Of a DNA stretch of 64,000 bases, positions 1 through 64,000 are shown one piece after another. The notes under the pieces were generated by a model. That model had not been told where the DNA came from. It did no database searches and was given only the letters and a program-made list of their open reading frames with translations. A program made the position numbers and the translations under genes. The stretch's first letter is position 1, and every line of letters begins with the position of its first letter. This DNA comes from a virus. The DNA lies in IMG/VR virus record IMGVR_UViG_3300008120_000061, positions 11,942 through 75,941 of that record; one strand, given 5' to 3'.

Positions 1-288
1 CTAACTGGTAGCGTAGGTGCTGTATACGGTATTCCAATTTTCATCTCTGAATTCATGGACACCGCTTCTGCAGCTGACTCTAACCTAGGTATCCTAGTTT
101 ATAAGCCAGGATTCATTATCGGTGAGCGTCGTTCAATGGAAATTGAAAGCGAATACCTACCACAACAACAAGTAACTGCAATGTACCTAAGCACTCGTAT
201 GGACTTCCAAGCCTTAACAACTGTTTCACAGGCTGCATTAAGTGCTCGTTATTCTTACGCAGGTCTAATTACTACTGCAAGCTCATAA
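1..288 (+). CDS. Major capsid protein, HK97 fold (C-terminal fragment, starts before the window)
   Basis: Frame +1 is open from base 1 (LTGSVGAVYGIPIFISEFMD...). G-x-VG-x-YGIP and 'MEIESEYLPQQQVTAMYLSTRMDF' resemble the T5 pb8 C-terminus; followed by a terminator and neck genes. Confidence 0.85.
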   Translation, partial: LTGSVGAVYGIPIFISEFMDTASAADSNLGILVYKPGFIIGERRSMEIESEYLPQQQVTAMYLSTRMDFQALTTVSQAALSARYSYAGLITTASS

Positions 289-320
289 TATACAATGTAT
301 ATAATACGCTAACAAAAGGT

Positions 321-349
321 GGGGGAGGGCTGAGCCCTCCCCCTATTTA
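321..349 (+). terminator. Intrinsic terminator after the capsid gene
   Basis: GGGGGAGGGC-TGA-GCCCTCCCCC perfect 10-bp stem, followed by TATTT. Confidence 0.8.
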
Positions 350-363
350 CTATCGGGATACTC

Positions 364-1080
364 ATGCTTAAACATCATATATGCCATATCCACTGCTTAG
401 ATCATCCTAGTGTATTTAAAGTAGTATCATATGCTGCTAAATATAAAAAACTATTTAACGGCGTAAAAATTGCCACTCTAATAAAAGTAACTCCAGAATC
501 TGATATTTACGAAAGAGTGTATTCTATATTAACAAAGCTAGGATACGAAATTGTTACAGTACAGAATACACCTCTTAGAGAGGTAGGTCATTTTTTTAAT
601 ACTAGCCTACCTATATTACTATCTAAAACATCAGAAGGGGTAGTATATTACAACCATTCTAAAGGTATTTCATATCATCCAGATTCAGAAGACGGCATAG
701 CCACTACTCTTTGGACAGATGTTTTATATCACTACACGCTAGATTGCGCTGATAAATTTCCTTTTGAAGATAAACGATATAAAACTTTTGGATCTTGTAT
801 TATTAAAAATAAAAACTTTCTAGAGCCAAAGACTCTAGGTGAAGAGTATAGCTACTTAGGAACATTTTTCTGGATCAAGATAGAAGATCTAGCTACTAAG
901 AAGTTTAACCCAGAACTATCTGTATTTTACCTAGAGGCTCTGCCGGGCTTAGTTAGTAAGAGCACTCAGGCTTTTAATTTGGGTCCAACCTTTAGTAAAT
1001 TTGAAAGCCCATATAAGTTAGAATCTTGGGAGAAGAAAGGTATAAATTTTGGATTTCCAAACAAAAATAATGCTAATTGA
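364..1080 (+). CDS. Hypothetical protein, possibly glycosyltransferase-like (RgpF-like motifs)
   Basis: 'REVGHF', 'YYNHSKG', 'LGTFFW' and 'YLEALPG' recall the H-T-K / G-T-M-F-W motifs of rhamnan-synthesis RgpF-like proteins. Confidence 0.4.
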   Translation: MLKHHICHIHCLDHPSVFKVVSYAAKYKKLFNGVKIATLIKVTPESDIYERVYSILTKLGYEIVTVQNTPLREVGHFFNTSLPILLSKTSEGVVYYNHSKGISYHPDSEDGIATTLWTDVLYHYTLDCADKFPFEDKRYKTFGSCIIKNKNFLEPKTLGEEYSYLGTFFWIKIEDLATKKFNPELSVFYLEALPGLVSKSTQAFNLGPTFSKFESPYKLESWEKKGINFGFPNKNNAN

Positions 1081-1333
1081 AATGGCTAGACTCCAGTATA
1101 TCACTTTTGATATGGAGTTTAGAGAATACACTTCCACAGGTAACTCTTTTAGTGGCGCTTATAACTTTTTTAGTTTAGAAGATATAGAGGCTCACAAAGA
1201 GAAGTCTGAAAGATATAAACAGATAGAAGCTTGGAATATAAAACATGCTAGCTTTAGGGATGCGTCCCCAATAAGACTTACTACGCATTCTATAGTGAAG
1301 AATTTGGAGAAATTAGATGGCGAACTTAGTTAG
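1049..1333 (+). CDS. Hypothetical protein (true start may be ATG 1070 or 1082)
   Basis: ORF fills the gap and overlaps both neighbours; no recognisable motif. Confidence 0.5.
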   Translation: MDFQTKIMLIEMARLQYITFDMEFREYTSTGNSFSGAYNFFSLEDIEAHKEKSERYKQIEAWNIKHASFRDASPIRLTTHSIVKNLEKLDGELS

Positions 1334-2585
1334 TTTAGCAGAAATAAAAGACTTTTTAGTAATAAAAGTTATTAATACCGATGAAGATGGTCGTTTAGCT
1401 AATATTGCTACCCAAGTTAGTTCTCTAGTAGAGTCTTATTGTGGAAGAATATTTGCAGCAAATAATTATACAGAATACTTTGATGGCGGAATATCATCAG
1501 TATTTGTGGCTTACCCACCTCTAAATAGGGTAGATGAAGTATCACATTTTGATGGAAAAGACTATGTAATTTTAGGCGGGCCAGGAGTTAATGGTGAGCC
1601 TATAATAACAGATGGCACTTCTCATAGCATTACTAATGTGGGAAATCCCGTACTAAGTACTCGCGTTAAAAAGTTTAATAGATCTAGTTTAAAGTTAGAC
1701 GGTAGTAGTTATGTCCAGACAGATTCTACAGAAGATTGGAACTTTGGAGTTGATCCTTTTACTATAGAAACGCAAGTTAGACTTGATAATGTTGCCTCGT
1801 CACATACTATAGCTTCTAGCGGGTTAATAGCTAATAATAGTCATTGGCAGTTTGAAGTTGATTTAATAAATGGCGCTCAATTTAGAGTTATAGAAAATAA
1901 CATTGTAAAGATAAATGTTTCTCAAGGTTCTAATACAGGGTATAGTGCCAATCAATTCTACCATATGGCAATAGTTAGAGACAACACTACAATTAAAATA
2001 TATAGAAATGGAACTAGCATAGCATCGTTAACCACAGCTAACTCAATACCTAATTTTAATAATGGCATATTTGTTGGTAGCGGCACACATAGTTTGACTG
2101 GATATCTAGACGATTTTAAGATTAGCCATATAGCAGAATATACCTCTAACTTTACTGCTCCTACATACCCTACTAGAATAGACGAAAATACTAAACTAAT
2201 GCTTCGTTTTGATGGGGCGAATAACACAAATGTTATAGCTGATGTATCTAGACGAGTTAATCAGTTTAGTTTCTATCCAGTAACTGGTGAAATAACTTTT
2301 AATACTGGAAATGGCGGCGGAACAGAAGCGCTTGGATTCTTTAGGCCTCTTAAGTTTTATAACTATCCTAAAGGAGTTAAAGTTACTTATAATGGGGGAT
2401 ACACTACAATACCTAGCGATTTAAAGCTAGCTACGCTTGAAATGGTAAAAGTTATATATAAAGGCAGATCGGGTAGCGAGAGTGTTAGAATGCAGGGAGA
2501 AGATATTAGCAGCCATAAGCTGTCACTAGATGGGTTCCCGCCACAAGTTAGAAGAGTTTTAAATCTATACAGGTTGATTGAATAA
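1317..2585 (+). CDS. Head completion / head-tail connector protein (T5 p144 / gp6-like) with inserted LamG-like domain
   Basis: N-term 'LVSLAEIKDFL...VESYCGR..YTEYFDG' and C-term 'VKVTYNGGY..IPSDLKLA..FPPQVRRVLNLYR' flank a LamG/ConA-like block ('FYHMAIVR..IKIYRNG..GYLDDFKIS'). Confidence 0.85.
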   Translation: MANLVSLAEIKDFLVIKVINTDEDGRLANIATQVSSLVESYCGRIFAANNYTEYFDGGISSVFVAYPPLNRVDEVSHFDGKDYVILGGPGVNGEPIITDGTSHSITNVGNPVLSTRVKKFNRSSLKLDGSSYVQTDSTEDWNFGVDPFTIETQVRLDNVASSHTIASSGLIANNSHWQFEVDLINGAQFRVIENNIVKINVSQGSNTGYSANQFYHMAIVRDNTTIKIYRNGTSIASLTTANSIPNFNNGIFVGSGTHSLTGYLDDFKISHIAEYTSNFTAPTYPTRIDENTKLMLRFDGANNTNVIADVSRRVNQFSFYPVTGEITFNTGNGGGTEALGFFRPLKFYNYPKGVKVTYNGGYTTIPSDLKLATLEMVKVIYKGRSGSESVRMQGEDISSHKLSLDGFPPQVRRVLNLYRLIE

Positions 2586-3808
2586 TGTCTAATATTAGAT
2601 TATCTGTACTTTCATTTAATAAAAATCCCGCACTATTACGCGTTTATCAATCTTATATAGAAGCTGCAGATGAAACATCTAGAAATAGATTACAACAAAA
2701 ACTAGAGCGAGTAATAGGTGATAAGTTATACGGTGCTAAAAAAGTAGCAGGAAATCCAAGGCTAATACCAGACTGGTATATTGATCAAAGTGACGCCGCT
2801 CTAGAAATTACTAATAAACTTGGGATATTTGAGAGAGATGCTAAATCAGGTATACTAGAAATTGAAGCCAAACTCCAAAGAAGACTTACAGAATCTAGAA
2901 CCACTACTACTATCGGTTCAGGAGTACTAAATAATAGTATTATAAATGAGATACTACAAAATAAAGGTCAAGTAACTACTAACAACGTAGAGCAAAAGAT
3001 ATTTAGGCAACTACGAAGAATTAAGTCTGGTACTAATCTATTTAATTTCTTAGCTAAAAATGCAGTTTCTACTATACACGAACCTGCATATCAAAAATCA
3101 AAAAACTTAACTATCCTGTCTAAAACGTCTGGTAGCTTATTAGCTTATCAAATATATTTTCCAAGAGCTAAATTTAAAGCTCCTATCTTCGGTAGTTCTA
3201 TTGGCTCTGATGGCACTATTAGTTACTTTTTACAAACTAGTTTTGAAAAACAACTTGTAGCCGCAGCTTCCAAAGCTATGATGGCTGTTGATGTAGAAAT
3301 TATACGCGAGCAACAAGATCTTGCTAAAACTATAAAACCTACAGATATAAGCTTTAGTAAGCCAGCTAAAGGTAGAAAAACTAAACCAACTGAAACTATT
3401 GACATGATATATTATTCTACTAATAGTATACCTATGTCTAGAGGTATTCCTAAAGCGTCTGTCAATCTTCGATTGCCCGCAGATATTGAAGATAAAGACT
3501 TTGACACTCCTAGAGACTCAGTACTTGATATAACTAGAGCAGTACAAGCTAAAGTAAGAAGTAGAATGAGACGTGGAGTAGGTAAACCTCGCCCTCCTAA
3601 GCTATATGAACGTACCGGAACTTTTAGAGGAAGTATTCGTGCTCATTTTGTTGAGCGTCAAAATACTGTAGACTATTCTTATATACCTTATTACGATAGA
3701 CTAGAACGTTCCGGCTATCAGGTTAATAGACTAGTAGAAGATTCTATTAGATCGGTAGTTCAAGCCAAGTTTAAACAACAGGCAACAACTAGAAGAATAA
3801 ATCTTTAA
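2585..3808 (+). CDS. Tail completion protein (T5 p143-like)
   Basis: Position between connector and terminator; basic C-term 'LYERTGTFRGSI...YSYIPYY...LVEDSIR' matches the p143 pattern. Confidence 0.7.
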   Translation: MSNIRLSVLSFNKNPALLRVYQSYIEAADETSRNRLQQKLERVIGDKLYGAKKVAGNPRLIPDWYIDQSDAALEITNKLGIFERDAKSGILEIEAKLQRRLTESRTTTTIGSGVLNNSIINEILQNKGQVTTNNVEQKIFRQLRRIKSGTNLFNFLAKNAVSTIHEPAYQKSKNLTILSKTSGSLLAYQIYFPRAKFKAPIFGSSIGSDGTISYFLQTSFEKQLVAAASKAMMAVDVEIIREQQDLAKTIKPTDISFSKPAKGRKTKPTETIDMIYYSTNSIPMSRGIPKASVNLRLPADIEDKDFDTPRDSVLDITRAVQAKVRSRMRRGVGKPRPPKLYERTGTFRGSIRAHFVERQNTVDYSYIPYYDRLERSGYQVNRLVEDSIRSVVQAKFKQQATTRRINL

Positions 3809-3819
3809 AAAATTAAAAT

Positions 3820-3848
3820 TTGCCAATTATAGTTCTGCGTGCTATACT
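3820..3848 (+). promoter_or_regulatory. Sigma70-type promoter for the tail operon
   Basis: TTGCCA-N17-TATACT with extended -10 TG and an upstream A-tract. Confidence 0.75.
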
Positions 3849-3865
3849 TAAGAAAGAATAGAGAG

Positions 3866-4315
3866 ATGTCCAATCGTTCCGATATAAATGACTTTATCGT
3901 AAGCCAATTACGAAATATAAACGGTAGAACGTCTCCGTACGATTCTACATACAATTTTAAGACGTCTTTACATGAAAATGTATACAGAGGAATTCGATTC
4001 TTAGATGAGATAAACGATTTCCCTTCTATATATGTATCTACAGGACGAGAAGTAAGAAAGTTTAATACTCAAGGAAATATAGAGGCTAGGGTAGAAACAA
4101 CATTACGCTGTTACTTGTATGGAGATGATACAGTTAATCAAATTAACGATCTGATCCAAGACATAGAACACGTTATTTATAATTTAAAGTTTCAACCATC
4201 TCTACAAGTATTTGATGTTAGCATTACTACAGCTTTAACAGACTCTGGGTTGCTAATACCATATGGAATGGCCGAGATATTTCTTAGTACTCGTTTTGAA
4301 ATTTTTAAAATCTAA
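3866..4315 (+). CDS. Tail terminator protein (T5 p142-like)
   Basis: ATG at 3866; 'NVYRGIRFLDEINDFPSIYV', 'LIQDIEHVI', 'TDSGLLIPYGMAEI'; directly upstream of the tube gene. Confidence 0.8.
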   Translation: MSNRSDINDFIVSQLRNINGRTSPYDSTYNFKTSLHENVYRGIRFLDEINDFPSIYVSTGREVRKFNTQGNIEARVETTLRCYLYGDDTVNQINDLIQDIEHVIYNLKFQPSLQVFDVSITTALTDSGLLIPYGMAEIFLSTRFEIFKI

Positions 4316-4329
4316 AGGAGAAAGCTAAA

Positions 4330-5604
4330 ATGGCTTCATCACTAAACCTTCAAAGAAACTCTGAAGTTTACATGTCTACCGTCGACCTAGCCGGTGGAGA
4401 TACAGGCTCAGATATGACACCTACAAATACCTGGAGAATAGAAGTACTCGCCGGTTATGCAGCAAGTCAATCAGCGGCTACACAAGATATTACATCACTG
4501 GAAAGTGGTCTAACTCCTGACCGCGGTACCCAGCGCTTTAACACTGCAATCAATCCAACTGAGTGGAGTTTCCAGACCTACTTACGCCCAACTGGAGTTA
4601 CAAATACTAGCGGAGGCACAAACGTAGACCCTACAGGTAACTCACAGCCACTAGCAGACTGGTTCTTATGGCAGGCACTTCTATCTAATACTGCATACTC
4701 AGCAGGAACAGGAGCTTCTTCAGTTCTGCAGTCTGTATGGCAGACTAATGGAAAATTTGCTCTAGTAGCTCGTGCAGCATCAGGTAATACTCGTGCCCAC
4801 ACTTCTAACATGGCTCGCGCAACAGAATATAATATGTACCTAAAAATGGATAACGTAGTATATCAAGTTCAAAACGCTACTGTTAATGAAGCTTCTATTG
4901 ATGCCGCCATTGACTCTATCGCTATGACCAGCTGGAGCGGTTTTGGTACTGATTTTATCGAACTAACAAGTACCGCACGTAACGACTTTATTGACGTTGT
5001 TGGTGGAGTTAAGAATGATGGAAGTTCTGTAACAGCAACTCCATCAGTTGACTCTAATACACAAGCTTCTGCATATCACAGTTATGCAAGATATAACGTT
5101 GCTGGAACTACAACTACAAGCGCATTCATTCAGAACCGTTTAAGTGCTATTGAAGTAACCCACACACCAGCAGGTCAAGCTTCAGATACTTACACATTCC
5201 CAGTAACTGGACTAGGATTTACATATTCTAACGCACTAACTTATCTAACTCCAGAAGAACTAGCTGCTCTAAATACTCCAATCAGTCAGTTTACTGGATC
5301 TAGAACTATCACAGGTAACTTTACTGCTTACCTACGTTCTGGAGATGATGAAAGTGCTCAGTTCCTACGTAATATCTCTAACGATTCTAGAACAAGTATC
5401 GCACAAGCAAGTACTGCTAACCTAAAGATTGGTGGTTCTACAGCTCCGTTCGTTGCGGCTTACATGCCTGCTACTCAGTTCAACTTCCCAACTCACACTG
5501 TGGAAGATATCATTGGTATCTCTGTAGAATTCTTAGCTCAAGAACCTACAGCTAGTCGTGGTACTGGTAGCGAATTAACACTAGTTGTTTCTGCCGCATC
5601 TTAA
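4330..5604 (+). CDS. Major tail tube protein (T5 pb6-like)
   Basis: 'LNLQRNSEVYMST...PDRGTQRFNTAINPTEWSFQTYLRP' parallels T5 pb6; strong SD AAGGAG. Confidence 0.9.
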   Translation: MASSLNLQRNSEVYMSTVDLAGGDTGSDMTPTNTWRIEVLAGYAASQSAATQDITSLESGLTPDRGTQRFNTAINPTEWSFQTYLRPTGVTNTSGGTNVDPTGNSQPLADWFLWQALLSNTAYSAGTGASSVLQSVWQTNGKFALVARAASGNTRAHTSNMARATEYNMYLKMDNVVYQVQNATVNEASIDAAIDSIAMTSWSGFGTDFIELTSTARNDFIDVVGGVKNDGSSVTATPSVDSNTQASAYHSYARYNVAGTTTTSAFIQNRLSAIEVTHTPAGQASDTYTFPVTGLGFTYSNALTYLTPEELAALNTPISQFTGSRTITGNFTAYLRSGDDESAQFLRNISNDSRTSIAQASTANLKIGGSTAPFVAAYMPATQFNFPTHTVEDIIGISVEFLAQEPTASRGTGSELTLVVSAAS

Positions 5605-5611
5605 TAATTGA

Positions 5612-5726
5612 ATAAACTACGCTTGAGGGGGCGTAGTTTATAAAAATGCAGTTGGGTAGCTACCTCAGCAAGCTATTAGATCTCCCCTCACTAATAGTAA
5701 GTTGGATATGGTAGCTACCCTTTTTT
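5612..5726 (+). promoter_or_regulatory. Two-hairpin structured RNA / terminator between the tube and chaperone genes
   Basis: 11-bp hairpin 5612-5641; long hairpin 5654-5720 followed by T6; the two loops are complementary. Confidence 0.65.
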
Positions 5727-5748
5727 ATAATAGAAATGAGAGGAAAAT

Positions 5749-6180
5749 ATGAGTTTAATTAAAAATTTAATGGTAACAGAAAAGGTTACCGAAGTAGAGT
5801 TTCCAGATATTGACGGATTTGTAGTTCATGTTAACTATGTTGGCCGTGACAAAATGATGAAAATTCGTAATAGCGCACTAGTATATAAGTTTAATAAGCG
5901 TACTCGCCAGCGTGAAGAAGAAGTAGATAATGATAAGTTCCTAGAAGCTTATACTGAAGCTACTATTAAAGGTTGGAAAGGTCTAACTGTAAAAGGACTA
6001 AGCCAGCTTATTCCAGTAGACACTTCTAAAATGGATGCTAGTAAAGAAATTCCTTACACTCCAGAAGACGCTCTTGACCTAGTTAAAAACTCTACTATTT
6101 TTGATCAATTTATCACTGACACGCTAAATGATTTTGATAACTTTGAACAAACTAGAAAAGAAACTCAAGAAAAAAACTAA
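5749..6180 (+). CDS. Tail assembly chaperone (lambda G / T5 p139-like)
   Basis: Between tube and tape measure; 'TIKGWKGL' motif; ends in a slippery site. Confidence 0.85.
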   Translation: MSLIKNLMVTEKVTEVEFPDIDGFVVHVNYVGRDKMMKIRNSALVYKFNKRTRQREEEVDNDKFLEAYTEATIKGWKGLTVKGLSQLIPVDTSKMDASKEIPYTPEDALDLVKNSTIFDQFITDTLNDFDNFEQTRKETQEKN

Positions 6181-6220
6181 AAGACTTCCTCCGCAATCAA
6201 CTTCATGGCGGAGGGATGTC
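6171..6220 (+). promoter_or_regulatory. -1 programmed ribosomal frameshift signal
   Basis: A AAA AAC heptamer at 6171-6177 before the stop; the -1 frame is open (KLKDFLRNQLHGGGMS...) into 6216..6548; downstream stem TTCCTCCGC/GCGGAGGGA. Confidence 0.8.
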
Positions 6221-6548
6221 AGCTGACCAATACTACGCTATGTGTGAACAAATGGGGTGGGAGCCAAGAGAAGATGAAATACCAAAAGATATTGGCTCTC
6301 TCCCATTTAATAGTCAACTAGCTGTTTTATTTTTAAACCTACTTCCAGATCGTTGGGATACTACTGGTGGTGGATGGTTAGGAAAAGATTTTGCACCCTT
6401 AGAAGCTTTTATGAACATACATGAGGCGCAAGATAGAAAAGAAATCCTTGATTTAATACTAATAGCTCATAGCGTACTAGCTGAACACTATAATCAGCAA
6501 AAGAAAGCTAGAGATTCTGCAGGTAAGAACAAGGCAAGAGTGAGATAA
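6216..6548 (+). CDS. Tail assembly chaperone frameshift extension (lambda T-like)
   Basis: In the -1 frame of the upstream chaperone; 'LLPDRWD..GGGWLGKDF'; abuts the tape measure gene. Confidence 0.8.
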   Translation: MSADQYYAMCEQMGWEPREDEIPKDIGSLPFNSQLAVLFLNLLPDRWDTTGGGWLGKDFAPLEAFMNIHEAQDRKEILDLILIAHSVLAEHYNQQKKARDSAGKNKARVR

Positions 6549-6551
6549 GGT

Positions 6552-9500
6552 TTGGCTTTAATTAAGAATATAATTCAGACCCAGTTTACTAGTACTGGAT
6601 CTGGCGCAGTAAATAAACAAGTAGAAACTTTAAATAAAAATCAAACCCGCCTAGCACAGAGTAGTGCTAGCGCGGGTCGCTCTTTTGCTGCGCAATCACA
6701 AGGTTTAGGTGGTTTAGTTGGTGCCTATGCTGGTGCTGCTGCAACTACATTTGCCCTACAACAAGCCTTCTCAAAATTAGCTGCTGCTGCTCGTGCTGAA
6801 CAAACTCTAGAAGGTCTTAAAAGCTTAGCCACTGCTAGCGGTGAGTCTAGTTCTATCTTGCTTAAAAATGTTCGTGAAATAACTAAAAACCAATTAACAC
6901 TTGCAGAAGCCGCACAACAAATTAACCTTAGCTTAAGTGCTGGTTTTGACCAAAGACAAATTGAAGGACTAGCTACTGTAGCTATAAAAGCGTCACGCGC
7001 GTTAGGACGTGATTTAACTGACGCTTATACTCGTGTTATTCGCGGTTCAGCTAAGTTGGAAACAGAACTCTTAGACGAACTTGGTATTTATACTAAAATT
7101 GGACCATCTACTCGTGCTTATGCTGCTGCCTTAAATAGATCAGCAGAATCATTAACAGAATTTGAACGTCGTCAAGCATTTGTTAATAGCGTTATTGCAG
7201 AAGGAAATAGAAAATTCTCTTCTATAAATACTACTATACCAACTTCCGCAGAAAGGCTAGAAGCTTTTGGCGTTAAGATTGTTGATGTAGCTACGCAAAT
7301 GGGTATTCTCTTAGCTAACTATCTAGCTCCATTGGCTGACTTCTTAACAAATAATTTTGCGGGTAGCTTAGCTGCAGTAGGTACACTGCTTGCTTTAATT
7401 TCTAAGACAGCCGTAGGCGCTTTAGGTTCGGCTATAGGTAAATTAGAAACTAAAATTGAATCTTTTACTAGTAAAACTAGTGGTTGGCTAGCTAAAAATG
7501 GTGGGGACTGGCAAGGGTATTCAAAAAAAGCTCAGGAAGCTATGCAAAGCGTAAATACTCAAATGCGTGGATTAAACAAAGCAGAGCAAAGCCAACTTTC
7601 TGCCTTACGTGAAACTTCTAAACAACGCGCACTAACAAGTTCCGAGCTAAAATCTGCCAATGACATTTTGAAAAAAAGAGAAGATAGTTTAACTACCCTG
7701 ACAGCTACTCAGACAAAAGAATTAGCGGTTCTTACGGCTTCACGAGCGGCAGGCAAGCTATCACAAGACCAAACTAAAGCTCTAGATACTACTATAAATA
7801 ATTTAACTAAAAGACTCGAAATAAACCAGGCTATACTTGCTAGTACAACTGCTCAAACTAAACTTTTTGGAGCTGCCCAAGCTGCTACCGGGGCTAGAAT
7901 AGCAGCAGTTACTGCTACAGTTGCTTCAGGATTTAGTACTTTAGTAGTAGGAACAGTAAGTGCTGGTAGAGCTTTACTTGGTCTAACATCAGGTTTTCTT
8001 GGGGTTGTGTCAATTGCATCTTTAGTTGGTAGTTCTATTGCCGGATTAATGGGTAAACAAGAAGCTTATAACGCCTTACTAAAAGAAGGGGCACTAGCTT
8101 TAGGAGCATTCTTTAATCCTGGGGCTGGAAATAGTACTCAGGAATCTTTTAATGCATTAGCTGCTGCTGCCCTAGAAGATATGTCTAAAGTAGACGCTAC
8201 ACTAAGAGACATAGATACTTTTAAGATTAAAGATAAAGTTTTTGGTATAAGCGTTGATGTAGAAAAAACAAAAGAAGACTTAGTACGCGAAGTTGGAGCT
8301 ATTTTTGAAGAAGTAGCAAAAGACGGACAAAAGACTTTTACAGAGAGTTTTGCTTCTGGTAGTGCTGCTACAGGCGGATTATTAGGTTATATTTTTGGAG
8401 GTTCTATTATTAGAGGGATTGCCTCTTTTGTAACAGCTAGAGGATTAACAATGCTTGGCGGAGCGCTTGGTACTGCTTTTGGGGGTCCTATTGGTACTGC
8501 TGTTGGTGCGGCTATAGGTGCAGCAGCAGGTGCTGCTTTTGAGTACTATTTCTCAAAAAGCTTAGACGATTTAGATCCTCAGGCTTTAGAAGATGCACTA
8601 ATTACTGTTGGTAGAAGGGTTTATAATGACCCTGAAGCATTTGCAGGTATAAATGAGACACTAGCACAAGCTCTATATAAAATAGAAGAACAATACGGAG
8701 CATTAGCAGAAGCTTCTTTTGCAGGTAGAGAATATTATAGAATTATGGTACAAGTGGCGGAAGCCATTGGAGACTCTTCTAACAACCTAGAAATATTAAC
8801 TGATCTATCAAAAGCTTTAGGAATTTCTATTGTAGATTTAAAAAAGAATTTTACCGATCTAACAAGCGGCAATGGCAACATTCAACTTATACCTAAATTA
8901 GATATACCAGATATTAGCCTACCTGCGTTAACTATTACTATACAAGATGAAAAAGCTGTATTAAGTAGACTAGCTACAATTAGTGATATTGCAAATGAGT
9001 TAGCGTCAAGCTATTTTATAACTCCTGAACAAACTAACTCAGTTTTAACGTTATCAAATGCTATTGGTGATTTGGCTGCTATAACTCAAACAGCTAGTAC
9101 AGACATATTACTAGCTAATAATAATTTACAATCTTTTCGTAACGCTGTTGATGATGGGTCTATAACCTTAGAGAAATTTGCGGAAAATGAAGCAGCTGTA
9201 TCTAAGAGTTTAATTAGAGCCGGTGCCGCATTAGATGTTGCTAAAGATAAATTAGCCGAATTAAAAGATCAAAGAGCTGCCGCTGAAGAACTTGGTATAC
9301 CAACACAATTATTAGAAATACTTAATGAGGAAATTAGGTTACAGTCAAGTATAGTAGCAGAAATATCTAAAGGTATTGGTGCTACTCAAGAAAGACTTGG
9401 AATACTACTAACAGAGTCCCAGGCTCTTAGAGATCAGTTAAAGATTAAAGAGAACATAACAACACTATTTGATGCAGAATTAAAAACTAAATTAGATCTT

Positions 9501-12500
9501 CTTGCTGTAGATCAGGCTAGTGGAGCTTTAGCTGCTACTTCTTTTGAAAAAGATTTGGCAAGAGCTGCTTTTTTACAAGATATATTAGAAAAAAATAAGG
9601 AGTCATATGACGCTAGACTTAAGTTCGAAACTGATGTAAACGAAGTACTAAAGGCCGCCGGTAAGGATCAATTAGGATTACAATCTGAAATATTCTCACT
9701 AGTTGGTAATACTGGACAAGCTCGTTTAGCTGAGATAGACGCAGCCTACGGGTTAAATGGTGCATTATCTAGCCTTAATACCCTTTCTTCAGATGCATCT
9801 GAAGAAGCTAATAACTACAATGACGCATTGAAAGTTGTTAAGGTAACTGCTCTAGAAATATATGAGGCACTACGTAAAGGCACTGAAGAATTTGATAAAC
9901 AACTTAAGCAAGTAGAAAGAGATATTTCTGAATTTGTAGCTGAAGATAGAATAGTAAAACTAAGATTAGAAGCTGAAACCCTAAACTTAAATTATGAAGC
10001 TGTACAAGCGCAATTAGATGCACAGATAGCTTCTCTACAGTCTCAAATAGATATAGTTGAGGCATTAGCAGATTTAGATAATTTTGCTACTGTAGACTCT
10101 ATTGTGGCCGAGGTTAACGCTGCTCTAGCAAATACTAAAGTTCAAGTTGAGGTACCGAAAGAACTTCAAAATTTAAGCGCAGTAGAAGCAGCTAAAACTG
10201 TAACACAAAAGCAATATGAAATATTAGCTTTACAAATTGATGCAGAAAACAAGCGCTACTTAAATGAACTTCAAAATATAGCTATTGAAAAAGATATATT
10301 AAAACAAGAATACGCTCTAGAAGTGTCTAGAAGAGAAGCCGAGAAACAATCTAGATTAGCAGAGATAGAAGTTCAAAGAAATAATTTAACAGCCTTAGCT
10401 AGTACCTATGTTAAAAGTCTAACACAGCAAGAAGGCATAAATCAAATTTTAGTAGAAGGCTTAGCTAGAGTATTTTCTGAAGGAGCTTCTAGAATAGCTC
10501 TTGCAGTGGGCGCTGCGGCTCCTCCTGGTATAGCTGTTCCTAAAATGGGGCTGGGTGAGGCCGCAATAGCAGAAAATATTACAGCAGCTGCAAAGGCTTA
10601 TGCTCCAGCATTTGATAAATTAACATCATCTATTGAAGATTTTTATTCTAAAACTGCCTATGCAGCTGCAGAGAATCATGCGACAGCATTAGATAATTTT
10701 GACGAGCAAGCAGATGCTGCTGCAGCTGCTCATGCAGCTAACCTAGAAGGTTTTAGAAACGATGGTATAGCAATTGGTATTGCTGGTCGTCAAGCATTAA
10801 AAACTATTGCAGATGAAAATGCTAAACAAGCCGAAGACGATGCAAAAAAGCGTGCCGAAGCTTTAGAAGAAATGCAAAAGATTATAAATGAAACCGGAGA
10901 AAAGATAAAAGAACTCACTAAGCAATTAGCTCAGCAAATTTTAGATACTCTTGGAGGAGTTGTTACTTCTGTTATGCAGAAAAAAGTTGATCTTTTAGCT
11001 GCTCAAGAAACTATGATTTCAGATACATTAAGTCTTATATCTGCTAAAACAGAAGAGGCAAGTAATAAGTTACAACAAACTTTAGAAAAAGAAAACTCAC
11101 TAAGAGAAGAGGTCGCCTCTAAGACTGAGGCTGTAAATAAATCTTATACTGATTTTATTGACGCTTTAGTAAGCAGTGACGGTAAAATACAAGAATCAGG
11201 TAAGGAATATGTTTCAAGACTATTAGAACAAAAAAATTCTATAATGGAATTGAATAAAGCAGGATCTGCTAGAATAGCTCAAGAAGGAGCTGCCAAAACT
11301 CTAGAAGAAATGAAAATAGATTTAGAGAAGCGTTTAGAAGAAGTAACTGCTAATCGCATTAAAGCAGACGAAAAACTACAAAAGACACAAGAAACTTTAT
11401 CAGTTTTGAGTGATCTACTTAATAGTAAATTTACTCAAATGACATCTACCATAACTCAACTTTCTCAAGCTATAGGAGCTTTTAATTCTATGGGTGGAGT
11501 AGGTGGTGCTGCTGGGATCGGTTTTCAACCGATTGTAAATAAATTTGCTGACGCAGTTAAGCAGTTTAATAAAGCTGCCGAAACAGCGGGTACAGCCTCT
11601 AAACAAAGTACTGAAGCAAGTACCAATATTGCAGGCGCAGGTAAGAACATAGCAACAGCGTTTAATCAAAATGTTGTTAAAGCTATGGACCTATTTGGTG
11701 CGGCTTTAGATGGTTTTAATCTTGGATCAATGATAGGGCAGCTAACTGGTGATATGGGTATGGGAAGTTCTATAGGCGGCGCTATTGGCGGCATAGTATC
11801 TGCTATACCAGCCTTTAGTAATGCAATAGCTGGAGCAATAACTGGTGCTCTTGGAAAAGGATTTTTTGCCACAGCATTAGGTGCGGCAATCCCAGTATTA
11901 GGTCCTATCATAGGCGCTTTACTAGGTGGGTTATTTAGTAAAAAACCTAGAGGACAAGCTCAGGGCACATTAACTTCTGAAGGCTTTGAAACTACTAGTA
12001 TGTCAGGTAGAAAAATAGATGTTAAAGCTTTAGCTAGTATAGCTGAAGCGTCTCTTACTGGGGTAATATCTTCTTTAGCAGCTGCAGGCATATCGTTTTC
12101 TGACACTGTTAATACAAGCATTAGCTATTATAAAAAAGGAATTAACGGTGCAACCTTAGAATTTGCTAACGGTTTTAAAGCATCGTTTGAGGGTGGTACT
12201 GCCGAACAGGCTGGAAAATTCTTTGTAGATTCTTTCTTTCAGGGATTAAGGATTGGCAGCTTAACTATTGACGAATCTATGCCGGCAGCCGATAGAATCC
12301 AAGCTGCTATAGATAGATTTGCAACTCTAGCAGACGTAGCTGAAAAAACAGCTGAAAGACTTGATAAAGCTATTCAATTTGCTTCTGAATTTGATACTTC
12401 ATTAGCAGAACTAAGCGGTACTGGTTCTTCAGTTGCACAAATATTTAAAGCTATAAATAATGCTGCATTAGCTAATGCAAATAATGTAGGTAGATACTAT

Positions 12501-15500
12501 TCTGATTTCTTAGCAGACACTAAAGAAGTATTTGGTGAAGCTAGTTCTGAGTACGAAGAAGCATATAATTCTGTAGTAGATAATGCTTTAGCTCAAATAG
12601 GTTTGGCTAAGGACTTAGAAGGTAATATTATTTCTGTTGCAGAAGCAATGAAAGGTTTAGCTATTGCTAACATACAAGCTTTTAGCACTGTACTTGAAGA
12701 ATTAGAAATACCTGATGTAGATACTATTATTACTCAAGCTATAAATGCTAAATTAACTACTTTAGTAACTGACGTTGGGGATGCTTTATCTAGCAGTATA
12801 GAGAAATTAAAAGAACCAACATATGCTGCTGCATTTGAGCTTAGAGATATGCTGGAAGAAAGTGCTGCTAGAATATCCGACTTACAAGGTATCTATGACC
12901 AACTTAATAAGGAAATTGGAGAAGGCACAAATGTAAATGCTGATATAGTTACAGGCGCCGCAGATAATATTGCTAAAGCTACAGAATTAGCTGCCTTGCA
13001 AGTTGACGCCTACATAAATACTCTTGATAAATCTGGCCTAAAAGCTATCATTACTAATGAAGCATGGGGTAACGCGGCGGCACTAGCTGCCGCGGAAACT
13101 CGTTTAGCTACTATACTAGAGTATGAGCGTATCCAAGCTATAGTAAAATTTGTAGAGGTTAGCAGAAATTTTAGAAAGAAATTAGCTGAAATATCAGGCC
13201 AAATGGTAGACATTTCAAAGATACCTATTTCATTTACTGCCATAACTGATGTTATGAAAGCATTTGACCAACAAGTAAGTACTAGCTTAACTAATAGTTT
13301 TACAGGTTTTCTTAATAGTATAGGTAAGGGAGAAGACATTACAACTAACTTCGAAGATGCTATAACTCTACTAAATGATAATTTTATTAGTGGTGAATTA
13401 GATAGTATTGCGTATGCAAATGGTCTTGAAATGCTACAAGAAGTATCGGTTTCTGTGTTAGAAGAAATTAAATCTATGGTAGACGAATATGAGTCTCTAT
13501 TAAATCAAATTGCAAACTCCTATACTGACTCAAAAAATACTGTTATATCAGCCATTCAACAATTAGGTGAAGATCTTATATCTTTAACTCAAAACATAAC
13601 AGACCAAACTTCAGAGATTTTAGGTATTTATGACGATACTCTAGCTAGCGTAGCGGAATCAGGAAATGAATTATTTGATTTACGTGACACAGCTAAAGAA
13701 GCATTTTCTACTGCAGCTAAAGCTGTTGCAGAATTTGAAAAGAGTAATAAACTTAGTGGAAAATCTTCTGCAGCACTACGTGGAGAAATTGTAAGTGTAC
13801 AGTCACAATTAGATCAGTTATTAGCTGGAGGATCTTTAGATTTTGCTGGATTTGCACAGTTTACAGAATTAAGCGCTAAGCAAAATGCCTTAAAGAAAGA
13901 ACTTAAATCACTTGTCACTGTTGAAGCTGAATATGAAGCTTTACTAGCTACTAGAAGTAGTAGTCAAGAAGATTTAGCATTCGTAGAAGCTACTCTAGCT
14001 ACGTTAAATGATGAACTAATAGATACTCGTGTAAAAGAATCAGATATAATTAAAAAAACTAAAGATTCAACACAAACTTTTCTAGAATCACAACAGGATC
14101 TAAGAACAATAACAGAACTTCTTTCAGAGTCTAATTTTAATTTAAATCAGGTTAGAATTGATGAAGAGTCTGTGATAAATAGAATGAGAGCTGCGTTAAA
14201 CGAGTTTAATAGAGATACTACATCTTTAACAGAAATACTAACTGTTGTAGGAGGCGTAGCTGGTGCTGCACTAAGAGATTCATTTATTGAGGCAGCTAGA
14301 CAAAATGCTGAAATTATGTTTGCAAGTTTAGCTGATCCAATAAGAAATCAAGAAGTAGCCACAGCTGTACAAGGAGCTTCTGATGCTTTTACACAACTTG
14401 AAAATTTAATAGGTAATATAGCTTCTTATTTCCAACCAGCAAATGCTATATCTCAAAGTTTAATAACTGTTAGTAATGCTAGCATAGCGCTAACTGATAG
14501 ATTTGAAGAATTTAGTGATGACTTAGTAAGATATTTAGATCAAGAAGGACTTTCTCAATTTTATGGTCAAGGTGGAATATTCTCACAATTTAGGGATTCC
14601 CTACTTACTACTCTACAAACAGATGGATTTGACGTTCTAACTGCTTCTGGCGGGCCTATGGAATCATTTAACCTAAACTTAATGACCATAGGTACTGCTA
14701 TAAATACTCTAACACAATCTGGAAATTTCTTAAATGTAAGTATACAAGCGGTTGAAACTTCTTTTGGTAATTTAATTTCTGCTGTAGGTACAGACCTAGA
14801 AGGATTAACTAGTGCTTTTGTAGGCCTTTCAGTAGTTAATCAAACAATTGGAGATATAGAAACTGCTGCACTACAACTTATATTAGAAGATGTTGGACAA
14901 ATTGGAATAGCTATGGATAGTCTCGGCAATTTAGATGTAAATTTAGATGCATTTACATCTTTAGACGAGCTGTACGGATCTATACTAGTAGTAGAATCAA
15001 CATTAAATAATATAAATTTTGAAGTAGCTGCAACAAGTGCTGTTAATTCTATAACTAGTGCTATAGAAGTAGTTAATAGCAGTATACAGGAAATAAATAT
15101 TGACCCTGCAACACAGAATATAATAGGACAAGTAAATTCTTTTGTTACTGCTATTAATAGTACTTTACAAGCAGTTAATATAAATGTAGATACTACAGGA
15201 ATTGTTAATTCTGTAACTACTGCTCTAAGCACTCTTAATAGCACGTTACAAGCAGTTAATATAAACGTGTCTGCTACCAGTGCTGTTAATTCTATAACTA
15301 CTGCCATAAGTACTATTGATAGCACTTTACAAGCAGTTAACGTTCAAGTAGGCACTACAGGGTTTGTTAACTCTATAAACACTGCCATAAGTACTATTAA
15401 TAGCACTTTACAAGCAGTTAATATTAGCACGGCTGCAACAAGTGCTGTTAATTCTGTAACTACTGCCATAAGTACTATTGGTAGCACTTTACAAGCAGTT

Positions 15501-18251
15501 AATATAAACGTGGCTGCTGCCAGTGCTGTTAATTCTATAACTACTGCCATAAGTACTATTGATAGCACTTTACAAGCAGTTAATATAAACGTGGCTGCTG
15601 CCAGTGCTGTTAATTCTATAACTACAGCTATAGGGGTGGTCAATAGTGCCATAGAAGAGTTAAATATTGATGCAGTATCAAGTTGGGTGTTAGGCCAGAT
15701 AAGTACTTTTATTAGCGCTATCAACAGTGATCTACCTGATACTAATATTAGTGTTAGGGCTAATCAAATTATAGGGCAAATTGTTACTGTTATTAGTGCT
15801 TTAGACTCTGGCATATCTAATATAAATTTTGATGTAACACTCGGATCAGCTGTTCAAGAGATTATAAATATACAAACTACTATTAATAGCGCATTAAATG
15901 GTATAACTTTTGGTGTTAGTATAGCTAATATTAATTCTACAATAGCAAGTATACCAACATCTATTAACACTCAATTAAATGGCGTAAATTTTACTGCTAG
16001 TGTAACTAGTCTTAATGCTAGAATAAGTAGTATGCAGACATCTATCAATACTCAATTAGATGCAGCAACTTTTGCTACTAATATAGATAACTTAATATCT
16101 AGAATAACGGGTATAAGAACAGCTATTACTACTCAATTAGACGCTACAACTTTTTCTCCTAACGTACCTAACTTAGTATCTAGAATAAATCAGATTGGAG
16201 TTCTTACAAATACTGGACTAGACGCTGTCAACTTTACAACTAGTACAACTAACTTTGTTAACAGAATAAATGGAGTAGGGTCTGCCATAAATACCTCGTT
16301 AAACGCTTCAACTTTAACAAATATAAAAGAAACTTTTGATGCGCTATTAGCTGTATTCGACACAGGAGCAAATACTTCTATATCAAACTTTAAGACATCT
16401 ATTGATGCTTTTAAAGACTTAACCCTTCAAATAAATAGCGTGACTGGTTTAGCCGCTCAAATTAATGCTTTATCTAATCCTACTACAGGAGCTACTGCGA
16501 CTCTTATTACTAGATTTAAAGATTTACAAACACAAATTCAAACGTTAACAGGTACTACTGGAGTAGAGGCTCTAAGAACTCAAATAACCAAGATAGCAAC
16601 AGATTTAGCTACTGCATGGGGTAAGGTAAAATTAGAAGTTGATAAGTTAGATACTGATATTAGTGTTACTGTGGCTAGTACTCTTTCTAGTACTGATTCA
16701 GCTACTCTAAAGAGAATTGCTGATAATTCTGGTAAGGCTAAAGTTCTAGATAAGTCAGGTTTAAAATATACAACAGTTGCGTTAGCTGAAGGGGGTCCAG
16801 TATCTGGCCCAGGTACTAGTACTAGTGATTCTATCCCTGCAAGACTATCTGACGGAGAATATGTTATCAAGGCTTCTTCAGCTAAAATTATAGGTAAAGA
16901 TATTCTATCTATGATAAACTCTGGAGCTAGTATGGAAGAAATTTTTTCTAAATTAGGTAGATACAACGATACAATGGTGGCACATATAACACCAGAAGAA
17001 GCTGAGATGCTAAAACGTGCTGGTGGTAGCGGTACTAGAAACCCTCGTACTGGTCTATATGAATTTTTCAATCCTGAAGCAGGTGCTTTAGTATATGGTG
17101 GACTATTTGATGCAGAAGAAAAAGCTTACCTAAATACTGCATATGGCACAGATGCAAATGCGGCTAATACTATGTATAAAGATGGTGCGCATTTCGGAGC
17201 TGTAGCTTCACTTGCTAACAGTAAGAACAGTTATCAACGTGGATTCTTCACAGTAAACCCTCTTGCAAAAGATTACGGTCTTAAGACTGAAGATCTGTTT
17301 GATAGTACTGGGTGGGCTACCGAAAGAAAAAGAATAAACGCAGTACATATGGGTTTAAATGATATGAGAAATGCTAGAGAAAAGAATTTAATTGGTGAGT
17401 TAACTTCTGGATATGGTGGTAAAATTGAAAAGAAGAAGAAAAACTGGCTTAATGCAATATTGGGAGCAATTGTCGGAGCTATTTTAGCAGTTGTTACCGG
17501 TGGTCTTAGTCTAGTTGCTGGAGCTGCTTTAGGCGGAGCCGCCGGCCTTGCACTAACTAATAACAAGCTATCTGTAGGCGCTGTGGCGGACGGCGTAACT
17601 GCTGGATATAAGGATAGCAATAACTACAGTGTTGACGCAGACAGAGCTAATAAAGTACTTGCAGAAGGTAAGCTACTTAAACAATTTGATAGATCCAGTA
17701 ATTTAAATCTTAGATCTCCTGCAGTGGGCAATAGTGCTCTAGGTTCTGGAGACGATAGTACTAGCCAAGATTATTTTGCAAAGACAGTAGATAAACTGAA
17801 TAGCATAGATCCTCTTTTCTTTGATTTTTATATGTTAGGGGATGCTAAACGTGCTCAAGCTGCTAAAACAATATATGGTAATATAAGTGCCTACGATAAA
17901 ATAACTAGTGATAATCGCGCTTATGGTGGTCTAGTAACAAAATCTGCACAAAAAGGTATGCTAGGTAAGAGAGACTCCGTCTCTGCAATGTTAGAGCCTG
18001 GAGAGTTTATACTTCGTAAACCTATAGTAGAAAAACTTGGTATAGATACCCTAAACAAAATAAATGCTGGAAGCGGGGATTTTGGTGGGGATGTAAATGT
18101 AGAAGTTAATATTACTAATAATGGAACTCCTGTTAACGCTATTGCAACACCTGTAGTAAGACGTGAAAACGAAAAGATTATTGTTGATGTTATACTTGAA
18201 GATATTAGAACTAACGGACCTATTCGTCAACAAATTAGGAGTATAAGATAA
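6552..18251 (+). CDS. Tape measure protein, 3899 aa
   Basis: Follows the chaperones; T5 pb2-like N-term ('GRSFAAQSQGLGGLVGAYAG'); Ala/Leu-rich helical; hydrophobic Gly-rich segments; 'GGPVSGPGTSTSDSIPARLSDGEYVI' motif. TTG start. Confidence 0.92.
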   Translation: MALIKNIIQTQFTSTGSGAVNKQVETLNKNQTRLAQSSASAGRSFAAQSQGLGGLVGAYAGAAATTFALQQAFSKLAAAARAEQTLEGLKSLATASGESSSILLKNVREITKNQLTLAEAAQQINLSLSAGFDQRQIEGLATVAIKASRALGRDLTDAYTRVIRGSAKLETELLDELGIYTKIGPSTRAYAAALNRSAESLTEFERRQAFVNSVIAEGNRKFSSINTTIPTSAERLEAFGVKIVDVATQMGILLANYLAPLADFLTNNFAGSLAAVGTLLALISKTAVGALGSAIGKLETKIESFTSKTSGWLAKNGGDWQGYSKKAQEAMQSVNTQMRGLNKAEQSQLSALRETSKQRALTSSELKSANDILKKREDSLTTLTATQTKELAVLTASRAAGKLSQDQTKALDTTINNLTKRLEINQAILASTTAQTKLFGAAQAATGARIAAVTATVASGFSTLVVGTVSAGRALLGLTSGFLGVVSIASLVGSSIAGLMGKQEAYNALLKEGALALGAFFNPGAGNSTQESFNALAAAALEDMSKVDATLRDIDTFKIKDKVFGISVDVEKTKEDLVREVGAIFEEVAKDGQKTFTESFASGSAATGGLLGYIFGGSIIRGIASFVTARGLTMLGGALGTAFGGPIGTAVGAAIGAAAGAAFEYYFSKSLDDLDPQALEDALITVGRRVYNDPEAFAGINETLAQALYKIEEQYGALAEASFAGREYYRIMVQVAEAIGDSSNNLEILTDLSKALGISIVDLKKNFTDLTSGNGNIQLIPKLDIPDISLPALTITIQDEKAVLSRLATISDIANELASSYFITPEQTNSVLTLSNAIGDLAAITQTASTDILLANNNLQSFRNAVDDGSITLEKFAENEAAVSKSLIRAGAALDVAKDKLAELKDQRAAAEELGIPTQLLEILNEEIRLQSSIVAEISKGIGATQERLGILLTESQALRDQLKIKENITTLFDAELKTKLDLLAVDQASGALAATSFEKDLARAAFLQDILEKNKESYDARLKFETDVNEVLKAAGKDQLGLQSEIFSLVGNTGQARLAEIDAAYGLNGALSSLNTLSSDASEEANNYNDALKVVKVTALEIYEALRKGTEEFDKQLKQVERDISEFVAEDRIVKLRLEAETLNLNYEAVQAQLDAQIASLQSQIDIVEALADLDNFATVDSIVAEVNAALANTKVQVEVPKELQNLSAVEAAKTVTQKQYEILALQIDAENKRYLNELQNIAIEKDILKQEYALEVSRREAEKQSRLAEIEVQRNNLTALASTYVKSLTQQEGINQILVEGLARVFSEGASRIALAVGAAAPPGIAVPKMGLGEAAIAENITAAAKAYAPAFDKLTSSIEDFYSKTAYAAAENHATALDNFDEQADAAAAAHAANLEGFRNDGIAIGIAGRQALKTIADENAKQAEDDAKKRAEALEEMQKIINETGEKIKELTKQLAQQILDTLGGVVTSVMQKKVDLLAAQETMISDTLSLISAKTEEASNKLQQTLEKENSLREEVASKTEAVNKSYTDFIDALVSSDGKIQESGKEYVSRLLEQKNSIMELNKAGSARIAQEGAAKTLEEMKIDLEKRLEEVTANRIKADEKLQKTQETLSVLSDLLNSKFTQMTSTITQLSQAIGAFNSMGGVGGAAGIGFQPIVNKFADAVKQFNKAAETAGTASKQSTEASTNIAGAGKNIATAFNQNVVKAMDLFGAALDGFNLGSMIGQLTGDMGMGSSIGGAIGGIVSAIPAFSNAIAGAITGALGKGFFATALGAAIPVLGPIIGALLGGLFSKKPRGQAQGTLTSEGFETTSMSGRKIDVKALASIAEASLTGVISSLAAAGISFSDTVNTSISYYKKGINGATLEFANGFKASFEGGTAEQAGKFFVDSFFQGLRIGSLTIDESMPAADRIQAAIDRFATLADVAEKTAERLDKAIQFASEFDTSLAELSGTGSSVAQIFKAINNAALANANNVGRYYSDFLADTKEVFGEASSEYEEAYNSVVDNALAQIGLAKDLEGNIISVAEAMKGLAIANIQAFSTVLEELEIPDVDTIITQAINAKLTTLVTDVGDALSSSIEKLKEPTYAAAFELRDMLEESAARISDLQGIYDQLNKEIGEGTNVNADIVTGAADNIAKATELAALQVDAYINTLDKSGLKAIITNEAWGNAAALAAAETRLATILEYERIQAIVKFVEVSRNFRKKLAEISGQMVDISKIPISFTAITDVMKAFDQQVSTSLTNSFTGFLNSIGKGEDITTNFEDAITLLNDNFISGELDSIAYANGLEMLQEVSVSVLEEIKSMVDEYESLLNQIANSYTDSKNTVISAIQQLGEDLISLTQNITDQTSEILGIYDDTLASVAESGNELFDLRDTAKEAFSTAAKAVAEFEKSNKLSGKSSAALRGEIVSVQSQLDQLLAGGSLDFAGFAQFTELSAKQNALKKELKSLVTVEAEYEALLATRSSSQEDLAFVEATLATLNDELIDTRVKESDIIKKTKDSTQTFLESQQDLRTITELLSESNFNLNQVRIDEESVINRMRAALNEFNRDTTSLTEILTVVGGVAGAALRDSFIEAARQNAEIMFASLADPIRNQEVATAVQGASDAFTQLENLIGNIASYFQPANAISQSLITVSNASIALTDRFEEFSDDLVRYLDQEGLSQFYGQGGIFSQFRDSLLTTLQTDGFDVLTASGGPMESFNLNLMTIGTAINTLTQSGNFLNVSIQAVETSFGNLISAVGTDLEGLTSAFVGLSVVNQTIGDIETAALQLILEDVGQIGIAMDSLGNLDVNLDAFTSLDELYGSILVVESTLNNINFEVAATSAVNSITSAIEVVNSSIQEINIDPATQNIIGQVNSFVTAINSTLQAVNINVDTTGIVNSVTTALSTLNSTLQAVNINVSATSAVNSITTAISTIDSTLQAVNVQVGTTGFVNSINTAISTINSTLQAVNISTAATSAVNSVTTAISTIGSTLQAVNINVAAASAVNSITTAISTIDSTLQAVNINVAAASAVNSITTAIGVVNSAIEELNIDAVSSWVLGQISTFISAINSDLPDTNISVRANQIIGQIVTVISALDSGISNINFDVTLGSAVQEIINIQTTINSALNGITFGVSIANINSTIASIPTSINTQLNGVNFTASVTSLNARISSMQTSINTQLDAATFATNIDNLISRITGIRTAITTQLDATTFSPNVPNLVSRINQIGVLTNTGLDAVNFTTSTTNFVNRINGVGSAINTSLNASTLTNIKETFDALLAVFDTGANTSISNFKTSIDAFKDLTLQINSVTGLAAQINALSNPTTGATATLITRFKDLQTQIQTLTGTTGVEALRTQITKIATDLATAWGKVKLEVDKLDTDISVTVASTLSSTDSATLKRIADNSGKAKVLDKSGLKYTTVALAEGGPVSGPGTSTSDSIPARLSDGEYVIKASSAKIIGKDILSMINSGASMEEIFSKLGRYNDTMVAHITPEEAEMLKRAGGSGTRNPRTGLYEFFNPEAGALVYGGLFDAEEKAYLNTAYGTDANAANTMYKDGAHFGAVASLANSKNSYQRGFFTVNPLAKDYGLKTEDLFDSTGWATERKRINAVHMGLNDMRNAREKNLIGELTSGYGGKIEKKKKNWLNAILGAIVGAILAVVTGGLSLVAGAALGGAAGLALTNNKLSVGAVADGVTAGYKDSNNYSVDADRANKVLAEGKLLKQFDRSSNLNLRSPAVGNSALGSGDDSTSQDYFAKTVDKLNSIDPLFFDFYMLGDAKRAQAAKTIYGNISAYDKITSDNRAYGGLVTKSAQKGMLGKRDSVSAMLEPGEFILRKPIVEKLGIDTLNKINAGSGDFGGDVNVEVNITNNGTPVNAIATPVVRRENEKIIVDVILEDIRTNGPIRQQIRSIR
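15024..15630 (+). repeat. 81-bp (27-aa) tandem repeat in the tape measure gene, about 7 copies, decaying further to about 16300
   Basis: Unit VNSITTAISTIDSTLQAVNINVAAASA; the DNA AATATAAACGTGGCTGCTGCC recurs at 15501 and 15582. Confidence 0.9.
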
Positions 18252-18661
18252 TGACCGCCTTTCCTACGAATGCTACATATACCTATAATGCTATAGTTTA
18301 TTCTATGGTTAACAGACGACCTGATAGAAACTATGTGTATGTTCAGTCATTTGATAATGCCATTTTTACATCTCAGGGCGGGTATGAACGTAGAAGACAA
18401 ATATCTCGTAGACGCAAACGTACTTTTAACTTTGTATTCAACAATATTAGAGGAGTTTATAAAGAGGCAATAGAAAATTTTTATAATTCTAGGGGAGGAA
18501 CCTACGAATCTTTTGAATTTGATTTGTCATATGCAGGGCAATCTGGTACAATGATATCAAGATTTAGTGGGGACTTAAATATTACTCAAGTAATTGCAAC
18601 AGATAACCCACTTACTGATATTTACAACGTAACTTTTACAATACAGGAAGTATTTTCATAA
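18251..18661 (+). CDS. Distal tail protein (lambda gpM-like)
   Basis: Immediately after the tape measure; 'GGYERRR', 'IENFYNSRGGTYESFEF', 'FTIQEVF'. Confidence 0.75.
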   Translation: MTAFPTNATYTYNAIVYSMVNRRPDRNYVYVQSFDNAIFTSQGGYERRRQISRRRKRTFNFVFNNIRGVYKEAIENFYNSRGGTYESFEFDLSYAGQSGTMISRFSGDLNITQVIATDNPLTDIYNVTFTIQEVFS

Positions 18662-20397
18662 TGTCTACAAGAGCGTATGACTATATAGTACAACTATCAG
18701 ATACTGCCAACTTTTCAGTTGGAAATATTGTTATAGGTCAGTCCAGCAATACTGTAGGCGAAATTATAGCTATAGAGTCTGCTAATCTTAAGATTAGACT
18801 TAGCAACGTATACTTAGAGTTTATTAACGGTGAAAGGTTAATTAGCAATTCTGCTATATTATACTCTCAGAACACTTTTATAGATCATTCTGCTAGCATT
18901 AATGGAAGTATAAATGTATTTGCTACTCCTACTTCAGTAGATTTAAGCGATACTATAACTGTGTATGTAGACGGTTTAGTAGCTCCTAGAGATAGTTATA
19001 GCAGTAATTCATCAGCAATACAGTTTCTACCGTTAGAAGTTATAGCTAATACTCAAAGTGGATTTACTGATTTTGTTGTATATCCAACAACCGCAGTAAC
19101 ATCGCTATTTGTACAGGTAGTACGCGGCAACATTGAATCTGCACATTTTGTAGCTTCTAATATAGTATCTTATGTAGAAACAGCTAACTCAGTTATAACT
19201 GGTATATTTAATACACCGTATATTGCAGAAAAGAATTCTTTTGAACAAACCCCCCTAGTAAAACTATACTCTATATATTATCCTGGAGAGTGGTATCCTA
19301 AAAATGCTAATGGTAATCCATCTAATTCAGGAGATACCTTTCCTTGGCCTCACGGCTTTCCGTTGCGATATGCAGAAGTAGTGGGCGAGACTTATAGTGA
19401 TTTTAACTATTCAGTTATTTTTGGTGGCAATAGTTATAAAGTTACTGCACTAGAGAGTGGAGACATTAGTACAGACAGTTCTGGTCAAATTAGTGAAATA
19501 TCTTTATCTATTTCTAACTTTGATGGGTACATGGCTAGTTTAGTTGATAATGCTAATGTAGCTGGATTTAATTCTACAAATGCTACAATTGCATATATTA
19601 ACGGTGAAGTAGTACAGAATATAGACCCTAGAACAGTACCGTCTAATGTGCATTATAATTCTTCAGTAGCTGCTTCTAGAGGGGTTAACGCTGCTCACAC
19701 ATATGAAACAACTGCAGCTACAGGTGCTACTTGGATACCGTTTAAAAGTGACTCTAGAGATCTGCTAGGAGCTATAGTAGAAATCAAACTTACTTATGCT
19801 AAGTTTCTAGACTATTGGCCTGAGTATTCTGTAGTAAAATCTGCTAACGTATCAGAAAATAGTATAACAGTATATTCTACGGGGCCCTATAGAGTTGGTG
19901 ATATCATAACTTCTAATGCAAAGATTGGTTTTTCTACAGTTATATCGTCTATTGACGGTAATAAACTATTTTGCACCACAGATGATTTAGTAGACTCTGT
20001 GTCAGGTCATAAGATTTATATAATTAACCATGAAGCAGATAAAAATGCTTATGTAGAACATGCTTTTATTATTAATAGATTAGATGAGTTAGATGAACTA
20101 AAAGCTAATTTTAATATTAGCAATTGGTTACAGTATTTTAAAAACTCAGCTCCTAGAAAAAAGTTTTTTATTACTACATGCCCCTTTAGATATAAAGGAG
20201 AAGACTGTAAGTATCCAGCTAATGGAAGCGGTACTATAGTTGGATCAAATCCGCCATTAACTGCTAACGGATATTTTACTATTAATAATGTGTCTACTGG
20301 TAATTTATCAGAAGATATTTGTGCAAAGACTTTAACAGCTTGTTCACTACGTAAAAACTTAATTAACTTTGGAGGCTTTCCAGGTGCATCCACTTAA
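18661..20397 (+). CDS. Tail tip protein L-like (enlarged)
   Basis: 'LSISNFDG', 'TYAKFLD' and a C-terminal four-Cys motif 'CPFRYKGEDC...DICAKTLTAC...NFGGFPG' as in lambda gpL. Confidence 0.85.
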   Translation: MSTRAYDYIVQLSDTANFSVGNIVIGQSSNTVGEIIAIESANLKIRLSNVYLEFINGERLISNSAILYSQNTFIDHSASINGSINVFATPTSVDLSDTITVYVDGLVAPRDSYSSNSSAIQFLPLEVIANTQSGFTDFVVYPTTAVTSLFVQVVRGNIESAHFVASNIVSYVETANSVITGIFNTPYIAEKNSFEQTPLVKLYSIYYPGEWYPKNANGNPSNSGDTFPWPHGFPLRYAEVVGETYSDFNYSVIFGGNSYKVTALESGDISTDSSGQISEISLSISNFDGYMASLVDNANVAGFNSTNATIAYINGEVVQNIDPRTVPSNVHYNSSVAASRGVNAAHTYETTAATGATWIPFKSDSRDLLGAIVEIKLTYAKFLDYWPEYSVVKSANVSENSITVYSTGPYRVGDIITSNAKIGFSTVISSIDGNKLFCTTDDLVDSVSGHKIYIINHEADKNAYVEHAFIINRLDELDELKANFNISNWLQYFKNSAPRKKFFITTCPFRYKGEDCKYPANGSGTIVGSNPPLTANGYFTINNVSTGNLSEDICAKTLTACSLRKNLINFGGFPGAST

Positions 20398-20758
20398 TTT
20401 TAATAAGCTTGAGTCTGATATGCAATCTCACTCTATTAGAGAATATCCTAAAGAAGCTTGCGGTATTATAACTAAAGGTTTTGAATATATACCTTGTAAG
20501 AATATAAGTAATAGACCTAAAACTAGTTTTGTTATAGATCCACTAGCAATACTACAACATGAAGATGATATATGGGGATTCTACCACTCCCATCCAGGAA
20601 GTACAGATCCAATACCTAGTAAAAGAGATGTTAGTAGTACTGTGTTTTCAGAATATAAATTCTTAGTTGGGTTTGCTAATAACACATACATATACTGGTT
20701 AAATGATAGTTCTGAACTATCCTTTGAGAGATTTAATGAAAGTCACTGTAAAATTTAG
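20369..20758 (+). CDS. Tail assembly protein K-like, JAB/MPN domain only
   Basis: 'EYPKEACG', 'YIPCKN', 'YHSHP....PSKRD'; no NlpC/P60 half. Confidence 0.85.
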   Translation: MEAFQVHPLNFNKLESDMQSHSIREYPKEACGIITKGFEYIPCKNISNRPKTSFVIDPLAILQHEDDIWGFYHSHPGSTDPIPSKRDVSSTVFSEYKFLVGFANNTYIYWLNDSSELSFERFNESHCKI

Positions 20759-21356
20759 TAAAACACTACAAAGCTATACTAACTGCAATGAAATAACTAT
20801 AGATGTTTTTTCTTATAGAGATGTGCTATCTGCTTGTATAAATTTACTTCCTCTATTTAAACAACATATATTCTCAGCTAATTTATACTCTCAGCTAACT
20901 TTAGTTGACGGGGATAAGTATATTAGAAACTTTGAACTAGACTTCAAGCCTAGAACAGACAGCATATATTTAATACCTACTATTTCTGGCGGTGTATCTA
21001 CTGGTTTTGATAGTTTAGGTAATCTAAATGTGTTTTACGGGTCTTCTAGCCCAGTTAGTAATCAAGTTATTGCGTTACGTGGTATTGATAAGCGTATTAG
21101 AGATTCTGTACTATTTGGTAAATCTTCTACTGCTTTTGACATATCTCAACGAAAAGTTAATAGAGAAAATGGTGTGTTAGAAAACTCAGAAGATCCTTCG
21201 AAAGGTTTTGGTTCTTTAGCTACTATGGATGCAGCTGGAAAAGCTATACCGTTACACTTTGGAATGGTTAGAACTTCAGGAGTGCTAATAAATCAGTATA
21301 TTAAGCACATACAAAGAGGTGGAGTAGATACTGTTAGAGTGGCTGATTATATATGA
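20736..21356 (+). CDS. Tail assembly protein I-like
   Basis: Ubiquitin-like N-term ending 'IYLIPTISGG'; C-term 'GKAIPLHFGMVRTSG'; lies between K and J. Confidence 0.75.
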   Translation: MKVTVKFSKTLQSYTNCNEITIDVFSYRDVLSACINLLPLFKQHIFSANLYSQLTLVDGDKYIRNFELDFKPRTDSIYLIPTISGGVSTGFDSLGNLNVFYGSSSPVSNQVIALRGIDKRIRDSVLFGKSSTAFDISQRKVNRENGVLENSEDPSKGFGSLATMDAAGKAIPLHFGMVRTSGVLINQYIKHIQRGGVDTVRVADYI

Positions 21357-23911
21357 ATAAAAAGTATTTTTACTTAAATAACAAACTAGTTCCTTTTATC
21401 GCTGGAGGAGTAGAATCAGTAGGTTCCACTCTTACAGTAGATTTTGATGGTAGTTTTAGCTATAACCCTAATACCTCTAAAAGTACAGATATACTTTATA
21501 TGCAATTAGCTCTGGGTGAAGGTCCTATTTACAGAATTAATCCTAACGGCCCGCAAGATATAGAAATTGACGGTAAGTATATAGATGATCTAGTAGACTT
21601 TGCTACCAACAACACCAGACCAGAAATATTTGCAGCAAGATACGCTACTGGTACAGCTACACAAACAGCTATGCCTTCTTTTTCAGAAGATATTGTAACT
21701 CCTGTTAGATTTGTAAGTCCAGTAATATTAAAAAGCGGTATATCAACCTTTGCTGGTACTTCAGCACCGCCTTCTACCAATATACTATTTTATCCTTCTA
21801 ATTCATCTGAAGGACTAACCCCAATAGACTCTATTAAGGTAAAATTTAATGTACTAGGTCTAAGAACTGAATTCAATGGTGGTAATGAGCCAGCTCAACT
21901 ATCAGTCGTAGGGTTAATTCATGATTTTGCAGAAACCTCAAACTTAAATAATTATATAGTCGGCAGTGGTTTGTTAATAAATAGTATTGTTAATGATAGT
22001 ATGGCTGCTGAGTTAGAACTTAAAATACCAGAAAATAAACGTTCTAACGATGGTTACAATATATCTATTCTTAAGCTATCAGAAGATATAGCAGAAACAG
22101 GGTATGTATCTGAAGTTGAAGTTATAGGTTTTGACGAGATAAGAAAGCAAATTCACTCATACCCAAAAACTGCTATAGCAGGATACGCAGTTAAATCTTC
22201 AGACTTTAGAACAGAATCTCTTCCTATTTATACTAGCTTAGTTAAAGGTATGATTGTAGATGTACCCTCTAATTATAATCAACCTATTTTAGCTAGTGGA
22301 GAAGTAGACTGGAGACAAATTGAAGTTCCTAGCACAGGGGCATTTAGTGCTGCAGTGTCAGGATACAGATTACAAAAAACTGGATCTCAGTTGTTAACAT
22401 CACCAGATATTAATATTTATGATGGTATATGGGATGGAACTTATAAAAAAGACTGGACTGAAAATAGAGTATGGATAATTAGACACCTACTAGTTAATAT
22501 ACTAGGAGTCCCAGAATCTTCTATAGATAAGTATAATTTTTATAACGCAGCACAATATGTAGATGCTGTAGACTCTCATACAGGTAATTTTGTAGGCGTA
22601 ACTGGCTTTTCTGATGGATCTTTTAGATATAAACCTAATGGGTATCAAACTGAAATAGAGAATGCGCTATTAGGTCTTCCAGAAGGTACTGAAATTAAAG
22701 AAAGACGTTTTGTATGCGGATTATCTATTACAGACGAAACACCTGTTATAGATATTATAACTTCTTTAGCAGCCAGTATGAGAGCTGTATTTAGTAACAC
22801 AGGTAATAAGATTAGACTTATTGTAGATAAAGCAAATTCTCTACCAGTAGCTTTATTTAATGAGACTAATATTGAAGCTGGTTCGTTAAAAATATCTGGG
22901 GTTAGATCAGAAGACGTGCCTACAGGGGTTGAAGTATCTTATATAGACTTTTTAAATCATTTTGAGAAGGAAACTGTAGTTCTTGATAGCTCTGAAGTTT
23001 CTGAATTTGAAGAGACTAATAGAATATCTATAGATGTATCTGGTTGCACTAGAAAAAGTGAAGCCTTAAGATTTGCTCAATACGCATTAGATTCTGCTAG
23101 AAAGCTTAAAAGAAAAATGCAGTTTACTGCTTTTGCTGATGCGTCTGATTTAGAAGTTGGAGATATTATTGCTGTATCTCATACTATTTCTGGAGTATCT
23201 TACGGGTATGGCGGTTTAGTTTTAGCTAACTCAGCTGTAGCTTCTTCTAATGCTTATCTAGAGCATATTACAAGCCCTGCCATATCTGATAGTGTATTTA
23301 CTGCAAACACTAATCCTATAGTGCTTAAAATATTTAAACAAGTTAGCAATAACTTAGATTATTATATTGTAAATAATAGTTCTTATAACTTAGTGGAAAC
23401 AGGTAATACTTCATCTGGAATAGACTTAATAGATGTTAATATAGTTAGTAAACTTAATATGTTAACTAAAACTTTTGAGGCTAATACTGCTTTTTCAACT
23501 ATAACAGCTCCTACTAGGGGCGATCTATGGGCACTGGGAGAAATAGACCCATCTAATATTTATAATGATAGTAGCTTTAAATTATTCAGAGTAGAATCTA
23601 TAAGTATAAGTAATGATGGCAAGACTTCTTTAGTTGTAACAGAATATAACTCTTCTGTAATAGCTGACTCAGATTTAGCAGCTAAGAATGTAATAACTCA
23701 AAGAAGAAGTAATTTAAACTACGTTACTCCGCCACCACCACTACTTTCTTTAAGGTCTATACCCTCAAAAACTAATGAGGGTGTAATAAATTACAACTTA
23801 CTTCTCAATGCATTAGTAAACACTACTAATTATAATGTTCCAACAACGACTGTAGTAAGTTATGGTACTATAGCTGTGGTCATAGAAATTGGCTCTTTTC
23901 AGATTATATAG
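21353..23911 (+). CDS. Tip attachment protein J-like, N-terminal hub part
   Basis: 'ALGEGPI', 'SYPKTA', 'VPSNY', 'YDGIWDGTYKKDWTEN', 'GCTRKSEALR', 'LEVGDIIAV'. Confidence 0.85.
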   Translation: MNKKYFYLNNKLVPFIAGGVESVGSTLTVDFDGSFSYNPNTSKSTDILYMQLALGEGPIYRINPNGPQDIEIDGKYIDDLVDFATNNTRPEIFAARYATGTATQTAMPSFSEDIVTPVRFVSPVILKSGISTFAGTSAPPSTNILFYPSNSSEGLTPIDSIKVKFNVLGLRTEFNGGNEPAQLSVVGLIHDFAETSNLNNYIVGSGLLINSIVNDSMAAELELKIPENKRSNDGYNISILKLSEDIAETGYVSEVEVIGFDEIRKQIHSYPKTAIAGYAVKSSDFRTESLPIYTSLVKGMIVDVPSNYNQPILASGEVDWRQIEVPSTGAFSAAVSGYRLQKTGSQLLTSPDINIYDGIWDGTYKKDWTENRVWIIRHLLVNILGVPESSIDKYNFYNAAQYVDAVDSHTGNFVGVTGFSDGSFRYKPNGYQTEIENALLGLPEGTEIKERRFVCGLSITDETPVIDIITSLAASMRAVFSNTGNKIRLIVDKANSLPVALFNETNIEAGSLKISGVRSEDVPTGVEVSYIDFLNHFEKETVVLDSSEVSEFEETNRISIDVSGCTRKSEALRFAQYALDSARKLKRKMQFTAFADASDLEVGDIIAVSHTISGVSYGYGGLVLANSAVASSNAYLEHITSPAISDSVFTANTNPIVLKIFKQVSNNLDYYIVNNSSYNLVETGNTSSGIDLIDVNIVSKLNMLTKTFEANTAFSTITAPTRGDLWALGEIDPSNIYNDSSFKLFRVESISISNDGKTSLVVTEYNSSVIADSDLAAKNVITQRRSNLNYVTPPPPLLSLRSIPSKTNEGVINYNLLLNALVNTTNYNVPTTTVVSYGTIAVVIEIGSFQII

Positions 23912-23921
23912 GAGTATAAAT

Positions 23922-26900
23922 ATGGCTATATATAAAATTAACACAAGCAATACTAGTTTTTTAACTACAGGAGAGGAACTTGTTTACGCAGGTAAAAATG
24001 GGTTTACTACAACTTTAGGGGCTATTCCAGTTCTGTGCAATTCTTATACGGCTAATGCTTCTAGTATTGTTCTTAGTGTACCTAATATACATCTACTTCA
24101 AGATGATAACTATGCTACTCATATTTTAGCGGTTCCAGCTTTAGAGGGTATAGCCACTACATACATTAAAGCTCCTATACTACAGTATGCTGTCAGCACA
24201 ATTCAAGAAGGTTCTGTAGGATTTACAAATCAAGACTCTACTATAAGTTTAGATATTAAAAACTATAATATAACTGCAAATACTATAACAGTTTCTAACA
24301 AGCCTTATGGGGAATCTTCCCTTGTTAGTACAATATTACCTACACCTCCTTTTTATATTACTGCTTATCAAACTCTTACTACTAATAATTTTTCAAATAG
24401 AACAGCTTATATATCTGGATCTACTAGGCCAATTAAAAGAACAAATAATGTAGAAGGGGTAACAGGTACATATTCTGCCAATCTAGGAATAACTCCTAGA
24501 AGTAGAAATACTATTAAAGTTTATTTAGATGATAATCAAACTGATAACTTCAATCTTGTAAATGATAACGTAAGTATATCACTCGATGGTACTACTAGTG
24601 AAATAAAAACTGTAGTAGAGCTATACACTGTACCAGCTATAGAATTAAAGGATTTAGTATCTCTAACTGTTTTTAATAACTTATATTCAGTTACTAATAC
24701 TAGCTATATTAGTAATGATGCGTTATACAATGCCAACTTAACTAATAACAACTTTTATAAAATTAAATTTAATAGAGAATTTTCAGCTAACGTAGGTGGG
24801 CTATATCTATTAAATGTGAGCCCTGATTTAACAGGTACTGTAGGTAATTTAACTTCTAACTCTTTTACTGTAGACTCTTCTTCCGCTTATCCTTACTCTT
24901 ATAGTTTATCCAATAATAATATTTACTATCTATATCAGAAAAGCAAAGTTAGATATACTACTGCAAGACTTGATGAATTTGGTAGATTACAGGGCACACA
25001 ACCAGCTACATATATAGTAGAAGCTACTAATATAAATAGATATAACAGATCTAGCAATTCTATAAGAAAAGTTATAGAGGTAGAACCACTAAACGCTTCC
25101 AAAATAGGTAATATAACCATAACAGAATCTATTGTTATAGATACTTCTGGCGGTGCGTCTATTAATATAACTGCAACATTCCCAACAATACTTGGGAGAG
25201 ATATAACATCTTATGAGATTAAATATAGAGTTACTTCAGCAGAGGGTGAGGTACTTCCTGGCGGTATAGCTTCTATACCTCACGACGAATCTATTACTAA
25301 TATTTCTTATACTATAAATGGACTTCCTAGAGGCAGAACAGCTGGTGGTAACACTGTAGAAATAACTATAACTCCAATGATTGGATTGTTTAGAGGATTT
25401 CCTAAAAGAGTAACTCATTTTATTATAGGTAAACAAGGCAGACCTTCTGGAGTTCAAAATCTAAATGTAGCCCAACAAGGACTTTTCTTACTATTCTCTT
25501 GGCAGTTCCAGTTAACTACAGAAGGGTACATTCTAGATCTAGATACCAAAGAAGTTGAAATTAGGCAATATCCAGGTTTAGTAGATGTAACTTCTACACA
25601 GTCTATAGCCGCAGCGTGGGGTTTTTCTATTGTGGTAGCTAGAGTAGCTTTCCCTAATACTTCTTATACCCTACCTATTAGTAGCTTTGGACCTTATACT
25701 TATCTACTTAGAGTTAGAGATACTAGCGATATAGAAAGTATTGATATTGGAGCTTCAGCTCTTAGCACTGTTAGACCTTCTACTGTTAGAGTTATCAAAT
25801 CTTACAATGAAGCAGATCCTTCTACTTCCTATATCACCCAAGATAATGTATCATTCCCTACTTCCAATGATTATCCAGAGTTGTCTTTTACTAGTTTTAG
25901 TGAATCAATTAATGGTGGCTTAGTTTTAAGTGATAGTTCAAATACAGATAATGCTAATGGCAGTGCTACAGGATTTTCTCTGTACAGTAATACAAGCTAC
26001 CTAACTACGTCTACTAATGATTTTACAGAATATATAACCCCTATCAGAGATATGGGCGAAGTTGTAAGGGCTACTGTTAGAATAGCTCCTATTATAGCCG
26101 CGTCAACTCCTGGTATTACATATGGAACATTTTTTACCACTGTAGTATCTGGAGTTACTGATTTTCATGGTTCTGCAGGGTTATCACCTAGTGCTAATGT
26201 ATTAGTAGATAACGCTTTTGGAGGCATAGGCTCTATACTAGGATTCAATAATGCTCAAGCAGCGCCTGTAACCTATAGTAGTACTCAAAAAACTCTTGTA
26301 AGTGGCAGTGCTTTGGGAAATGTCTATGCTATACGAAATGTAGGTCAATTTACTGATGATGTGTCTAACGCTAATAGTTTTGCACTAATAGCAGGAGTTA
26401 TTAATGCTAATGCTATAGCATTAGGCGAAGTATACTTTGCCAATGGCAGGCCTTCAGGATCTAATAGTTTTGGTAATGTTACTATAGCAGGTAATTCATA
26501 TGCTTTAATTAACTTATTGCAGTACGGAGATCCAGAAGCTACTGTTACATTCTTAGGCGAAGAAAGAAGCATATTACAAAACGTTTTTGTTAGATATGCA
26601 ACTTCTAACGTATACTATGCTGCCAATGCTAATGGTGTTGTGGGATACCCAGGTCACGGTAATGTAAATGGCAATACTTTTACTGGTGCCGCTAATAATG
26701 TTGAATTTGGTTGGAAAAATTATGTTCCTGGTGCTTCTGATTTTCAATATTTCCAAATAAAACTTCAATTAATTAACTCAGAACCTGAGCAAGCTGAACT
26801 CATACTACAAGATCTAAAATATGAAGTAGATACTGAGCAAAAAACTATTAGACAAAAACTTCAGATTACGTCAGTAGCGGGAGTAGTGTTTGACTATTCT

Positions 26901-27077
26901 TATGCTAATTTTTATGAAATACCTGAAATATCTGCTATAGTAGTTGATTCAGCTATATCACAATTCGCTCAAGTTTATGACGTAACAAAAACAAGTTGCA
27001 ATATTAAAGCTCTAATTTCATCAAATGGAAACTTTAGTGATAATGCTACAATCAGCGTTATGGCTGTAGGAGGATAA
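23922..27077 (+). CDS. Central tail fibre / J C-terminal-like protein with FnIII domains
   Basis: AGGAG SD before ATG 23922; FnIII-like segments ('ITSYEIKYR', 'PSGVQNL..FSW', 'YTYLLRVRDTS'); beta-rich; ends 'VMAVGG'. Confidence 0.7.
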   Translation: MAIYKINTSNTSFLTTGEELVYAGKNGFTTTLGAIPVLCNSYTANASSIVLSVPNIHLLQDDNYATHILAVPALEGIATTYIKAPILQYAVSTIQEGSVGFTNQDSTISLDIKNYNITANTITVSNKPYGESSLVSTILPTPPFYITAYQTLTTNNFSNRTAYISGSTRPIKRTNNVEGVTGTYSANLGITPRSRNTIKVYLDDNQTDNFNLVNDNVSISLDGTTSEIKTVVELYTVPAIELKDLVSLTVFNNLYSVTNTSYISNDALYNANLTNNNFYKIKFNREFSANVGGLYLLNVSPDLTGTVGNLTSNSFTVDSSSAYPYSYSLSNNNIYYLYQKSKVRYTTARLDEFGRLQGTQPATYIVEATNINRYNRSSNSIRKVIEVEPLNASKIGNITITESIVIDTSGGASINITATFPTILGRDITSYEIKYRVTSAEGEVLPGGIASIPHDESITNISYTINGLPRGRTAGGNTVEITITPMIGLFRGFPKRVTHFIIGKQGRPSGVQNLNVAQQGLFLLFSWQFQLTTEGYILDLDTKEVEIRQYPGLVDVTSTQSIAAAWGFSIVVARVAFPNTSYTLPISSFGPYTYLLRVRDTSDIESIDIGASALSTVRPSTVRVIKSYNEADPSTSYITQDNVSFPTSNDYPELSFTSFSESINGGLVLSDSSNTDNANGSATGFSLYSNTSYLTTSTNDFTEYITPIRDMGEVVRATVRIAPIIAASTPGITYGTFFTTVVSGVTDFHGSAGLSPSANVLVDNAFGGIGSILGFNNAQAAPVTYSSTQKTLVSGSALGNVYAIRNVGQFTDDVSNANSFALIAGVINANAIALGEVYFANGRPSGSNSFGNVTIAGNSYALINLLQYGDPEATVTFLGEERSILQNVFVRYATSNVYYAANANGVVGYPGHGNVNGNTFTGAANNVEFGWKNYVPGASDFQYFQIKLQLINSEPEQAELILQDLKYEVDTEQKTIRQKLQITSVAGVVFDYSYANFYEIPEISAIVVDSAISQFAQVYDVTKTSCNIKALISSNGNFSDNATISVMAVGG

Positions 27078-27437
27078 ATGAATAAAATTATATTATACGC
27101 TATAATAGTATCTGCTGCTGTAGGGTACTTTATTTATACTCAAACTCGTATGCAATCACTAGTAAAAACCAATGCTAATTTATCTACAAGTCTAGAGGCT
27201 AGTGAAAGCAATATGAATAATTATAAAGAAGCTATAGACAGACAACAAAAGCTACTAGGCGAAGTAAGCACAGCTAAAGCTGCGGCTGAACAGCAAGCAA
27301 AAGACGCACTAAAAGCTATGGAAGAAAATAATTTAGGATACTTAAGTGAGCAAAAACCTGAATTAATAGAAAAAGCAATAAATAGAGGTACTAAGAATGT
27401 ATTTAAAGAAATTGAAACTATTACTGGCGGTCAGTAG
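27078..27437 (+). CDS. Inner-membrane spanin (Rz-like)
   Basis: Single N-terminal TM helix plus coiled coil; overlaps a lipoprotein gene. Confidence 0.8.
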   Translation: MNKIILYAIIVSAAVGYFIYTQTRMQSLVKTNANLSTSLEASESNMNNYKEAIDRQQKLLGEVSTAKAAAEQQAKDALKAMEENNLGYLSEQKPELIEKAINRGTKNVFKEIETITGGQ

Positions 27438-27732
27438 TACTATACTGTTAGCTGGATGTGTTGGCGGGTCAGAGCCTCCTAAGGTTTTACCAGTACCTGA
27501 CGCTCCACCAATAATAGCACCAGAAAAACCCAGAGCAGTAACTACTAAACCCGTAAGCTTTTTAGTTATAACACAAAATAACTTAGACAAATTAAAAAGT
27601 GAGCCAGTGTGGTATGCTATTACTCCTGGCAGTTATGAAAACTTAGCTTTTAACACCCAAGAAATGCTAAGATTTATTAAGCAGCAAAAAACTATTATAC
27701 AATATTACGAAGGCGCTACTGCACCAAAATAA
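27397..27732 (+). CDS. Outer-membrane spanin lipoprotein (Rz1-like)
   Basis: Lipobox LLAG-C followed by a Pro-rich linker; overlaps the i-spanin 3' end. Confidence 0.8.
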   Translation: MYLKKLKLLLAVSSTILLAGCVGGSEPPKVLPVPDAPPIIAPEKPRAVTTKPVSFLVITQNNLDKLKSEPVWYAITPGSYENLAFNTQEMLRFIKQQKTIIQYYEGATAPK

Positions 27733-27747
27733 TTGTAAAAAATTAAA

Positions 27748-27775
27748 TTGACTTAGATATTCGATATGCTATAAT
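27748..27775 (+). promoter_or_regulatory. Sigma70-type promoter
   Basis: TTGACT-N16-TATAAT with TG extension and upstream TAAAAAATTAAA. Confidence 0.75.
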
Positions 27776-27797
27776 GTATATATAAGGAGTAAATCCG

Positions 27798-27995
27798 ATG
27801 ATTAAAAAGAAAAATCTTATATTTCTGCCTAATACTGGTGACGAGCAATATTACCCTGTTGATAAACAAGGAGTAGATGAAACGTTACTTAAATTATCAA
27901 GCGCAGATCACCCAAATGTCAATTCTCTAGACTACATACCTGTTAGACATGAGAGTAGAGGCATGATACCTATAAAAAATAAACCAAAACGCTAA
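27798..27995 (+). CDS. Hypothetical protein
   Basis: AAGGAG SD, downstream of the promoter. Confidence 0.6.
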   Translation: MIKKKNLIFLPNTGDEQYYPVDKQGVDETLLKLSSADHPNVNSLDYIPVRHESRGMIPIKNKPKR

Positions 27996-28009
27996 TTAGG
28001 AGATAACAT

Positions 28010-28330
28010 ATGGCAAAATTGCAAAATATGGCTGGCGCAGATAATACTATTTCTGGAAACCCATCTGAGTACTACACTCAGGCTTCTGGTGAGGGACTAG
28101 TTAGTCCTATTATCGCTCCAATGCCAACAGCTGGCGGAACACCTGCGATGCGCGGAGTTAAGGTAAACTATCCAAACTCTAATGAAGCCGGAATTCGTGG
28201 TTCTATCAATGATGGAGCAACTGTATCTGGTGGAGTAAAGGGTAAGAAAGTAACTTCAGGAGCTCCTATGAGACACCCTGTAAACGGTACTAATCCAGCA
28301 AAGCCTGTTCAACGCAAAGGCAAAAGATAA
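28010..28330 (+). CDS. Hypothetical Gly/Pro-rich protein with a basic tail
   Basis: AGGAG SD; followed by a terminator. Confidence 0.65.
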   Translation: MAKLQNMAGADNTISGNPSEYYTQASGEGLVSPIIAPMPTAGGTPAMRGVKVNYPNSNEAGIRGSINDGATVSGGVKGKKVTSGAPMRHPVNGTNPAKPVQRKGKR

Positions 28331-28333
28331 AAT

Positions 28334-28361
28334 AAAAACCCCGGAATTTCCGGGGTTTTTT
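28334..28361. terminator. Bidirectional terminator at the convergence of the virion and replication modules
   Basis: AAAAACCCCGGA-ATT-TCCGGGGTTTTT. Confidence 0.9.
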
Positions 28362-28362
28362 A

Positions 28363-28713
28363 TTAGAACTTCTCTCGCTCAGAAAAGAACCAACATTTAT
28401 AGTAGTTTTCTAATTCCGCATAACTACCAAAATACGCTGCTCCTTTAAATATCGAGGGAGATTTTTTAGTTTGATACTGGACGATTAGTCTGCGCTGCCA
28501 TTCAGGATTAAGTATTACCGGTTTAACACTTTCTTTATGTTCTCTTAGTAGCTCTATAGCTTTAGCAGTCCAAGGGCAGTTTTCAATGCCAATAACTGTC
28601 CATACAGCAGTATCATCTACGTTTCTAATTCTTTCTTCTTTTAGTTCCTGTTTAACTACAGGTTTAGCCGTTACATTAGTTGTAGCGGTTTTTGTATTTG
28701 CACTAGTTGTCAT
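28363..28713 (-). CDS. Glutaredoxin-like protein (CPWT)
   Basis: 'NCPWTAKAIELL', 'KSPSIF', 'YFGSYAEL' fit a Grx fold; the second Cys is absent. Confidence 0.6.
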   Translation of the reverse strand: MTTSANTKTATTNVTAKPVVKQELKEERIRNVDDTAVWTVIGIENCPWTAKAIELLREHKESVKPVILNPEWQRRLIVQYQTKKSPSIFKGAAYFGSYAELENYYKCWFFSEREKF

Positions 28714-29410
28714 TTTGTTTTTCCTTATTGTTAATAGTAGTTGCTAAAGGGAAAATTTTAGAAATAGCTTTACCAATCTCTTTTGCAATTAGCATGTGTT
28801 CTTTTTGCGTTCCGTTTGCTGAACGAAGTTCAATGTAATGAATCCACGAACGAATAGTTCCTTGCATGTATAGACGACTTACAGTATTACCTTCTGGAAG
28901 TACCACACGAGCTTGTTCCTTGGCAATTCCAATTTCTGCACTTAAAGCCCAATCATATGCTTCTTTAGCTGCTTTAATTACTGCCTCTTGTCTACGACGC
29001 CACTCTCTATCAATATCTCTATAATATTCTCGAGTTAAATCCAACTCAACTGAATCTTGACGATTAGTCGGATGCTGGAGACGCGCTTCACGGATAACAA
29101 ACGACTCGCCAAGAGCATCAACTTCTTTATATCGCTGGCTAAACTCTTGAAAGGAGAATGAACGGTGACGTAACATTTGTCGAGCGATATCGCGAGTAGT
29201 TTCAATCTCCATAGTTGCACTAACCATTTCAAAAGGTGACCAGTGCTGATGTTTGATTAGATATCTTAGCAAACGATCTGAGCTATCAAACTGTTTCTGA
29301 AATTGAGGATTTGATACTTTAGCGCAATACGCAATAATATCTTGAATATCCTCAAGCCCTTCAATTTCGCTTTCGATTGGTTGGCTACATGCAAATAGTT
29401 TAACTTTCAT
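28703..29410 (-). CDS. thyX: Flavin-dependent thymidylate synthase
   Basis: 'HWSPFEM', 'RQMLRHRSFSFQEFSQRY', 'KEQARVVLP', 'TQKEH'. Confidence 0.97.
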   Translation of the reverse strand: MKVKLFACSQPIESEIEGLEDIQDIIAYCAKVSNPQFQKQFDSSDRLLRYLIKHQHWSPFEMVSATMEIETTRDIARQMLRHRSFSFQEFSQRYKEVDALGESFVIREARLQHPTNRQDSVELDLTREYYRDIDREWRRRQEAVIKAAKEAYDWALSAEIGIAKEQARVVLPEGNTVSRLYMQGTIRSWIHYIELRSANGTQKEHMLIAKEIGKAISKIFPLATTINNKEKQNDN

Positions 29411-29412
29411 TA

Positions 29413-30270
29413 TTACCCTTTTACAGCTTTATCCAACATGTCAATAATAAGATCTTGTTTTTCAACTGATCTCAACACGTCTTCAATATAGTCTAATAGA
29501 TTAATTAGTTTCTCATTTCTAGTTAGTGTGTCTACGCTTTTGTTTAGATTTTGAATATACTTAGCTTTTCCAACAATAGGTAAACTGTTAATCAGATTAT
29601 CTAGCGTTTTGTATTCTTTTACTAAGGCAATGCTACGCTTAGGACCAATCCCTTCTACCCCACTAATATTATCGCCAGAATCGCCTTCAATAATTCGAGC
29701 CATAGCGTATTCACGAGGTGTTAGTTCAAAATTATCTAGTAAATACTGTAAATCAATCTCTTTTCTAGAATACATATTAAAAATGCTTACATCTTCTTTA
29801 ATAAGCTGGTACAAATCCCTATCACTAGAAACAATCCAAGTGTGTGAGTATTTACTATTAAGATTTTTAGAAAAGTAAGCAATTAGATCGTCTGCTTCAA
29901 TGCCTTTAAACTTAAAGTGTTCGAATGGCAGAGCGTCAATAGTATCAGATAAACAGTTAAAGAACTCTGTAAAGCGTTCTTGATCTTCTTCACTACGTTC
30001 TACTTTTCTGTTAGCTTTGTATTCTGGAAATAGATTTTTTCTATATGCAGAAGCGCCTGAGTCAAAACAGCAAATAATGCGTTTAGCTTCATAACTTTTA
30101 CCAAGGCTAGTAACAGTTCTAATATAATCTTCTGTAAAATTATTATAATTCTTACGTTGTAAATATCTAAATGCTAGATTTACTCCGTCAATAAGCAATA
30201 GATTATTAGCATTTTCTACAGCTTTTTTAGCTTGCGTTAGTTCTGCAAGATCATCCCAATTTGTTACCAC
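29413..30270 (-). CDS. 5'-3' exonuclease / flap endonuclease (T5 D15-like)
   Basis: 'LLIDG', 'YKANR', 'EADD', 'SSDRDL', 'GDSGDNISGVEGIGPK'. Confidence 0.95.
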   Translation of the reverse strand: MVTNWDDLAELTQAKKAVENANNLLLIDGVNLAFRYLQRKNYNNFTEDYIRTVTSLGKSYEAKRIICCFDSGASAYRKNLFPEYKANRKVERSEEDQERFTEFFNCLSDTIDALPFEHFKFKGIEADDLIAYFSKNLNSKYSHTWIVSSDRDLYQLIKEDVSIFNMYSRKEIDLQYLLDNFELTPREYAMARIIEGDSGDNISGVEGIGPKRSIALVKEYKTLDNLINSLPIVGKAKYIQNLNKSVDTLTRNEKLINLLDYIEDVLRSVEKQDLIIDMLDKAVKG

Positions 30271-30301
30271 AATATTCCTCTTAAATTAATTATCATATGT
30301 A

Positions 30302-30330
30302 ATATTATCATATAAACTAGCGAGTAGCAA
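30302..30330 (-). promoter_or_regulatory. Sigma70-type promoter for D15/thyX
   Basis: Minus strand TTGCTA-N17-TAATAT with TG extension. Confidence 0.6.
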
Positions 30331-30336
30331 GAATAA

Positions 30337-30789
30337 TTATGAATTGCCTTTAAGCTTTATCTGAGCTTTAGGAATCCAATCATCTAATAAACCCATTTTA
30401 AATTCACAATCTGCACTCTTTATAAATAGATAATTGTTTATTTTAATATCATCATCTATCCAACATACATAGTTCTTGCTTCTATCCCATCTATATATTA
30501 GTAGTGGTAACTTTTTCATTACAGCAGCTTCTCTAGTAGTTTGTCTCCAAAAATCTAGCAGTAGCGAGCTTTTAGCTGTTAGAACGTTATTCCAAGGCAC
30601 TTCTTTGTGGTGCTTAGCTTCTATACACCAAGGAAAATCAGGTTTCCAAGGTGCATAAACATCACCTTTTAAATAAGAAAGAGCGCCCGATAAAGGCACT
30701 CTTTCAAATTGTGTTTTAAAAGCATCTGTGAATATATCTCTTACAACATATTCATAAGTCCTGCCCTTAGTTTTACTTAAATTTGACAT
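30337..30789 (-). CDS. Holliday-junction-resolvase-like nuclease (T5 D14-like)
   Basis: 'SKTKGRTYE', 'RVPLSGA..LKGD', 'IEAKH'; upstream of D15. Confidence 0.85.
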   Translation of the reverse strand: MSNLSKTKGRTYEYVVRDIFTDAFKTQFERVPLSGALSYLKGDVYAPWKPDFPWCIEAKHHKEVPWNNVLTAKSSLLLDFWRQTTREAAVMKKLPLLIYRWDRSKNYVCWIDDDIKINNYLFIKSADCEFKMGLLDDWIPKAQIKLKGNS

Positions 30790-30807
30790 AAATTACTCCT
30801 TAGCTTA

Positions 30808-30836
30808 AAGATAGCAATTTATAAGCTAAGAGTCAA
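30808..30836 (-). promoter_or_regulatory. Sigma70-type promoter for D14
   Basis: Minus strand TTGACT-N17-TATCTT with TG extension. Confidence 0.65.
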
Positions 30837-30845
30837 AAAAGTTTT

Positions 30846-31073
30846 TTAAATAGTTTGCTCAAAGTATTTTACTAAATCGTCATATCCGCCAATACGAACA
30901 TCTCCAAGATATATTTGAGGAACTGTTTTTACTTCTGGATACCTAGCAAGCAGTTCGAGCCTGAGTTCTGGAGTTTCAATGTTTTTCTCTAGAAACTCAA
31001 TACTCTTACTGCTTAGTAGTTGTTTTGCTTTTACACAATATGAGCAAGTGCTTTTTGTATAAACTGTAAACAT
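30846..31073 (-). CDS. Glutaredoxin
   Basis: CSYC, 'TVPQI', 'IGGYDDL'; adjacent to the reductase. Confidence 0.93.
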   Translation of the reverse strand: MFTVYTKSTCSYCVKAKQLLSSKSIEFLEKNIETPELRLELLARYPEVKTVPQIYLGDVRIGGYDDLVKYFEQTI

Positions 31074-31076
31074 AGT

Positions 31077-33200
31077 TTAGATAGCGCAACCTGTGCTATC
31101 ACAGAACTTATTAGCATTAGCATCTTCACCTTCCGCAGTTAGGGTGCTAAAGTCTAGAGGCAATAGAGTTGCGGCATAAGCTTCAATTTCTTCTCTAGGA
31201 GTAGAAATATATGGAGCTTGTGCATAACCATGATCGCTAAGCGGTAGTAAGCTAACTCCTTTTAGCTGCTTGTCAAAACAACTTAAAGCTCTAGCAATTT
31301 GAGACTTTTCATGTTCTCTAAAAGTGATAGTAATACTTACTTGGTTATCACTCCACTCACGCTGTAGATCAACAGCATTAGCAAATTGTTCCCAAATACT
31401 AACATCTTTATTGCTGATAGTACCTTTTTCATGTAGAACTGGGAAGTAAACTATAGAAGTTCTTGTAGGATCGCTAACTGCTGGTTCAATTCTGTAGTTA
31501 GCAGCTTGCATAATTGGTAGCAGTTCGCTTGTGTTAGAAACTCTAACTGTTCTATAGTAGCTTTCTGCTTCTGCGTGGTGAATACCAGGTAAAGCTCCTG
31601 CTACTAACGAAACTGTTCCACTTGGCTTTACGCTAGTCTTCTTAACAGAAAGAGGACTGCCTAGCCATTCAGAATACTTCTGATCTAAGTAGTTAACATA
31701 GTTGTAAGCTCTGTCACAGAATTCGTCTAGATACTTACGTCTTCCAAACTTTAGAATTGCTTCTTGAATACCGCTCTGAGAAGTGCCAATTCTACGATTA
31801 CGCTTAATAACGTCATTAGTTTCTCTCCAGTGAGTAGGAACTAATGTAACTGTTTTAGCGTATAGATATGCAAATTTTAGAGTACGCTGGAAGTCCCAAT
31901 AATCATTATGTTTTGCTGGGTAGGTTTCAACTAAGCAGCATAGTTCGTATGGCTCTAGTGACTGTTCTAAGCAAGGATTACCTCCGCGAACTCTGCTATC
32001 TTTCCAGTCAGCTGGATCTTTCATGCGTCCGTAAGCTTGCATATTTTCTAACCATGCAAATCCTGGCTCACCATTTACAGCAATGCTTTCAGCTGGTGCA
32101 GTATAATCCATACCTACTTTTGCAAATAGAGAGTTGTTAGATGCCCAACGCCATCCGCCGAACTTGTATGCCCAAATCTTATCCGAGTATTTTTTAGCGA
32201 TTACAGCTCTTGAGTTCCAATCACTGTTATAAGTGTTATAATCTTCTTCGTTAAGCTCTTTTAGCTCAATAGGTGCTATGGAACCAGTTTCAACTCCAAA
32301 CTGTTGCCAGTCTTTCATCTTAGTAAATTCTTCATCTTCAGGTTCGCCAAATGCAATTTCTGCTGTACGACGAACGTTACCCGCTACTACAATTTTACCA
32401 ATAATGTTCATAATATCAGTAATATCTACAGAGGTTAGTAGTGGATTATCACTTACAGCACGCTTTTCTAGTACATCACGAATACCATTAAATCCTTGTA
32501 CTAGCGGTTCTGGTCCAGAAGCTACACCACCAAATCCCTTAATAGGTTCGCCATAAGCACGAACTAAGCTAGTATCAGGAATTACAGGATTAGAACCTTC
32601 TTCCAAGTAAGAATCGATTAAGCAAGAAATTAGCTCTACCCAGCCTTCACGACTATCTTCTACAGTAATAAGTTCTGCATCGCCCTGCGGCACATAAGAA
32701 GCTACTTTACCTGCTCCTTTAGTATCAAAACCTACCCCAACTCCAACCATGCTCATATCCATTAAGAATGCGAATGGTTTAGATAGTTCTGCATCAATAT
32801 TTTCAGTACTAACAAAAGCACAGTTATTTAGGCAAGCTCCGCCTTTTTCCCACACAAAGTCAGTACCCATCATCCATAGTCCGCGACCTGGAGGAGTCCA
32901 TTTAAATGTGTATAGTCTAGTAGCTGCTTCTTCTGCTAGTTTATGGCCGCGCTTTTCATCCCAAGTATGACCAGAAGTTAATGAGTGTGTTTTTAAAATA
33001 GAAAACATACCTTCAATAACGCGTACTACGCACTCTGACCATGTTTCTAGTTTACCGTTATCCTTTTTTCTTGCATACGTTCTGTAGTATGTAAAAGCAG
33101 ATAAACCGCCGTAGCCCCAGCTTACCGGAGTGTTATATAGTTCATCCTTAAAGTTTTGTTTTAGTTGGAATTTAATTGGATTTTTTCCAATAGTAATCAT
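31077..33200 (-). CDS. nrdJ: Class II (adenosylcobalamin-dependent) ribonucleotide reductase
   Basis: 'YYRTYAR', 'PPGRGLW', 'LNNCAF', 'AGNVRRTAEI', 'GGNPCLEQSL', 'VKPSGT', C-term 'FCDSTGC'; no beta-subunit gene. Confidence 0.93.
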   Translation of the reverse strand: MITIGKNPIKFQLKQNFKDELYNTPVSWGYGGLSAFTYYRTYARKKDNGKLETWSECVVRVIEGMFSILKTHSLTSGHTWDEKRGHKLAEEAATRLYTFKWTPPGRGLWMMGTDFVWEKGGACLNNCAFVSTENIDAELSKPFAFLMDMSMVGVGVGFDTKGAGKVASYVPQGDAELITVEDSREGWVELISCLIDSYLEEGSNPVIPDTSLVRAYGEPIKGFGGVASGPEPLVQGFNGIRDVLEKRAVSDNPLLTSVDITDIMNIIGKIVVAGNVRRTAEIAFGEPEDEEFTKMKDWQQFGVETGSIAPIELKELNEEDYNTYNSDWNSRAVIAKKYSDKIWAYKFGGWRWASNNSLFAKVGMDYTAPAESIAVNGEPGFAWLENMQAYGRMKDPADWKDSRVRGGNPCLEQSLEPYELCCLVETYPAKHNDYWDFQRTLKFAYLYAKTVTLVPTHWRETNDVIKRNRRIGTSQSGIQEAILKFGRRKYLDEFCDRAYNYVNYLDQKYSEWLGSPLSVKKTSVKPSGTVSLVAGALPGIHHAEAESYYRTVRVSNTSELLPIMQAANYRIEPAVSDPTRTSIVYFPVLHEKGTISNKDVSIWEQFANAVDLQREWSDNQVSITITFREHEKSQIARALSCFDKQLKGVSLLPLSDHGYAQAPYISTPREEIEAYAATLLPLDFSTLTAEGEDANANKFCDSTGCAI

Positions 33201-33219
33201 TTAGTTTCTCCTTACGCAT

Positions 33220-33253
33220 AAAAGAATCTATCCGCCCCCTCAAGAGCGGATAG
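33220..33253 (-). terminator. Hairpin/terminator between sbcC and nrdJ
   Basis: Minus strand CTATCCGC-TCTTGAGGGG-GCGGATAG followed by ATTCTTTT. Confidence 0.65.
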
Positions 33254-35069
33254 TGCTTATATTATTTGTTTTCTCAATCTCTATCCGTGGTATTAGAGGG
33301 TGAGAGTAGTCATGTGATATTAAAAACACATTTAAGTCTTTTTCTTCTTGTAGCACCTCGAAAAGACGTTCTTTACCAGTTTCGTCTAGTACGCCTGTTA
33401 TTTCGTCTAGAAATAGTAGGTTTATACTTTTTCCACCTATTTTTGAAAGTGTACCTCTAACAGCTAACAATACAGAAGTTTGTACTCTAGAAAATTCTCC
33501 GCCTGAAAGAGACTCTATACTAACTTCTTCACCGTTATTAATTACTACAATGTTTAACTTATCACCTGTTAGTCTAAATAGGACTTGAAACTGTCCATCG
33601 CTTAGAAGCGCTAGATAATAATTAATACTCTCTTCAAGTTGTTTAGCCACATTTTCAAGTTTGTAGGCAACTATTCCAGAAGTAGAGAAAGCTTTTCTTA
33701 ATATAGTTAAGTTACTTATCTCTTCTTGAATAATAACTATATCATTTTTTATTAGCTCTTGTCTAGCTTTAAAATCTCTAATTTGCTCTTTTAGGGCATC
33801 TATCTTAGCATTTCTGATTTTTACGCTATCGTTGTAAGTTATAGCTTCGTCTCTAGTTTTCTTTTGAGATTCGTATTTATTTTTTAACTCTCTTAACTTA
33901 TTTGATATATTATTAAAATCTGGATATTCTTTAGGTATGCTAATATCAATCAACTGAGATAGCTGAGTGAATCTATCTATAGCCTTTTGATTATCGTCAT
34001 AAGCTTTTTTCTCTGCCTTATTCTTAGTTACTTTAGAGTTTAGTCTTTCAATTACTTTATTTCTAGCAATCATGGACGTATCTAAGTCAGCTATTTCAGC
34101 AGCTAGTGCAGCGCTTAACTGAGTAGCCTTAGAGTTATCAATTGCTTGTTTACACGCGTAGCAATGGTCAGACGTATCTAAAGCTTTAATATCCTTTACA
34201 GCTTTGGCTTTTTGCGATTCTTCTTTATATACTAAGCTTTTTTCTTCTTCTAAAACTTTTACAATCTCAGTATCTAGCTCTGTATAAGTCATACCAATAT
34301 CAAACTTTAAAACTTGTTGTTCTTGTATATACAGATTATTTTTATCAATTTTAGTGCATATAGACTTTTGTTCATTAATTTCGGATTGTAACTTATCTAT
34401 TTCAGGTAATATTGATTCATCTAAGTTTGGAACTTCAATCAACTCAGCTCTTTCGGGCAATTGATTCTGAGATAGGAACTGTTGAACGGTCTTAAGTTCG
34501 CCATTCTTACCAGCTAGTTCTTTTTCTTTAGCGCTGTTAAGAGTTTTTAGATTATCACCAATATCTAAGTACTTAGATAGATTAAATAGATTAACTAAGA
34601 ATTTTTTTCTATTCGTATCCGTAGCTTTTAGAAATTCTAATAAATCAGTGCTACTTTGATATGTTAGTTGACTGAACGTTTCAAAATCTCTACCAATCGA
34701 ATTAGATAGTTCTTTGTATGTATCTAAGACTTTATGCTCACTAACATCTCCCCCATTTTTTATAATAGATACTTTAGTAGATGCACCCTGTCTTTTAGAA
34801 GTCAATTCGTATTCGTCACTATCAATACTAAATACAAGCTTAGCTTCCCAGGTCTTTGCATTATTGTATTTATTCAATATATCAGACTTCTTTAAACCTT
34901 TTACATTTTTATTGTACAGTAGTTCTTGAATTATTAATGCTAGAGAGCTTTTACCGCTGCCGTTAGGAGCGGCTAATTGTGTTATTTTATTTTGATTTAG
35001 TATTAGTTTATTATTAGGACCATAACTAAACATATTACTAAATTCTAGTGTCTTTAATACTACGCCCAT
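33240..35069 (-). CDS. sbcC: SbcC/Rad50-like recombination ATPase (T5 D13-like)
   Basis: Walker A 'APNGSGKS', coiled coil with CYAC zinc hook, 'LSGGE', 'LFLDE', 'ISH'. Confidence 0.93.
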   Translation of the reverse strand: MGVVLKTLEFSNMFSYGPNNKLILNQNKITQLAAPNGSGKSSLALIIQELLYNKNVKGLKKSDILNKYNNAKTWEAKLVFSIDSDEYELTSKRQGASTKVSIIKNGGDVSEHKVLDTYKELSNSIGRDFETFSQLTYQSSTDLLEFLKATDTNRKKFLVNLFNLSKYLDIGDNLKTLNSAKEKELAGKNGELKTVQQFLSQNQLPERAELIEVPNLDESILPEIDKLQSEINEQKSICTKIDKNNLYIQEQQVLKFDIGMTYTELDTEIVKVLEEEKSLVYKEESQKAKAVKDIKALDTSDHCYACKQAIDNSKATQLSAALAAEIADLDTSMIARNKVIERLNSKVTKNKAEKKAYDDNQKAIDRFTQLSQLIDISIPKEYPDFNNISNKLRELKNKYESQKKTRDEAITYNDSVKIRNAKIDALKEQIRDFKARQELIKNDIVIIQEEISNLTILRKAFSTSGIVAYKLENVAKQLEESINYYLALLSDGQFQVLFRLTGDKLNIVVINNGEEVSIESLSGGEFSRVQTSVLLAVRGTLSKIGGKSINLLFLDEITGVLDETGKERLFEVLQEEKDLNVFLISHDYSHPLIPRIEIEKTNNISTIRS

Positions 35070-36028
35070 TATTTTATACCTAATTTAGAGAATAGCTCAA
35101 GTACGCTATTTTTATTGTCTACTTTAATAAAATCTAAATACAAACTAAGCTCTTCTAATAATGATTTATCAGTTAAGTCTAACACAGAGTTTTCTGAAGG
35201 CTTATCTGCAATCTTTTTATCAAGCAGTTCATGATTTTTAATTTTACTTAGATTATCTATTGTACCAGTAACTTCATAGACGACATGGTGAAACTTATCT
35301 GCTACTAGTTCAGTTGAGACATCTACTGTTTTTCTTATAAGCTTAGGTAGTTCTAAATCTACAAATTCAATAGAATAGTTTTTATCGTCTATATAGTTTA
35401 TAATATTTACACCATACGCTCTACTGGCATCCCTATCAAATGTTGTATTAACAGGGCTCCCAGAATAGTACACATTATAATCTTTATACCTATGATTAAA
35501 ATGCAAATCGCCTAATAGTGTTAATGGCCAAGGCTTCAACTTATCAAAATCAAATTCTGCAGTGATGTGTGGAGGAACTTCTCCGCGAATATGAGTTATA
35601 AGTATATCGCCTTCTACATATGTAGGAATATTACCTACTTGCATTTCTCCATAAGGAAACAGCTGAAAGCCTTGACCATTAATTACTGTTCTAGCGTTTT
35701 TTGTGTGTAGTATGAAGTTATTATTGTTAATAGCATTTTCAGTTTCAAAGTGTTCTAAAAATGTATTACCTTTTGTAGACGCTTCATGATTACCTGGTAT
35801 TGCTAAAGTAGGCTTTGTAACAGAGTTAGCATAGCTTAGAAATACACATATTTCATCTGTCTCTGGTTTTTTGTCAAATATATCCCCAGCTAGAACAACA
35901 ACATCACAGTCTTGTTCTAGTTCTAACAGTTTCTGAAATAGTGCATTGAATCTATTTAATTGCCACTCATACGGAATCTTCTTTTTGTGAAGATTTATAT
36001 GAATATCTGCTACATGTAGTATTTTCAT
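35069..36028 (-). CDS. sbcD: SbcD/Mre11-like nuclease (T5 D12-like)
   Basis: 'ADIH', 'AGDIFD', 'PGNHE', 'GDLH', 'YSGSP'. Confidence 0.93.
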   Translation of the reverse strand: MKILHVADIHINLHKKKIPYEWQLNRFNALFQKLLELEQDCDVVVLAGDIFDKKPETDEICVFLSYANSVTKPTLAIPGNHEASTKGNTFLEHFETENAINNNNFILHTKNARTVINGQGFQLFPYGEMQVGNIPTYVEGDILITHIRGEVPPHITAEFDFDKLKPWPLTLLGDLHFNHRYKDYNVYYSGSPVNTTFDRDASRAYGVNIINYIDDKNYSIEFVDLELPKLIRKTVDVSTELVADKFHHVVYEVTGTIDNLSKIKNHELLDKKIADKPSENSVLDLTDKSLLEELSLYLDFIKVDNKNSVLELFSKLGIK

Positions 36029-36921
36029 TATGCCCTTTGCAATATGTTTGCTAGATTACCTTCAAATGTATAACTACCTACGTGATTTAGTTTAGTATTT
36101 GGGTCTACCCAAATCTCTCCGCCCATACGTTGCCATCTACGGCAGAACGCATAGTCTTCTGATAGATAGCGCCTATCAGTAGGATCAATTTCAGTATCCC
36201 AGAAAGCATAGCAATGTGGGTTAAACTTTGGATCAATAGATGAGTCGTTTTTATAATGAAGATCTGGATATTCTTTTACCATGCGTTCAATAACTTCGCG
36301 CTTTACGATAAAGAAACCGGTAGAAGCATCTAAAACTTCTACAGCACCCATATGAGTTCTTACTCGTCTGGTTTCAGGATCAGCTTTTAGATTGATAGCA
36401 TAATCAGCACCATAAGTAGCTATCTGATCAGTTTTTCCTGATTGTACTGCGTTTTGAACTTGACCCCAGTTTATTGTTTTCTTAGGGTATGCTCCTGCAA
36501 TAATATCTTTATCCATAGCAAGCATTCTAATAACTGCATCAGGATCAAATTCGATATCAGCATCAATAAACATTAGATGAGTGCAGCTTCTATCTTCTAA
36601 GAACATAGCTGTTAGAATATTTCTAGCACGAGTTACTAGACTCTCATTTCTTAATGTGGTAATTCTAAAACGAATTCCATGCTGCATAAGAACTTGAGAC
36701 ATTCTGAACATACTTAAAAAGTATTGGTCAGTTACAGCTCCACCATAGCATGGAGTTGCAAAAAAGATATTCATTTTCCTTAAAAAATTCATATCAATAG
36801 TTACTTTATCCCCATCAATAGAGCTAAATCCAGCAGGTAGCTGGTTAGTATCAGACGGAGTAGTCGGGGCTCTTTCAAGCCCCGAATTTGCTGCTAAATC
36901 TTTTAAGGATTTCTTACTCAT
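36028..36921 (-). CDS. GT-A fold glycosyltransferase-like protein
   Basis: 'FFATPCYGG', 'SLVTRARN', DxD in 'LMFIDADI', 'YLSEDYAFC'. Confidence 0.75.
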   Translation of the reverse strand: MSKKSLKDLAANSGLERAPTTPSDTNQLPAGFSSIDGDKVTIDMNFLRKMNIFFATPCYGGAVTDQYFLSMFRMSQVLMQHGIRFRITTLRNESLVTRARNILTAMFLEDRSCTHLMFIDADIEFDPDAVIRMLAMDKDIIAGAYPKKTINWGQVQNAVQSGKTDQIATYGADYAINLKADPETRRVRTHMGAVEVLDASTGFFIVKREVIERMVKEYPDLHYKNDSSIDPKFNPHCYAFWDTEIDPTDRRYLSEDYAFCRRWQRMGGEIWVDPNTKLNHVGSYTFEGNLANILQRA

Positions 36922-37571
36922 AGATCTTCCATTCCCTCAGTGCTATTAAGATCTCCTGCAACTTCTTCTGTGAAGTAAGTAGTGTTCTTCAGTAGCCATT
37001 CTTTTTGTTCTTCGTAAGTTTGGCGCTTGAAAATAGTATCAAGGCTAAACAGTTCCATATCTTTTTCATCTTTAGTCAAGGGTATGGTATTGCGACTAGG
37101 CATAACTGTATATTTTACGTTTTGTGGTTGTGGCCCAGTTTTTTCACGTTTAATCGTAATATCGTAGCCATTATCAGGATCAGCAGGGCTACCATAGTCG
37201 GGGTTTGTAGCATAGTCTACCAATTGCTTATAGATAGTAGTTTTAAGATCCAATAGCTTAGGCTTGCCATCTTTTCTGTCGATTACGTTACAGATATAAG
37301 CAAATTGAGGCTTTTCTGAGTAGATATAATCAGGCAATTCTTTAATAGGATCTCTGCTAGAATTAAATTGCTCAGTCTCTCTATCGAAGCTCAAGCATTC
37401 AAGAGGATATTTTTTACCTTCATTTGTTACTACCCAATAAACATAACGAGGCATAACAGGTCCGACGAATCGTACTCTTGTTTCAGCTCCGTCAATACGA
37501 ATTCTTTCAATATCGCGTGAGTTGTTAGATTGTGCTTGTGGTTTTTTAAGTTGTGTCCAGTCTCTTCCCAT
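36918..37571 (-). CDS. Single-stranded DNA-binding protein (T5 D11-like)
   Basis: 'MPRYVYW', 'ECLSFDRETEQF', 'KTGPQPQNVKY', acidic C-terminus. Confidence 0.85.
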   Translation of the reverse strand: MGRDWTQLKKPQAQSNNSRDIERIRIDGAETRVRFVGPVMPRYVYWVVTNEGKKYPLECLSFDRETEQFNSSRDPIKELPDYIYSEKPQFAYICNVIDRKDGKPKLLDLKTTIYKQLVDYATNPDYGSPADPDNGYDITIKREKTGPQPQNVKYTVMPSRNTIPLTKDEKDMELFSLDTIFKRQTYEEQKEWLLKNTTYFTEEVAGDLNSTEGMEDL

Positions 37572-37573
37572 AT

Positions 37574-38005
37574 TTAGTTCTCCAGTGGAAATGTGATTTT
37601 ATCTTTGATTTTTCTTATCAAAGGGTTTGTGTGGTATTGTGGTTCTACGTAGTGTTCAGGTATCCAGTTGTTTTTATTTACTATAGATCTCTGACTTAAA
37701 ATATATAAATAATCGCTTTTTTCTTTAGCTGTAAATCTCATGTGTAAAAAAGAACAATCACGTATATAGCTTTGTGGTTCAATTGTTTTGTAGTGAGAGA
37801 ATACTCCAGTCCTATAAACTCCTATATATCCATAGTTAACCAAAGTACTCGGCATTTTAGTTAGTATTAGCTTTTTGCGTAATAACTCTAAACTACCAGA
37901 TAATTGTTTTTTAGTTCCTATACATAGGGCGAATATCAGAATAAGCTGCGATTCTGGTACTGTTGTTATAGAGTTTATCTCACACCAATTGTATTGTACT
38001 ACCAT
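37574..38005 (-). CDS. Hypothetical protein (positional equivalent of the T5 ORF upstream of D11)
   Basis: Synteny; ends 'TNPLIR..ITFPLE'. Confidence 0.55.
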   Translation of the reverse strand: MVVQYNWCEINSITTVPESQLILIFALCIGTKKQLSGSLELLRKKLILTKMPSTLVNYGYIGVYRTGVFSHYKTIEPQSYIRDCSFLHMRFTAKEKSDYLYILSQRSIVNKNNWIPEHYVEPQYHTNPLIRKIKDKITFPLEN

Positions 38006-38024
38006 AATATAATTTTAAATAGCA

Positions 38025-39701
38025 TTAGTCAATATTAAAGTCACTATTAAATACTGTTTTAATTTCCTGACCTAATTGCTCAAATACTGAATTCCAATCT
38101 CTTAATTGTTTTTGTCTAATATTAGTAATAGATGGATACCAAGGGCTATCTTTTCTATCTAATAGCCATCTCCAATCAGGAGAGAAGGCGTGAAGTACGA
38201 ATGTCTTAAGATTGGCGCTTCCTGCTAAATGAGCTATCATAGAATCTACAGTGACTATTATCTTACATCTTTTTAGCAATACTAGAGTATCATCTAAATA
38301 ATTTAGCTTATCACTGTGATAGTCTACATTTGGCAGCTTATTTATGTTTTCATCTTTATCTAACTGTAGATTTAAAAACTTTAAGTTACTATGTTTAGTA
38401 ATAAACTGTTCTATTAGCTGGGTAGGCACAGATCTGTTTATATCATTATGATGCGCTTTAGATCCTTGCCATAGTATACCAATATCATAGGTAGGTATTA
38501 ACATCATATCACTGCTAATTTTATGTTCCTTAAAATTAGGTACAGCAGGGATAGTGTCAAGATTAGTTCTAAAAATTCTAGGTAAACTCATAAAAGATAC
38601 TTTATAGGCATACTTAGAATAATCATTCTTATGCCATCCTCTAACATACGAGTCAGATACGTAATCTTTATAGTTATTATGTAGAAACTCTCTAAAAGAT
38701 TTTGGTTCAGACGTAGAGTCTTCCCATTTTTCATATTGATTAGCGATAACTTCTATATCAATGTTTGATGCTCTAGAATGTACTAATGGTAAATATCTTG
38801 AGAACTGCAACAAGTCGCCTAGCCCTTGTTCTTGATACACTAACAGCTTCTTATCTTCCGGTAGCTTTTCACCATTCCAATTAGGTATATTATAGTTTTT
38901 TAGTCCTTGAAATTGCTTAGTATTTAGTCTAAACTCACAAAGTCTCCAACCTTTTTGAAAATCACCTTTTAGCAGTTGTAACATACCTTCTTGATATAGA
39001 GAATCCATCACTACTTCATAGTCTTCTGATTTTTGAGCTTTTTGTGCGGCAATTATTGCTTCGTCAATTTTCAGTAAACTAGAATAGGCAGAGGCTAAGT
39101 TTTTATTAATTAAGGGATCACCCAGGTCAAACTCTTCAGCAGCTACTAATAGTGATACTGCTTCTGAATAGTTATGAGTAGATAACAGACTAGCACCCCA
39201 CCCTGTTAATATATCTATTAACATACGTATATGCTCTTCTGAACTATTAAATTCAGCTTTTAGTAAATTATACGCTTTAGAAAAGTTATCAGTTGCTTTA
39301 AGTTGCTTACTAATATTACCTTTATACTTTTTACTTAGTACTAGTGCATAAGTTAGATAGTTTTGAGGTTTCTTAGAATTAAGTAGTAACAGTTGTTCTG
39401 CACATTCTTCTGCCTTACTAAACTCTCCAATTTCTAAATAGCTAGAAGCTAACCCAGTTATTGCATCTTCATTTAACGGGTTCTTAATTAGGGACTGCTC
39501 AAAGCAGCTTATAGCCTTTACATGATCGTTCATAGCTTGAGCTTTCCAGCCTTTTAAAAAGAAAGAAAAATAGTGAATGCCACTCAGTTTTCTCTTAGTT
39601 AAATTAATAGCTTTATCGAAGCAACCGGTAGTAGCTAGGTCAATTGCAGCATTGATAGTTTCTAGTTCTCTAGTATTTCGTAATTTTGTTTTCTGTACCA
39701 T
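38025..39701 (-). CDS. TPR-repeat GT-B (GT9-like) glycosyltransferase
   Basis: N-terminal TPRs, then 'GWRLCEFR', 'WNGE', 'EQGLGDLLQFSRY', 'MSLP', 'GILWQGS', 'TVDSMIAHLAG', 'DWRW..SPWYPS'. Confidence 0.85.
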   Translation of the reverse strand: MVQKTKLRNTRELETINAAIDLATTGCFDKAINLTKRKLSGIHYFSFFLKGWKAQAMNDHVKAISCFEQSLIKNPLNEDAITGLASSYLEIGEFSKAEECAEQLLLLNSKKPQNYLTYALVLSKKYKGNISKQLKATDNFSKAYNLLKAEFNSSEEHIRMLIDILTGWGASLLSTHNYSEAVSLLVAAEEFDLGDPLINKNLASAYSSLLKIDEAIIAAQKAQKSEDYEVVMDSLYQEGMLQLLKGDFQKGWRLCEFRLNTKQFQGLKNYNIPNWNGEKLPEDKKLLVYQEQGLGDLLQFSRYLPLVHSRASNIDIEVIANQYEKWEDSTSEPKSFREFLHNNYKDYVSDSYVRGWHKNDYSKYAYKVSFMSLPRIFRTNLDTIPAVPNFKEHKISSDMMLIPTYDIGILWQGSKAHHNDINRSVPTQLIEQFITKHSNLKFLNLQLDKDENINKLPNVDYHSDKLNYLDDTLVLLKRCKIIVTVDSMIAHLAGSANLKTFVLHAFSPDWRWLLDRKDSPWYPSITNIRQKQLRDWNSVFEQLGQEIKTVFNSDFNID

Positions 39702-40972
39702 TCTAATCTGCCCTGTTGCTGATTATATACTATAGGGCCTGTTAGCCAAAAGTCTATAATTAATGGATCTTTTTTATCTGGATGCCTTCTTAGAATACGC
39801 CCAATTCTTTGTTCTAGCTTTGCATAGTTATTTCCAGGGCAAGTGAACATAAGAGTATCTAATCTATGGCAACTAATACCTTCATCAAATATTTTTGTAG
39901 ATAGTATGGCAGAATACTTAGTTCCTGCATTTTTTAGTATATCTTCTCTTTGAGCGTTCTTAGTACTACCAACTAATAATACACTATTAGGAATTCTAGA
40001 CTGCAAATCTTCTAACATTTCTATGCGCTCACTTAATATAAGAGGGCATCTACCATGCGCTATTTTATCTCTTGCTACTTGAGCTATTAAATCTAAATAA
40101 GAAGTAGTCTTTGCTAGTTTAGTTAGTTGCCTAGTCCAGTCTCTGTTTGGATTTATTACTCTAAAAGGTACTTGAGTTTGTACTAATTGTACTGATGCTG
40201 ATAGCTTATCTACATTCTCTGCAATTATTCTATTTGGTCCGAAAAAGTCCGGTAATATAATATGTAAGCCGTCTTTTCTAGTAGGAGTAGCACTTAGTGC
40301 AATCTTTACACGAGCATTTACCCCGTTTACAGCTCTGCTAAATGTTTCTGCTGGACACAAATGAGCTTCATCTACAAACAACACTTCAAACTGATCTAAT
40401 ACTTTATCTAGTCTAGTAAGCAAAGACTTATATATTGCTATTGTTATAGGCTTTATTGATTCTTTACCGTCACCTATAAAACCTACTTCATCAACGTCTA
40501 TCAATTCTTTTATAGCATCTAACCATTGGTATGCTAATAGTTTAGTATGACATATTATAATAGTAGGTTTTTTATAATTCCCAATAAGATAAGTTCCTAA
40601 ATAAGTCTTACCCCAGCCACAATCAGCTTTAATTAATCCGCTGTAAAGCTTGTTATTTTGTAATAGCTTATCTGCAACAGATTGTTGCTCAGCTCTTAGC
40701 CCACCTTTAAATGACCAGCTCTGTTTATCCGTGTTAGCTCTTAGATCTTCTAACTCTAGTATCTCTAGCTTATGCCAAGATCCACTGGGAACGCTACACA
40801 TTCCAGTTTCTTCATCATACTCTAATGTAGAATAAAAGGTATCACCTAAATTATAGTTAAATAATACATATCTAAAGTCTTGAAAAGGAATATCTAATAT
40901 ATCGTCTCTATTAAAGTATATCTTATCAGAAATTGTAGCTTTACGTATTTTATATTTTATCTTACTGTTCAT
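39662..40972 (-). CDS. SF2 helicase (T5 D10-like)
   Basis: 'CGWGKT', 'DEAH', 'SATP', 'EQRIGRILR'. Confidence 0.92.
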   Translation of the reverse strand: MNSKIKYKIRKATISDKIYFNRDDILDIPFQDFRYVLFNYNLGDTFYSTLEYDEETGMCSVPSGSWHKLEILELEDLRANTDKQSWSFKGGLRAEQQSVADKLLQNNKLYSGLIKADCGWGKTYLGTYLIGNYKKPTIIICHTKLLAYQWLDAIKELIDVDEVGFIGDGKESIKPITIAIYKSLLTRLDKVLDQFEVLFVDEAHLCPAETFSRAVNGVNARVKIALSATPTRKDGLHIILPDFFGPNRIIAENVDKLSASVQLVQTQVPFRVINPNRDWTRQLTKLAKTTSYLDLIAQVARDKIAHGRCPLILSERIEMLEDLQSRIPNSVLLVGSTKNAQREDILKNAGTKYSAILSTKIFDEGISCHRLDTLMFTCPGNNYAKLEQRIGRILRRHPDKKDPLIIDFWLTGPIVYNQQQGRLEWYRKQNYEILEN

Positions 40973-41478
40973 TATATATTTATTTCAGTAACATCCATTT
41001 TAAATGGTGTTACTTTGTATATCACCCATACTTTATCAATTTTTACTATTGTTAAATGTTGATTTAGTAGTTCTTTGCTATCAATTAGTTTTATAGGTAG
41101 TTCGAACGGATAGCTAACCGTAGGAACCCATACTGCATTTTTACTTACTTTAATTATTGGTAAGCTTTTAGATATAAATTTTTGTTTCTTACTTACGTCA
41201 TATATCTTAGCTTTTGAATCTATCAGCCATTTTACAGGCTTATTAATCACATGAGTTAGATTTAGACAGGTAGCATCAAAATTTATTTCATCAGACTTTA
41301 CAGATAGATAGCGTTCTAGTACAGTCTTATTTCTGTCAAATCTGTCTATTATGTACCAGTCGTGAAATTCTCTTTTTTGTATTTGTATTGTATCAGTACC
41401 TATTTTATAATCAAAAGGTACTGAATACAATGCAAAAGCAGGAAACTTTATTCCATAAAATTTACTTAGGTAACTCAT
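40972..41478 (-). CDS. Hypothetical protein (T5-like ORF between polymerase and D10)
   Basis: Synteny; 'IKFPAF', 'LIDSKAKI'. Confidence 0.6.
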   Translation of the reverse strand: MSYLSKFYGIKFPAFALYSVPFDYKIGTDTIQIQKREFHDWYIIDRFDRNKTVLERYLSVKSDEINFDATCLNLTHVINKPVKWLIDSKAKIYDVSKKQKFISKSLPIIKVSKNAVWVPTVSYPFELPIKLIDSKELLNQHLTIVKIDKVWVIYKVTPFKMDVTEINI

Positions 41479-43708
41479 ATTTACTTAATTCACCCCAAGA
41501 AGGGCCAGCTTCCACGTCTACGACAATTGGGCATCCTGTAATAAATACACCTCTGTCTTTTTGTAGATTGGTTACTAGTGTCTTGGCATATAAAGGCAAT
41601 AGCTCATTCTTAACTTCAGCAACTACTGAGTCATGCACAGTAGCAAAAAGCTTAATATCATCTTGAAGTTTATTCTCTTTTACCCAGTTTACAGTGTCAA
41701 TCAACCCATAAATGTTAATATCGCTGGCAACACTCTGAATTAAGAAGTTTAGACCGCTGCGAGCGGCGTGAGCGGCAACGCCTTTATTATCAGATCCTAC
41801 TTCTGGAAGTCTACGCTTTCTGCCGAATGCGCTATAAATAAAGTAGTTTGTTTCAATTGTAGAAAGACATGCGTCAATCCACTTGCGAAGGCTACTAGCT
41901 TCTCTAAAATACTTCTTAATAAAGTCTTTGGCTTCTTCCATAGTGATATTAGCAGTTTCACTAATTTTAGAAGGACCAGCACCATACAAAATACCGAATG
42001 TAATAGCTTTAGAATACTGTCTCAAATCTGGATACAGATCTTTTACTTCGCCTACCGCACAATCTAGCTTAAACATATTTTTAGCTACATAAGAGTGGAA
42101 GTCTAGTTTTTGAATAAAAGCCTGTTGTAGAAACTTATCGTTAGACAGTGCAGCTGCAACATACACTTCGGCAGTACCTAAGTCGGCTTGAACAATACTA
42201 TATCCTTCTCTAGCCTTAAAGATCTTTTTGATACCAGCATCTTTATCTCTAGGAAGATTCTGATAGTTAAGAACACCACTAGAACTTAAACGTCCAGAAG
42301 TAGTACCAGTAAGGTTAAAGCTCGAACGTAGACGAGAGTCGTTGTCCACTCCATCTTTAATGTTTTTTAGATAGGTTTGACTTAGTTTAACTTTTTTACG
42401 AAGATCTAGAATTGCATCAGTAATAGGATGTTTAAGTTGTTCAAGTACTTCTGCGTCAGTACTAAAAGCACCTGTATCAGTCTTCTTAATAGGCTTTAGT
42501 TTTAGAATATCGAACAGCACTTGTCTGAGGTGGTACACACTATTAGGATTAAAAGTTTTACCAGTAATCTCTTCAAACTCTTGAATAGCAGGATCAAATG
42601 CTAATTCATTCATAGTCTCTTCAATATCAATTCTATAATCTTGAATAAGATCGTCTAGAATATCAATGCTAATAGGGCCACCATTCGACTCTAAGTGAAT
42701 GATAGACATGATAGCAGGTTTCAGAAGATCATTATACAACGTAACAAAATTAGGATTCTTATCAATTATAGGCTTGAACTTTTTATATAGCTGCATAGTA
42801 CCATCACCATCCTTACAGCCATAAGGTGCAAGAATTTCTGGCGGTAACATGCCATAGTTAAAATCTTCTAGTTTAACTTTGTGCTGTCTAGCCCAAGCTT
42901 TCTTATAATCATCTAGCTCTTTTTCATAGTCGCCTAGATCAGTATATTTCATAGCAAGTTGCTTAAGACCGTGAGTACCTACACTTTCGTCTAAGCAGTA
43001 ATGCATTAACATGGTGTCTTCGAAGTCTGGAAACTCAAAACCATATTCATACCCAATAAATTGAATATCGAACTTTGCGTTGTGAAAAACACACTTAGTG
43101 GTTTTGAAAAGTTCTTCAAACTCATCATAGTAATGCTCAATAATATGGGCGTCAGCATATACGCCTTCATGAGGCGCTGTACTAAATACAAATCCTAGAA
43201 TATTACCCTTTCTAGGGGATAGACTAGATGTTTCAGTATCGACAGAGATAACATCTGCTTGTTGTAGCTTTTTTAAGTAGGGCAGAAAATCTATTTCGTC
43301 TGTATAATGAGTATAAGACTTATTATGCACTAAAGGTTGCTCACCAGAAACAATACTGTTGAGCTTAGCAAAAGCTTTCTTAATATCATCCGCATACTGT
43401 GGCTTAATAAATACCATTCCAGGATCTAGAATAGGAATAAACTTTTCATTAAGTACGTGACCATTATATTTCATAATACCTGTGACACCACAAGCATACT
43501 TTAGAGAGTCTCCGCCTACAGGGCAAATAATATCATACTGCTCAAAAATAGACATATCTAAATCTACGTCTTTTTTGAGAATTTTTTCTTTGGGTTCCGA
43601 ACTTAGATAAACAACGTCAAATTTAATTTTATTGTTATATTCTTTTAAAACAGTTGGTACAGCATTTTTTAATGGGGAAGGTAAGACTAGTAGAAATTTG
43701 TGTGTCAT
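41462..43708 (-). CDS. polA: Family A DNA polymerase with 3'-5' exonuclease
   Basis: 'DTET', 'HNAKFD', 'TTSGRLSS', 'QADL', 'KAITFGILYG', 'TVHDS'. Confidence 0.96.
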   Translation of the reverse strand: MTHKFLLVLPSPLKNAVPTVLKEYNNKIKFDVVYLSSEPKEKILKKDVDLDMSIFEQYDIICPVGGDSLKYACGVTGIMKYNGHVLNEKFIPILDPGMVFIKPQYADDIKKAFAKLNSIVSGEQPLVHNKSYTHYTDEIDFLPYLKKLQQADVISVDTETSSLSPRKGNILGFVFSTAPHEGVYADAHIIEHYYDEFEELFKTTKCVFHNAKFDIQFIGYEYGFEFPDFEDTMLMHYCLDESVGTHGLKQLAMKYTDLGDYEKELDDYKKAWARQHKVKLEDFNYGMLPPEILAPYGCKDGDGTMQLYKKFKPIIDKNPNFVTLYNDLLKPAIMSIIHLESNGGPISIDILDDLIQDYRIDIEETMNELAFDPAIQEFEEITGKTFNPNSVYHLRQVLFDILKLKPIKKTDTGAFSTDAEVLEQLKHPITDAILDLRKKVKLSQTYLKNIKDGVDNDSRLRSSFNLTGTTSGRLSSSGVLNYQNLPRDKDAGIKKIFKAREGYSIVQADLGTAEVYVAAALSNDKFLQQAFIQKLDFHSYVAKNMFKLDCAVGEVKDLYPDLRQYSKAITFGILYGAGPSKISETANITMEEAKDFIKKYFREASSLRKWIDACLSTIETNYFIYSAFGRKRRLPEVGSDNKGVAAHAARSGLNFLIQSVASDINIYGLIDTVNWVKENKLQDDIKLFATVHDSVVAEVKNELLPLYAKTLVTNLQKDRGVFITGCPIVVDVEAGPSWGELSKYELPK

Positions 43709-43743
43709 GAGTTCTCTTTGTGGTTATGTGTAACATATTAGTT

Positions 43744-43772
43744 ATAATATTACAGATTTAAGCATTCGTCAA
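43744..43772 (-). promoter_or_regulatory. Possible sigma70 promoter for the polymerase
   Basis: Minus strand TTGACG-N17-TATTAT overlapping the primase 3' end. Confidence 0.5.
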
Positions 43773-44660
43773 ATATAAATTATCTTCAATATTGCCTAAA
43801 AAGTGTTCAGCTATTTCTTTATTGAAACTACCTGGATCTAAACCATCAGTAAGAACAATATTATTGGTTTCTATATTTCTTTGTTCTAGTAGCTTTTCAA
43901 TCTTAGCTGCCGCTTGTTTACCCGCAGAGTCGCCATCCATTAGTATGGTGACTTTTCTACATCCATATTCATCTAGTAGTTTAGCCTTTTGAGCTGTAAA
44001 GTTTTGGGTGCCAAAGATACATAGGCTATTTGTATATCCTAAATCATGCAGTTTTAGCACATCAAATAATCCTTCTACTAAGATTACATGTGAGAAGTCC
44101 GCTATTCTATCTAAGGGAAATAGAATATCACTCACAGATACTCCGGCTGGTTTTCTTAAATATTTAGGCATACTAATAGAGCTGCTAAGAACTTTGTATC
44201 TGCCTTCTATGAATTTTAGTTTTTTGTGTTGATATATAGGTATGCAAGCATAATCACTCAACCCATTAGAGTCTGTGAAGAAAGCTCCAAAGTCTTTTAG
44301 AGTTTTTGCTCTAATACCTTTAAAATCATGACTCAAAGCAATTGTTGGCTCAGGCAGCCTAACCTCTCCTTGATATCTGATGTTATCTAGTTTATTCTTT
44401 AGCTTTTTTATTTTAAAAGACATTTTAGATGCAATTTGAAATGTGCTTTTAATTCCTAGCCCTTCCAAGAATTGTTGAGTATTTCCTCTATGTCCACATG
44501 CAAAGCAATGAAATACATTCTTTTCTAGATTTAGAGAAAGACTAGGATTAGAATCGACGTGCAAACCACTAAAACATCTTACAGTTAGTTCAGTAGGCTT
44601 ATTAGGATTAACAACATAATCAATGCTGTTATCCTTTAGCACGTCTTCCATATTATCCAT
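43758..44660 (-). CDS. DNA primase
   Basis: Zn finger (C..H-D..PS...CFAC) and TOPRIM motifs 'LVEGLFD', 'MDGDSAG', 'DPG'. Confidence 0.93.
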   Translation of the reverse strand: MDNMEDVLKDNSIDYVVNPNKPTELTVRCFSGLHVDSNPSLSLNLEKNVFHCFACGHRGNTQQFLEGLGIKSTFQIASKMSFKIKKLKNKLDNIRYQGEVRLPEPTIALSHDFKGIRAKTLKDFGAFFTDSNGLSDYACIPIYQHKKLKFIEGRYKVLSSSISMPKYLRKPAGVSVSDILFPLDRIADFSHVILVEGLFDVLKLHDLGYTNSLCIFGTQNFTAQKAKLLDEYGCRKVTILMDGDSAGKQAAAKIEKLLEQRNIETNNIVLTDGLDPGSFNKEIAEHFLGNIEDNLYLTNA

Positions 44661-45030
44661 TCTGATTATCTCCAGGCATCACTCTAAAGTTATCTTCTGC
44701 TGAATCTGCAGTACTAACTTCAATAATCTCACTATCATCTTCTAAAGCTATTAGCTGATGCACTTGTAGAGGCATAATTCTGATAGAATCTCCAGTGCGA
44801 AGAGTCTGCTCAATGATACTGCCATTTTCAGTATTAATAAGTTTTAATGTGAATAATCCTTTTTGCACATACCATGTTTCATCTTTTTTATGGTGAAAGT
44901 GCATTGAAAACTTATTCCCAACTTTGTTAAAGTGAAGTATCTTTCCACAATATAAATCATTAGTGGCAAAGATATACTCATACCCCCATCCCTTAGGAAT
45001 ATGACCGCTAAACCTCGTTACGCTTGACAT
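44653..45030 (-). CDS. Cupin, sugar-phosphate isomerase-like
   Basis: 'PKGWGYE', 'FSMHFH..KDETWYV', 'VHQL', 'IEVST'. Confidence 0.8.
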   Translation of the reverse strand: MSSVTRFSGHIPKGWGYEYIFATNDLYCGKILHFNKVGNKFSMHFHHKKDETWYVQKGLFTLKLINTENGSIIEQTLRTGDSIRIMPLQVHQLIALEDDSEIIEVSTADSAEDNFRVMPGDNQNG

Positions 45031-45877
45031 AAGCTGTTCCTTTCTTTGTTACAGCTATTGCAGATACTTTAGTAGCAAATTCAATAGCTTTGTTTATCGT
45101 ATTATTTTCATATAAAGAAGATGCCAGTGCTGCTAGAAAACTATCTCCAGCTCCCGTAACATCTATTGCTTTAACAGAAAATGCAGAATACTCTTTATAT
45201 AATCCTTTTTTAGTGGCAGTTACGCAACCCTCAGATCCTTTAGTTACTATGAGATTATCTACATTTAGTGCCTTTGCTGACTCTATTAGTAATTCTCTTG
45301 TAATAGTTGTTTCATTTGTCCAATCTAAAAATTCTTTTAAATTAGGTTTAAGTACGAATGTATTTTTATATTTATCTAGATCTTTCTTAGGGTCTACTAA
45401 TACTGGAATCTTTAATTCTACAGCAGCTTTAATAATACCATTAGGATTTATAATACTACCCTTATTATAATCGCTTAGAACTATTATACTAGGTCTATTT
45501 TCTAGTACTTTATTAGCTAGTTGATTAGTATCACATTTTATGCTATCATCATAGTCTATTCTAGATATATAAGCTCCATTACTATACAGTCTTACTTTAG
45601 TAATATCACTATCTGCATAATTTACTACGCTATCATAAGTTAACTGTTCTTCTTCTAATAGCTTTGCTAAGATAGATTTATTACTAGTAAGGGCAGTAAA
45701 TAGTTTTACCGGACTTCCTAAGTATTTTATGTTTAAAGCTGTATTACCAGCTCCACCTAGTTTATTTATAGTTTCATATACACTAACTACCGGGGCAGTA
45801 TCGCACTCAGGAGACATACGAACACTGCTACCCAGCAGATATTTATCTAACATAATATCTCCAATAACTGCTATCAC
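45008..45877 (-). CDS. PfkB-family kinase, HldE/RfaE heptose-7-phosphate kinase domain
   Basis: 'VIGDIMLDKY..G...RMSPE..APV', 'GGAGNTA', 'LSDYNKG', 'VDPK', 'KPN', 'DVTGAGD'. Confidence 0.88.
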   Translation of the reverse strand: MIAVIGDIMLDKYLLGSSVRMSPECDTAPVVSVYETINKLGGAGNTALNIKYLGSPVKLFTALTSNKSILAKLLEEEQLTYDSVVNYADSDITKVRLYSNGAYISRIDYDDSIKCDTNQLANKVLENRPSIIVLSDYNKGSIINPNGIIKAAVELKIPVLVDPKKDLDKYKNTFVLKPNLKEFLDWTNETTITRELLIESAKALNVDNLIVTKGSEGCVTATKKGLYKEYSAFSVKAIDVTGAGDSFLAALASSLYENNTINKAIEFATKVSAIAVTKKGTAYVKRNEV

Positions 45878-47250
45878 CCTAGATCACCTGCAAATTCTTT
45901 CTCATCATTTCCATATTTATTTAGTATCTTACCTTCTATAACTTTACTGCTTTCAGGTACGATTTTTAGACATTCCCAATCCATGTGTACATTAAACTTC
46001 ATGGATTTACCGTTACGAATCTTAGTAATTTCAAAAGGTAGAATACTTGGATCTTCGTTTAAATCTGCTGGCGTAAATCTAAAGCTGCGATCCGCAGAGT
46101 CAAGAACCCCTTTAGCAAATCTAGCTTCACCGCTAGCATCAATCTGATACGGAGAAACCATCATAACTTTATACTTACGGCTAAGAGTTTTTAACTGGTC
46201 AGCAATGGCGATCTGGGATTTCCAATCCATTCTATCTTCTACTTTAACAATGTTAAGATAGTCGATTACGCACATTTTTACATCATACTTTTTAGTCATA
46301 AGATTTAGATAGTGGTCAATCTTAGCTAAAGATAGATTAACATCATCTACAATATGGAAACGCTTATCTTTAAACTTAGCTTTACCAGTTTTCAGCCCAT
46401 AGTCAAACTCTTTTAGATTACCAGTTTTTAACAGATTAGCATACAGATCAGAAGCTTCTTCTGTAGCCTCATAGAATGTATCTAGTTTAGTTTTAGCTAA
46501 CAACAGCTTATCAGTATTTGTTAGCTCGTTTTTAATGAATTTCATAAACGACACACCAGACAGCATACTCATTAGTCGATAGTACACTTCAACATAACGC
46601 ATCTCAATACTCATAAAGAGTACTGAGTTATTATTGCTTTCAAACTGATGTTTAGCTGTATTGAGTGTGATAATAGACTTACCACTACCCCTACGACCTC
46701 CAAACATTATAAGCTCTTCTAAACCAAATCCACCGTTAGTAGCGTCGTACTCAGTAGACAAGCCACTTGAATACATAATAAATTGTTCTTCACCTAAGAA
46801 AGAATCAATTGTTGCAACGTCAAATAGTTCCTCGCCTTCTGGCAGGAACTTATGTAGTTCTAGAATATGATTTTGTATACTATCAATTATTTCAATACGT
46901 TCTAGGTGTTCGAGCTGATCCATAAACTTATCTAGCCAGTTTATAGTTTCTTCCCTAATAAAATAGTCTTGTAATTGGTCTGCAATAAATTGACTAGATA
47001 GATACTGTTCTTCAGGAGTATCTACATAGATCTGAGAAGATAAGTAGTCTTTAATATTCTCAATCTTCTGAGACTCGTAAAACTCTTGCATAGTGGGTAT
47101 GCGCATATTCTTTTCGTAAAATTTAACAATCTTACGAAATATGATTAGATTAGTGTCGTTAAAAAACTTACTAACTAGCTTGTTATAAAAATCTGTACTC
47201 TGCGTAGACAATAACCTACGCAGAGCAATTTTTTGTATATCTACAGTCAT
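45874..47250 (-). CDS. Replicative DnaB-like helicase (T5 D6-like)
   Basis: 'GGRRGSGKS', 'SIEM', 'VIDYLN', 'SPYQID..GEARFAKG', 'KIRNG'. Confidence 0.92.
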   Translation of the reverse strand: MTVDIQKIALRRLLSTQSTDFYNKLVSKFFNDTNLIIFRKIVKFYEKNMRIPTMQEFYESQKIENIKDYLSSQIYVDTPEEQYLSSQFIADQLQDYFIREETINWLDKFMDQLEHLERIEIIDSIQNHILELHKFLPEGEELFDVATIDSFLGEEQFIMYSSGLSTEYDATNGGFGLEELIMFGGRRGSGKSIITLNTAKHQFESNNNSVLFMSIEMRYVEVYYRLMSMLSGVSFMKFIKNELTNTDKLLLAKTKLDTFYEATEEASDLYANLLKTGNLKEFDYGLKTGKAKFKDKRFHIVDDVNLSLAKIDHYLNLMTKKYDVKMCVIDYLNIVKVEDRMDWKSQIAIADQLKTLSRKYKVMMVSPYQIDASGEARFAKGVLDSADRSFRFTPADLNEDPSILPFEITKIRNGKSMKFNVHMDWECLKIVPESSKVIEGKILNKYGNDEKEFAGDLG

Positions 47251-48014
47251 TATTTATTTACCACAGGAAATAGCTCTGCTCTGGGAACGAACAGCTTTCT
47301 AAACGAGAATTCACTTTCAATCCATACTTCATACGTTTCTCTACCTGTCTCCTCAATTAATGTTTCTACTCTTTTTACATGATTTTTTAGCGACTCTAGC
47401 TTCCAGCTAGAACCATCTTCTAGCTCCCAATAAATTTGATAATGAATATCAAGCATAGGCTCATTAAATCTACCGCCCTCTTTCCAAGGAAGTAGCTCAA
47501 TCCAACGTTGTCTACCTTGTCTAAGAGACTCTGCGTATTCTTCATCAAATACTTTTAGAATACTTACAAATGAGTTTTCTGGGCCAGAAAAAGCTCTGTC
47601 ACCTACTTTAAACTTAATGTCTAGATCTTGAACAATATGTTCTGTTTTAGCTTCTGCATTTTTACCTCTAGCTCTTAACGGAACATTAGCTTCCATAAGA
47701 ACTTTTTTAACTCTAGGTGCAGAAATAAAATAAAGCTTGGCGATAGCTGACTGAGCTTCGCCATTTAAATAAGACTTAATTATTTCTTTCTTAGTAGCTT
47801 CTGTTATTTCAGCGTTTTTTGCTTTCTCTTTGAGCTGCTTTTCACGCTCTTCTTTAGCTTTAAAATCTTCAATTATTTTATTTAGTCGTGTAGTATTATA
47901 ATTGATCCCAAGAAAATCACACACAAACTTTTTAGTTTTACCTGTTTTAATATACCATATAGCATTTCTAATTTTAGCTTCAGGTATCTCCTCTGTAGTA
48001 AGTTTTCGAGCCAT
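47250..48014 (-). CDS. DNA-binding transcription regulator (T5 D5-like)
   Basis: Two HTH-like segments ('TKKFVCDFLGI', 'YLNGEAQSAIAK'); upstream of the helicase as in T5. Confidence 0.8.
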   Translation of the reverse strand: MARKLTTEEIPEAKIRNAIWYIKTGKTKKFVCDFLGINYNTTRLNKIIEDFKAKEEREKQLKEKAKNAEITEATKKEIIKSYLNGEAQSAIAKLYFISAPRVKKVLMEANVPLRARGKNAEAKTEHIVQDLDIKFKVGDRAFSGPENSFVSILKVFDEEYAESLRQGRQRWIELLPWKEGGRFNEPMLDIHYQIYWELEDGSSWKLESLKNHVKRVETLIEETGRETYEVWIESEFSFRKLFVPRAELFPVVNK

Positions 48015-48786
48015 CTATTAATCCTTCAATAGAGTTAAAGTTTTTTATATCTTTATCATACACAACTAGTAAGTTTTTGCCAATTACTTTATTAATATTA
48101 ATCTTTCTTTCTAAGTTGTCTAAGTAACTTTTACTAGTGCCACCTGCTATTTCTATATAAACATTTAAGTCTGTTAGGTAAAAATCATATAGTAACTTAT
48201 AAGGGTTTGGGTATCTAGGTTCATAAATATAAGACACTTTATTACATAAAAATTTATTTATAAATTCAAACTCTAAAAGACTTCTACAGTTATTACCATC
48301 ATCTGCTTGCACGCTTATGCCGTATAGGTTAGTATTTGGATCGTAACCAGCACTTTCAATAGCTAAATTCCACGTTTTAAATACTCTTATAAAAGGATTA
48401 ACACTAGGGTATATACTTTTACTATCATTAAACTCTCTATTAGTAGGAATACGATCATTATCTACTACAAAATCATTTATTACACTAATTAGTTCTTCTT
48501 TTTTCCATTCTTTAGGTGGGTTTGGTATTACTATATCAAATTTTTTAAAATGATTTCTAATGTAAGTCATAGTGCTTTTTAGGTTTGGATACTTGTACCT
48601 AATAAAGCTACTAGAATATCCTTTTAAAAATTCTGTAAAGTGTATAGCACCTTCCATACTATCAATAAAGTATTCACCTGTTTTCATATGACAGTTTTTT
48701 GCATGTTTAGCTACGTGGTGCCAATCAGGAAAATTATATCTTTTTAGACTATTAGTGGTTATATTGCAGTAAGGACATTTAAACAT
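47980..48786 (-). mobile_element. Free-standing putative homing endonuclease
   Basis: N-terminal CxxC..HxxxC finger, homing-endonuclease-associated repeat ('RIPTNREF..PSV..FKTWNLAIESAG') and a PD-(D/E)xK/Vsr-like C-term ('YDFYL..YIEI'). Confidence 0.7.
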
Positions 48787-48817
48787 TTCTTACACCTTTT
48801 TTATATTTGAATACTTT

Positions 48818-48846
48818 ATAATAACGCACAATACAAAGTATGTCAA
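48818..48846 (-). promoter_or_regulatory. Sigma70-type promoter upstream of the endonuclease
   Basis: Minus strand TTGACA-N17-TATTAT. Confidence 0.7.
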
Positions 48847-48860
48847 TGTAAATTTTATAT

Positions 48861-48890
48861 AAAAAAGCCCACCATAAATTAATGATGGGT
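48861..48890 (-). terminator. Intrinsic terminator
   Basis: Minus strand CCCATCAT-TAATTT-ATGGTGGG followed by CTTTTTT. Confidence 0.6.
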
Positions 48891-48892
48891 TA

Positions 48893-48921
48893 ACTGTAAC
48901 AAATATTTGGTTAATAGTCAA
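48893..48921 (-). promoter_or_regulatory. Second sigma70-type promoter
   Basis: Minus strand TTGACT-N17-TACAGT with TG extension. Confidence 0.55.
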
Positions 48922-48930
48922 GACAAATTT

Positions 48931-49251
48931 TTAATTAATTACTACCTTTTCAGGACCTATTCCATATATGTCTAGGACTAACTCGCGTAACAAACCTGTT
49001 TTTGTATATATAGCTGTATAGTTTTTATTTATTAGCGGATTAACTCTGTACAATTTTTCAGTAGCAAAACTAGCTTTATAGCTATGTCTAAGCTCTATTA
49101 TATGCTCAGGTTCTTTATCAGAAAGATCTCCGTAAAAACGACTAATTAGAGCTGAGACATACTTGTCTAGCTCGTCATAAGATAGTTGTAAAATAAAATC
49201 TAATGTACTGTCGTCTAAGTCGTATAAATACAGTGCGGAGTCTTGATTCAA
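48931..49251 (-). CDS. Hypothetical protein (likely TTG start at 49251 rather than 49401)
   Basis: The longer ORF overlaps D2 and its hairpin; an in-frame TTG follows GAGA. Confidence 0.5.
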   Translation of the reverse strand: MNQDSALYLYDLDDSTLDFILQLSYDELDKYVSALISRFYGDLSDKEPEHIIELRHSYKASFATEKLYRVNPLINKNYTAIYTKTGLLRELVLDIYGIGPEKVVIN

Positions 49252-49266
49252 TATGTTTCTCAAGGC

Positions 49267-49290
49267 AAGGGCGGCATTTCTGCCGCCCTT
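49267..49290 (-). terminator. Hairpin after D2
   Basis: Minus strand AAGGGCGGCA-GAAA-TGCCGCCCTT; weak U tract. Confidence 0.65.
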
Positions 49291-49300
49291 TAGGTTAAGA

Positions 49301-49987
49301 TCACTCTTTAGCTGCTTTTGGAGTGTAGTCAGTTGCAGAAAGACCGCGACGGCTAAGAACAGTCTTAACACCACGATCGGTCTTGCCGTAGTGCTCAGCA
49401 AGCTCTGCTACAGTCATACGAGTAGCAAGTTCTTCGATCCCCTCATAAGAATCACTACGTGCAACTTTCTTGTCACGCTGAGGTGCTTTAAGTTGCATAG
49501 AAAGAAGCTTTCCACGAATGCTCTGAACGCTCTTACCAAGAGCATCTGCAATATCTTCAATGAAAGAGCCGCTGTTAGCCATTTCAGCAATTTTAGTTTC
49601 TTCGGCTTCGCTATAAGTGCGAGGAGCTGCTTTCTTATCGGCTGGCTTAATAGAGCCAGTCATTTCAAGGCTAAGAGCCTTACCATTAATTTGACGTGCA
49701 TTAAACTTACCGTCGGCAACGCGCTCAGCGATTTCCTCAGCAGTGTATGCACCATCATTTGCTTCCAAGAAGTCACGAAGTTCATTCGTTTCTTCGTCAG
49801 AGAAGGTTGGAGCTGCTTTAGGCTTGTGCGGAACGTCAAAACCTTGCTTGCGCAATTTTGCAGTTACGCTACGACGCGGGAATTCAAACTCATCGCAGAG
49901 CTGAGAGATAATATCTTCAGTCACCCCGCTTCCGCAAAGCTCTTCCATGCGAGCTACCATTTCTTCTGTATATTCAAATTTAGCCAT
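49301..49987 (-). CDS. DNA-binding protein (T5 D2-like)
   Basis: 'RSVTAKLRKQGF', 'YTAEEIA', 'QINGKALSLEMT', 'MTVAELAEHYGKTDRGVKTVLSRRGL' track T5 D2. Confidence 0.88.
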   Translation of the reverse strand: MAKFEYTEEMVARMEELCGSGVTEDIISQLCDEFEFPRRSVTAKLRKQGFDVPHKPKAAPTFSDEETNELRDFLEANDGAYTAEEIAERVADGKFNARQINGKALSLEMTGSIKPADKKAAPRTYSEAEETKIAEMANSGSFIEDIADALGKSVQSIRGKLLSMQLKAPQRDKKVARSDSYEGIEELATRMTVAELAEHYGKTDRGVKTVLSRRGLSATDYTPKAAKE

Positions 49988-50061
49988 ATTCTGTTTCCTC
50001 TTTATAATAATATGTATTTTTGGTTGGTTGTCATTATGTTGTTTTTCTCAACAACTAAAGT

Positions 50062-50090
50062 ATCTTAACAAACTTTTTTATGACAAGCAA
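50062..50090 (-). promoter_or_regulatory. Sigma70-type promoter for D2
   Basis: Minus strand TTGCTT-N17-TAAGAT with TG extension; a second candidate TTGCAT-N17-TATATT lies at 50160-50188. Confidence 0.65.
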
Positions 50091-50196
50091 GAGAAATATT
50101 ACTTTTAGTCACTCTCGTCTTATATAGTCATTTGATACTTTTGTTATTTCGATAAAATAAATATAACTCTTTTCAACACGGTATGCAAATGTAATT

Positions 50197-50517
50197 TTAC
50201 TTTAAATTACCGCTTTCCTGGATTTTAAGTTTTATGCCATCTACCACCTTCTCCAGGTTAGACTTTTTAGTAAGATTTAAGCCTTCAATTTCTATGCCTA
50301 GTATATTTTCTAGTTCAATAACCATACTCTTTACACTTCTTTTGCTAGTCTTTTCATCTTCTGGCTTTTTGTATATTTTTAGCTGTACTAACTTACTGAT
50401 AATACTTCTAGTCTTTTTTCCAAAATGCTCTGCAATATCTTCTATATCTAGTTCATCTTCAGTGTATAGCTTGATTAGCTCTACTTCTTCTTCGTCATTC
50501 CAAGCTTTACCGTTCAT
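50197..50517 (-). CDS. HTH protein (T5 D3-like)
   Basis: 'WNDEEEVELIKLY..IAEHFGKKTRSIISKLVQLKIY'. Confidence 0.65.
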   Translation of the reverse strand: MNGKAWNDEEEVELIKLYTEDELDIEDIAEHFGKKTRSIISKLVQLKIYKKPEDEKTSKRSVKSMVIELENILGIEIEGLNLTKKSNLEKVVDGIKLKIQESGNLK

Positions 50518-50822
50518 TTAATTTCTTCCTCGTCTGGTTTATTTACAATCCGATCTACTTTTTTTCTCCATAAATCAGTTATTAATTCTGATGCGTCACT
50601 TAGTAGATGCACCCAAGTATCTATATGCTCTTCAGTGACTGAAATTCCATTTGTAGTTCTTAACCACTCACCAGTATCCCCATCTTGATAATACTCTCTG
50701 GTGTGTACTCTAACTACCCCTCTCCACTTATTAACCGTAACCTTTATCGCTCTGTTCACGCCTTTTTGTGGAGGTAAATCGCAAATAAATCCTAAATCAT
50801 ATTCTTCATCACTATCAGACAT
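50514..50822 (-). CDS. PC4/YdbC-like ssDNA-binding protein
   Basis: 'VTVNKWRG..VHTREYY....GEW..T.NGIS'. Confidence 0.8.
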   Translation of the reverse strand: MSDSDEEYDLGFICDLPPQKGVNRAIKVTVNKWRGVVRVHTREYYQDGDTGEWLRTTNGISVTEEHIDTWVHLLSDASELITDLWRKKVDRIVNKPDEEEIK

Positions 50823-51933
50823 GCTTACTCCTAACTGTACTAGAAGCGTTTGAAATTTTAGTCACAACTTCATAGTACTTATTACCAACTTCCGTCCAAG
50901 TATTTAATAACGATGTATCTACTGATATAGTTTTTAAGTTATTAATAACATAGTGAAGTTGTTTAGCTAGATCATTTGCGTCTGGTTCTAGCACCCATTT
51001 ATGACCGCCCATTTGTGTCATTGCGTCTTCTGCTTTTAGACCAAAAATTTCATACATATTTACTATTCGTTTAGAGCTAGCAATCTTAAAGTCTTTTACA
51101 AACTCATCAGTAGGTCCGCCGAAAGTTACTATAGGTACACATCCACAGGCCATAGCTTCCTGTACGTGCATACCAAAACCTTCACCTCTATAAGGATGAA
51201 CTAGTACGTGCGCTTGTTTGTATAGCGCAGCCATTTCTTCTTCACTTCTAACACTATCATCATATATAATATCTGCACATTTAGTTTTGTATTGCAGCTT
51301 TACAATATCTTCTTGAGTGTTAGACGCTCCATAAACTTGTGGAGTATCTTTAATAATTAGTTGAACTGGTGTACCTTGTTTAGTTATTTGACTCCATACA
51401 CTCAGTAGTATGTCTAATCCTTTTCTAAATTGGTGACAACCTACATACAGTACTGTAATTTTAGTGTTGTCTTTAGTGTTTGGTTTATTAAATATATCTG
51501 GATTGTATCCATTAGGAATAGAGACTACTCTTTGAGGATTAATCCCACTATTTAAATATACTTCTCTTGTCCATTCACTAGGAGTTATTAGCAAATCTGC
51601 AAATGTCTCAAATTTGTATTGCCACTCAAAAGGAACAGCCATGTATTCCCAAGGCTGAATAAAAACAATTTTTGTGTTATTACCAACGGGCCAACGCCAC
51701 ATTGGAGGATAGGTATGCCTAATCTGAACATCAACACTATCGAGTGGTTTATTAACCAAGCTAGATATAGTTTGAGCATCGATTTTAGATAACTTATGGT
51801 CTGATGAATAGGTGTCGAGCGCAGAAATTGATAAGTTAACTTTATCTTTAAGCTGCAAAGCAATATTTCTATTTACAATAGACAGTGAATGGTTGTCAAA
51901 CACTTTGCCGATTAGTTCTACATTAATTGCCAT
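50815..51933 (-). CDS. GT4 (GT-B, retaining) glycosyltransferase
   Basis: 'IPNGY', 'RKGLDILL', 'HPYRGEGFGMHVQEAMACG'. Confidence 0.92.
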   Translation of the reverse strand: MAINVELIGKVFDNHSLSIVNRNIALQLKDKVNLSISALDTYSSDHKLSKIDAQTISSLVNKPLDSVDVQIRHTYPPMWRWPVGNNTKIVFIQPWEYMAVPFEWQYKFETFADLLITPSEWTREVYLNSGINPQRVVSIPNGYNPDIFNKPNTKDNTKITVLYVGCHQFRKGLDILLSVWSQITKQGTPVQLIIKDTPQVYGASNTQEDIVKLQYKTKCADIIYDDSVRSEEEMAALYKQAHVLVHPYRGEGFGMHVQEAMACGCVPIVTFGGPTDEFVKDFKIASSKRIVNMYEIFGLKAEDAMTQMGGHKWVLEPDANDLAKQLHYVINNLKTISVDTSLLNTWTEVGNKYYEVVTKISNASSTVRSKHV

Positions 51934-52756
51934 ATAACAGCCTCGCTTCTTGCTTACAATAACTATTTAGTTCGTCTTTATGCACTAGCTTTAGTGTTGG
52001 CCATTGCGGACCCATATTACTAGTTTTAAAATTAATCATATCTCTATAGTTAGTAGCGTTTACTGTTTTTTGTATATCGTAGAACGGATCACGTTTACTT
52101 TCAATAGAATGACCGAAGTTGTTTACTTTTACTGTTAAATCTTTATCAGGTCTACAAAAGCTGTAGTGTAGTATTCCTAATGGAGATTTAAGTTTTTTAG
52201 GTGCGTTAGTCCATCTGCAATAGGTATAAGTATGTATATTTTTCCAAGCACTAAATCCTTGTACGTCTTTAGTAAATACGTGATTTCTATTCTCATCGGC
52301 AATTATTAAGTAGCCTTCTGGAAGCTCTTTATAAAGCAAAAACCATGTAAACATTAGCTCTACGTCTTTATAGTTCTCTACTAGCGGGCAAAAGTCTTCA
52401 AAGAACTCTTTAGCGTTAATTAGTATTTCGTCTGCGTCAAACGAGAAGATCCAATCATTGCTACACTGTTCTTTTAGAAAGTTGCGTTCATGAGTATCGT
52501 TCTCAATGGGAACTCTACTGCGATGAAAATTTTCTTCTACTACAGTAACTTTGCCCTCAGTATCTATTTCAGATAAAGCTTTCCATAGTTCATCTTCATC
52601 AAAACTAAAACGGTTACCGCTCCAACTAATTCTATCTTTATCCAGACCTAAAACTATTTCGTCTACATAGTTATAATAGCTTTTAATGCTTTCTGGTAAA
52701 TAATGTGCGTCATAACTAATTAGACTTATCACGCTCTTCTTTTGTGTAGACTTCAT
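51923..52756 (-). CDS. GT2-like glycosyltransferase
   Basis: 'SYYNYVDEIV', 'ERNFL', 'WIFSFDADE', 'ILHYS'. Confidence 0.85.
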   Translation of the reverse strand: MKSTQKKSVISLISYDAHYLPESIKSYYNYVDEIVLGLDKDRISWSGNRFSFDEDELWKALSEIDTEGKVTVVEENFHRSRVPIENDTHERNFLKEQCSNDWIFSFDADEILINAKEFFEDFCPLVENYKDVELMFTWFLLYKELPEGYLIIADENRNHVFTKDVQGFSAWKNIHTYTYCRWTNAPKKLKSPLGILHYSFCRPDKDLTVKVNNFGHSIESKRDPFYDIQKTVNATNYRDMINFKTSNMGPQWPTLKLVHKDELNSYCKQEARLLYGN

Positions 52757-52803
52757 ATAATCCTATCCCTTTATCCCATAAGTGTTTTTGTTGAGCATAC
52801 GCC

Positions 52804-53622
52804 TTACGTCTTTTTGACGCTGCTAGCGCTCTTTTTTGTGCTCTTACTATTGACTTCTTTTGTTTCTTCATATACTATCTCATCTATAGATTTCATTAGA
52901 TTACTAGACTTCCATTTTTCCATAAAAATAGATTGGTTTATTCGCCATTTATCTCTTTTTTCTGGGTCTGAGGCTTGTATTCTTTTGTTGTCTTTCCCCT
53001 CGAAGTGTAATAGCTTAACAGGTGTTTGATATATTTTCCAGCCAAGGCTACGGGCAGAAAGACAGTAATCCACGTCACGATAGTAAGTCCAATGAAAGCT
53101 GGGATCAAAATTGCCAACGGCAGAAAGCATAGCGCTGCGCAAATATACACCGCCGAATGTAACCCAGGATACGTTTCTAATTTTTCCGTTGTATTGTCCT
53201 TTGTCTGACTCCACTTTTCTAGATGCGCTTCCGTTAGAGAGATCAAGCCCTCCTCCGTAATGTATTGCCTCGCCATTTTCAAATCTCCCACCGGCGTGTT
53301 GTATAAAGTAATTACCTTCTTCATCGGTAGCCGGATATAATAGTGTTGTTCCAAACATGCCAGCTTCTGGAAAGCGTTTGGCATAATCGCATAGTTTATG
53401 ATACCAGTTGTTGTTTATATCTTCAGGTAGAGGTAACATATCAGCATGTAATAGAATAATATCTCTATTAGGATTAGTATTCCATAAAGTTTGATAAGCT
53501 AAATCACTACCTATTCTACCACGATCTTCCCAAAATACAACTGGCACGTCCCACTTTAGGGCTGCTTTTAGCGGTTGAATTTCTTGTTGATTAACATAAG
53601 GTACTACTACTAACGGTTCCAT
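52804..53622 (-). CDS. GT2 glycosyltransferase
   Basis: 'IILLHAD', 'IQHAGG', 'VGNFD', 'YYRDVDYC', 'LLHFEG'. Confidence 0.88.
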   Translation of the reverse strand: MEPLVVVPYVNQQEIQPLKAALKWDVPVVFWEDRGRIGSDLAYQTLWNTNPNRDIILLHADMLPLPEDINNNWYHKLCDYAKRFPEAGMFGTTLLYPATDEEGNYFIQHAGGRFENGEAIHYGGGLDLSNGSASRKVESDKGQYNGKIRNVSWVTFGGVYLRSAMLSAVGNFDPSFHWTYYRDVDYCLSARSLGWKIYQTPVKLLHFEGKDNKRIQASDPEKRDKWRINQSIFMEKWKSSNLMKSIDEIVYEETKEVNSKSTKKSASSVKKT

Positions 53623-54590
53623 AAATTCTTACCTTTTTGTTCATACCAATCTGCAAATAATTCCATAATAGCATCTGGGCTAATATTATGAACGCATGAA
53701 AAACCATTGCTAGTTTCATCACACATTTTAGGCCAGAATCCCATAGACGCATGTGGACCTTCTGGATACTTATTATCTTCGCTATATATCTTTGGCTTTA
53801 CGCAATCATAGTTTCCACAATGTATGGCAGATTTTAGCGTTTTATGCCAACCGCTGTGGTAATGCTCTGGACTATCATACTCAGCAGGAAAAACCGATGG
53901 TATTGTAATAGTGTCTAATCCTAGACCTGCGGCTGCATGAGAGTGCAATCCCATAGGTCCAATAAAAATATGACTATTATTAAGTTTTCTCAGTGAGTCT
54001 AATAACGATCCATATTCTACATCTCTACCCAACAATGCTATTCTAGCTTTTATATTATTTTGTTCTAAGTAGTATTTTAGTTTAGATAAAAATCCGATGC
54101 GCATAGCTTCATTTTTAGTTTTTCTATTCCAGTCAAGTGGTCCAACAGTAGAAATAACTATATGATCGCTAGGCAAATTCTTATCACTACCTACATTAAA
54201 CACAGTCTCAGTATTCCAAAAATCATCTTTACCATACTGTGCGAATAGTGTAGATGATTGGCTGCGTACTATTCCTAAATCACTAAACCACGCATGTTGT
54301 TCAATAATCTCATTAAACTCTACCGACTCTTTAGAGCCGAATAACTTCACAGACATACCGTTTATAGTTCTTACAATTTGTCCCACTCCTGCAATGCCTT
54401 CTTGTAAAGAAAGCACATGAAGTATATCTATATTTTCTTTTTCACCCTCTGATGTGGTAGGTACTAGGTTTTCTCTAGTGCAAAAGTATATATTAGTATT
54501 AGGAAATTTTTGCTTATACAATCTAGCTGTATGAGTTCCTAGTATACAGTCTCCAACTGCTTGCGAATTGTATATTAGTACATTTTTCAT
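53610..54590 (-). CDS. GT9 (heptosyltransferase)-like glycosyltransferase
   Basis: 'AVGDCILGT..YKQKFPN', 'FIGPMGLHSHAAAGLG', Cys-rich C-term ending 'CVHNISPD'. Confidence 0.72.
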   Translation of the reverse strand: MKNVLIYNSQAVGDCILGTHTARLYKQKFPNTNIYFCTRENLVPTTSEGEKENIDILHVLSLQEGIAGVGQIVRTINGMSVKLFGSKESVEFNEIIEQHAWFSDLGIVRSQSSTLFAQYGKDDFWNTETVFNVGSDKNLPSDHIVISTVGPLDWNRKTKNEAMRIGFLSKLKYYLEQNNIKARIALLGRDVEYGSLLDSLRKLNNSHIFIGPMGLHSHAAAGLGLDTITIPSVFPAEYDSPEHYHSGWHKTLKSAIHCGNYDCVKPKIYSEDNKYPEGPHASMGFWPKMCDETSNGFSCVHNISPDAIMELFADWYEQKGKNLWNR

Positions 54591-54599
54591 TAAATTTCC

Positions 54600-55637
54600 T
54601 TAAGCGTTAAATAGTTTATCAGTCCAAGTTTTAGGTGTGGAAGGCGTAATAATCTCTAGATCTAAATGATATTTAAAGTCTCTATTAGGCTGAGTACGCA
54701 TCCAGTTTACAGTATCTGCAATAGTTTCATCAGTAGAATTATTAGTTGCGTAGTTTAGCACAGTTTTAGCTTTGGTAGTAGATACCCATGCATCTTTTAC
54801 TTCCCTAGGACGTTCAGGTAGATGTGTTATATTAGGATCTACATTAAAGTATCTACTTACCTTAACTGCCAGTTCTTTTACTGTTATCTCAGTTCCATCA
54901 TCGGGTCCTATATTGAATACTTCTCCAGATCCTATGCTATCTCTAGAGTTGTAAGCAGTTACATACGCATCTACACAGTCTGTTACATGAGAGAATGAAC
55001 GTTTTTGCGACCCGTCTCCGTATATGTATATAGGTTTATTACGTTTTAACTGATTAGCAAAAATACTCATAACATTTCTAAATGGATCACTGTAGCATTG
55101 ATGCGGTCCGCATACATTATGAGGAACCATTGTAATAACTTTAATGCCATGAATGTCACTCATTAGCTTTAAATGCTGTTCAGCGTGTAGCTTAGCTAAT
55201 CCATATGGGTCTATAGGAGTAGGAATTGTTTCATCTTCAATAAATGGAGGATTCTGTGCTCCATATCTAGCCATTGAACTAGTATTAATAAACGTTGCAA
55301 CATCGTTTGCACAAGCGGCGCTGGCTACTGATGCTGTTCCTGCATAAATATTTTCAACAATTGTTTTAGGTGCAAATACGCTTAGCCCTTCGTGAGCTAA
55401 TGCAGCACAGTGTATAACAGCTTCTGGCTTATGAAACTTAAATATTTCAGAAAGTCGCTTAGTATTTAAAATGTCTATATTATAATAGTAAAAGCTTTTG
55501 TTTTGCTCTGGCATATTGCTGGCGTAGCCACCAATTAAGTTATCTACACCAACTACAATATATCCTAACTCTAAAAACTTATAGCAAAGATGGCTACCTA
55601 TTAGTCCAGCGCTACCAGTAATTACAATAGTTTTCAT
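54600..55637 (-). CDS. NAD-dependent NDP-sugar epimerase/dehydratase
   Basis: 'ITGSAGLIG', 'HCAA', 'TSSMARYG', YxxxK 'YGLAK', 'GDGSQKRSF'. Confidence 0.93.
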   Translation of the reverse strand: MKTIVITGSAGLIGSHLCYKFLELGYIVVGVDNLIGGYASNMPEQNKSFYYYNIDILNTKRLSEIFKFHKPEAVIHCAALAHEGLSVFAPKTIVENIYAGTASVASAACANDVATFINTSSMARYGAQNPPFIEDETIPTPIDPYGLAKLHAEQHLKLMSDIHGIKVITMVPHNVCGPHQCYSDPFRNVMSIFANQLKRNKPIYIYGDGSQKRSFSHVTDCVDAYVTAYNSRDSIGSGEVFNIGPDDGTEITVKELAVKVSRYFNVDPNITHLPERPREVKDAWVSTTKAKTVLNYATNNSTDETIADTVNWMRTQPNRDFKYHLDLEIITPSTPKTWTDKLFNA

Positions 55638-56143
55638 GCTTTCTCACCGTAAACACAGAAGCTAAATGCGCTATCTCTTTGAGAAGCATAAACATTTTTA
55701 AATCCTAACTTATATTCAAAGTAGAATCTAAGCTGTTGAGGCTCAAAGTTATTAACATGTCGCTTAGTAGGCATAAATCTAGTATCCCAATACTCACAAT
55801 CTGTGTGTGGTAGATATAGAAAAATTATGCCATTAGAAACAAGCGAGTCGCTCCAATATTGCAGAGTTTCTTCCCAGTTTTCTATATGCTCTAAGCAATG
55901 AGAAGAGAATATGTATTCTAAGTTTCCAGCATTAGGCAGGTTATTAGCGTGCCAATCATCAGGAAGTTCTAAATCCGCCAAAAGAGCTCCTGGATAAGCC
56001 CATTCAGGTTTTTTACATCCAACATCTACTCCAAGGGTTTTTTCTGCAAGAACATGTTTTGCAACAGGTAAAATAAACTGAGCATGGTTTCCATGACTAA
56101 TAAAGTCTGGATAGTTTTTATCATTGAATTTATTTAATTTCAT
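55634..56143 (-). CDS. Class I SAM-dependent methyltransferase
   Basis: 'GVDVGC', 'IFSSHCLEH', 'GIIFLYLP'; likely ATG at 56143, coupled to the upstream stop. Confidence 0.82.
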   Translation of the reverse strand: MKLNKFNDKNYPDFISHGNHAQFILPVAKHVLAEKTLGVDVGCKKPEWAYPGALLADLELPDDWHANNLPNAGNLEYIFSSHCLEHIENWEETLQYWSDSLVSNGIIFLYLPHTDCEYWDTRFMPTKRHVNNFEPQQLRFYFEYKLGFKNVYASQRDSAFSFCVYGEKA

Positions 56144-56703
56144 TATAATACCTTTACTAGTACTACGTACCCTTGTTCTGTCCAAGTCATTGGCCAAGCT
56201 TGAATCAACTCTATTAATCCTTGCTCTTCTAGCTTAACTATAGCTGCGTGTATACCATTTGAATGACCTTCAATTACATCGTCATATGCTAGCCACTTAG
56301 CTCCTTTTTCAATAGACAGCATACTATCAGAAAGAGTAGCTTCAAATGTGTGTTCTCCATCAATAAAAGCCATGTCTACTGTAGGTATAACCCAGTCTTT
56401 AGCTATTTGATGAGTAGAGTTGGCTAGCAACCAATCAACATGTACATCGGTGAAAGTTTCTTTCGTTGCGTGCAAGGCTGCTTCTGTATCTGGATGATAA
56501 TTAATATCTATTATATACAGAGTTTTTATTCCAGATTGAATCCAAGTAGCAGCACTATATCCTATATTAAAACCTATTTCAAGCATAGAATTAGCTTTAG
56601 TTATATCAATAATACTATTAGCTACTTTTATACAGTCTATAGTAGACCAGTAACCTTCAGAACTAGAAAATTTTCTTAAATGATCGTATTGTAACTTATA
56701 CAT
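56143..56703 (-). CDS. Class I SAM-dependent O-methyltransferase-like protein
   Basis: 'MLEIGFNIGYSA', 'AFIDGEH', 'AYDD'. Confidence 0.87.
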   Translation of the reverse strand: MYKLQYDHLRKFSSSEGYWSTIDCIKVANSIIDITKANSMLEIGFNIGYSAATWIQSGIKTLYIIDINYHPDTEAALHATKETFTDVHVDWLLANSTHQIAKDWVIPTVDMAFIDGEHTFEATLSDSMLSIEKGAKWLAYDDVIEGHSNGIHAAIVKLEEQGLIELIQAWPMTWTEQGYVVLVKVL

Positions 56704-57397
56704 CTACACTCTCCCAAATTTTATCCCAATTTACTAGCGGTGTATGGTGTCTGTCTGTCATATGACTTGCCACTCCTGGTAGCGGATTTATACATGGAAC
56801 TGTTTTATAAATCTCTTCAAATACTTTATCATTACTAGTAGGTGCCGCTTGTTTTAGGGCTGGCATATGAGCTAGCCAAGTGGAGCCTTTAGCAATTGCA
56901 GTCATAGTACCACTATCTATTGTTCTCCAGTGTCTGTCTTTACCTACTAAAACTTGGCAAGGCTTTGGGGGATTATATCTATCTGGATAATCATAAGGAA
57001 CTGCAAAATAAGCCCATGAAAATAATGTATCCCGAAGCACATTTAGTGCGTCGGGAGTATGTAGATAATCATCTTCTACGATATAATGTAACTCTTCGGG
57101 AAATTCCTTAGAGTAGTTTTCTAGAGTTTCTACTAAAGTTACTGTGTGCTGGTGAAACTCCCACGAATGAGACGGAACAGATACTTTTATAAGTTCTGAT
57201 TTACTATTAGCATATAACCAAGCTAAGGTATCAGGAGATAAGGAATCCTCAATTAAGACTACCTTATCTCCCGATGAAATACTATTTTGAATTGACAACC
57301 AGCATTTTTTCAGTATAATTGTTTTATTAGTATTATTAAAACGAGTTACATAGGAAATAGTATTTTGTTTTTCGCAAGCTCTAAAGTAGATTATCAT
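56696..57397 (-). CDS. GT-A fold glycosyltransferase-like protein
   Basis: 'HYIVEDDYLH', 'YDYPDRY', 'PLPGVASH'; first gene of the glycan operon. Confidence 0.72.
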   Translation of the reverse strand: MIIYFRACEKQNTISYVTRFNNTNKTIILKKCWLSIQNSISSGDKVVLIEDSLSPDTLAWLYANSKSELIKVSVPSHSWEFHQHTVTLVETLENYSKEFPEELHYIVEDDYLHTPDALNVLRDTLFSWAYFAVPYDYPDRYNPPKPCQVLVGKDRHWRTIDSGTMTAIAKGSTWLAHMPALKQAAPTSNDKVFEEIYKTVPCINPLPGVASHMTDRHHTPLVNWDKIWESVDV

Positions 57398-57454
57398 TTA
57401 ATATCCATTATAAAAAATAGTGCTTAAAAAATGATAAAGCACTTTCTTAATATA

Positions 57455-57483
57455 AGAATATATAAATTACTCCTACAATGCAA
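57455..57483 (-). promoter_or_regulatory. Promoter for the glycan operon
   Basis: Minus strand TTGCAT-N17-TATTCT. Confidence 0.55.
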
Positions 57484-57491
57484 GGATAATT

Positions 57492-57749
57492 TTACTTTTT
57501 TTGCTTGATGGTTTTTGGTTTAGGTTTTACAATAGGCAACTCTTTAGCTAATTGTTCCATTCTAAGACGTTGTTTTTTATTAGTTCGTAAAGTGCCTTGA
57601 ACTTTATCTTCTCTGCGTTTTTGGCCCTTACTCTTAAAGAACTCGCGTTCTTTTAGTTCTTGGTATAAACCCTCTCTGCTTAGCTTTCTCATTAAAGCTT
57701 TATAGCTTCTAAGAGGATCTCCACCATATTTTTTCGTATTTACTTGCAT
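57492..57749 (-). CDS. rpsU: Ribosomal protein bS21-like
   Basis: From ATG 57749: 'MQVNTKKYGGDPLRSYKALMRKLSREGLYQELKEREFFKSKGQKRREDK' follows the bS21 pattern. Confidence 0.75.
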   Translation of the reverse strand: MQVNTKKYGGDPLRSYKALMRKLSREGLYQELKEREFFKSKGQKRREDKVQGTLRTNKKQRLRMEQLAKELPIVKPKPKTIKQKK

Positions 57750-57988
57750 ACTATACCCGAATTCTTTGCCCATTGTAAAATTTTTGTGAAATCATGTTTA
57801 CCATTTAGTGAGTATCCAAACTTATTATTTTTTACTAAATAGAAACTAGGAGTGCTAGTAATTTCAAAACTAGCTGCAGCAGTTTCTATAGAAATAGCCT
57901 CTGCATCATATCCTAACTGTTTTAGCTCTGCTATTTGTTTTAGCACGTACTTTTCAGTAATGCTATCGTATACTCCTACAATATTCAT
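57740..57988 (-). CDS. Small thioredoxin-fold-like protein lacking CxxC
   Basis: 'AASFEITSTPSFYLVKN...LNG' resembles the cis-Pro region of thioredoxins. Confidence 0.45.
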   Translation of the reverse strand: MNIVGVYDSITEKYVLKQIAELKQLGYDAEAISIETAAASFEITSTPSFYLVKNNKFGYSLNGKHDFTKILQWAKNSGIVCK

Positions 57989-58006
57989 GGTTCACCTCTA
58001 AGATAA

Positions 58007-58034
58007 ATTATACACTAAAGCCTACCAAAGTCAA
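58007..58034 (-). promoter_or_regulatory. Sigma70-type promoter heading the leftward unit
   Basis: Minus strand TTGACT-N16-TATAAT. Confidence 0.7.
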
Positions 58035-58218
58035 TATAAAAATTAAATAGAATAATAATATACATATCTAACAATACGTAAATTTAGAATGTTGGTAGAA
58101 TAGCGGCATTTTAATTAAAATTTTTATTGATACTTGGTATTTTTTAACTTATATTTAAACTTAACAGATAGTAAAATATACTGTTATATATTAAATACTC
58201 ACTTAAATAAGGTAAGAA

Positions 58219-58542
58219 ATGAAATTAACAGCTTTTGATATTGAGTTTTTTGAAATTGCTTTACAACTAAAAAAAGAAGTGTCTCAAACTCTACTCGACT
58301 CCATTAAAAAAACATTACTAAAACTAAACAATCCTACTTACTATTCTAAATTTACTAATAAACATCCTGCTAATAAGCATGGATACTATGAATCTAAAAC
58401 TATCAATCCCGTATTGCTAGCTATTGTAGAAATGTTAGCTATTATTAAAGAAGATTCTTCTCTAGAAGATAAGAAGCGCAAGCTGCAAGTTTCTTACTCT
58501 TGGGCATTCAATAACTTTCCATATTTTTCTAGACTAGTTTAG
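58219..58542 (+). CDS. Hypothetical protein
   Basis: TAAGGT SD; no recognisable motif. Confidence 0.55.
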   Translation: MKLTAFDIEFFEIALQLKKEVSQTLLDSIKKTLLKLNNPTYYSKFTNKHPANKHGYYESKTINPVLLAIVEMLAIIKEDSSLEDKKRKLQVSYSWAFNNFPYFSRLV

Positions 58543-58577
58543 GTTGCCATTACAGCTTAGTTTAGAAAAAATATGTT

Positions 58578-58605
58578 TTGACTATTAGTAAGTATCTGAT
58601 ATAAT
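58578..58605 (+). promoter_or_regulatory. Sigma70-type promoter
   Basis: TTGACT-N16-TATAAT with TG extension. Confidence 0.75.
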
Positions 58606-58644
58606 AGTATTAATGAATAGCACTATTGTGTTTGGAGAAACTAA

Positions 58645-58962
58645 TTGGATGAACTTCAATATTTTAAAGAAGAACTGGACGATATCTCTAAGAGACTTCA
58701 AACAGCTGAATCAGCTATATTAGTTGCTGACGCTCTAAGAGCTGAGAGGCATCAATATATGATAGACAGATTTGAAAGGCTGGAAATTAGAATATCGGCA
58801 CTAGAATCTAAAATGACAAAAGATATGGACTTATTGCTATCTCGCATTACAGAATTACAAGAACTAGCCTCACAAGGTAAAACAAGTTTAAAAACTTTGT
58901 GGGTATTAGGCGGTATGGTAGCTGGGGGATTAGCTTTATTAGCAGCATGGTTTAAGGGCTAG
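58645..58962 (+). CDS. Coiled-coil protein with C-terminal TM helix (XhlA/holin-like architecture)
   Basis: GGAG SD and TTG start; heptads then 'LWVLGGMVAGGLALLAAWF'. Confidence 0.55.
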   Translation: MDELQYFKEELDDISKRLQTAESAILVADALRAERHQYMIDRFERLEIRISALESKMTKDMDLLLSRITELQELASQGKTSLKTLWVLGGMVAGGLALLAAWFKG

Positions 58963-58963
58963 T

Positions 58964-59362
58964 ATGATTTCTGATAAACTTAAAGAGTATATTAAAGATA
59001 TTCTAATATCCAAGCCTTTAGATATATACTCTGAAGAAGACGATACAGTAAGTCATTCTGCATTTGAGTTATTAGAATCAAGAGAAGACATTAGTTATCT
59101 TTCTAATGACGATGATTATTTTGATGAAGAAGGCAATGATTTAACTAAGGTAATAGGCAGTGCAAATTTATTTGTTGCTGCTACTTTAGTATGTAAAGAA
59201 ACAACTAATAAAACATATTCATCAGAGCTAACTGATGAAGAACAAATTCTATTTGATAAAGAATGGAAAAATTTCTTGCAAAATCTAACAGACGAAAGAT
59301 TTATGCGAGAAATAAGACTAGTAGCTCAAAGCAAAATTAAGCTAATAGTCGATAACAAGTGA
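58964..59362 (+). CDS. Acidic hypothetical protein
   Basis: Coupled to the upstream stop; D/E-rich. Confidence 0.55.
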   Translation: MISDKLKEYIKDILISKPLDIYSEEDDTVSHSAFELLESREDISYLSNDDDYFDEEGNDLTKVIGSANLFVAATLVCKETTNKTYSSELTDEEQILFDKEWKNFLQNLTDERFMREIRLVAQSKIKLIVDNK

Positions 59363-59418
59363 GCCGCCTTATTAGGGGCTCAAATTAATTCTTGCTTGTG
59401 AAAAGGAGAAAAAATATG
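59360..59418 (+). promoter_or_regulatory. ROSE-like RNA thermometer
   Basis: 5' hairpin 59360-59382, then TTCTT(G)CTT 59389-59397 pairing with SD AAGGAGAA 59403-59410, with the ROSE-type bulged G. Confidence 0.75.
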
Positions 59419-59868
59419 ACAGGCGTACAACAACTATTTCCAAGATCATCTTTTGTAGGATTTGATCATTTACTAAACGAACTTGATAATGCGGTTCGAC
59501 ATGCGAATGACCATTATCCCCCACATAATATTATTAGGACTGGTGAAAGCAACTATCTAATTGAGCTTGCTGTAGCTGGGTTCCCTAAAGATGCTTTAAC
59601 CATAGAAGTAAAAGATCGAACACTAACAATTGCTGGTGATTTTGATACAAATAAGCGCGAGTACATTCATCGTGGAATTTCCACTAAAAAGTTTAAACGC
59701 ACATTTAGACTGTCTGAACATGTAAAAGTACACGGAGCAGATCTTAAAGATGGAGTATTGTCAGTAGAACTGAAATACGTAGTCCCAGAAGAAATGCGTC
59801 CTCGTCTTATCCAAATTGGAAAATTCGAGGAGAACACATATGACACACTTAGTACTAAGCTTAAATAA
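59416..59868 (+). CDS. Small heat-shock protein, Hsp20/IbpA family
   Basis: 'FVGFD', 'YPPHNI', 'IELAVAGF', 'YIHRGIS', 'ADLKDGVL', 'VPEEMRPRLIQI'. Confidence 0.95.
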   Translation: MTGVQQLFPRSSFVGFDHLLNELDNAVRHANDHYPPHNIIRTGESNYLIELAVAGFPKDALTIEVKDRTLTIAGDFDTNKREYIHRGISTKKFKRTFRLSEHVKVHGADLKDGVLSVELKYVVPEEMRPRLIQIGKFEENTYDTLSTKLK

Positions 59869-60070
59869 CTATTTAATAAATCCAATAACATTTGTAATAA
59901 ATTCTATATACGAAATTATTGTTCAAATTTTACAAAGCGTTGAAGACTCAAAGAATTCTAAGGCTCAATATGAAGTAGCAAGAATGCTTCATAGAGAGTA
60001 TCAAAATGAATCTTTTGATTATGTACATCATCTTGTAAAACAAGGAAACTTAAATGAATTGGTTAAATAA
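59840..60070 (+). CDS. Hypothetical protein
   Basis: GAGGAG SD; overlaps the hsp20 3' end. Confidence 0.6.
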   Translation: MTHLVLSLNNYLINPITFVINSIYEIIVQILQSVEDSKNSKAQYEVARMLHREYQNESFDYVHHLVKQGNLNELVK

Positions 60071-60239
60071 GTTTTTTAAGAATAAAGGCTATACTAAAAC
60101 TTGGTATCAAAAACAAGCTGAGCAGTATTTAGCAGAATCTATAGATCTAGCAGATTTTGAAAGACGTCAGCGAGAAATAGACAAAGGCGAGGCTCCTTGG
60201 CAGTTACGATACAGTCAAAACCTGAGTAGTTGGGTTTAA
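60054..60239 (+). CDS. DUF3563-like small protein
   Basis: 'AEQYLAESIDLADFERRQREID'. Confidence 0.6.
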   Translation: MNWLNKFFKNKGYTKTWYQKQAEQYLAESIDLADFERRQREIDKGEAPWQLRYSQNLSSWV

Positions 60240-60311
60240 CGGGTAGTTACGTAATAAACTCGCGGGAGGCCACGGTTAGCCTCCCAATCACACACAACAC
60301 AGGAGATTAAT

Positions 60312-60590
60312 ATGGCACATATTCCTTATTACAATGAACAGGAAGTAATGTACACTCCTTGCGGAAAAATCAAAAGGAGTAATAATATGATTATGAATTA
60401 TAAACAACTAGTAGAACACAATAAGCAGTTTTGGGATTCTTTTGTTGATCTTAAGACCACTGGATGGAATACTTATAGTAAGGCATTAAATGCTTATACT
60501 ATGAACTTTTTTAAAGATCAACTATCTACAATGGACAAACTAGTAGAACAATCTGCTAAAGCTATGAAAGGCAAAACTGATGGCAAATAA
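60312..60590 (+). CDS. Small amphipathic helical protein; second in-frame start at 60387
   Basis: AGGAG SD before both ATG 60312 and ATG 60387. Confidence 0.55.
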   Translation: MAHIPYYNEQEVMYTPCGKIKRSNNMIMNYKQLVEHNKQFWDSFVDLKTTGWNTYSKALNAYTMNFFKDQLSTMDKLVEQSAKAMKGKTDGK

Positions 60591-60801
60591 GAATCCTTTT
60601 GAAATTCGTGCTGATGTTCTTCAACTAGCAAAAGATTATATGGATCAACAAACTCAACTAAATCTTAAATATTGGGAAAAGATGGTTTCTGTTGGTAAAG
60701 CTACAATTGAAGATGCAGAAAAGGCATATAAGCCTTATAGCATGGAAGAGCTTATGAAGAAAGCTCAAGAAATGTATTCTTTCGTCTCTACAAAAGAATA
60801 A
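60580..60801 (+). CDS. Phage hypothetical protein
   Basis: 'KNPFEIRADVLQLAKDYM...ELMKKAQEMYSFVS', a pattern I recall from aquatic phages. Confidence 0.6.
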   Translation: MANKNPFEIRADVLQLAKDYMDQQTQLNLKYWEKMVSVGKATIEDAEKAYKPYSMEELMKKAQEMYSFVSTKE

Positions 60802-60830
60802 TAATGAAACATAACCTATAAAAATACAGC

Positions 60831-60865
60831 AAACCAAGGAGTGTGTAATAACCTCCTTGGTTTTT
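60831..60865 (+). terminator. Terminator closing the Hsp20 cassette
   Basis: AAACCAAGGAG-N11-CTCCTTGGTTT then TT. Confidence 0.8.
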
Positions 60866-60895
60866 AAATTTTTTAATTGCCAAAGTTGGACCAAT

Positions 60896-61594
60896 ATGTT
60901 AACATATAATCAGTGTAAAGAAATAAAAAATATAGATAAACCATCTGGTAGGGTATACGATACTCCTACAGGAACTTATCCTAGTATTACTACAATTTTA
61001 GGTGCTACTGCTAATAAAGCATGGCTACAAAAATGGATTGAGTCTGTTGGCCAAGAAGAAGCTGATAGAATTAAGAATGCTGCCGCTGAACGTGGGACAA
61101 TACTTCACAACTATTTAGAACGTTTTTACGAAGAGTATCAAAGCCCCACAAAAGAGCAAGCTCGTAATTTTATAGCTTCTTCTGGACTTACAGAAGAAAA
61201 ACCATTTATTAAAACAATGACAGTAGAGCTTATGAAGCATCTACTTGCCAATAATTTTAGATCAGTTTCTCAAGAATTTGTTGTTTGGGATTCAGATCTG
61301 CAAATTGCTGGTAGATGTGACGGTGTTGGTTACTGGAATGATAACTTAGTAGTTATTGATTATAAAACCTCTAGAAAAAAGAAATCAGTTTCGCAGATAA
61401 AAGACTATTACTTACAGGCTACCTTTTATTGTAATGCACATAATAAACTATTTAATACTTCTATAAATCGTTTTATAATACTTATGGCCGTAGAAGATGG
61501 AACTTCTCAGGTATTTACTGGAAGCCCCTCAGTATACGCGCCTGAATTGAAATTTAGAGTAAAGAGGTTTTATGAACAGAAAAAAGAGCAGTAA
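60896..61594 (+). CDS. PD-(D/E)xK exonuclease (Cas4/RecB-like)
   Basis: 'YPSITTILG', 'RGTILH', 'IAGRCDG', 'IDYKTS', 'YYLQATFY'. Confidence 0.88.
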   Translation: MLTYNQCKEIKNIDKPSGRVYDTPTGTYPSITTILGATANKAWLQKWIESVGQEEADRIKNAAAERGTILHNYLERFYEEYQSPTKEQARNFIASSGLTEEKPFIKTMTVELMKHLLANNFRSVSQEFVVWDSDLQIAGRCDGVGYWNDNLVVIDYKTSRKKKSVSQIKDYYLQATFYCNAHNKLFNTSINRFIILMAVEDGTSQVFTGSPSVYAPELKFRVKRFYEQKKEQ

Positions 61595-62288
61595 TGTTAG
61601 TAGGGTTGAACCAAAAAACCCACTACAGCAGCAGTTTATTTCAGCTATTACAGATAAAAACGTAGTTTTTGCAACGGGATCAGCAGGAACTGGAAAAACA
61701 TTTTTAGCCGCAGCAAAAGCTTTAGAATATTTAGATTTTGGATTTGTAGGCAGGATAGTAATTGTACGACCTGTAGTTGCTACTGAGAATATAGGATTCT
61801 TACCTGGCGACATGAAAGAAAAACTTGATCCATATTTACTACCCCTAATGGATGCCTTTATAACTCTATCAAACCCTAAAAGAGTACAAGACTTAGTACA
61901 AACAGGAGAGATAGAAGTAGCCCCGCTAGCTTTTATGAGAGGTAGAACTTTTTCTGACGCATTTATAATTTTAGATGAAGCTCAGAATACTACTATAGAT
62001 CAAATGCGAATGTTTCTTACTAGATTCGGAGAAAACGTAAAAGTAGTTATTACTGGAGATCTTAGTCAGAGTGATCTATCTGGAGAAAATGGATTAGCTT
62101 GGGCTATTAAAGTTTTAGAAGACTGCGAGGAAATTGCTACTATTAAATATTCTAAAGATCACGTTGTTAGAAGCGGATTAGTTAAAACATTACTAAAGTA
62201 TATAGAGCTTCACGATGATAAAAGTAAAAAGACTAGCCAAAGAAACGTTTCAGGCTTTATTAGACCAGCCGTTGTCGGAGAAGGATAA
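61572..62288 (+). CDS. phoH: PhoH-family ATPase
   Basis: 'GSAGTGKT', 'GFLPGD', 'PLAFMRGRTF', 'LDEAQN', 'TGDLSQSD'. Confidence 0.96.
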   Translation: MNRKKSSNVSRVEPKNPLQQQFISAITDKNVVFATGSAGTGKTFLAAAKALEYLDFGFVGRIVIVRPVVATENIGFLPGDMKEKLDPYLLPLMDAFITLSNPKRVQDLVQTGEIEVAPLAFMRGRTFSDAFIILDEAQNTTIDQMRMFLTRFGENVKVVITGDLSQSDLSGENGLAWAIKVLEDCEEIATIKYSKDHVVRSGLVKTLLKYIELHDDKSKKTSQRNVSGFIRPAVVGEG

Positions 62289-62400
62289 AGCTATAATAAT
62301 GAGCTTGTATAAGGCTCAAAGACAATATCCGCTTCTTACTTATAGCAAATATTTATTGTTCTGGACAATATATAATAAGTACATAAAAGAGGCAAGCTAG
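62215..62400 (+). CDS. Hypothetical protein
   Basis: Fills the gap after phoH but overlaps it by 74 nt. Confidence 0.35.
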   Translation: MIKVKRLAKETFQALLDQPLSEKDKAIIMSLYKAQRQYPLLTYSKYLLFWTIYNKYIKEAS

Positions 62401-62411
62401 GAGAGCATAGT

Positions 62412-62603
62412 ATGCCACTAAAGTCAGGTTCTTCGCAGAAAACAATATCTGCTAATATTAAAGAGCTAATGAAAAAACCTGGAAAAACTCGTGCTAAAGG
62501 TATAAAATCTTTGGCTAGTAGTTCTGGGTTAGATCGAGAAGAAGCGCAAAGAAAACAGGCTATTGCCATTGCTTTAAGTAAAGCAAAAAAACCTAAAAAA
62601 TAA
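62412..62603 (+). CDS. Small basic phage protein
   Basis: AGGAG SD; 'MPLKSGSSQKTISANIKELM...KQAIAIALSKA'. Confidence 0.7.
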   Translation: MPLKSGSSQKTISANIKELMKKPGKTRAKGIKSLASSSGLDREEAQRKQAIAIALSKAKKPKK

Positions 62604-62614
62604 GGAGATAGCGT

Positions 62615-62932
62615 ATGAATGCAAAAACGCTAGAAACTAACTCGGCATATGCAAAATTTGATGTTGATGGTGATGGAGTAGTTACTGATACAGAGATGGC
62701 TAATGCCGAGCGTATGTTAGAATCAGAGAATAAAGATAAAAAAGAAGATCAGCTAAGACAAATGGCTTGGGTAGCTATGCTTAGTATGGTTGGTTTTACT
62801 ATAATGCTATTTTTACCTTTTATAACTATTGATAGATTAACAGCATTAGATAATATTTTATCTATGTTTTATATAGCTCAAGCAGGTACAGTTGCTACAT
62901 TCTTTGGTGCTAGTGCGTATATGAGTAAGTAA
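62615..62932 (+). CDS. Two-TM membrane protein with an EF-hand-like loop (holin candidate)
   Basis: 'DVDGDGVVTDTE' followed by two hydrophobic helices. Confidence 0.6.
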   Translation: MNAKTLETNSAYAKFDVDGDGVVTDTEMANAERMLESENKDKKEDQLRQMAWVAMLSMVGFTIMLFLPFITIDRLTALDNILSMFYIAQAGTVATFFGASAYMSK

Positions 62933-62943
62933 GGAGTTATTTA

Positions 62944-63180
62944 ATGGAACAAAATAAATTACACGAAGAATTAGTTAAGAAAGGCGATTTAATGGCATCT
63001 AAGTTTGTTTATATTTTTGCATGGTTTTGGTCAATAGTTAGCTCTATTTACTTTTTTGCAGTGACATTTTTACCTATCCCTACTGCAGCCGAAAGCTTTG
63101 CAAATATTATTTTAGGATTCCTTCTAGGTACTTGTGTGTCTACTGTTATTGGATATTTCTACGGATCAAGCGGCGATTAA
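62944..63180 (+). CDS. Two-TM membrane protein (holin candidate)
   Basis: Two hydrophobic helices ending 'IGYFYGSS'. Confidence 0.6.
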   Translation: MEQNKLHEELVKKGDLMASKFVYIFAWFWSIVSSIYFFAVTFLPIPTAAESFANIILGFLLGTCVSTVIGYFYGSSGD

Positions 63181-63182
63181 TA

Positions 63183-63605
63183 ATGAAATATATTATTGCC
63201 GCATTATTAATGTTAATTCCTAATTTAGCGCTAGCTAATTGGGTTGAAATGAGAGAGTTCAAGGGTAATCTTTGTTATGATGGGGATACCTGCTATGTTA
63301 CAGTGCCTGCATTGCCCAAAGAACTTCAGAGTATGAGTATTAGAATTTTAGGCATAGATACTCCTGAGATTAGAGGTGAGTGTGAGTCTGAAAAGCAGCT
63401 AGCTAAGAAAGCCAGAGAATTAGCTAATTCTCTTTTTAAATCAGCTAAAGTAATTGAGTTTAAAGATATAGATTGGGATAAATATGGTGGAAGAATTTTA
63501 ACCAATGTTTATCTAGACGGTGAGCTTTACTCTGATAAGTTAATAGCTGCTGGATTAGCAAAACCTTACTTCGGTGAAACAAAAGAATCTTGGTGTGAGC
63601 AATAA
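63183..63605 (+). CDS. Thermonuclease (SNase-like) with signal peptide
   Basis: 'MKYIIAALLMLIPNLALA' leader; 'YDGDT', 'IRILGIDTPE', 'DKYGGRIL'. Confidence 0.9.
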   Translation: MKYIIAALLMLIPNLALANWVEMREFKGNLCYDGDTCYVTVPALPKELQSMSIRILGIDTPEIRGECESEKQLAKKARELANSLFKSAKVIEFKDIDWDKYGGRILTNVYLDGELYSDKLIAAGLAKPYFGETKESWCEQ

Positions 63606-63689
63606 CTATGTCAATAGCGCCAGCTTTTCAATCAACAATTTTAGTAAAGAAACCTAAAATAAAAAAACCAAAAAAGGTAGAGTCTAAAA

Positions 63690-63872
63690 GTGGAAAAACC
63701 AAAAAGCAAAGTAAATGAGGCTGGTAATTATACCAAGCCTACTCTTAGAAAAAGATTATTTGAACAAATAAAATCTGGTTCAAAAGGGGGCTCTCCAGGT
63801 CAATGGAGTGCGCGAAAGGCCCAACTGCTTGCAGTTGAATATAAAAAAGCCGGAGGAGGCTATAAAAACTAA
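63690..63872 (+). CDS. DUF5872-like small basic protein
   Basis: 'YTKPTLR...KGGSPGQWSARKAQLLA.EYKKAGGGY'. Confidence 0.65.
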   Translation: MEKPKSKVNEAGNYTKPTLRKRLFEQIKSGSKGGSPGQWSARKAQLLAVEYKKAGGGYKN

Positions 63873-63884
63873 GGAGATTATATT

Positions 63885-64000
63885 ATGCATAACGGTCATA
63901 AAAATAAAAAATCTATGATGAAAGATAAAAAAGCTGAAATGAATGGTAAAGAAGAAAAAATGCCTAGTAATGGTCTAACTGCTGGTCAAAAGAAACTTCC
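63885..64000 (+). CDS. Small basic protein (truncated by the window end)
   Basis: AAGGAG SD; MHNGHKNKKSMMKDKK...; open to the end of the window. Confidence 0.55.
   Translation, partial: MHNGHKNKKSMMKDKKAEMNGKEEKMPSNGLTAGQKKL

Follow-up and report, generated by a model that had tools for sequence, protein, structure and literature searches.

The phage genome described here encodes a 558-amino acid protein in which an N-terminal array of tetratricopeptide repeats (TPRs) is joined to a C-terminal glycosyltransferase domain of the GT9 (heptosyltransferase) type. The explanation that fits it best, and to which we give about an even chance, is that of a TPR-guided protein heptosyltransferase with an intact GT9-fold domain, ADP-heptose as its donor and a protein as its acceptor. 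What is new here is the occurrence of a set of HldA-, HldC- and HldD-like genes with such a TPR-GT gene, and the membership of the TPR-GT protein in a large, unnamed family.

The source is an IMG/VR virus record of 75.9 kb, ~71% complete by estimate, of which a stretch of 64 kb was analysed (the window, to which all coordinates refer). Its closest known phages are T5-like, with identities of ~40% for the DNA polymerase and 28% for the helicase. Near-verbatim copies of the stretch around the TPR-GT gene occur in lake and freshwater metagenomes of more than 10 studies (2019-2025), so this is a common freshwater phage. No tRNA genes, sought as a hint to the host, were found in the 64-kb window. 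Metatranscriptome contigs overlap small pieces of the TPR-GT gene; as DNA carry-over is possible, these were not counted as evidence of expression. The gene and its surroundings have the following features:

38025..39701, minus strand: TPR-GT gene (P0001), a real ORF encoding the 558-aa TPR plus GT9-like protein
38892..39701, minus strand: residues 1-270, forming a TPR-like solenoid of about seven helix pairs at the N-terminus
38037..38864, minus strand: C-terminal GT-B domain with the GT9 (heptosyltransferase) fold, residues 280-555
39662..39701, minus strand: 40-nt overlap in which the TPR-GT gene begins before the helicase gene has ended, from the ORF coordinates
39662..40972, minus strand: upstream T5-like SF2 helicase gene (ResIII E 2.5e-19, Helicase_C 8e-11; phrog_16; best isolates T5-like phages)
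37574..38005, minus strand: 143-aa gene downstream of the TPR-GT gene, a constant neighbour and possible partner
36028..36921, minus strand: GT-A-like accessory gene, two genes downstream (phrog_1574 E 3.5e-50; Anp1 2e-4; Glycos_transf_2 0.011)

Pfam places TPR repeats at residues ~50-126 of the protein (TPR_2 E 1.7e-11), and an AlphaFold2 model built from 39 orthologues (pLDDT 90.8) has 14-15 helices at residues 10-269 followed by two Rossmann-like halves. PHROGs has no family for it and NCBIfam gives TPR-driven matches only. The Pfam GT9 profile PF01075 scores 15.4 bits (E 0.012) over profile positions 175-229 alone, which is below its gathering score of 22 bits, and a precomputed PF01075 match exists for about half of the orthologues. 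In a profile search of PDB sequences the sole match reached was WaaF (E 0.025), the hmmsearch match covering WaaF residues 251-294; sequence similarity to characterised GT9 enzymes is thus confined to one motif of ~40 residues. The protein is probably a soluble, cytoplasmic, two-domain glycosyltransferase.

With the whole chain, Foldseek places OGT and SPINDLY at the top (E 1e-10) of a list dominated by TPR proteins, among them the TPR-containing capsule polymerase 8qoy. These OGT and SPINDLY matches are due to the TPRs and the domain order, and the superposition on OGT has an rmsd of ~11 A. Because the whole-chain matches are TPR-dominated, the catalytic domain was folded alone for the fold search. 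The closest structural likeness of this domain model is to WaaC and WaaF, it has the GT-B fold of CAZy GT9, and no GT41 chain is among the matches listed for it. Its solved GT9-fold matches are WaaC, WaaF, TibC, the one protein heptosyltransferase among them, and PnsB1, a subunit of the chloroplast NDH complex. The initial annotation, made from the sequence alone, had described a TPR array with a GT-B domain of the GT9 type whose gene overlaps the helicase end, and the ORF, the Pfam repeats, the model, the WaaC/WaaF structural match and the 40-nt overlap bear this out. It had also pointed to OGT as sharing the architecture and had named a Foldseek comparison with FlmG, OGT and GT9 as a check. 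The domain order stands, as does the GT9 match obtained with the domain alone, but the OGT match is TPR-driven and the catalytic class appears to be GT9-like rather than GT41.

The residues on which catalysis would depend lie in four motifs:

38814..38831, minus strand: EQGLGD motif, residues 291-296, with D296, at the place of WaaC D13, as predicted catalytic base
38430..38438, minus strand: NRS motif, residues 422-424, with R423 as a candidate equivalent of WaaC K192, which contacts the phosphate and the anomeric carbon
38220..38249, minus strand: predicted donor-binding motif VDSMIAHLAG, residues 485-494, with D486 and H491 at the positions of WaaC D261 and H266
38136..38177, minus strand: DWRW...SPWY family signature, residues 509-522, missing from WaaC and WaaF

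When the domain profile was compared by hhalign with Escherichia coli WaaC, WaaF and WaaU (sequences from the K-12 record), a probability of 91.7 was obtained (E 7.9e-7), with VTVDSMIAHLAGS of the phage protein placed on VSVDTGLSHLTAAL of WaaC. It is from this alignment that D486 is taken to correspond to WaaC D261 and H491 to H266, while the pairing of D296 with WaaC D13 follows from the structural alignment, in which model residue 40 is matched with WaaC residue 1. No lysine aligns with WaaC K192; the invariant R423, within NRSxP, is a positional candidate for its equivalent, chosen because it follows the first strand in the C-terminal half and not by alignment. In HepI (WaaC), according to a review, replacement of these residues lowers activity 4688-fold (D13A), 2027-fold (D261A) and 926-fold (K192A) (PMC5713226).

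Among the 39 phage orthologues, which diverge down to 36% identity, E291, Q292, G293, G295 and D296 are invariant, as are G413, S414, R423, S424, D486, M488 and H491, and, in the signature, D509, W510, R511, W512, W521 and Y522. With bacterial relatives added, G293, G295, D296, S424, Q446, D486, H491, W510-W512 and W521-Y522 still do not vary, and R423 is kept in at least 90% of the family. The donor and catalytic site is consequently not degenerate, the outcome on which the initial annotation had made its enzyme assignment depend, and the protein appears, from these residues, to be an active enzyme. The GT domain has a single invariant cysteine, C479, and no sign of an iron finger. That the domain is instead dead and the protein a TPR adaptor or regulator, much as PnsB1 is a structural subunit with a GT9 fold in chloroplast NDH, is hardly credible, as the motifs are invariant in phage and bacterial members alike and donor-pathway genes are encoded by the same phage.

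Those genes lie apart from the TPR-GT gene, and two of the features concerned are within the window:

45008..45877, minus strand: HldA-like D-glycero-beta-D-manno-heptose-7-phosphate kinase (PfkB E 7e-36; TIGR02198 rfaE_dom_I E 2e-58)
44653..45030, minus strand: cupin overlapping the kinase gene, a possible sugar(-phosphate) isomerase (Cupin_2 E 5.8e-7, Lyx_isomer 3.9e-6, WbuC cupin E 5e-4)

For the kinase, the best NCBIfam model by far is the HldE heptose-7-phosphate kinase domain at 198 bits, against 85 bits for ribokinase, although the score is below the curated TIGR02198 cut-off of 345. The cupin lies beside the kinase in relatives also, and a role for it as an isomerase of the heptose pathway is a guess. 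The 11.9 kb of the record outside the window encode an HldD-like ADP-glyceromanno-heptose 6-epimerase (211 bits, against 92 for GalE) and an HldC-like heptose-1-phosphate adenylyltransferase (110 bits), and these genes adjoin a tail-fibre gene and a glycosyltransferase gene truncated at its 5' end, whose product has a weak GT9 donor motif. A 181-aa ORF beside the HldD-like gene, which by appearance could have been a 2OG-Fe(II) oxygenase, has no Pfam match. In all, three of the five steps to ADP-L-glycero-beta-D-manno-heptose are represented on the same virus record; searches of the record and four relatives gave neither GmhA (SIS_2) nor GmhB (histidinol-phosphatase family). With this gene set on the record, ADP-heptose would be the most likely donor, and the fusion of a GT9-type enzyme to peptide-binding repeats, with three enzymes of the donor pathway co-encoded, makes heptose transfer to a protein its probable task. 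In 73 unrelated viral loci with a TPR-GT relative, the 10 kb around it contain neither HldA nor HldC genes, so the heptose link belongs to this phage clade and is not a general co-occurrence. Homologous heptose genes are already annotated in the cyanomyoviruses S-CAM1, S-SSM7 and P-SSM2/5, and an ADP-heptose pathway in a phage is therefore not new in itself.

The same donor genes would also serve an enzyme that remodels the host envelope as an LPS or glycolipid heptosyltransferase, with the TPRs as a scaffold for oligomerisation or enzyme docking. TPR domains can act in this way in capsule polymerases such as 8qoy, which shows that TPR-containing enzymes of this kind exist. Transfer to the LPS core is moreover the canonical task of GT9 enzymes, as with WaaC and WaaF (PMC5713226), and the cyanophage heptose genes are annotated as such with no tie to a function. 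However, Kdo, lipid A and O-antigen ligase genes are not among the top neighbour families of the bacterial relatives, some of which are flagellin-adjacent and which can number up to ~15 paralogues per genome, and the phage genes examined include none that looks like a flippase or a membrane-anchored partner. We consider this envelope role unlikely.

Protein heptosylation, the preferred reading, would take place in a phage that has a total of ~15 glycan genes, two methyltransferases among them. One cluster of these is:

50815..57397, minus strand: glycan cluster of a GT4, a GT2-like protein, two ORFs without assignment (one of them weakly GT9-like), a GalE-like epimerase, two methyltransferases and one further ORF without assignment

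Within it Pfam gives Glycos_transf_1 (E 1e-18), Epimerase (1.4e-52), Methyltransf_23 (8.7e-7) and Methyltransf_24 (1.7e-7), and the epimerase scores 143 bits with the GalE model. The further candidates for GT9-like ORFs, at 53610-54590 and at the 5' end of the record, were set aside, with hhalign probabilities of just 18-21% (18% for 53610-54590, which has a weak N-terminal motif). The GT-A-like gene downstream of the TPR-GT gene is absent from T5-like coliphages, and a homologue of it lies directly upstream of a TPR-GT relative in an unrelated viral contig of 355 kb.

Some 50 full-length orthologues of the TPR-GT protein (36-99% identity) form one clade and are mostly found on contigs with the same gene order. 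This order is strict, running helicase, TPR-GT, 143-aa gene, SSB, GT-A-like gene, SbcD and SbcC, and the 40-nt overlap of the helicase and TPR-GT genes is kept in every relative examined (L003-L014). The position of the gene between those for a helicase and a single-strand-binding protein, and its overlap with the former, could suggest an enzyme that places heptose on a hydroxymethylated base of the phage DNA as protection against restriction and CRISPR. Phage gene clusters which place mono- or di-heptose on 5hmC are a documented precedent for this, but the DNA heptosyltransferase described is T4 beta-GT-like and not GT9 (bioRxiv 10.1101/2023.12.21.572611). Neither a ThyS-type hydroxymethylase nor a C5-cytosine methyltransferase was found in the record and four relatives, and their absence from a pan-genome of ~108 kb (the record plus a relative reaching 32 kb past its end, roughly a whole genome) weakens the case; a search of the phage DNA with Tet_JBP gave no match, yet its control was silent too, so this result carries no information. 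A TPR solenoid is also a binder of peptides, and a role on phage DNA would not fit so wide a distribution of the family in bacteria. DNA glycosylation is, on this evidence, very improbable.

Within the conserved block, the TPR-GT protein evolves about twice as fast as its surroundings, being 36-38% identical where the neighbouring replication genes are 65-83% identical. The two domains have diverged equally (mean identities of 44.7% and 46.4% for the N- and C-terminal halves). The 143-aa gene, which has no Pfam, PHROG or NCBIfam match, is 45-49% identical in relatives with 65-83% identity in their replication genes, and the kinase is fast-evolving too. Twofold divergence is what would be expected of a host-facing protein, and with the embedding of the gene in an early/replication operon it points to a second possibility for the acceptor. 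The same enzyme, with the same donor, may modify a host protein early in infection, such as flagellin, pilin, the precursor of an outer-membrane receptor, or a factor of defence or translation, so as to take over the cell, exclude superinfection or prevent progeny from binding to cell debris. Against this, fast evolution is common in accessory genes with no arms race, and ~15 glycan genes would be a large outlay for the masking of one host protein.

The relatives of the protein bear on this choice of acceptor. A search with the catalytic domain alone recovered 4640 proteins at E<1e-5. Among cellular proteins, the nearest are 850-970 aa long and come from Bradyrhizobium, Magnetococcales, deltaproteobacteria, cyanobacteria and others, some with a tandem [TPR-GT]x2 arrangement, and all are labelled "tetratricopeptide repeat protein" and nothing more. 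The family is defined, after the TPR region, by the motifs GxxxxGW..E.R, EQGxGDxxQF, W.G...H.ND.NRS, (V/I)D(S/T)xxxHLAG and PDWRW..R.DSPWY, all of which are found in the phage protein and in the Bradyrhizobium and deltaproteobacterial proteins. Relatives are encoded at no fewer than 594 loci of species-representative bacterial genomes, in 132 of 401 sampled alphaproteobacterial genomes (with ~15 copies in one Azospirillum genome) and in at least 551 IMG/VR viral contigs, for which the DWRW...SPWY signature served as the search pattern. The family is very large and has no name in public sources, and no paper was found in the literature that combines TPR, GT9 and protein glycosylation.

In a Pfam scan of 150 ORFs flanking 43 bacterial loci, Flagellin_N/Flagellin_C were the commonest domains after TPR paralogues (5 ORFs). 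A motif scan located eight flagellin genes at six of 80 bacterial loci (861 kb) from five phyla; at an assumed density of about one flagellin gene per Mb some 0.9 would be expected, giving a rough Poisson P of ~3e-4 for six loci. This adjacency, with FlmG as a precedent (PMC7591256), favours a host protein such as flagellin as acceptor. In the catalytic-domain tree, however, all six flagellin-adjacent members are found elsewhere than the phage clade. The 39 phage orthologues make up a single clade (SH-aLRT 100) on a long stem, amid Beta- and Alphaproteobacterial sequences, with an Undibacterium protein as its weakly supported sister. The 16 bacterial loci nearest to this clade have only tandem TPR paralogues, with no flagellin or LPS-core genes among the leading families. 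The phage genes examined include none for flagellin or for Pse/Leg, and the pathway encoded with the TPR-GT protein is that of heptose.

Relatives in other phages are found in structural modules, which likewise argues against a host acceptor. In the unrelated podovirus MW202512 the relative lies two genes past the major capsid gene and is followed by genes for an FkbM methyltransferase, a GalT-like transferase, a stabilisation protein and an acyltransferase, while in cyanophage BUCT-ZZ01 it sits amid tail-fibre genes. Modification of a host protein, with the purposes named above, is on balance rather unlikely. Because of these structural modules, and of the ~15 glycan genes in which the phage has invested, the likelier acceptor, by a small margin, is a virion protein and not one of the host. 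The initial annotation had gone further in taking the protein for the initiating enzyme, acting on a virion protein or on host flagellin or pilin (receptor masking), a proposal that stays conjectural. Certain points count against a TPR-guided protein heptosyltransferase as the best explanation: the TPR-GT gene is within the replication operon, away from the structural genes, the bacterial neighbours of the phage clade in the tree have no informative gene context, the heptose link is found in one clade, from which GmhA and GmhB are missing in the five records searched, the likeness in sequence to characterised GT9 enzymes is limited to one motif, and TPRs can serve as scaffolds.

A TPR-guided protein heptosyltransferase could work as follows. 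ADP-L-glycero-beta-D-manno-heptose would be made with the help of the HldA-like, HldC-like and HldD-like enzymes of the phage and held, in a manner like that of WaaC, by the region of R423, D486 and H491. The seven-repeat TPR solenoid would grip an extended stretch of the acceptor protein and offer a side-chain hydroxyl to the active site, where D296 would act on it as general base. Labour would be divided as in FlmG, the TPRs selecting the acceptor and the GT-B domain the donor, with a chemistry like that of TibC. As to the order of action, we infer that the further glycosyltransferases of the phage, together with its two methyltransferases, may then extend and cap the glycan.

A fuller picture, which is tentative and which we would put well short of an even chance, is that the phage protein may be functional, that its family may consist of cytoplasmic protein glycosyltransferases which are guided by TPRs and have a heptosyltransferase fold, and that this family may be a second, independent class of protein heptosyltransferase after TibC/AAH. 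The phage, with an ADP-heptose supply of its own and about a dozen further glycan genes, could in this case coat a virion or host protein in a methyl-capped, heptose-containing glycan. If true, this would give a handle on a family which is encoded, often in multiple copies, by one in three of the alphaproteobacterial genomes sampled and is also found in hundreds of viral contigs, and it would offer a function for the cyanophage heptose genes. Glycosyltransferases of mycobacteriophages decorate their own capsid and tail-tube subunits (Freeman et al. 2023, as cited in PMC12619734 and PMC12801897), and glycosylation of virion or host proteins would be extended from these phages to a widespread freshwater T5-like lineage. 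TPR fusions, GT9 domains and a heptose pathway are not mentioned for the mycobacteriophages in the two citing papers. A modular enzyme with the TPRs for the acceptor and the GT domain for the donor would also be of practical interest for glyco-engineering.

Among known systems, the nearest in architecture is FlmG, the flagellin O-glycosyltransferase of Caulobacter and Brevundimonas, which also has N-terminal TPRs and a C-terminal GT-B domain in one soluble chain. The sizes are similar (596 aa for FlmG, 558 aa for the phage protein), and both would be cytoplasmic enzymes using a soluble nucleotide sugar, which on the phage side is a prediction. The view in the initial annotation that the TPRs of FlmG select the protein substrate agrees with published work, in which the acceptor protein is bound by the TPRs while the choice of donor falls to the GT-B domain; the reported distribution of FlmG is limited to Caulobacterales (PMC7591256; bioRxiv 10.1101/2022.03.25.485807). 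The likeness described here is one of architecture. FlmG transfers pseudaminic or legionaminic acid, whereas the co-encoded pathway of the phage points to heptose, with no linkage to flagellin or nonulosonic acid in the phage genes examined.

With TibC/AAH (BAHT; PDB 4rap, 4rb4) the phage protein shares the GT9-type fold. TibC is, according to the titles of PDB 4rap/4rb4 and of Lu et al. 2014 (cited in PMC7591256), an iron-containing dodecamer without TPRs. The phage protein differs in its TPR array and has one invariant cysteine in the GT domain, and the identity of the two is 13%. WaaC (HepI) and WaaF (HepII), of CAZy GT9, act on Kdo2-lipid A or the core and have no TPRs, and the phage family is set apart from them by its own DWRW...SPWY signature. 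OGT and SPINDLY (GT41), in which the TPR lumen selects protein substrates and the donors are UDP-GlcNAc and GDP-fucose, have the same order of a TPR array followed by a GT-B domain. Since the catalytic domain of the phage protein appears to be GT9-like and not GT41, OGT is an architectural analogy only. To our knowledge, protein heptosylation is known only from the TibC/AAH autotransporter system, and TPR-guided cytoplasmic O-glycosylation from OGT/SPY and from FlmG, the latter of narrow distribution; if the phage enzyme is active on protein, its fusion of domains would join the two.

Putative genes for the supply of ADP-heptose lie on the same virus record as the window, in the part that falls just beyond it (L021, 11.9 kb), and are accompanied there by two further ORFs:

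Within G000:C1:1019-2432 (L021): HldD-like ADP-heptose 6-epimerase (TIGR02197, 211 bits)
Within G000:C1:1019-2432 (L021): HldC-like heptose-1-phosphate adenylyltransferase (TIGR02199, 110 bits)
L021:1-579: glycosyltransferase truncated at its 5′ end, in which a GT9 donor motif is weakly matched (PF01075, E 0.005)
L021:591-1136: 181-aa ORF adjoining the truncated glycosyltransferase

Judged by sequence similarity, the HldD-like and HldC-like proteins and the HldA-like kinase of the window would together account for three of the five ADP-heptose steps; no GmhA or GmhB was found in this virus record or the records of four relatives. Two further small nucleotidyltransferase-like ORFs, with 29-40% identity to the HldC-like protein, are present in a close relative (G001, 2490-2933 and 25313-25756), both within the ~32 kb that it possesses past the end of this record.

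The 181-aa ORF has no Pfam match and carries an HxD...H-like pattern. Cyanophages P-SSM2 and Sf-FS3, too, have a 2OG-Fe(II) oxygenase or a prolyl hydroxylase next to their homologue of the epimerase, and this arrangement hints at hydroxylation preceding glycosylation.

The genes bearing on the surroundings of the TPR-glycosyltransferase gene and on the virion are as follows:

1317-2585 (+): head-tail adaptor, with phrog_442 at its C-terminus
6552-18251 (+): single ORF of 3899 aa, following two tail-assembly-chaperone genes
31077-33200 (-): class II (B12-dependent) ribonucleotide reductase
36028-36921 (-): GT-A-like gene (phrog_1574)
37574-38005 (-): 143-aa gene, always immediately downstream of the TPR-glycosyltransferase gene

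The 143-aa gene matches no family and evolves at the pace of the TPR-glycosyltransferase gene (45-49% identity versus ~70% in neighbours); its product could be a partner, adaptor or substrate. Conservation across the clade is highest in this region for the ribonucleotide reductase gene (83-93% identity).

The head-tail adaptor bears an insert of ~230 aa, a putative lectin-like element according to the initial annotation, with matches to baseplate and virion structural protein families. From its order after the chaperone genes, the 3899-aa ORF occupies the tape-measure position; it is very long by the standards of T5-like phages.

Among bacteria, one Azospirillum brasilense genome (G005, reached via locus L077) possesses about 15 paralogues of the TPR + GT9-like family, with several arranged as tandem copies on a single contig (C161, C127). 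The GT-A-like gene is missing from the T5-like coliphages and occurs in Caulobacter phage Cr30, in phages of Sinorhizobium and Pelagibacter, and in cyanophages, with a further homolog adjoining a TPR-glycosyltransferase relative on an unrelated 355-kb viral contig (L116:8762-9418).
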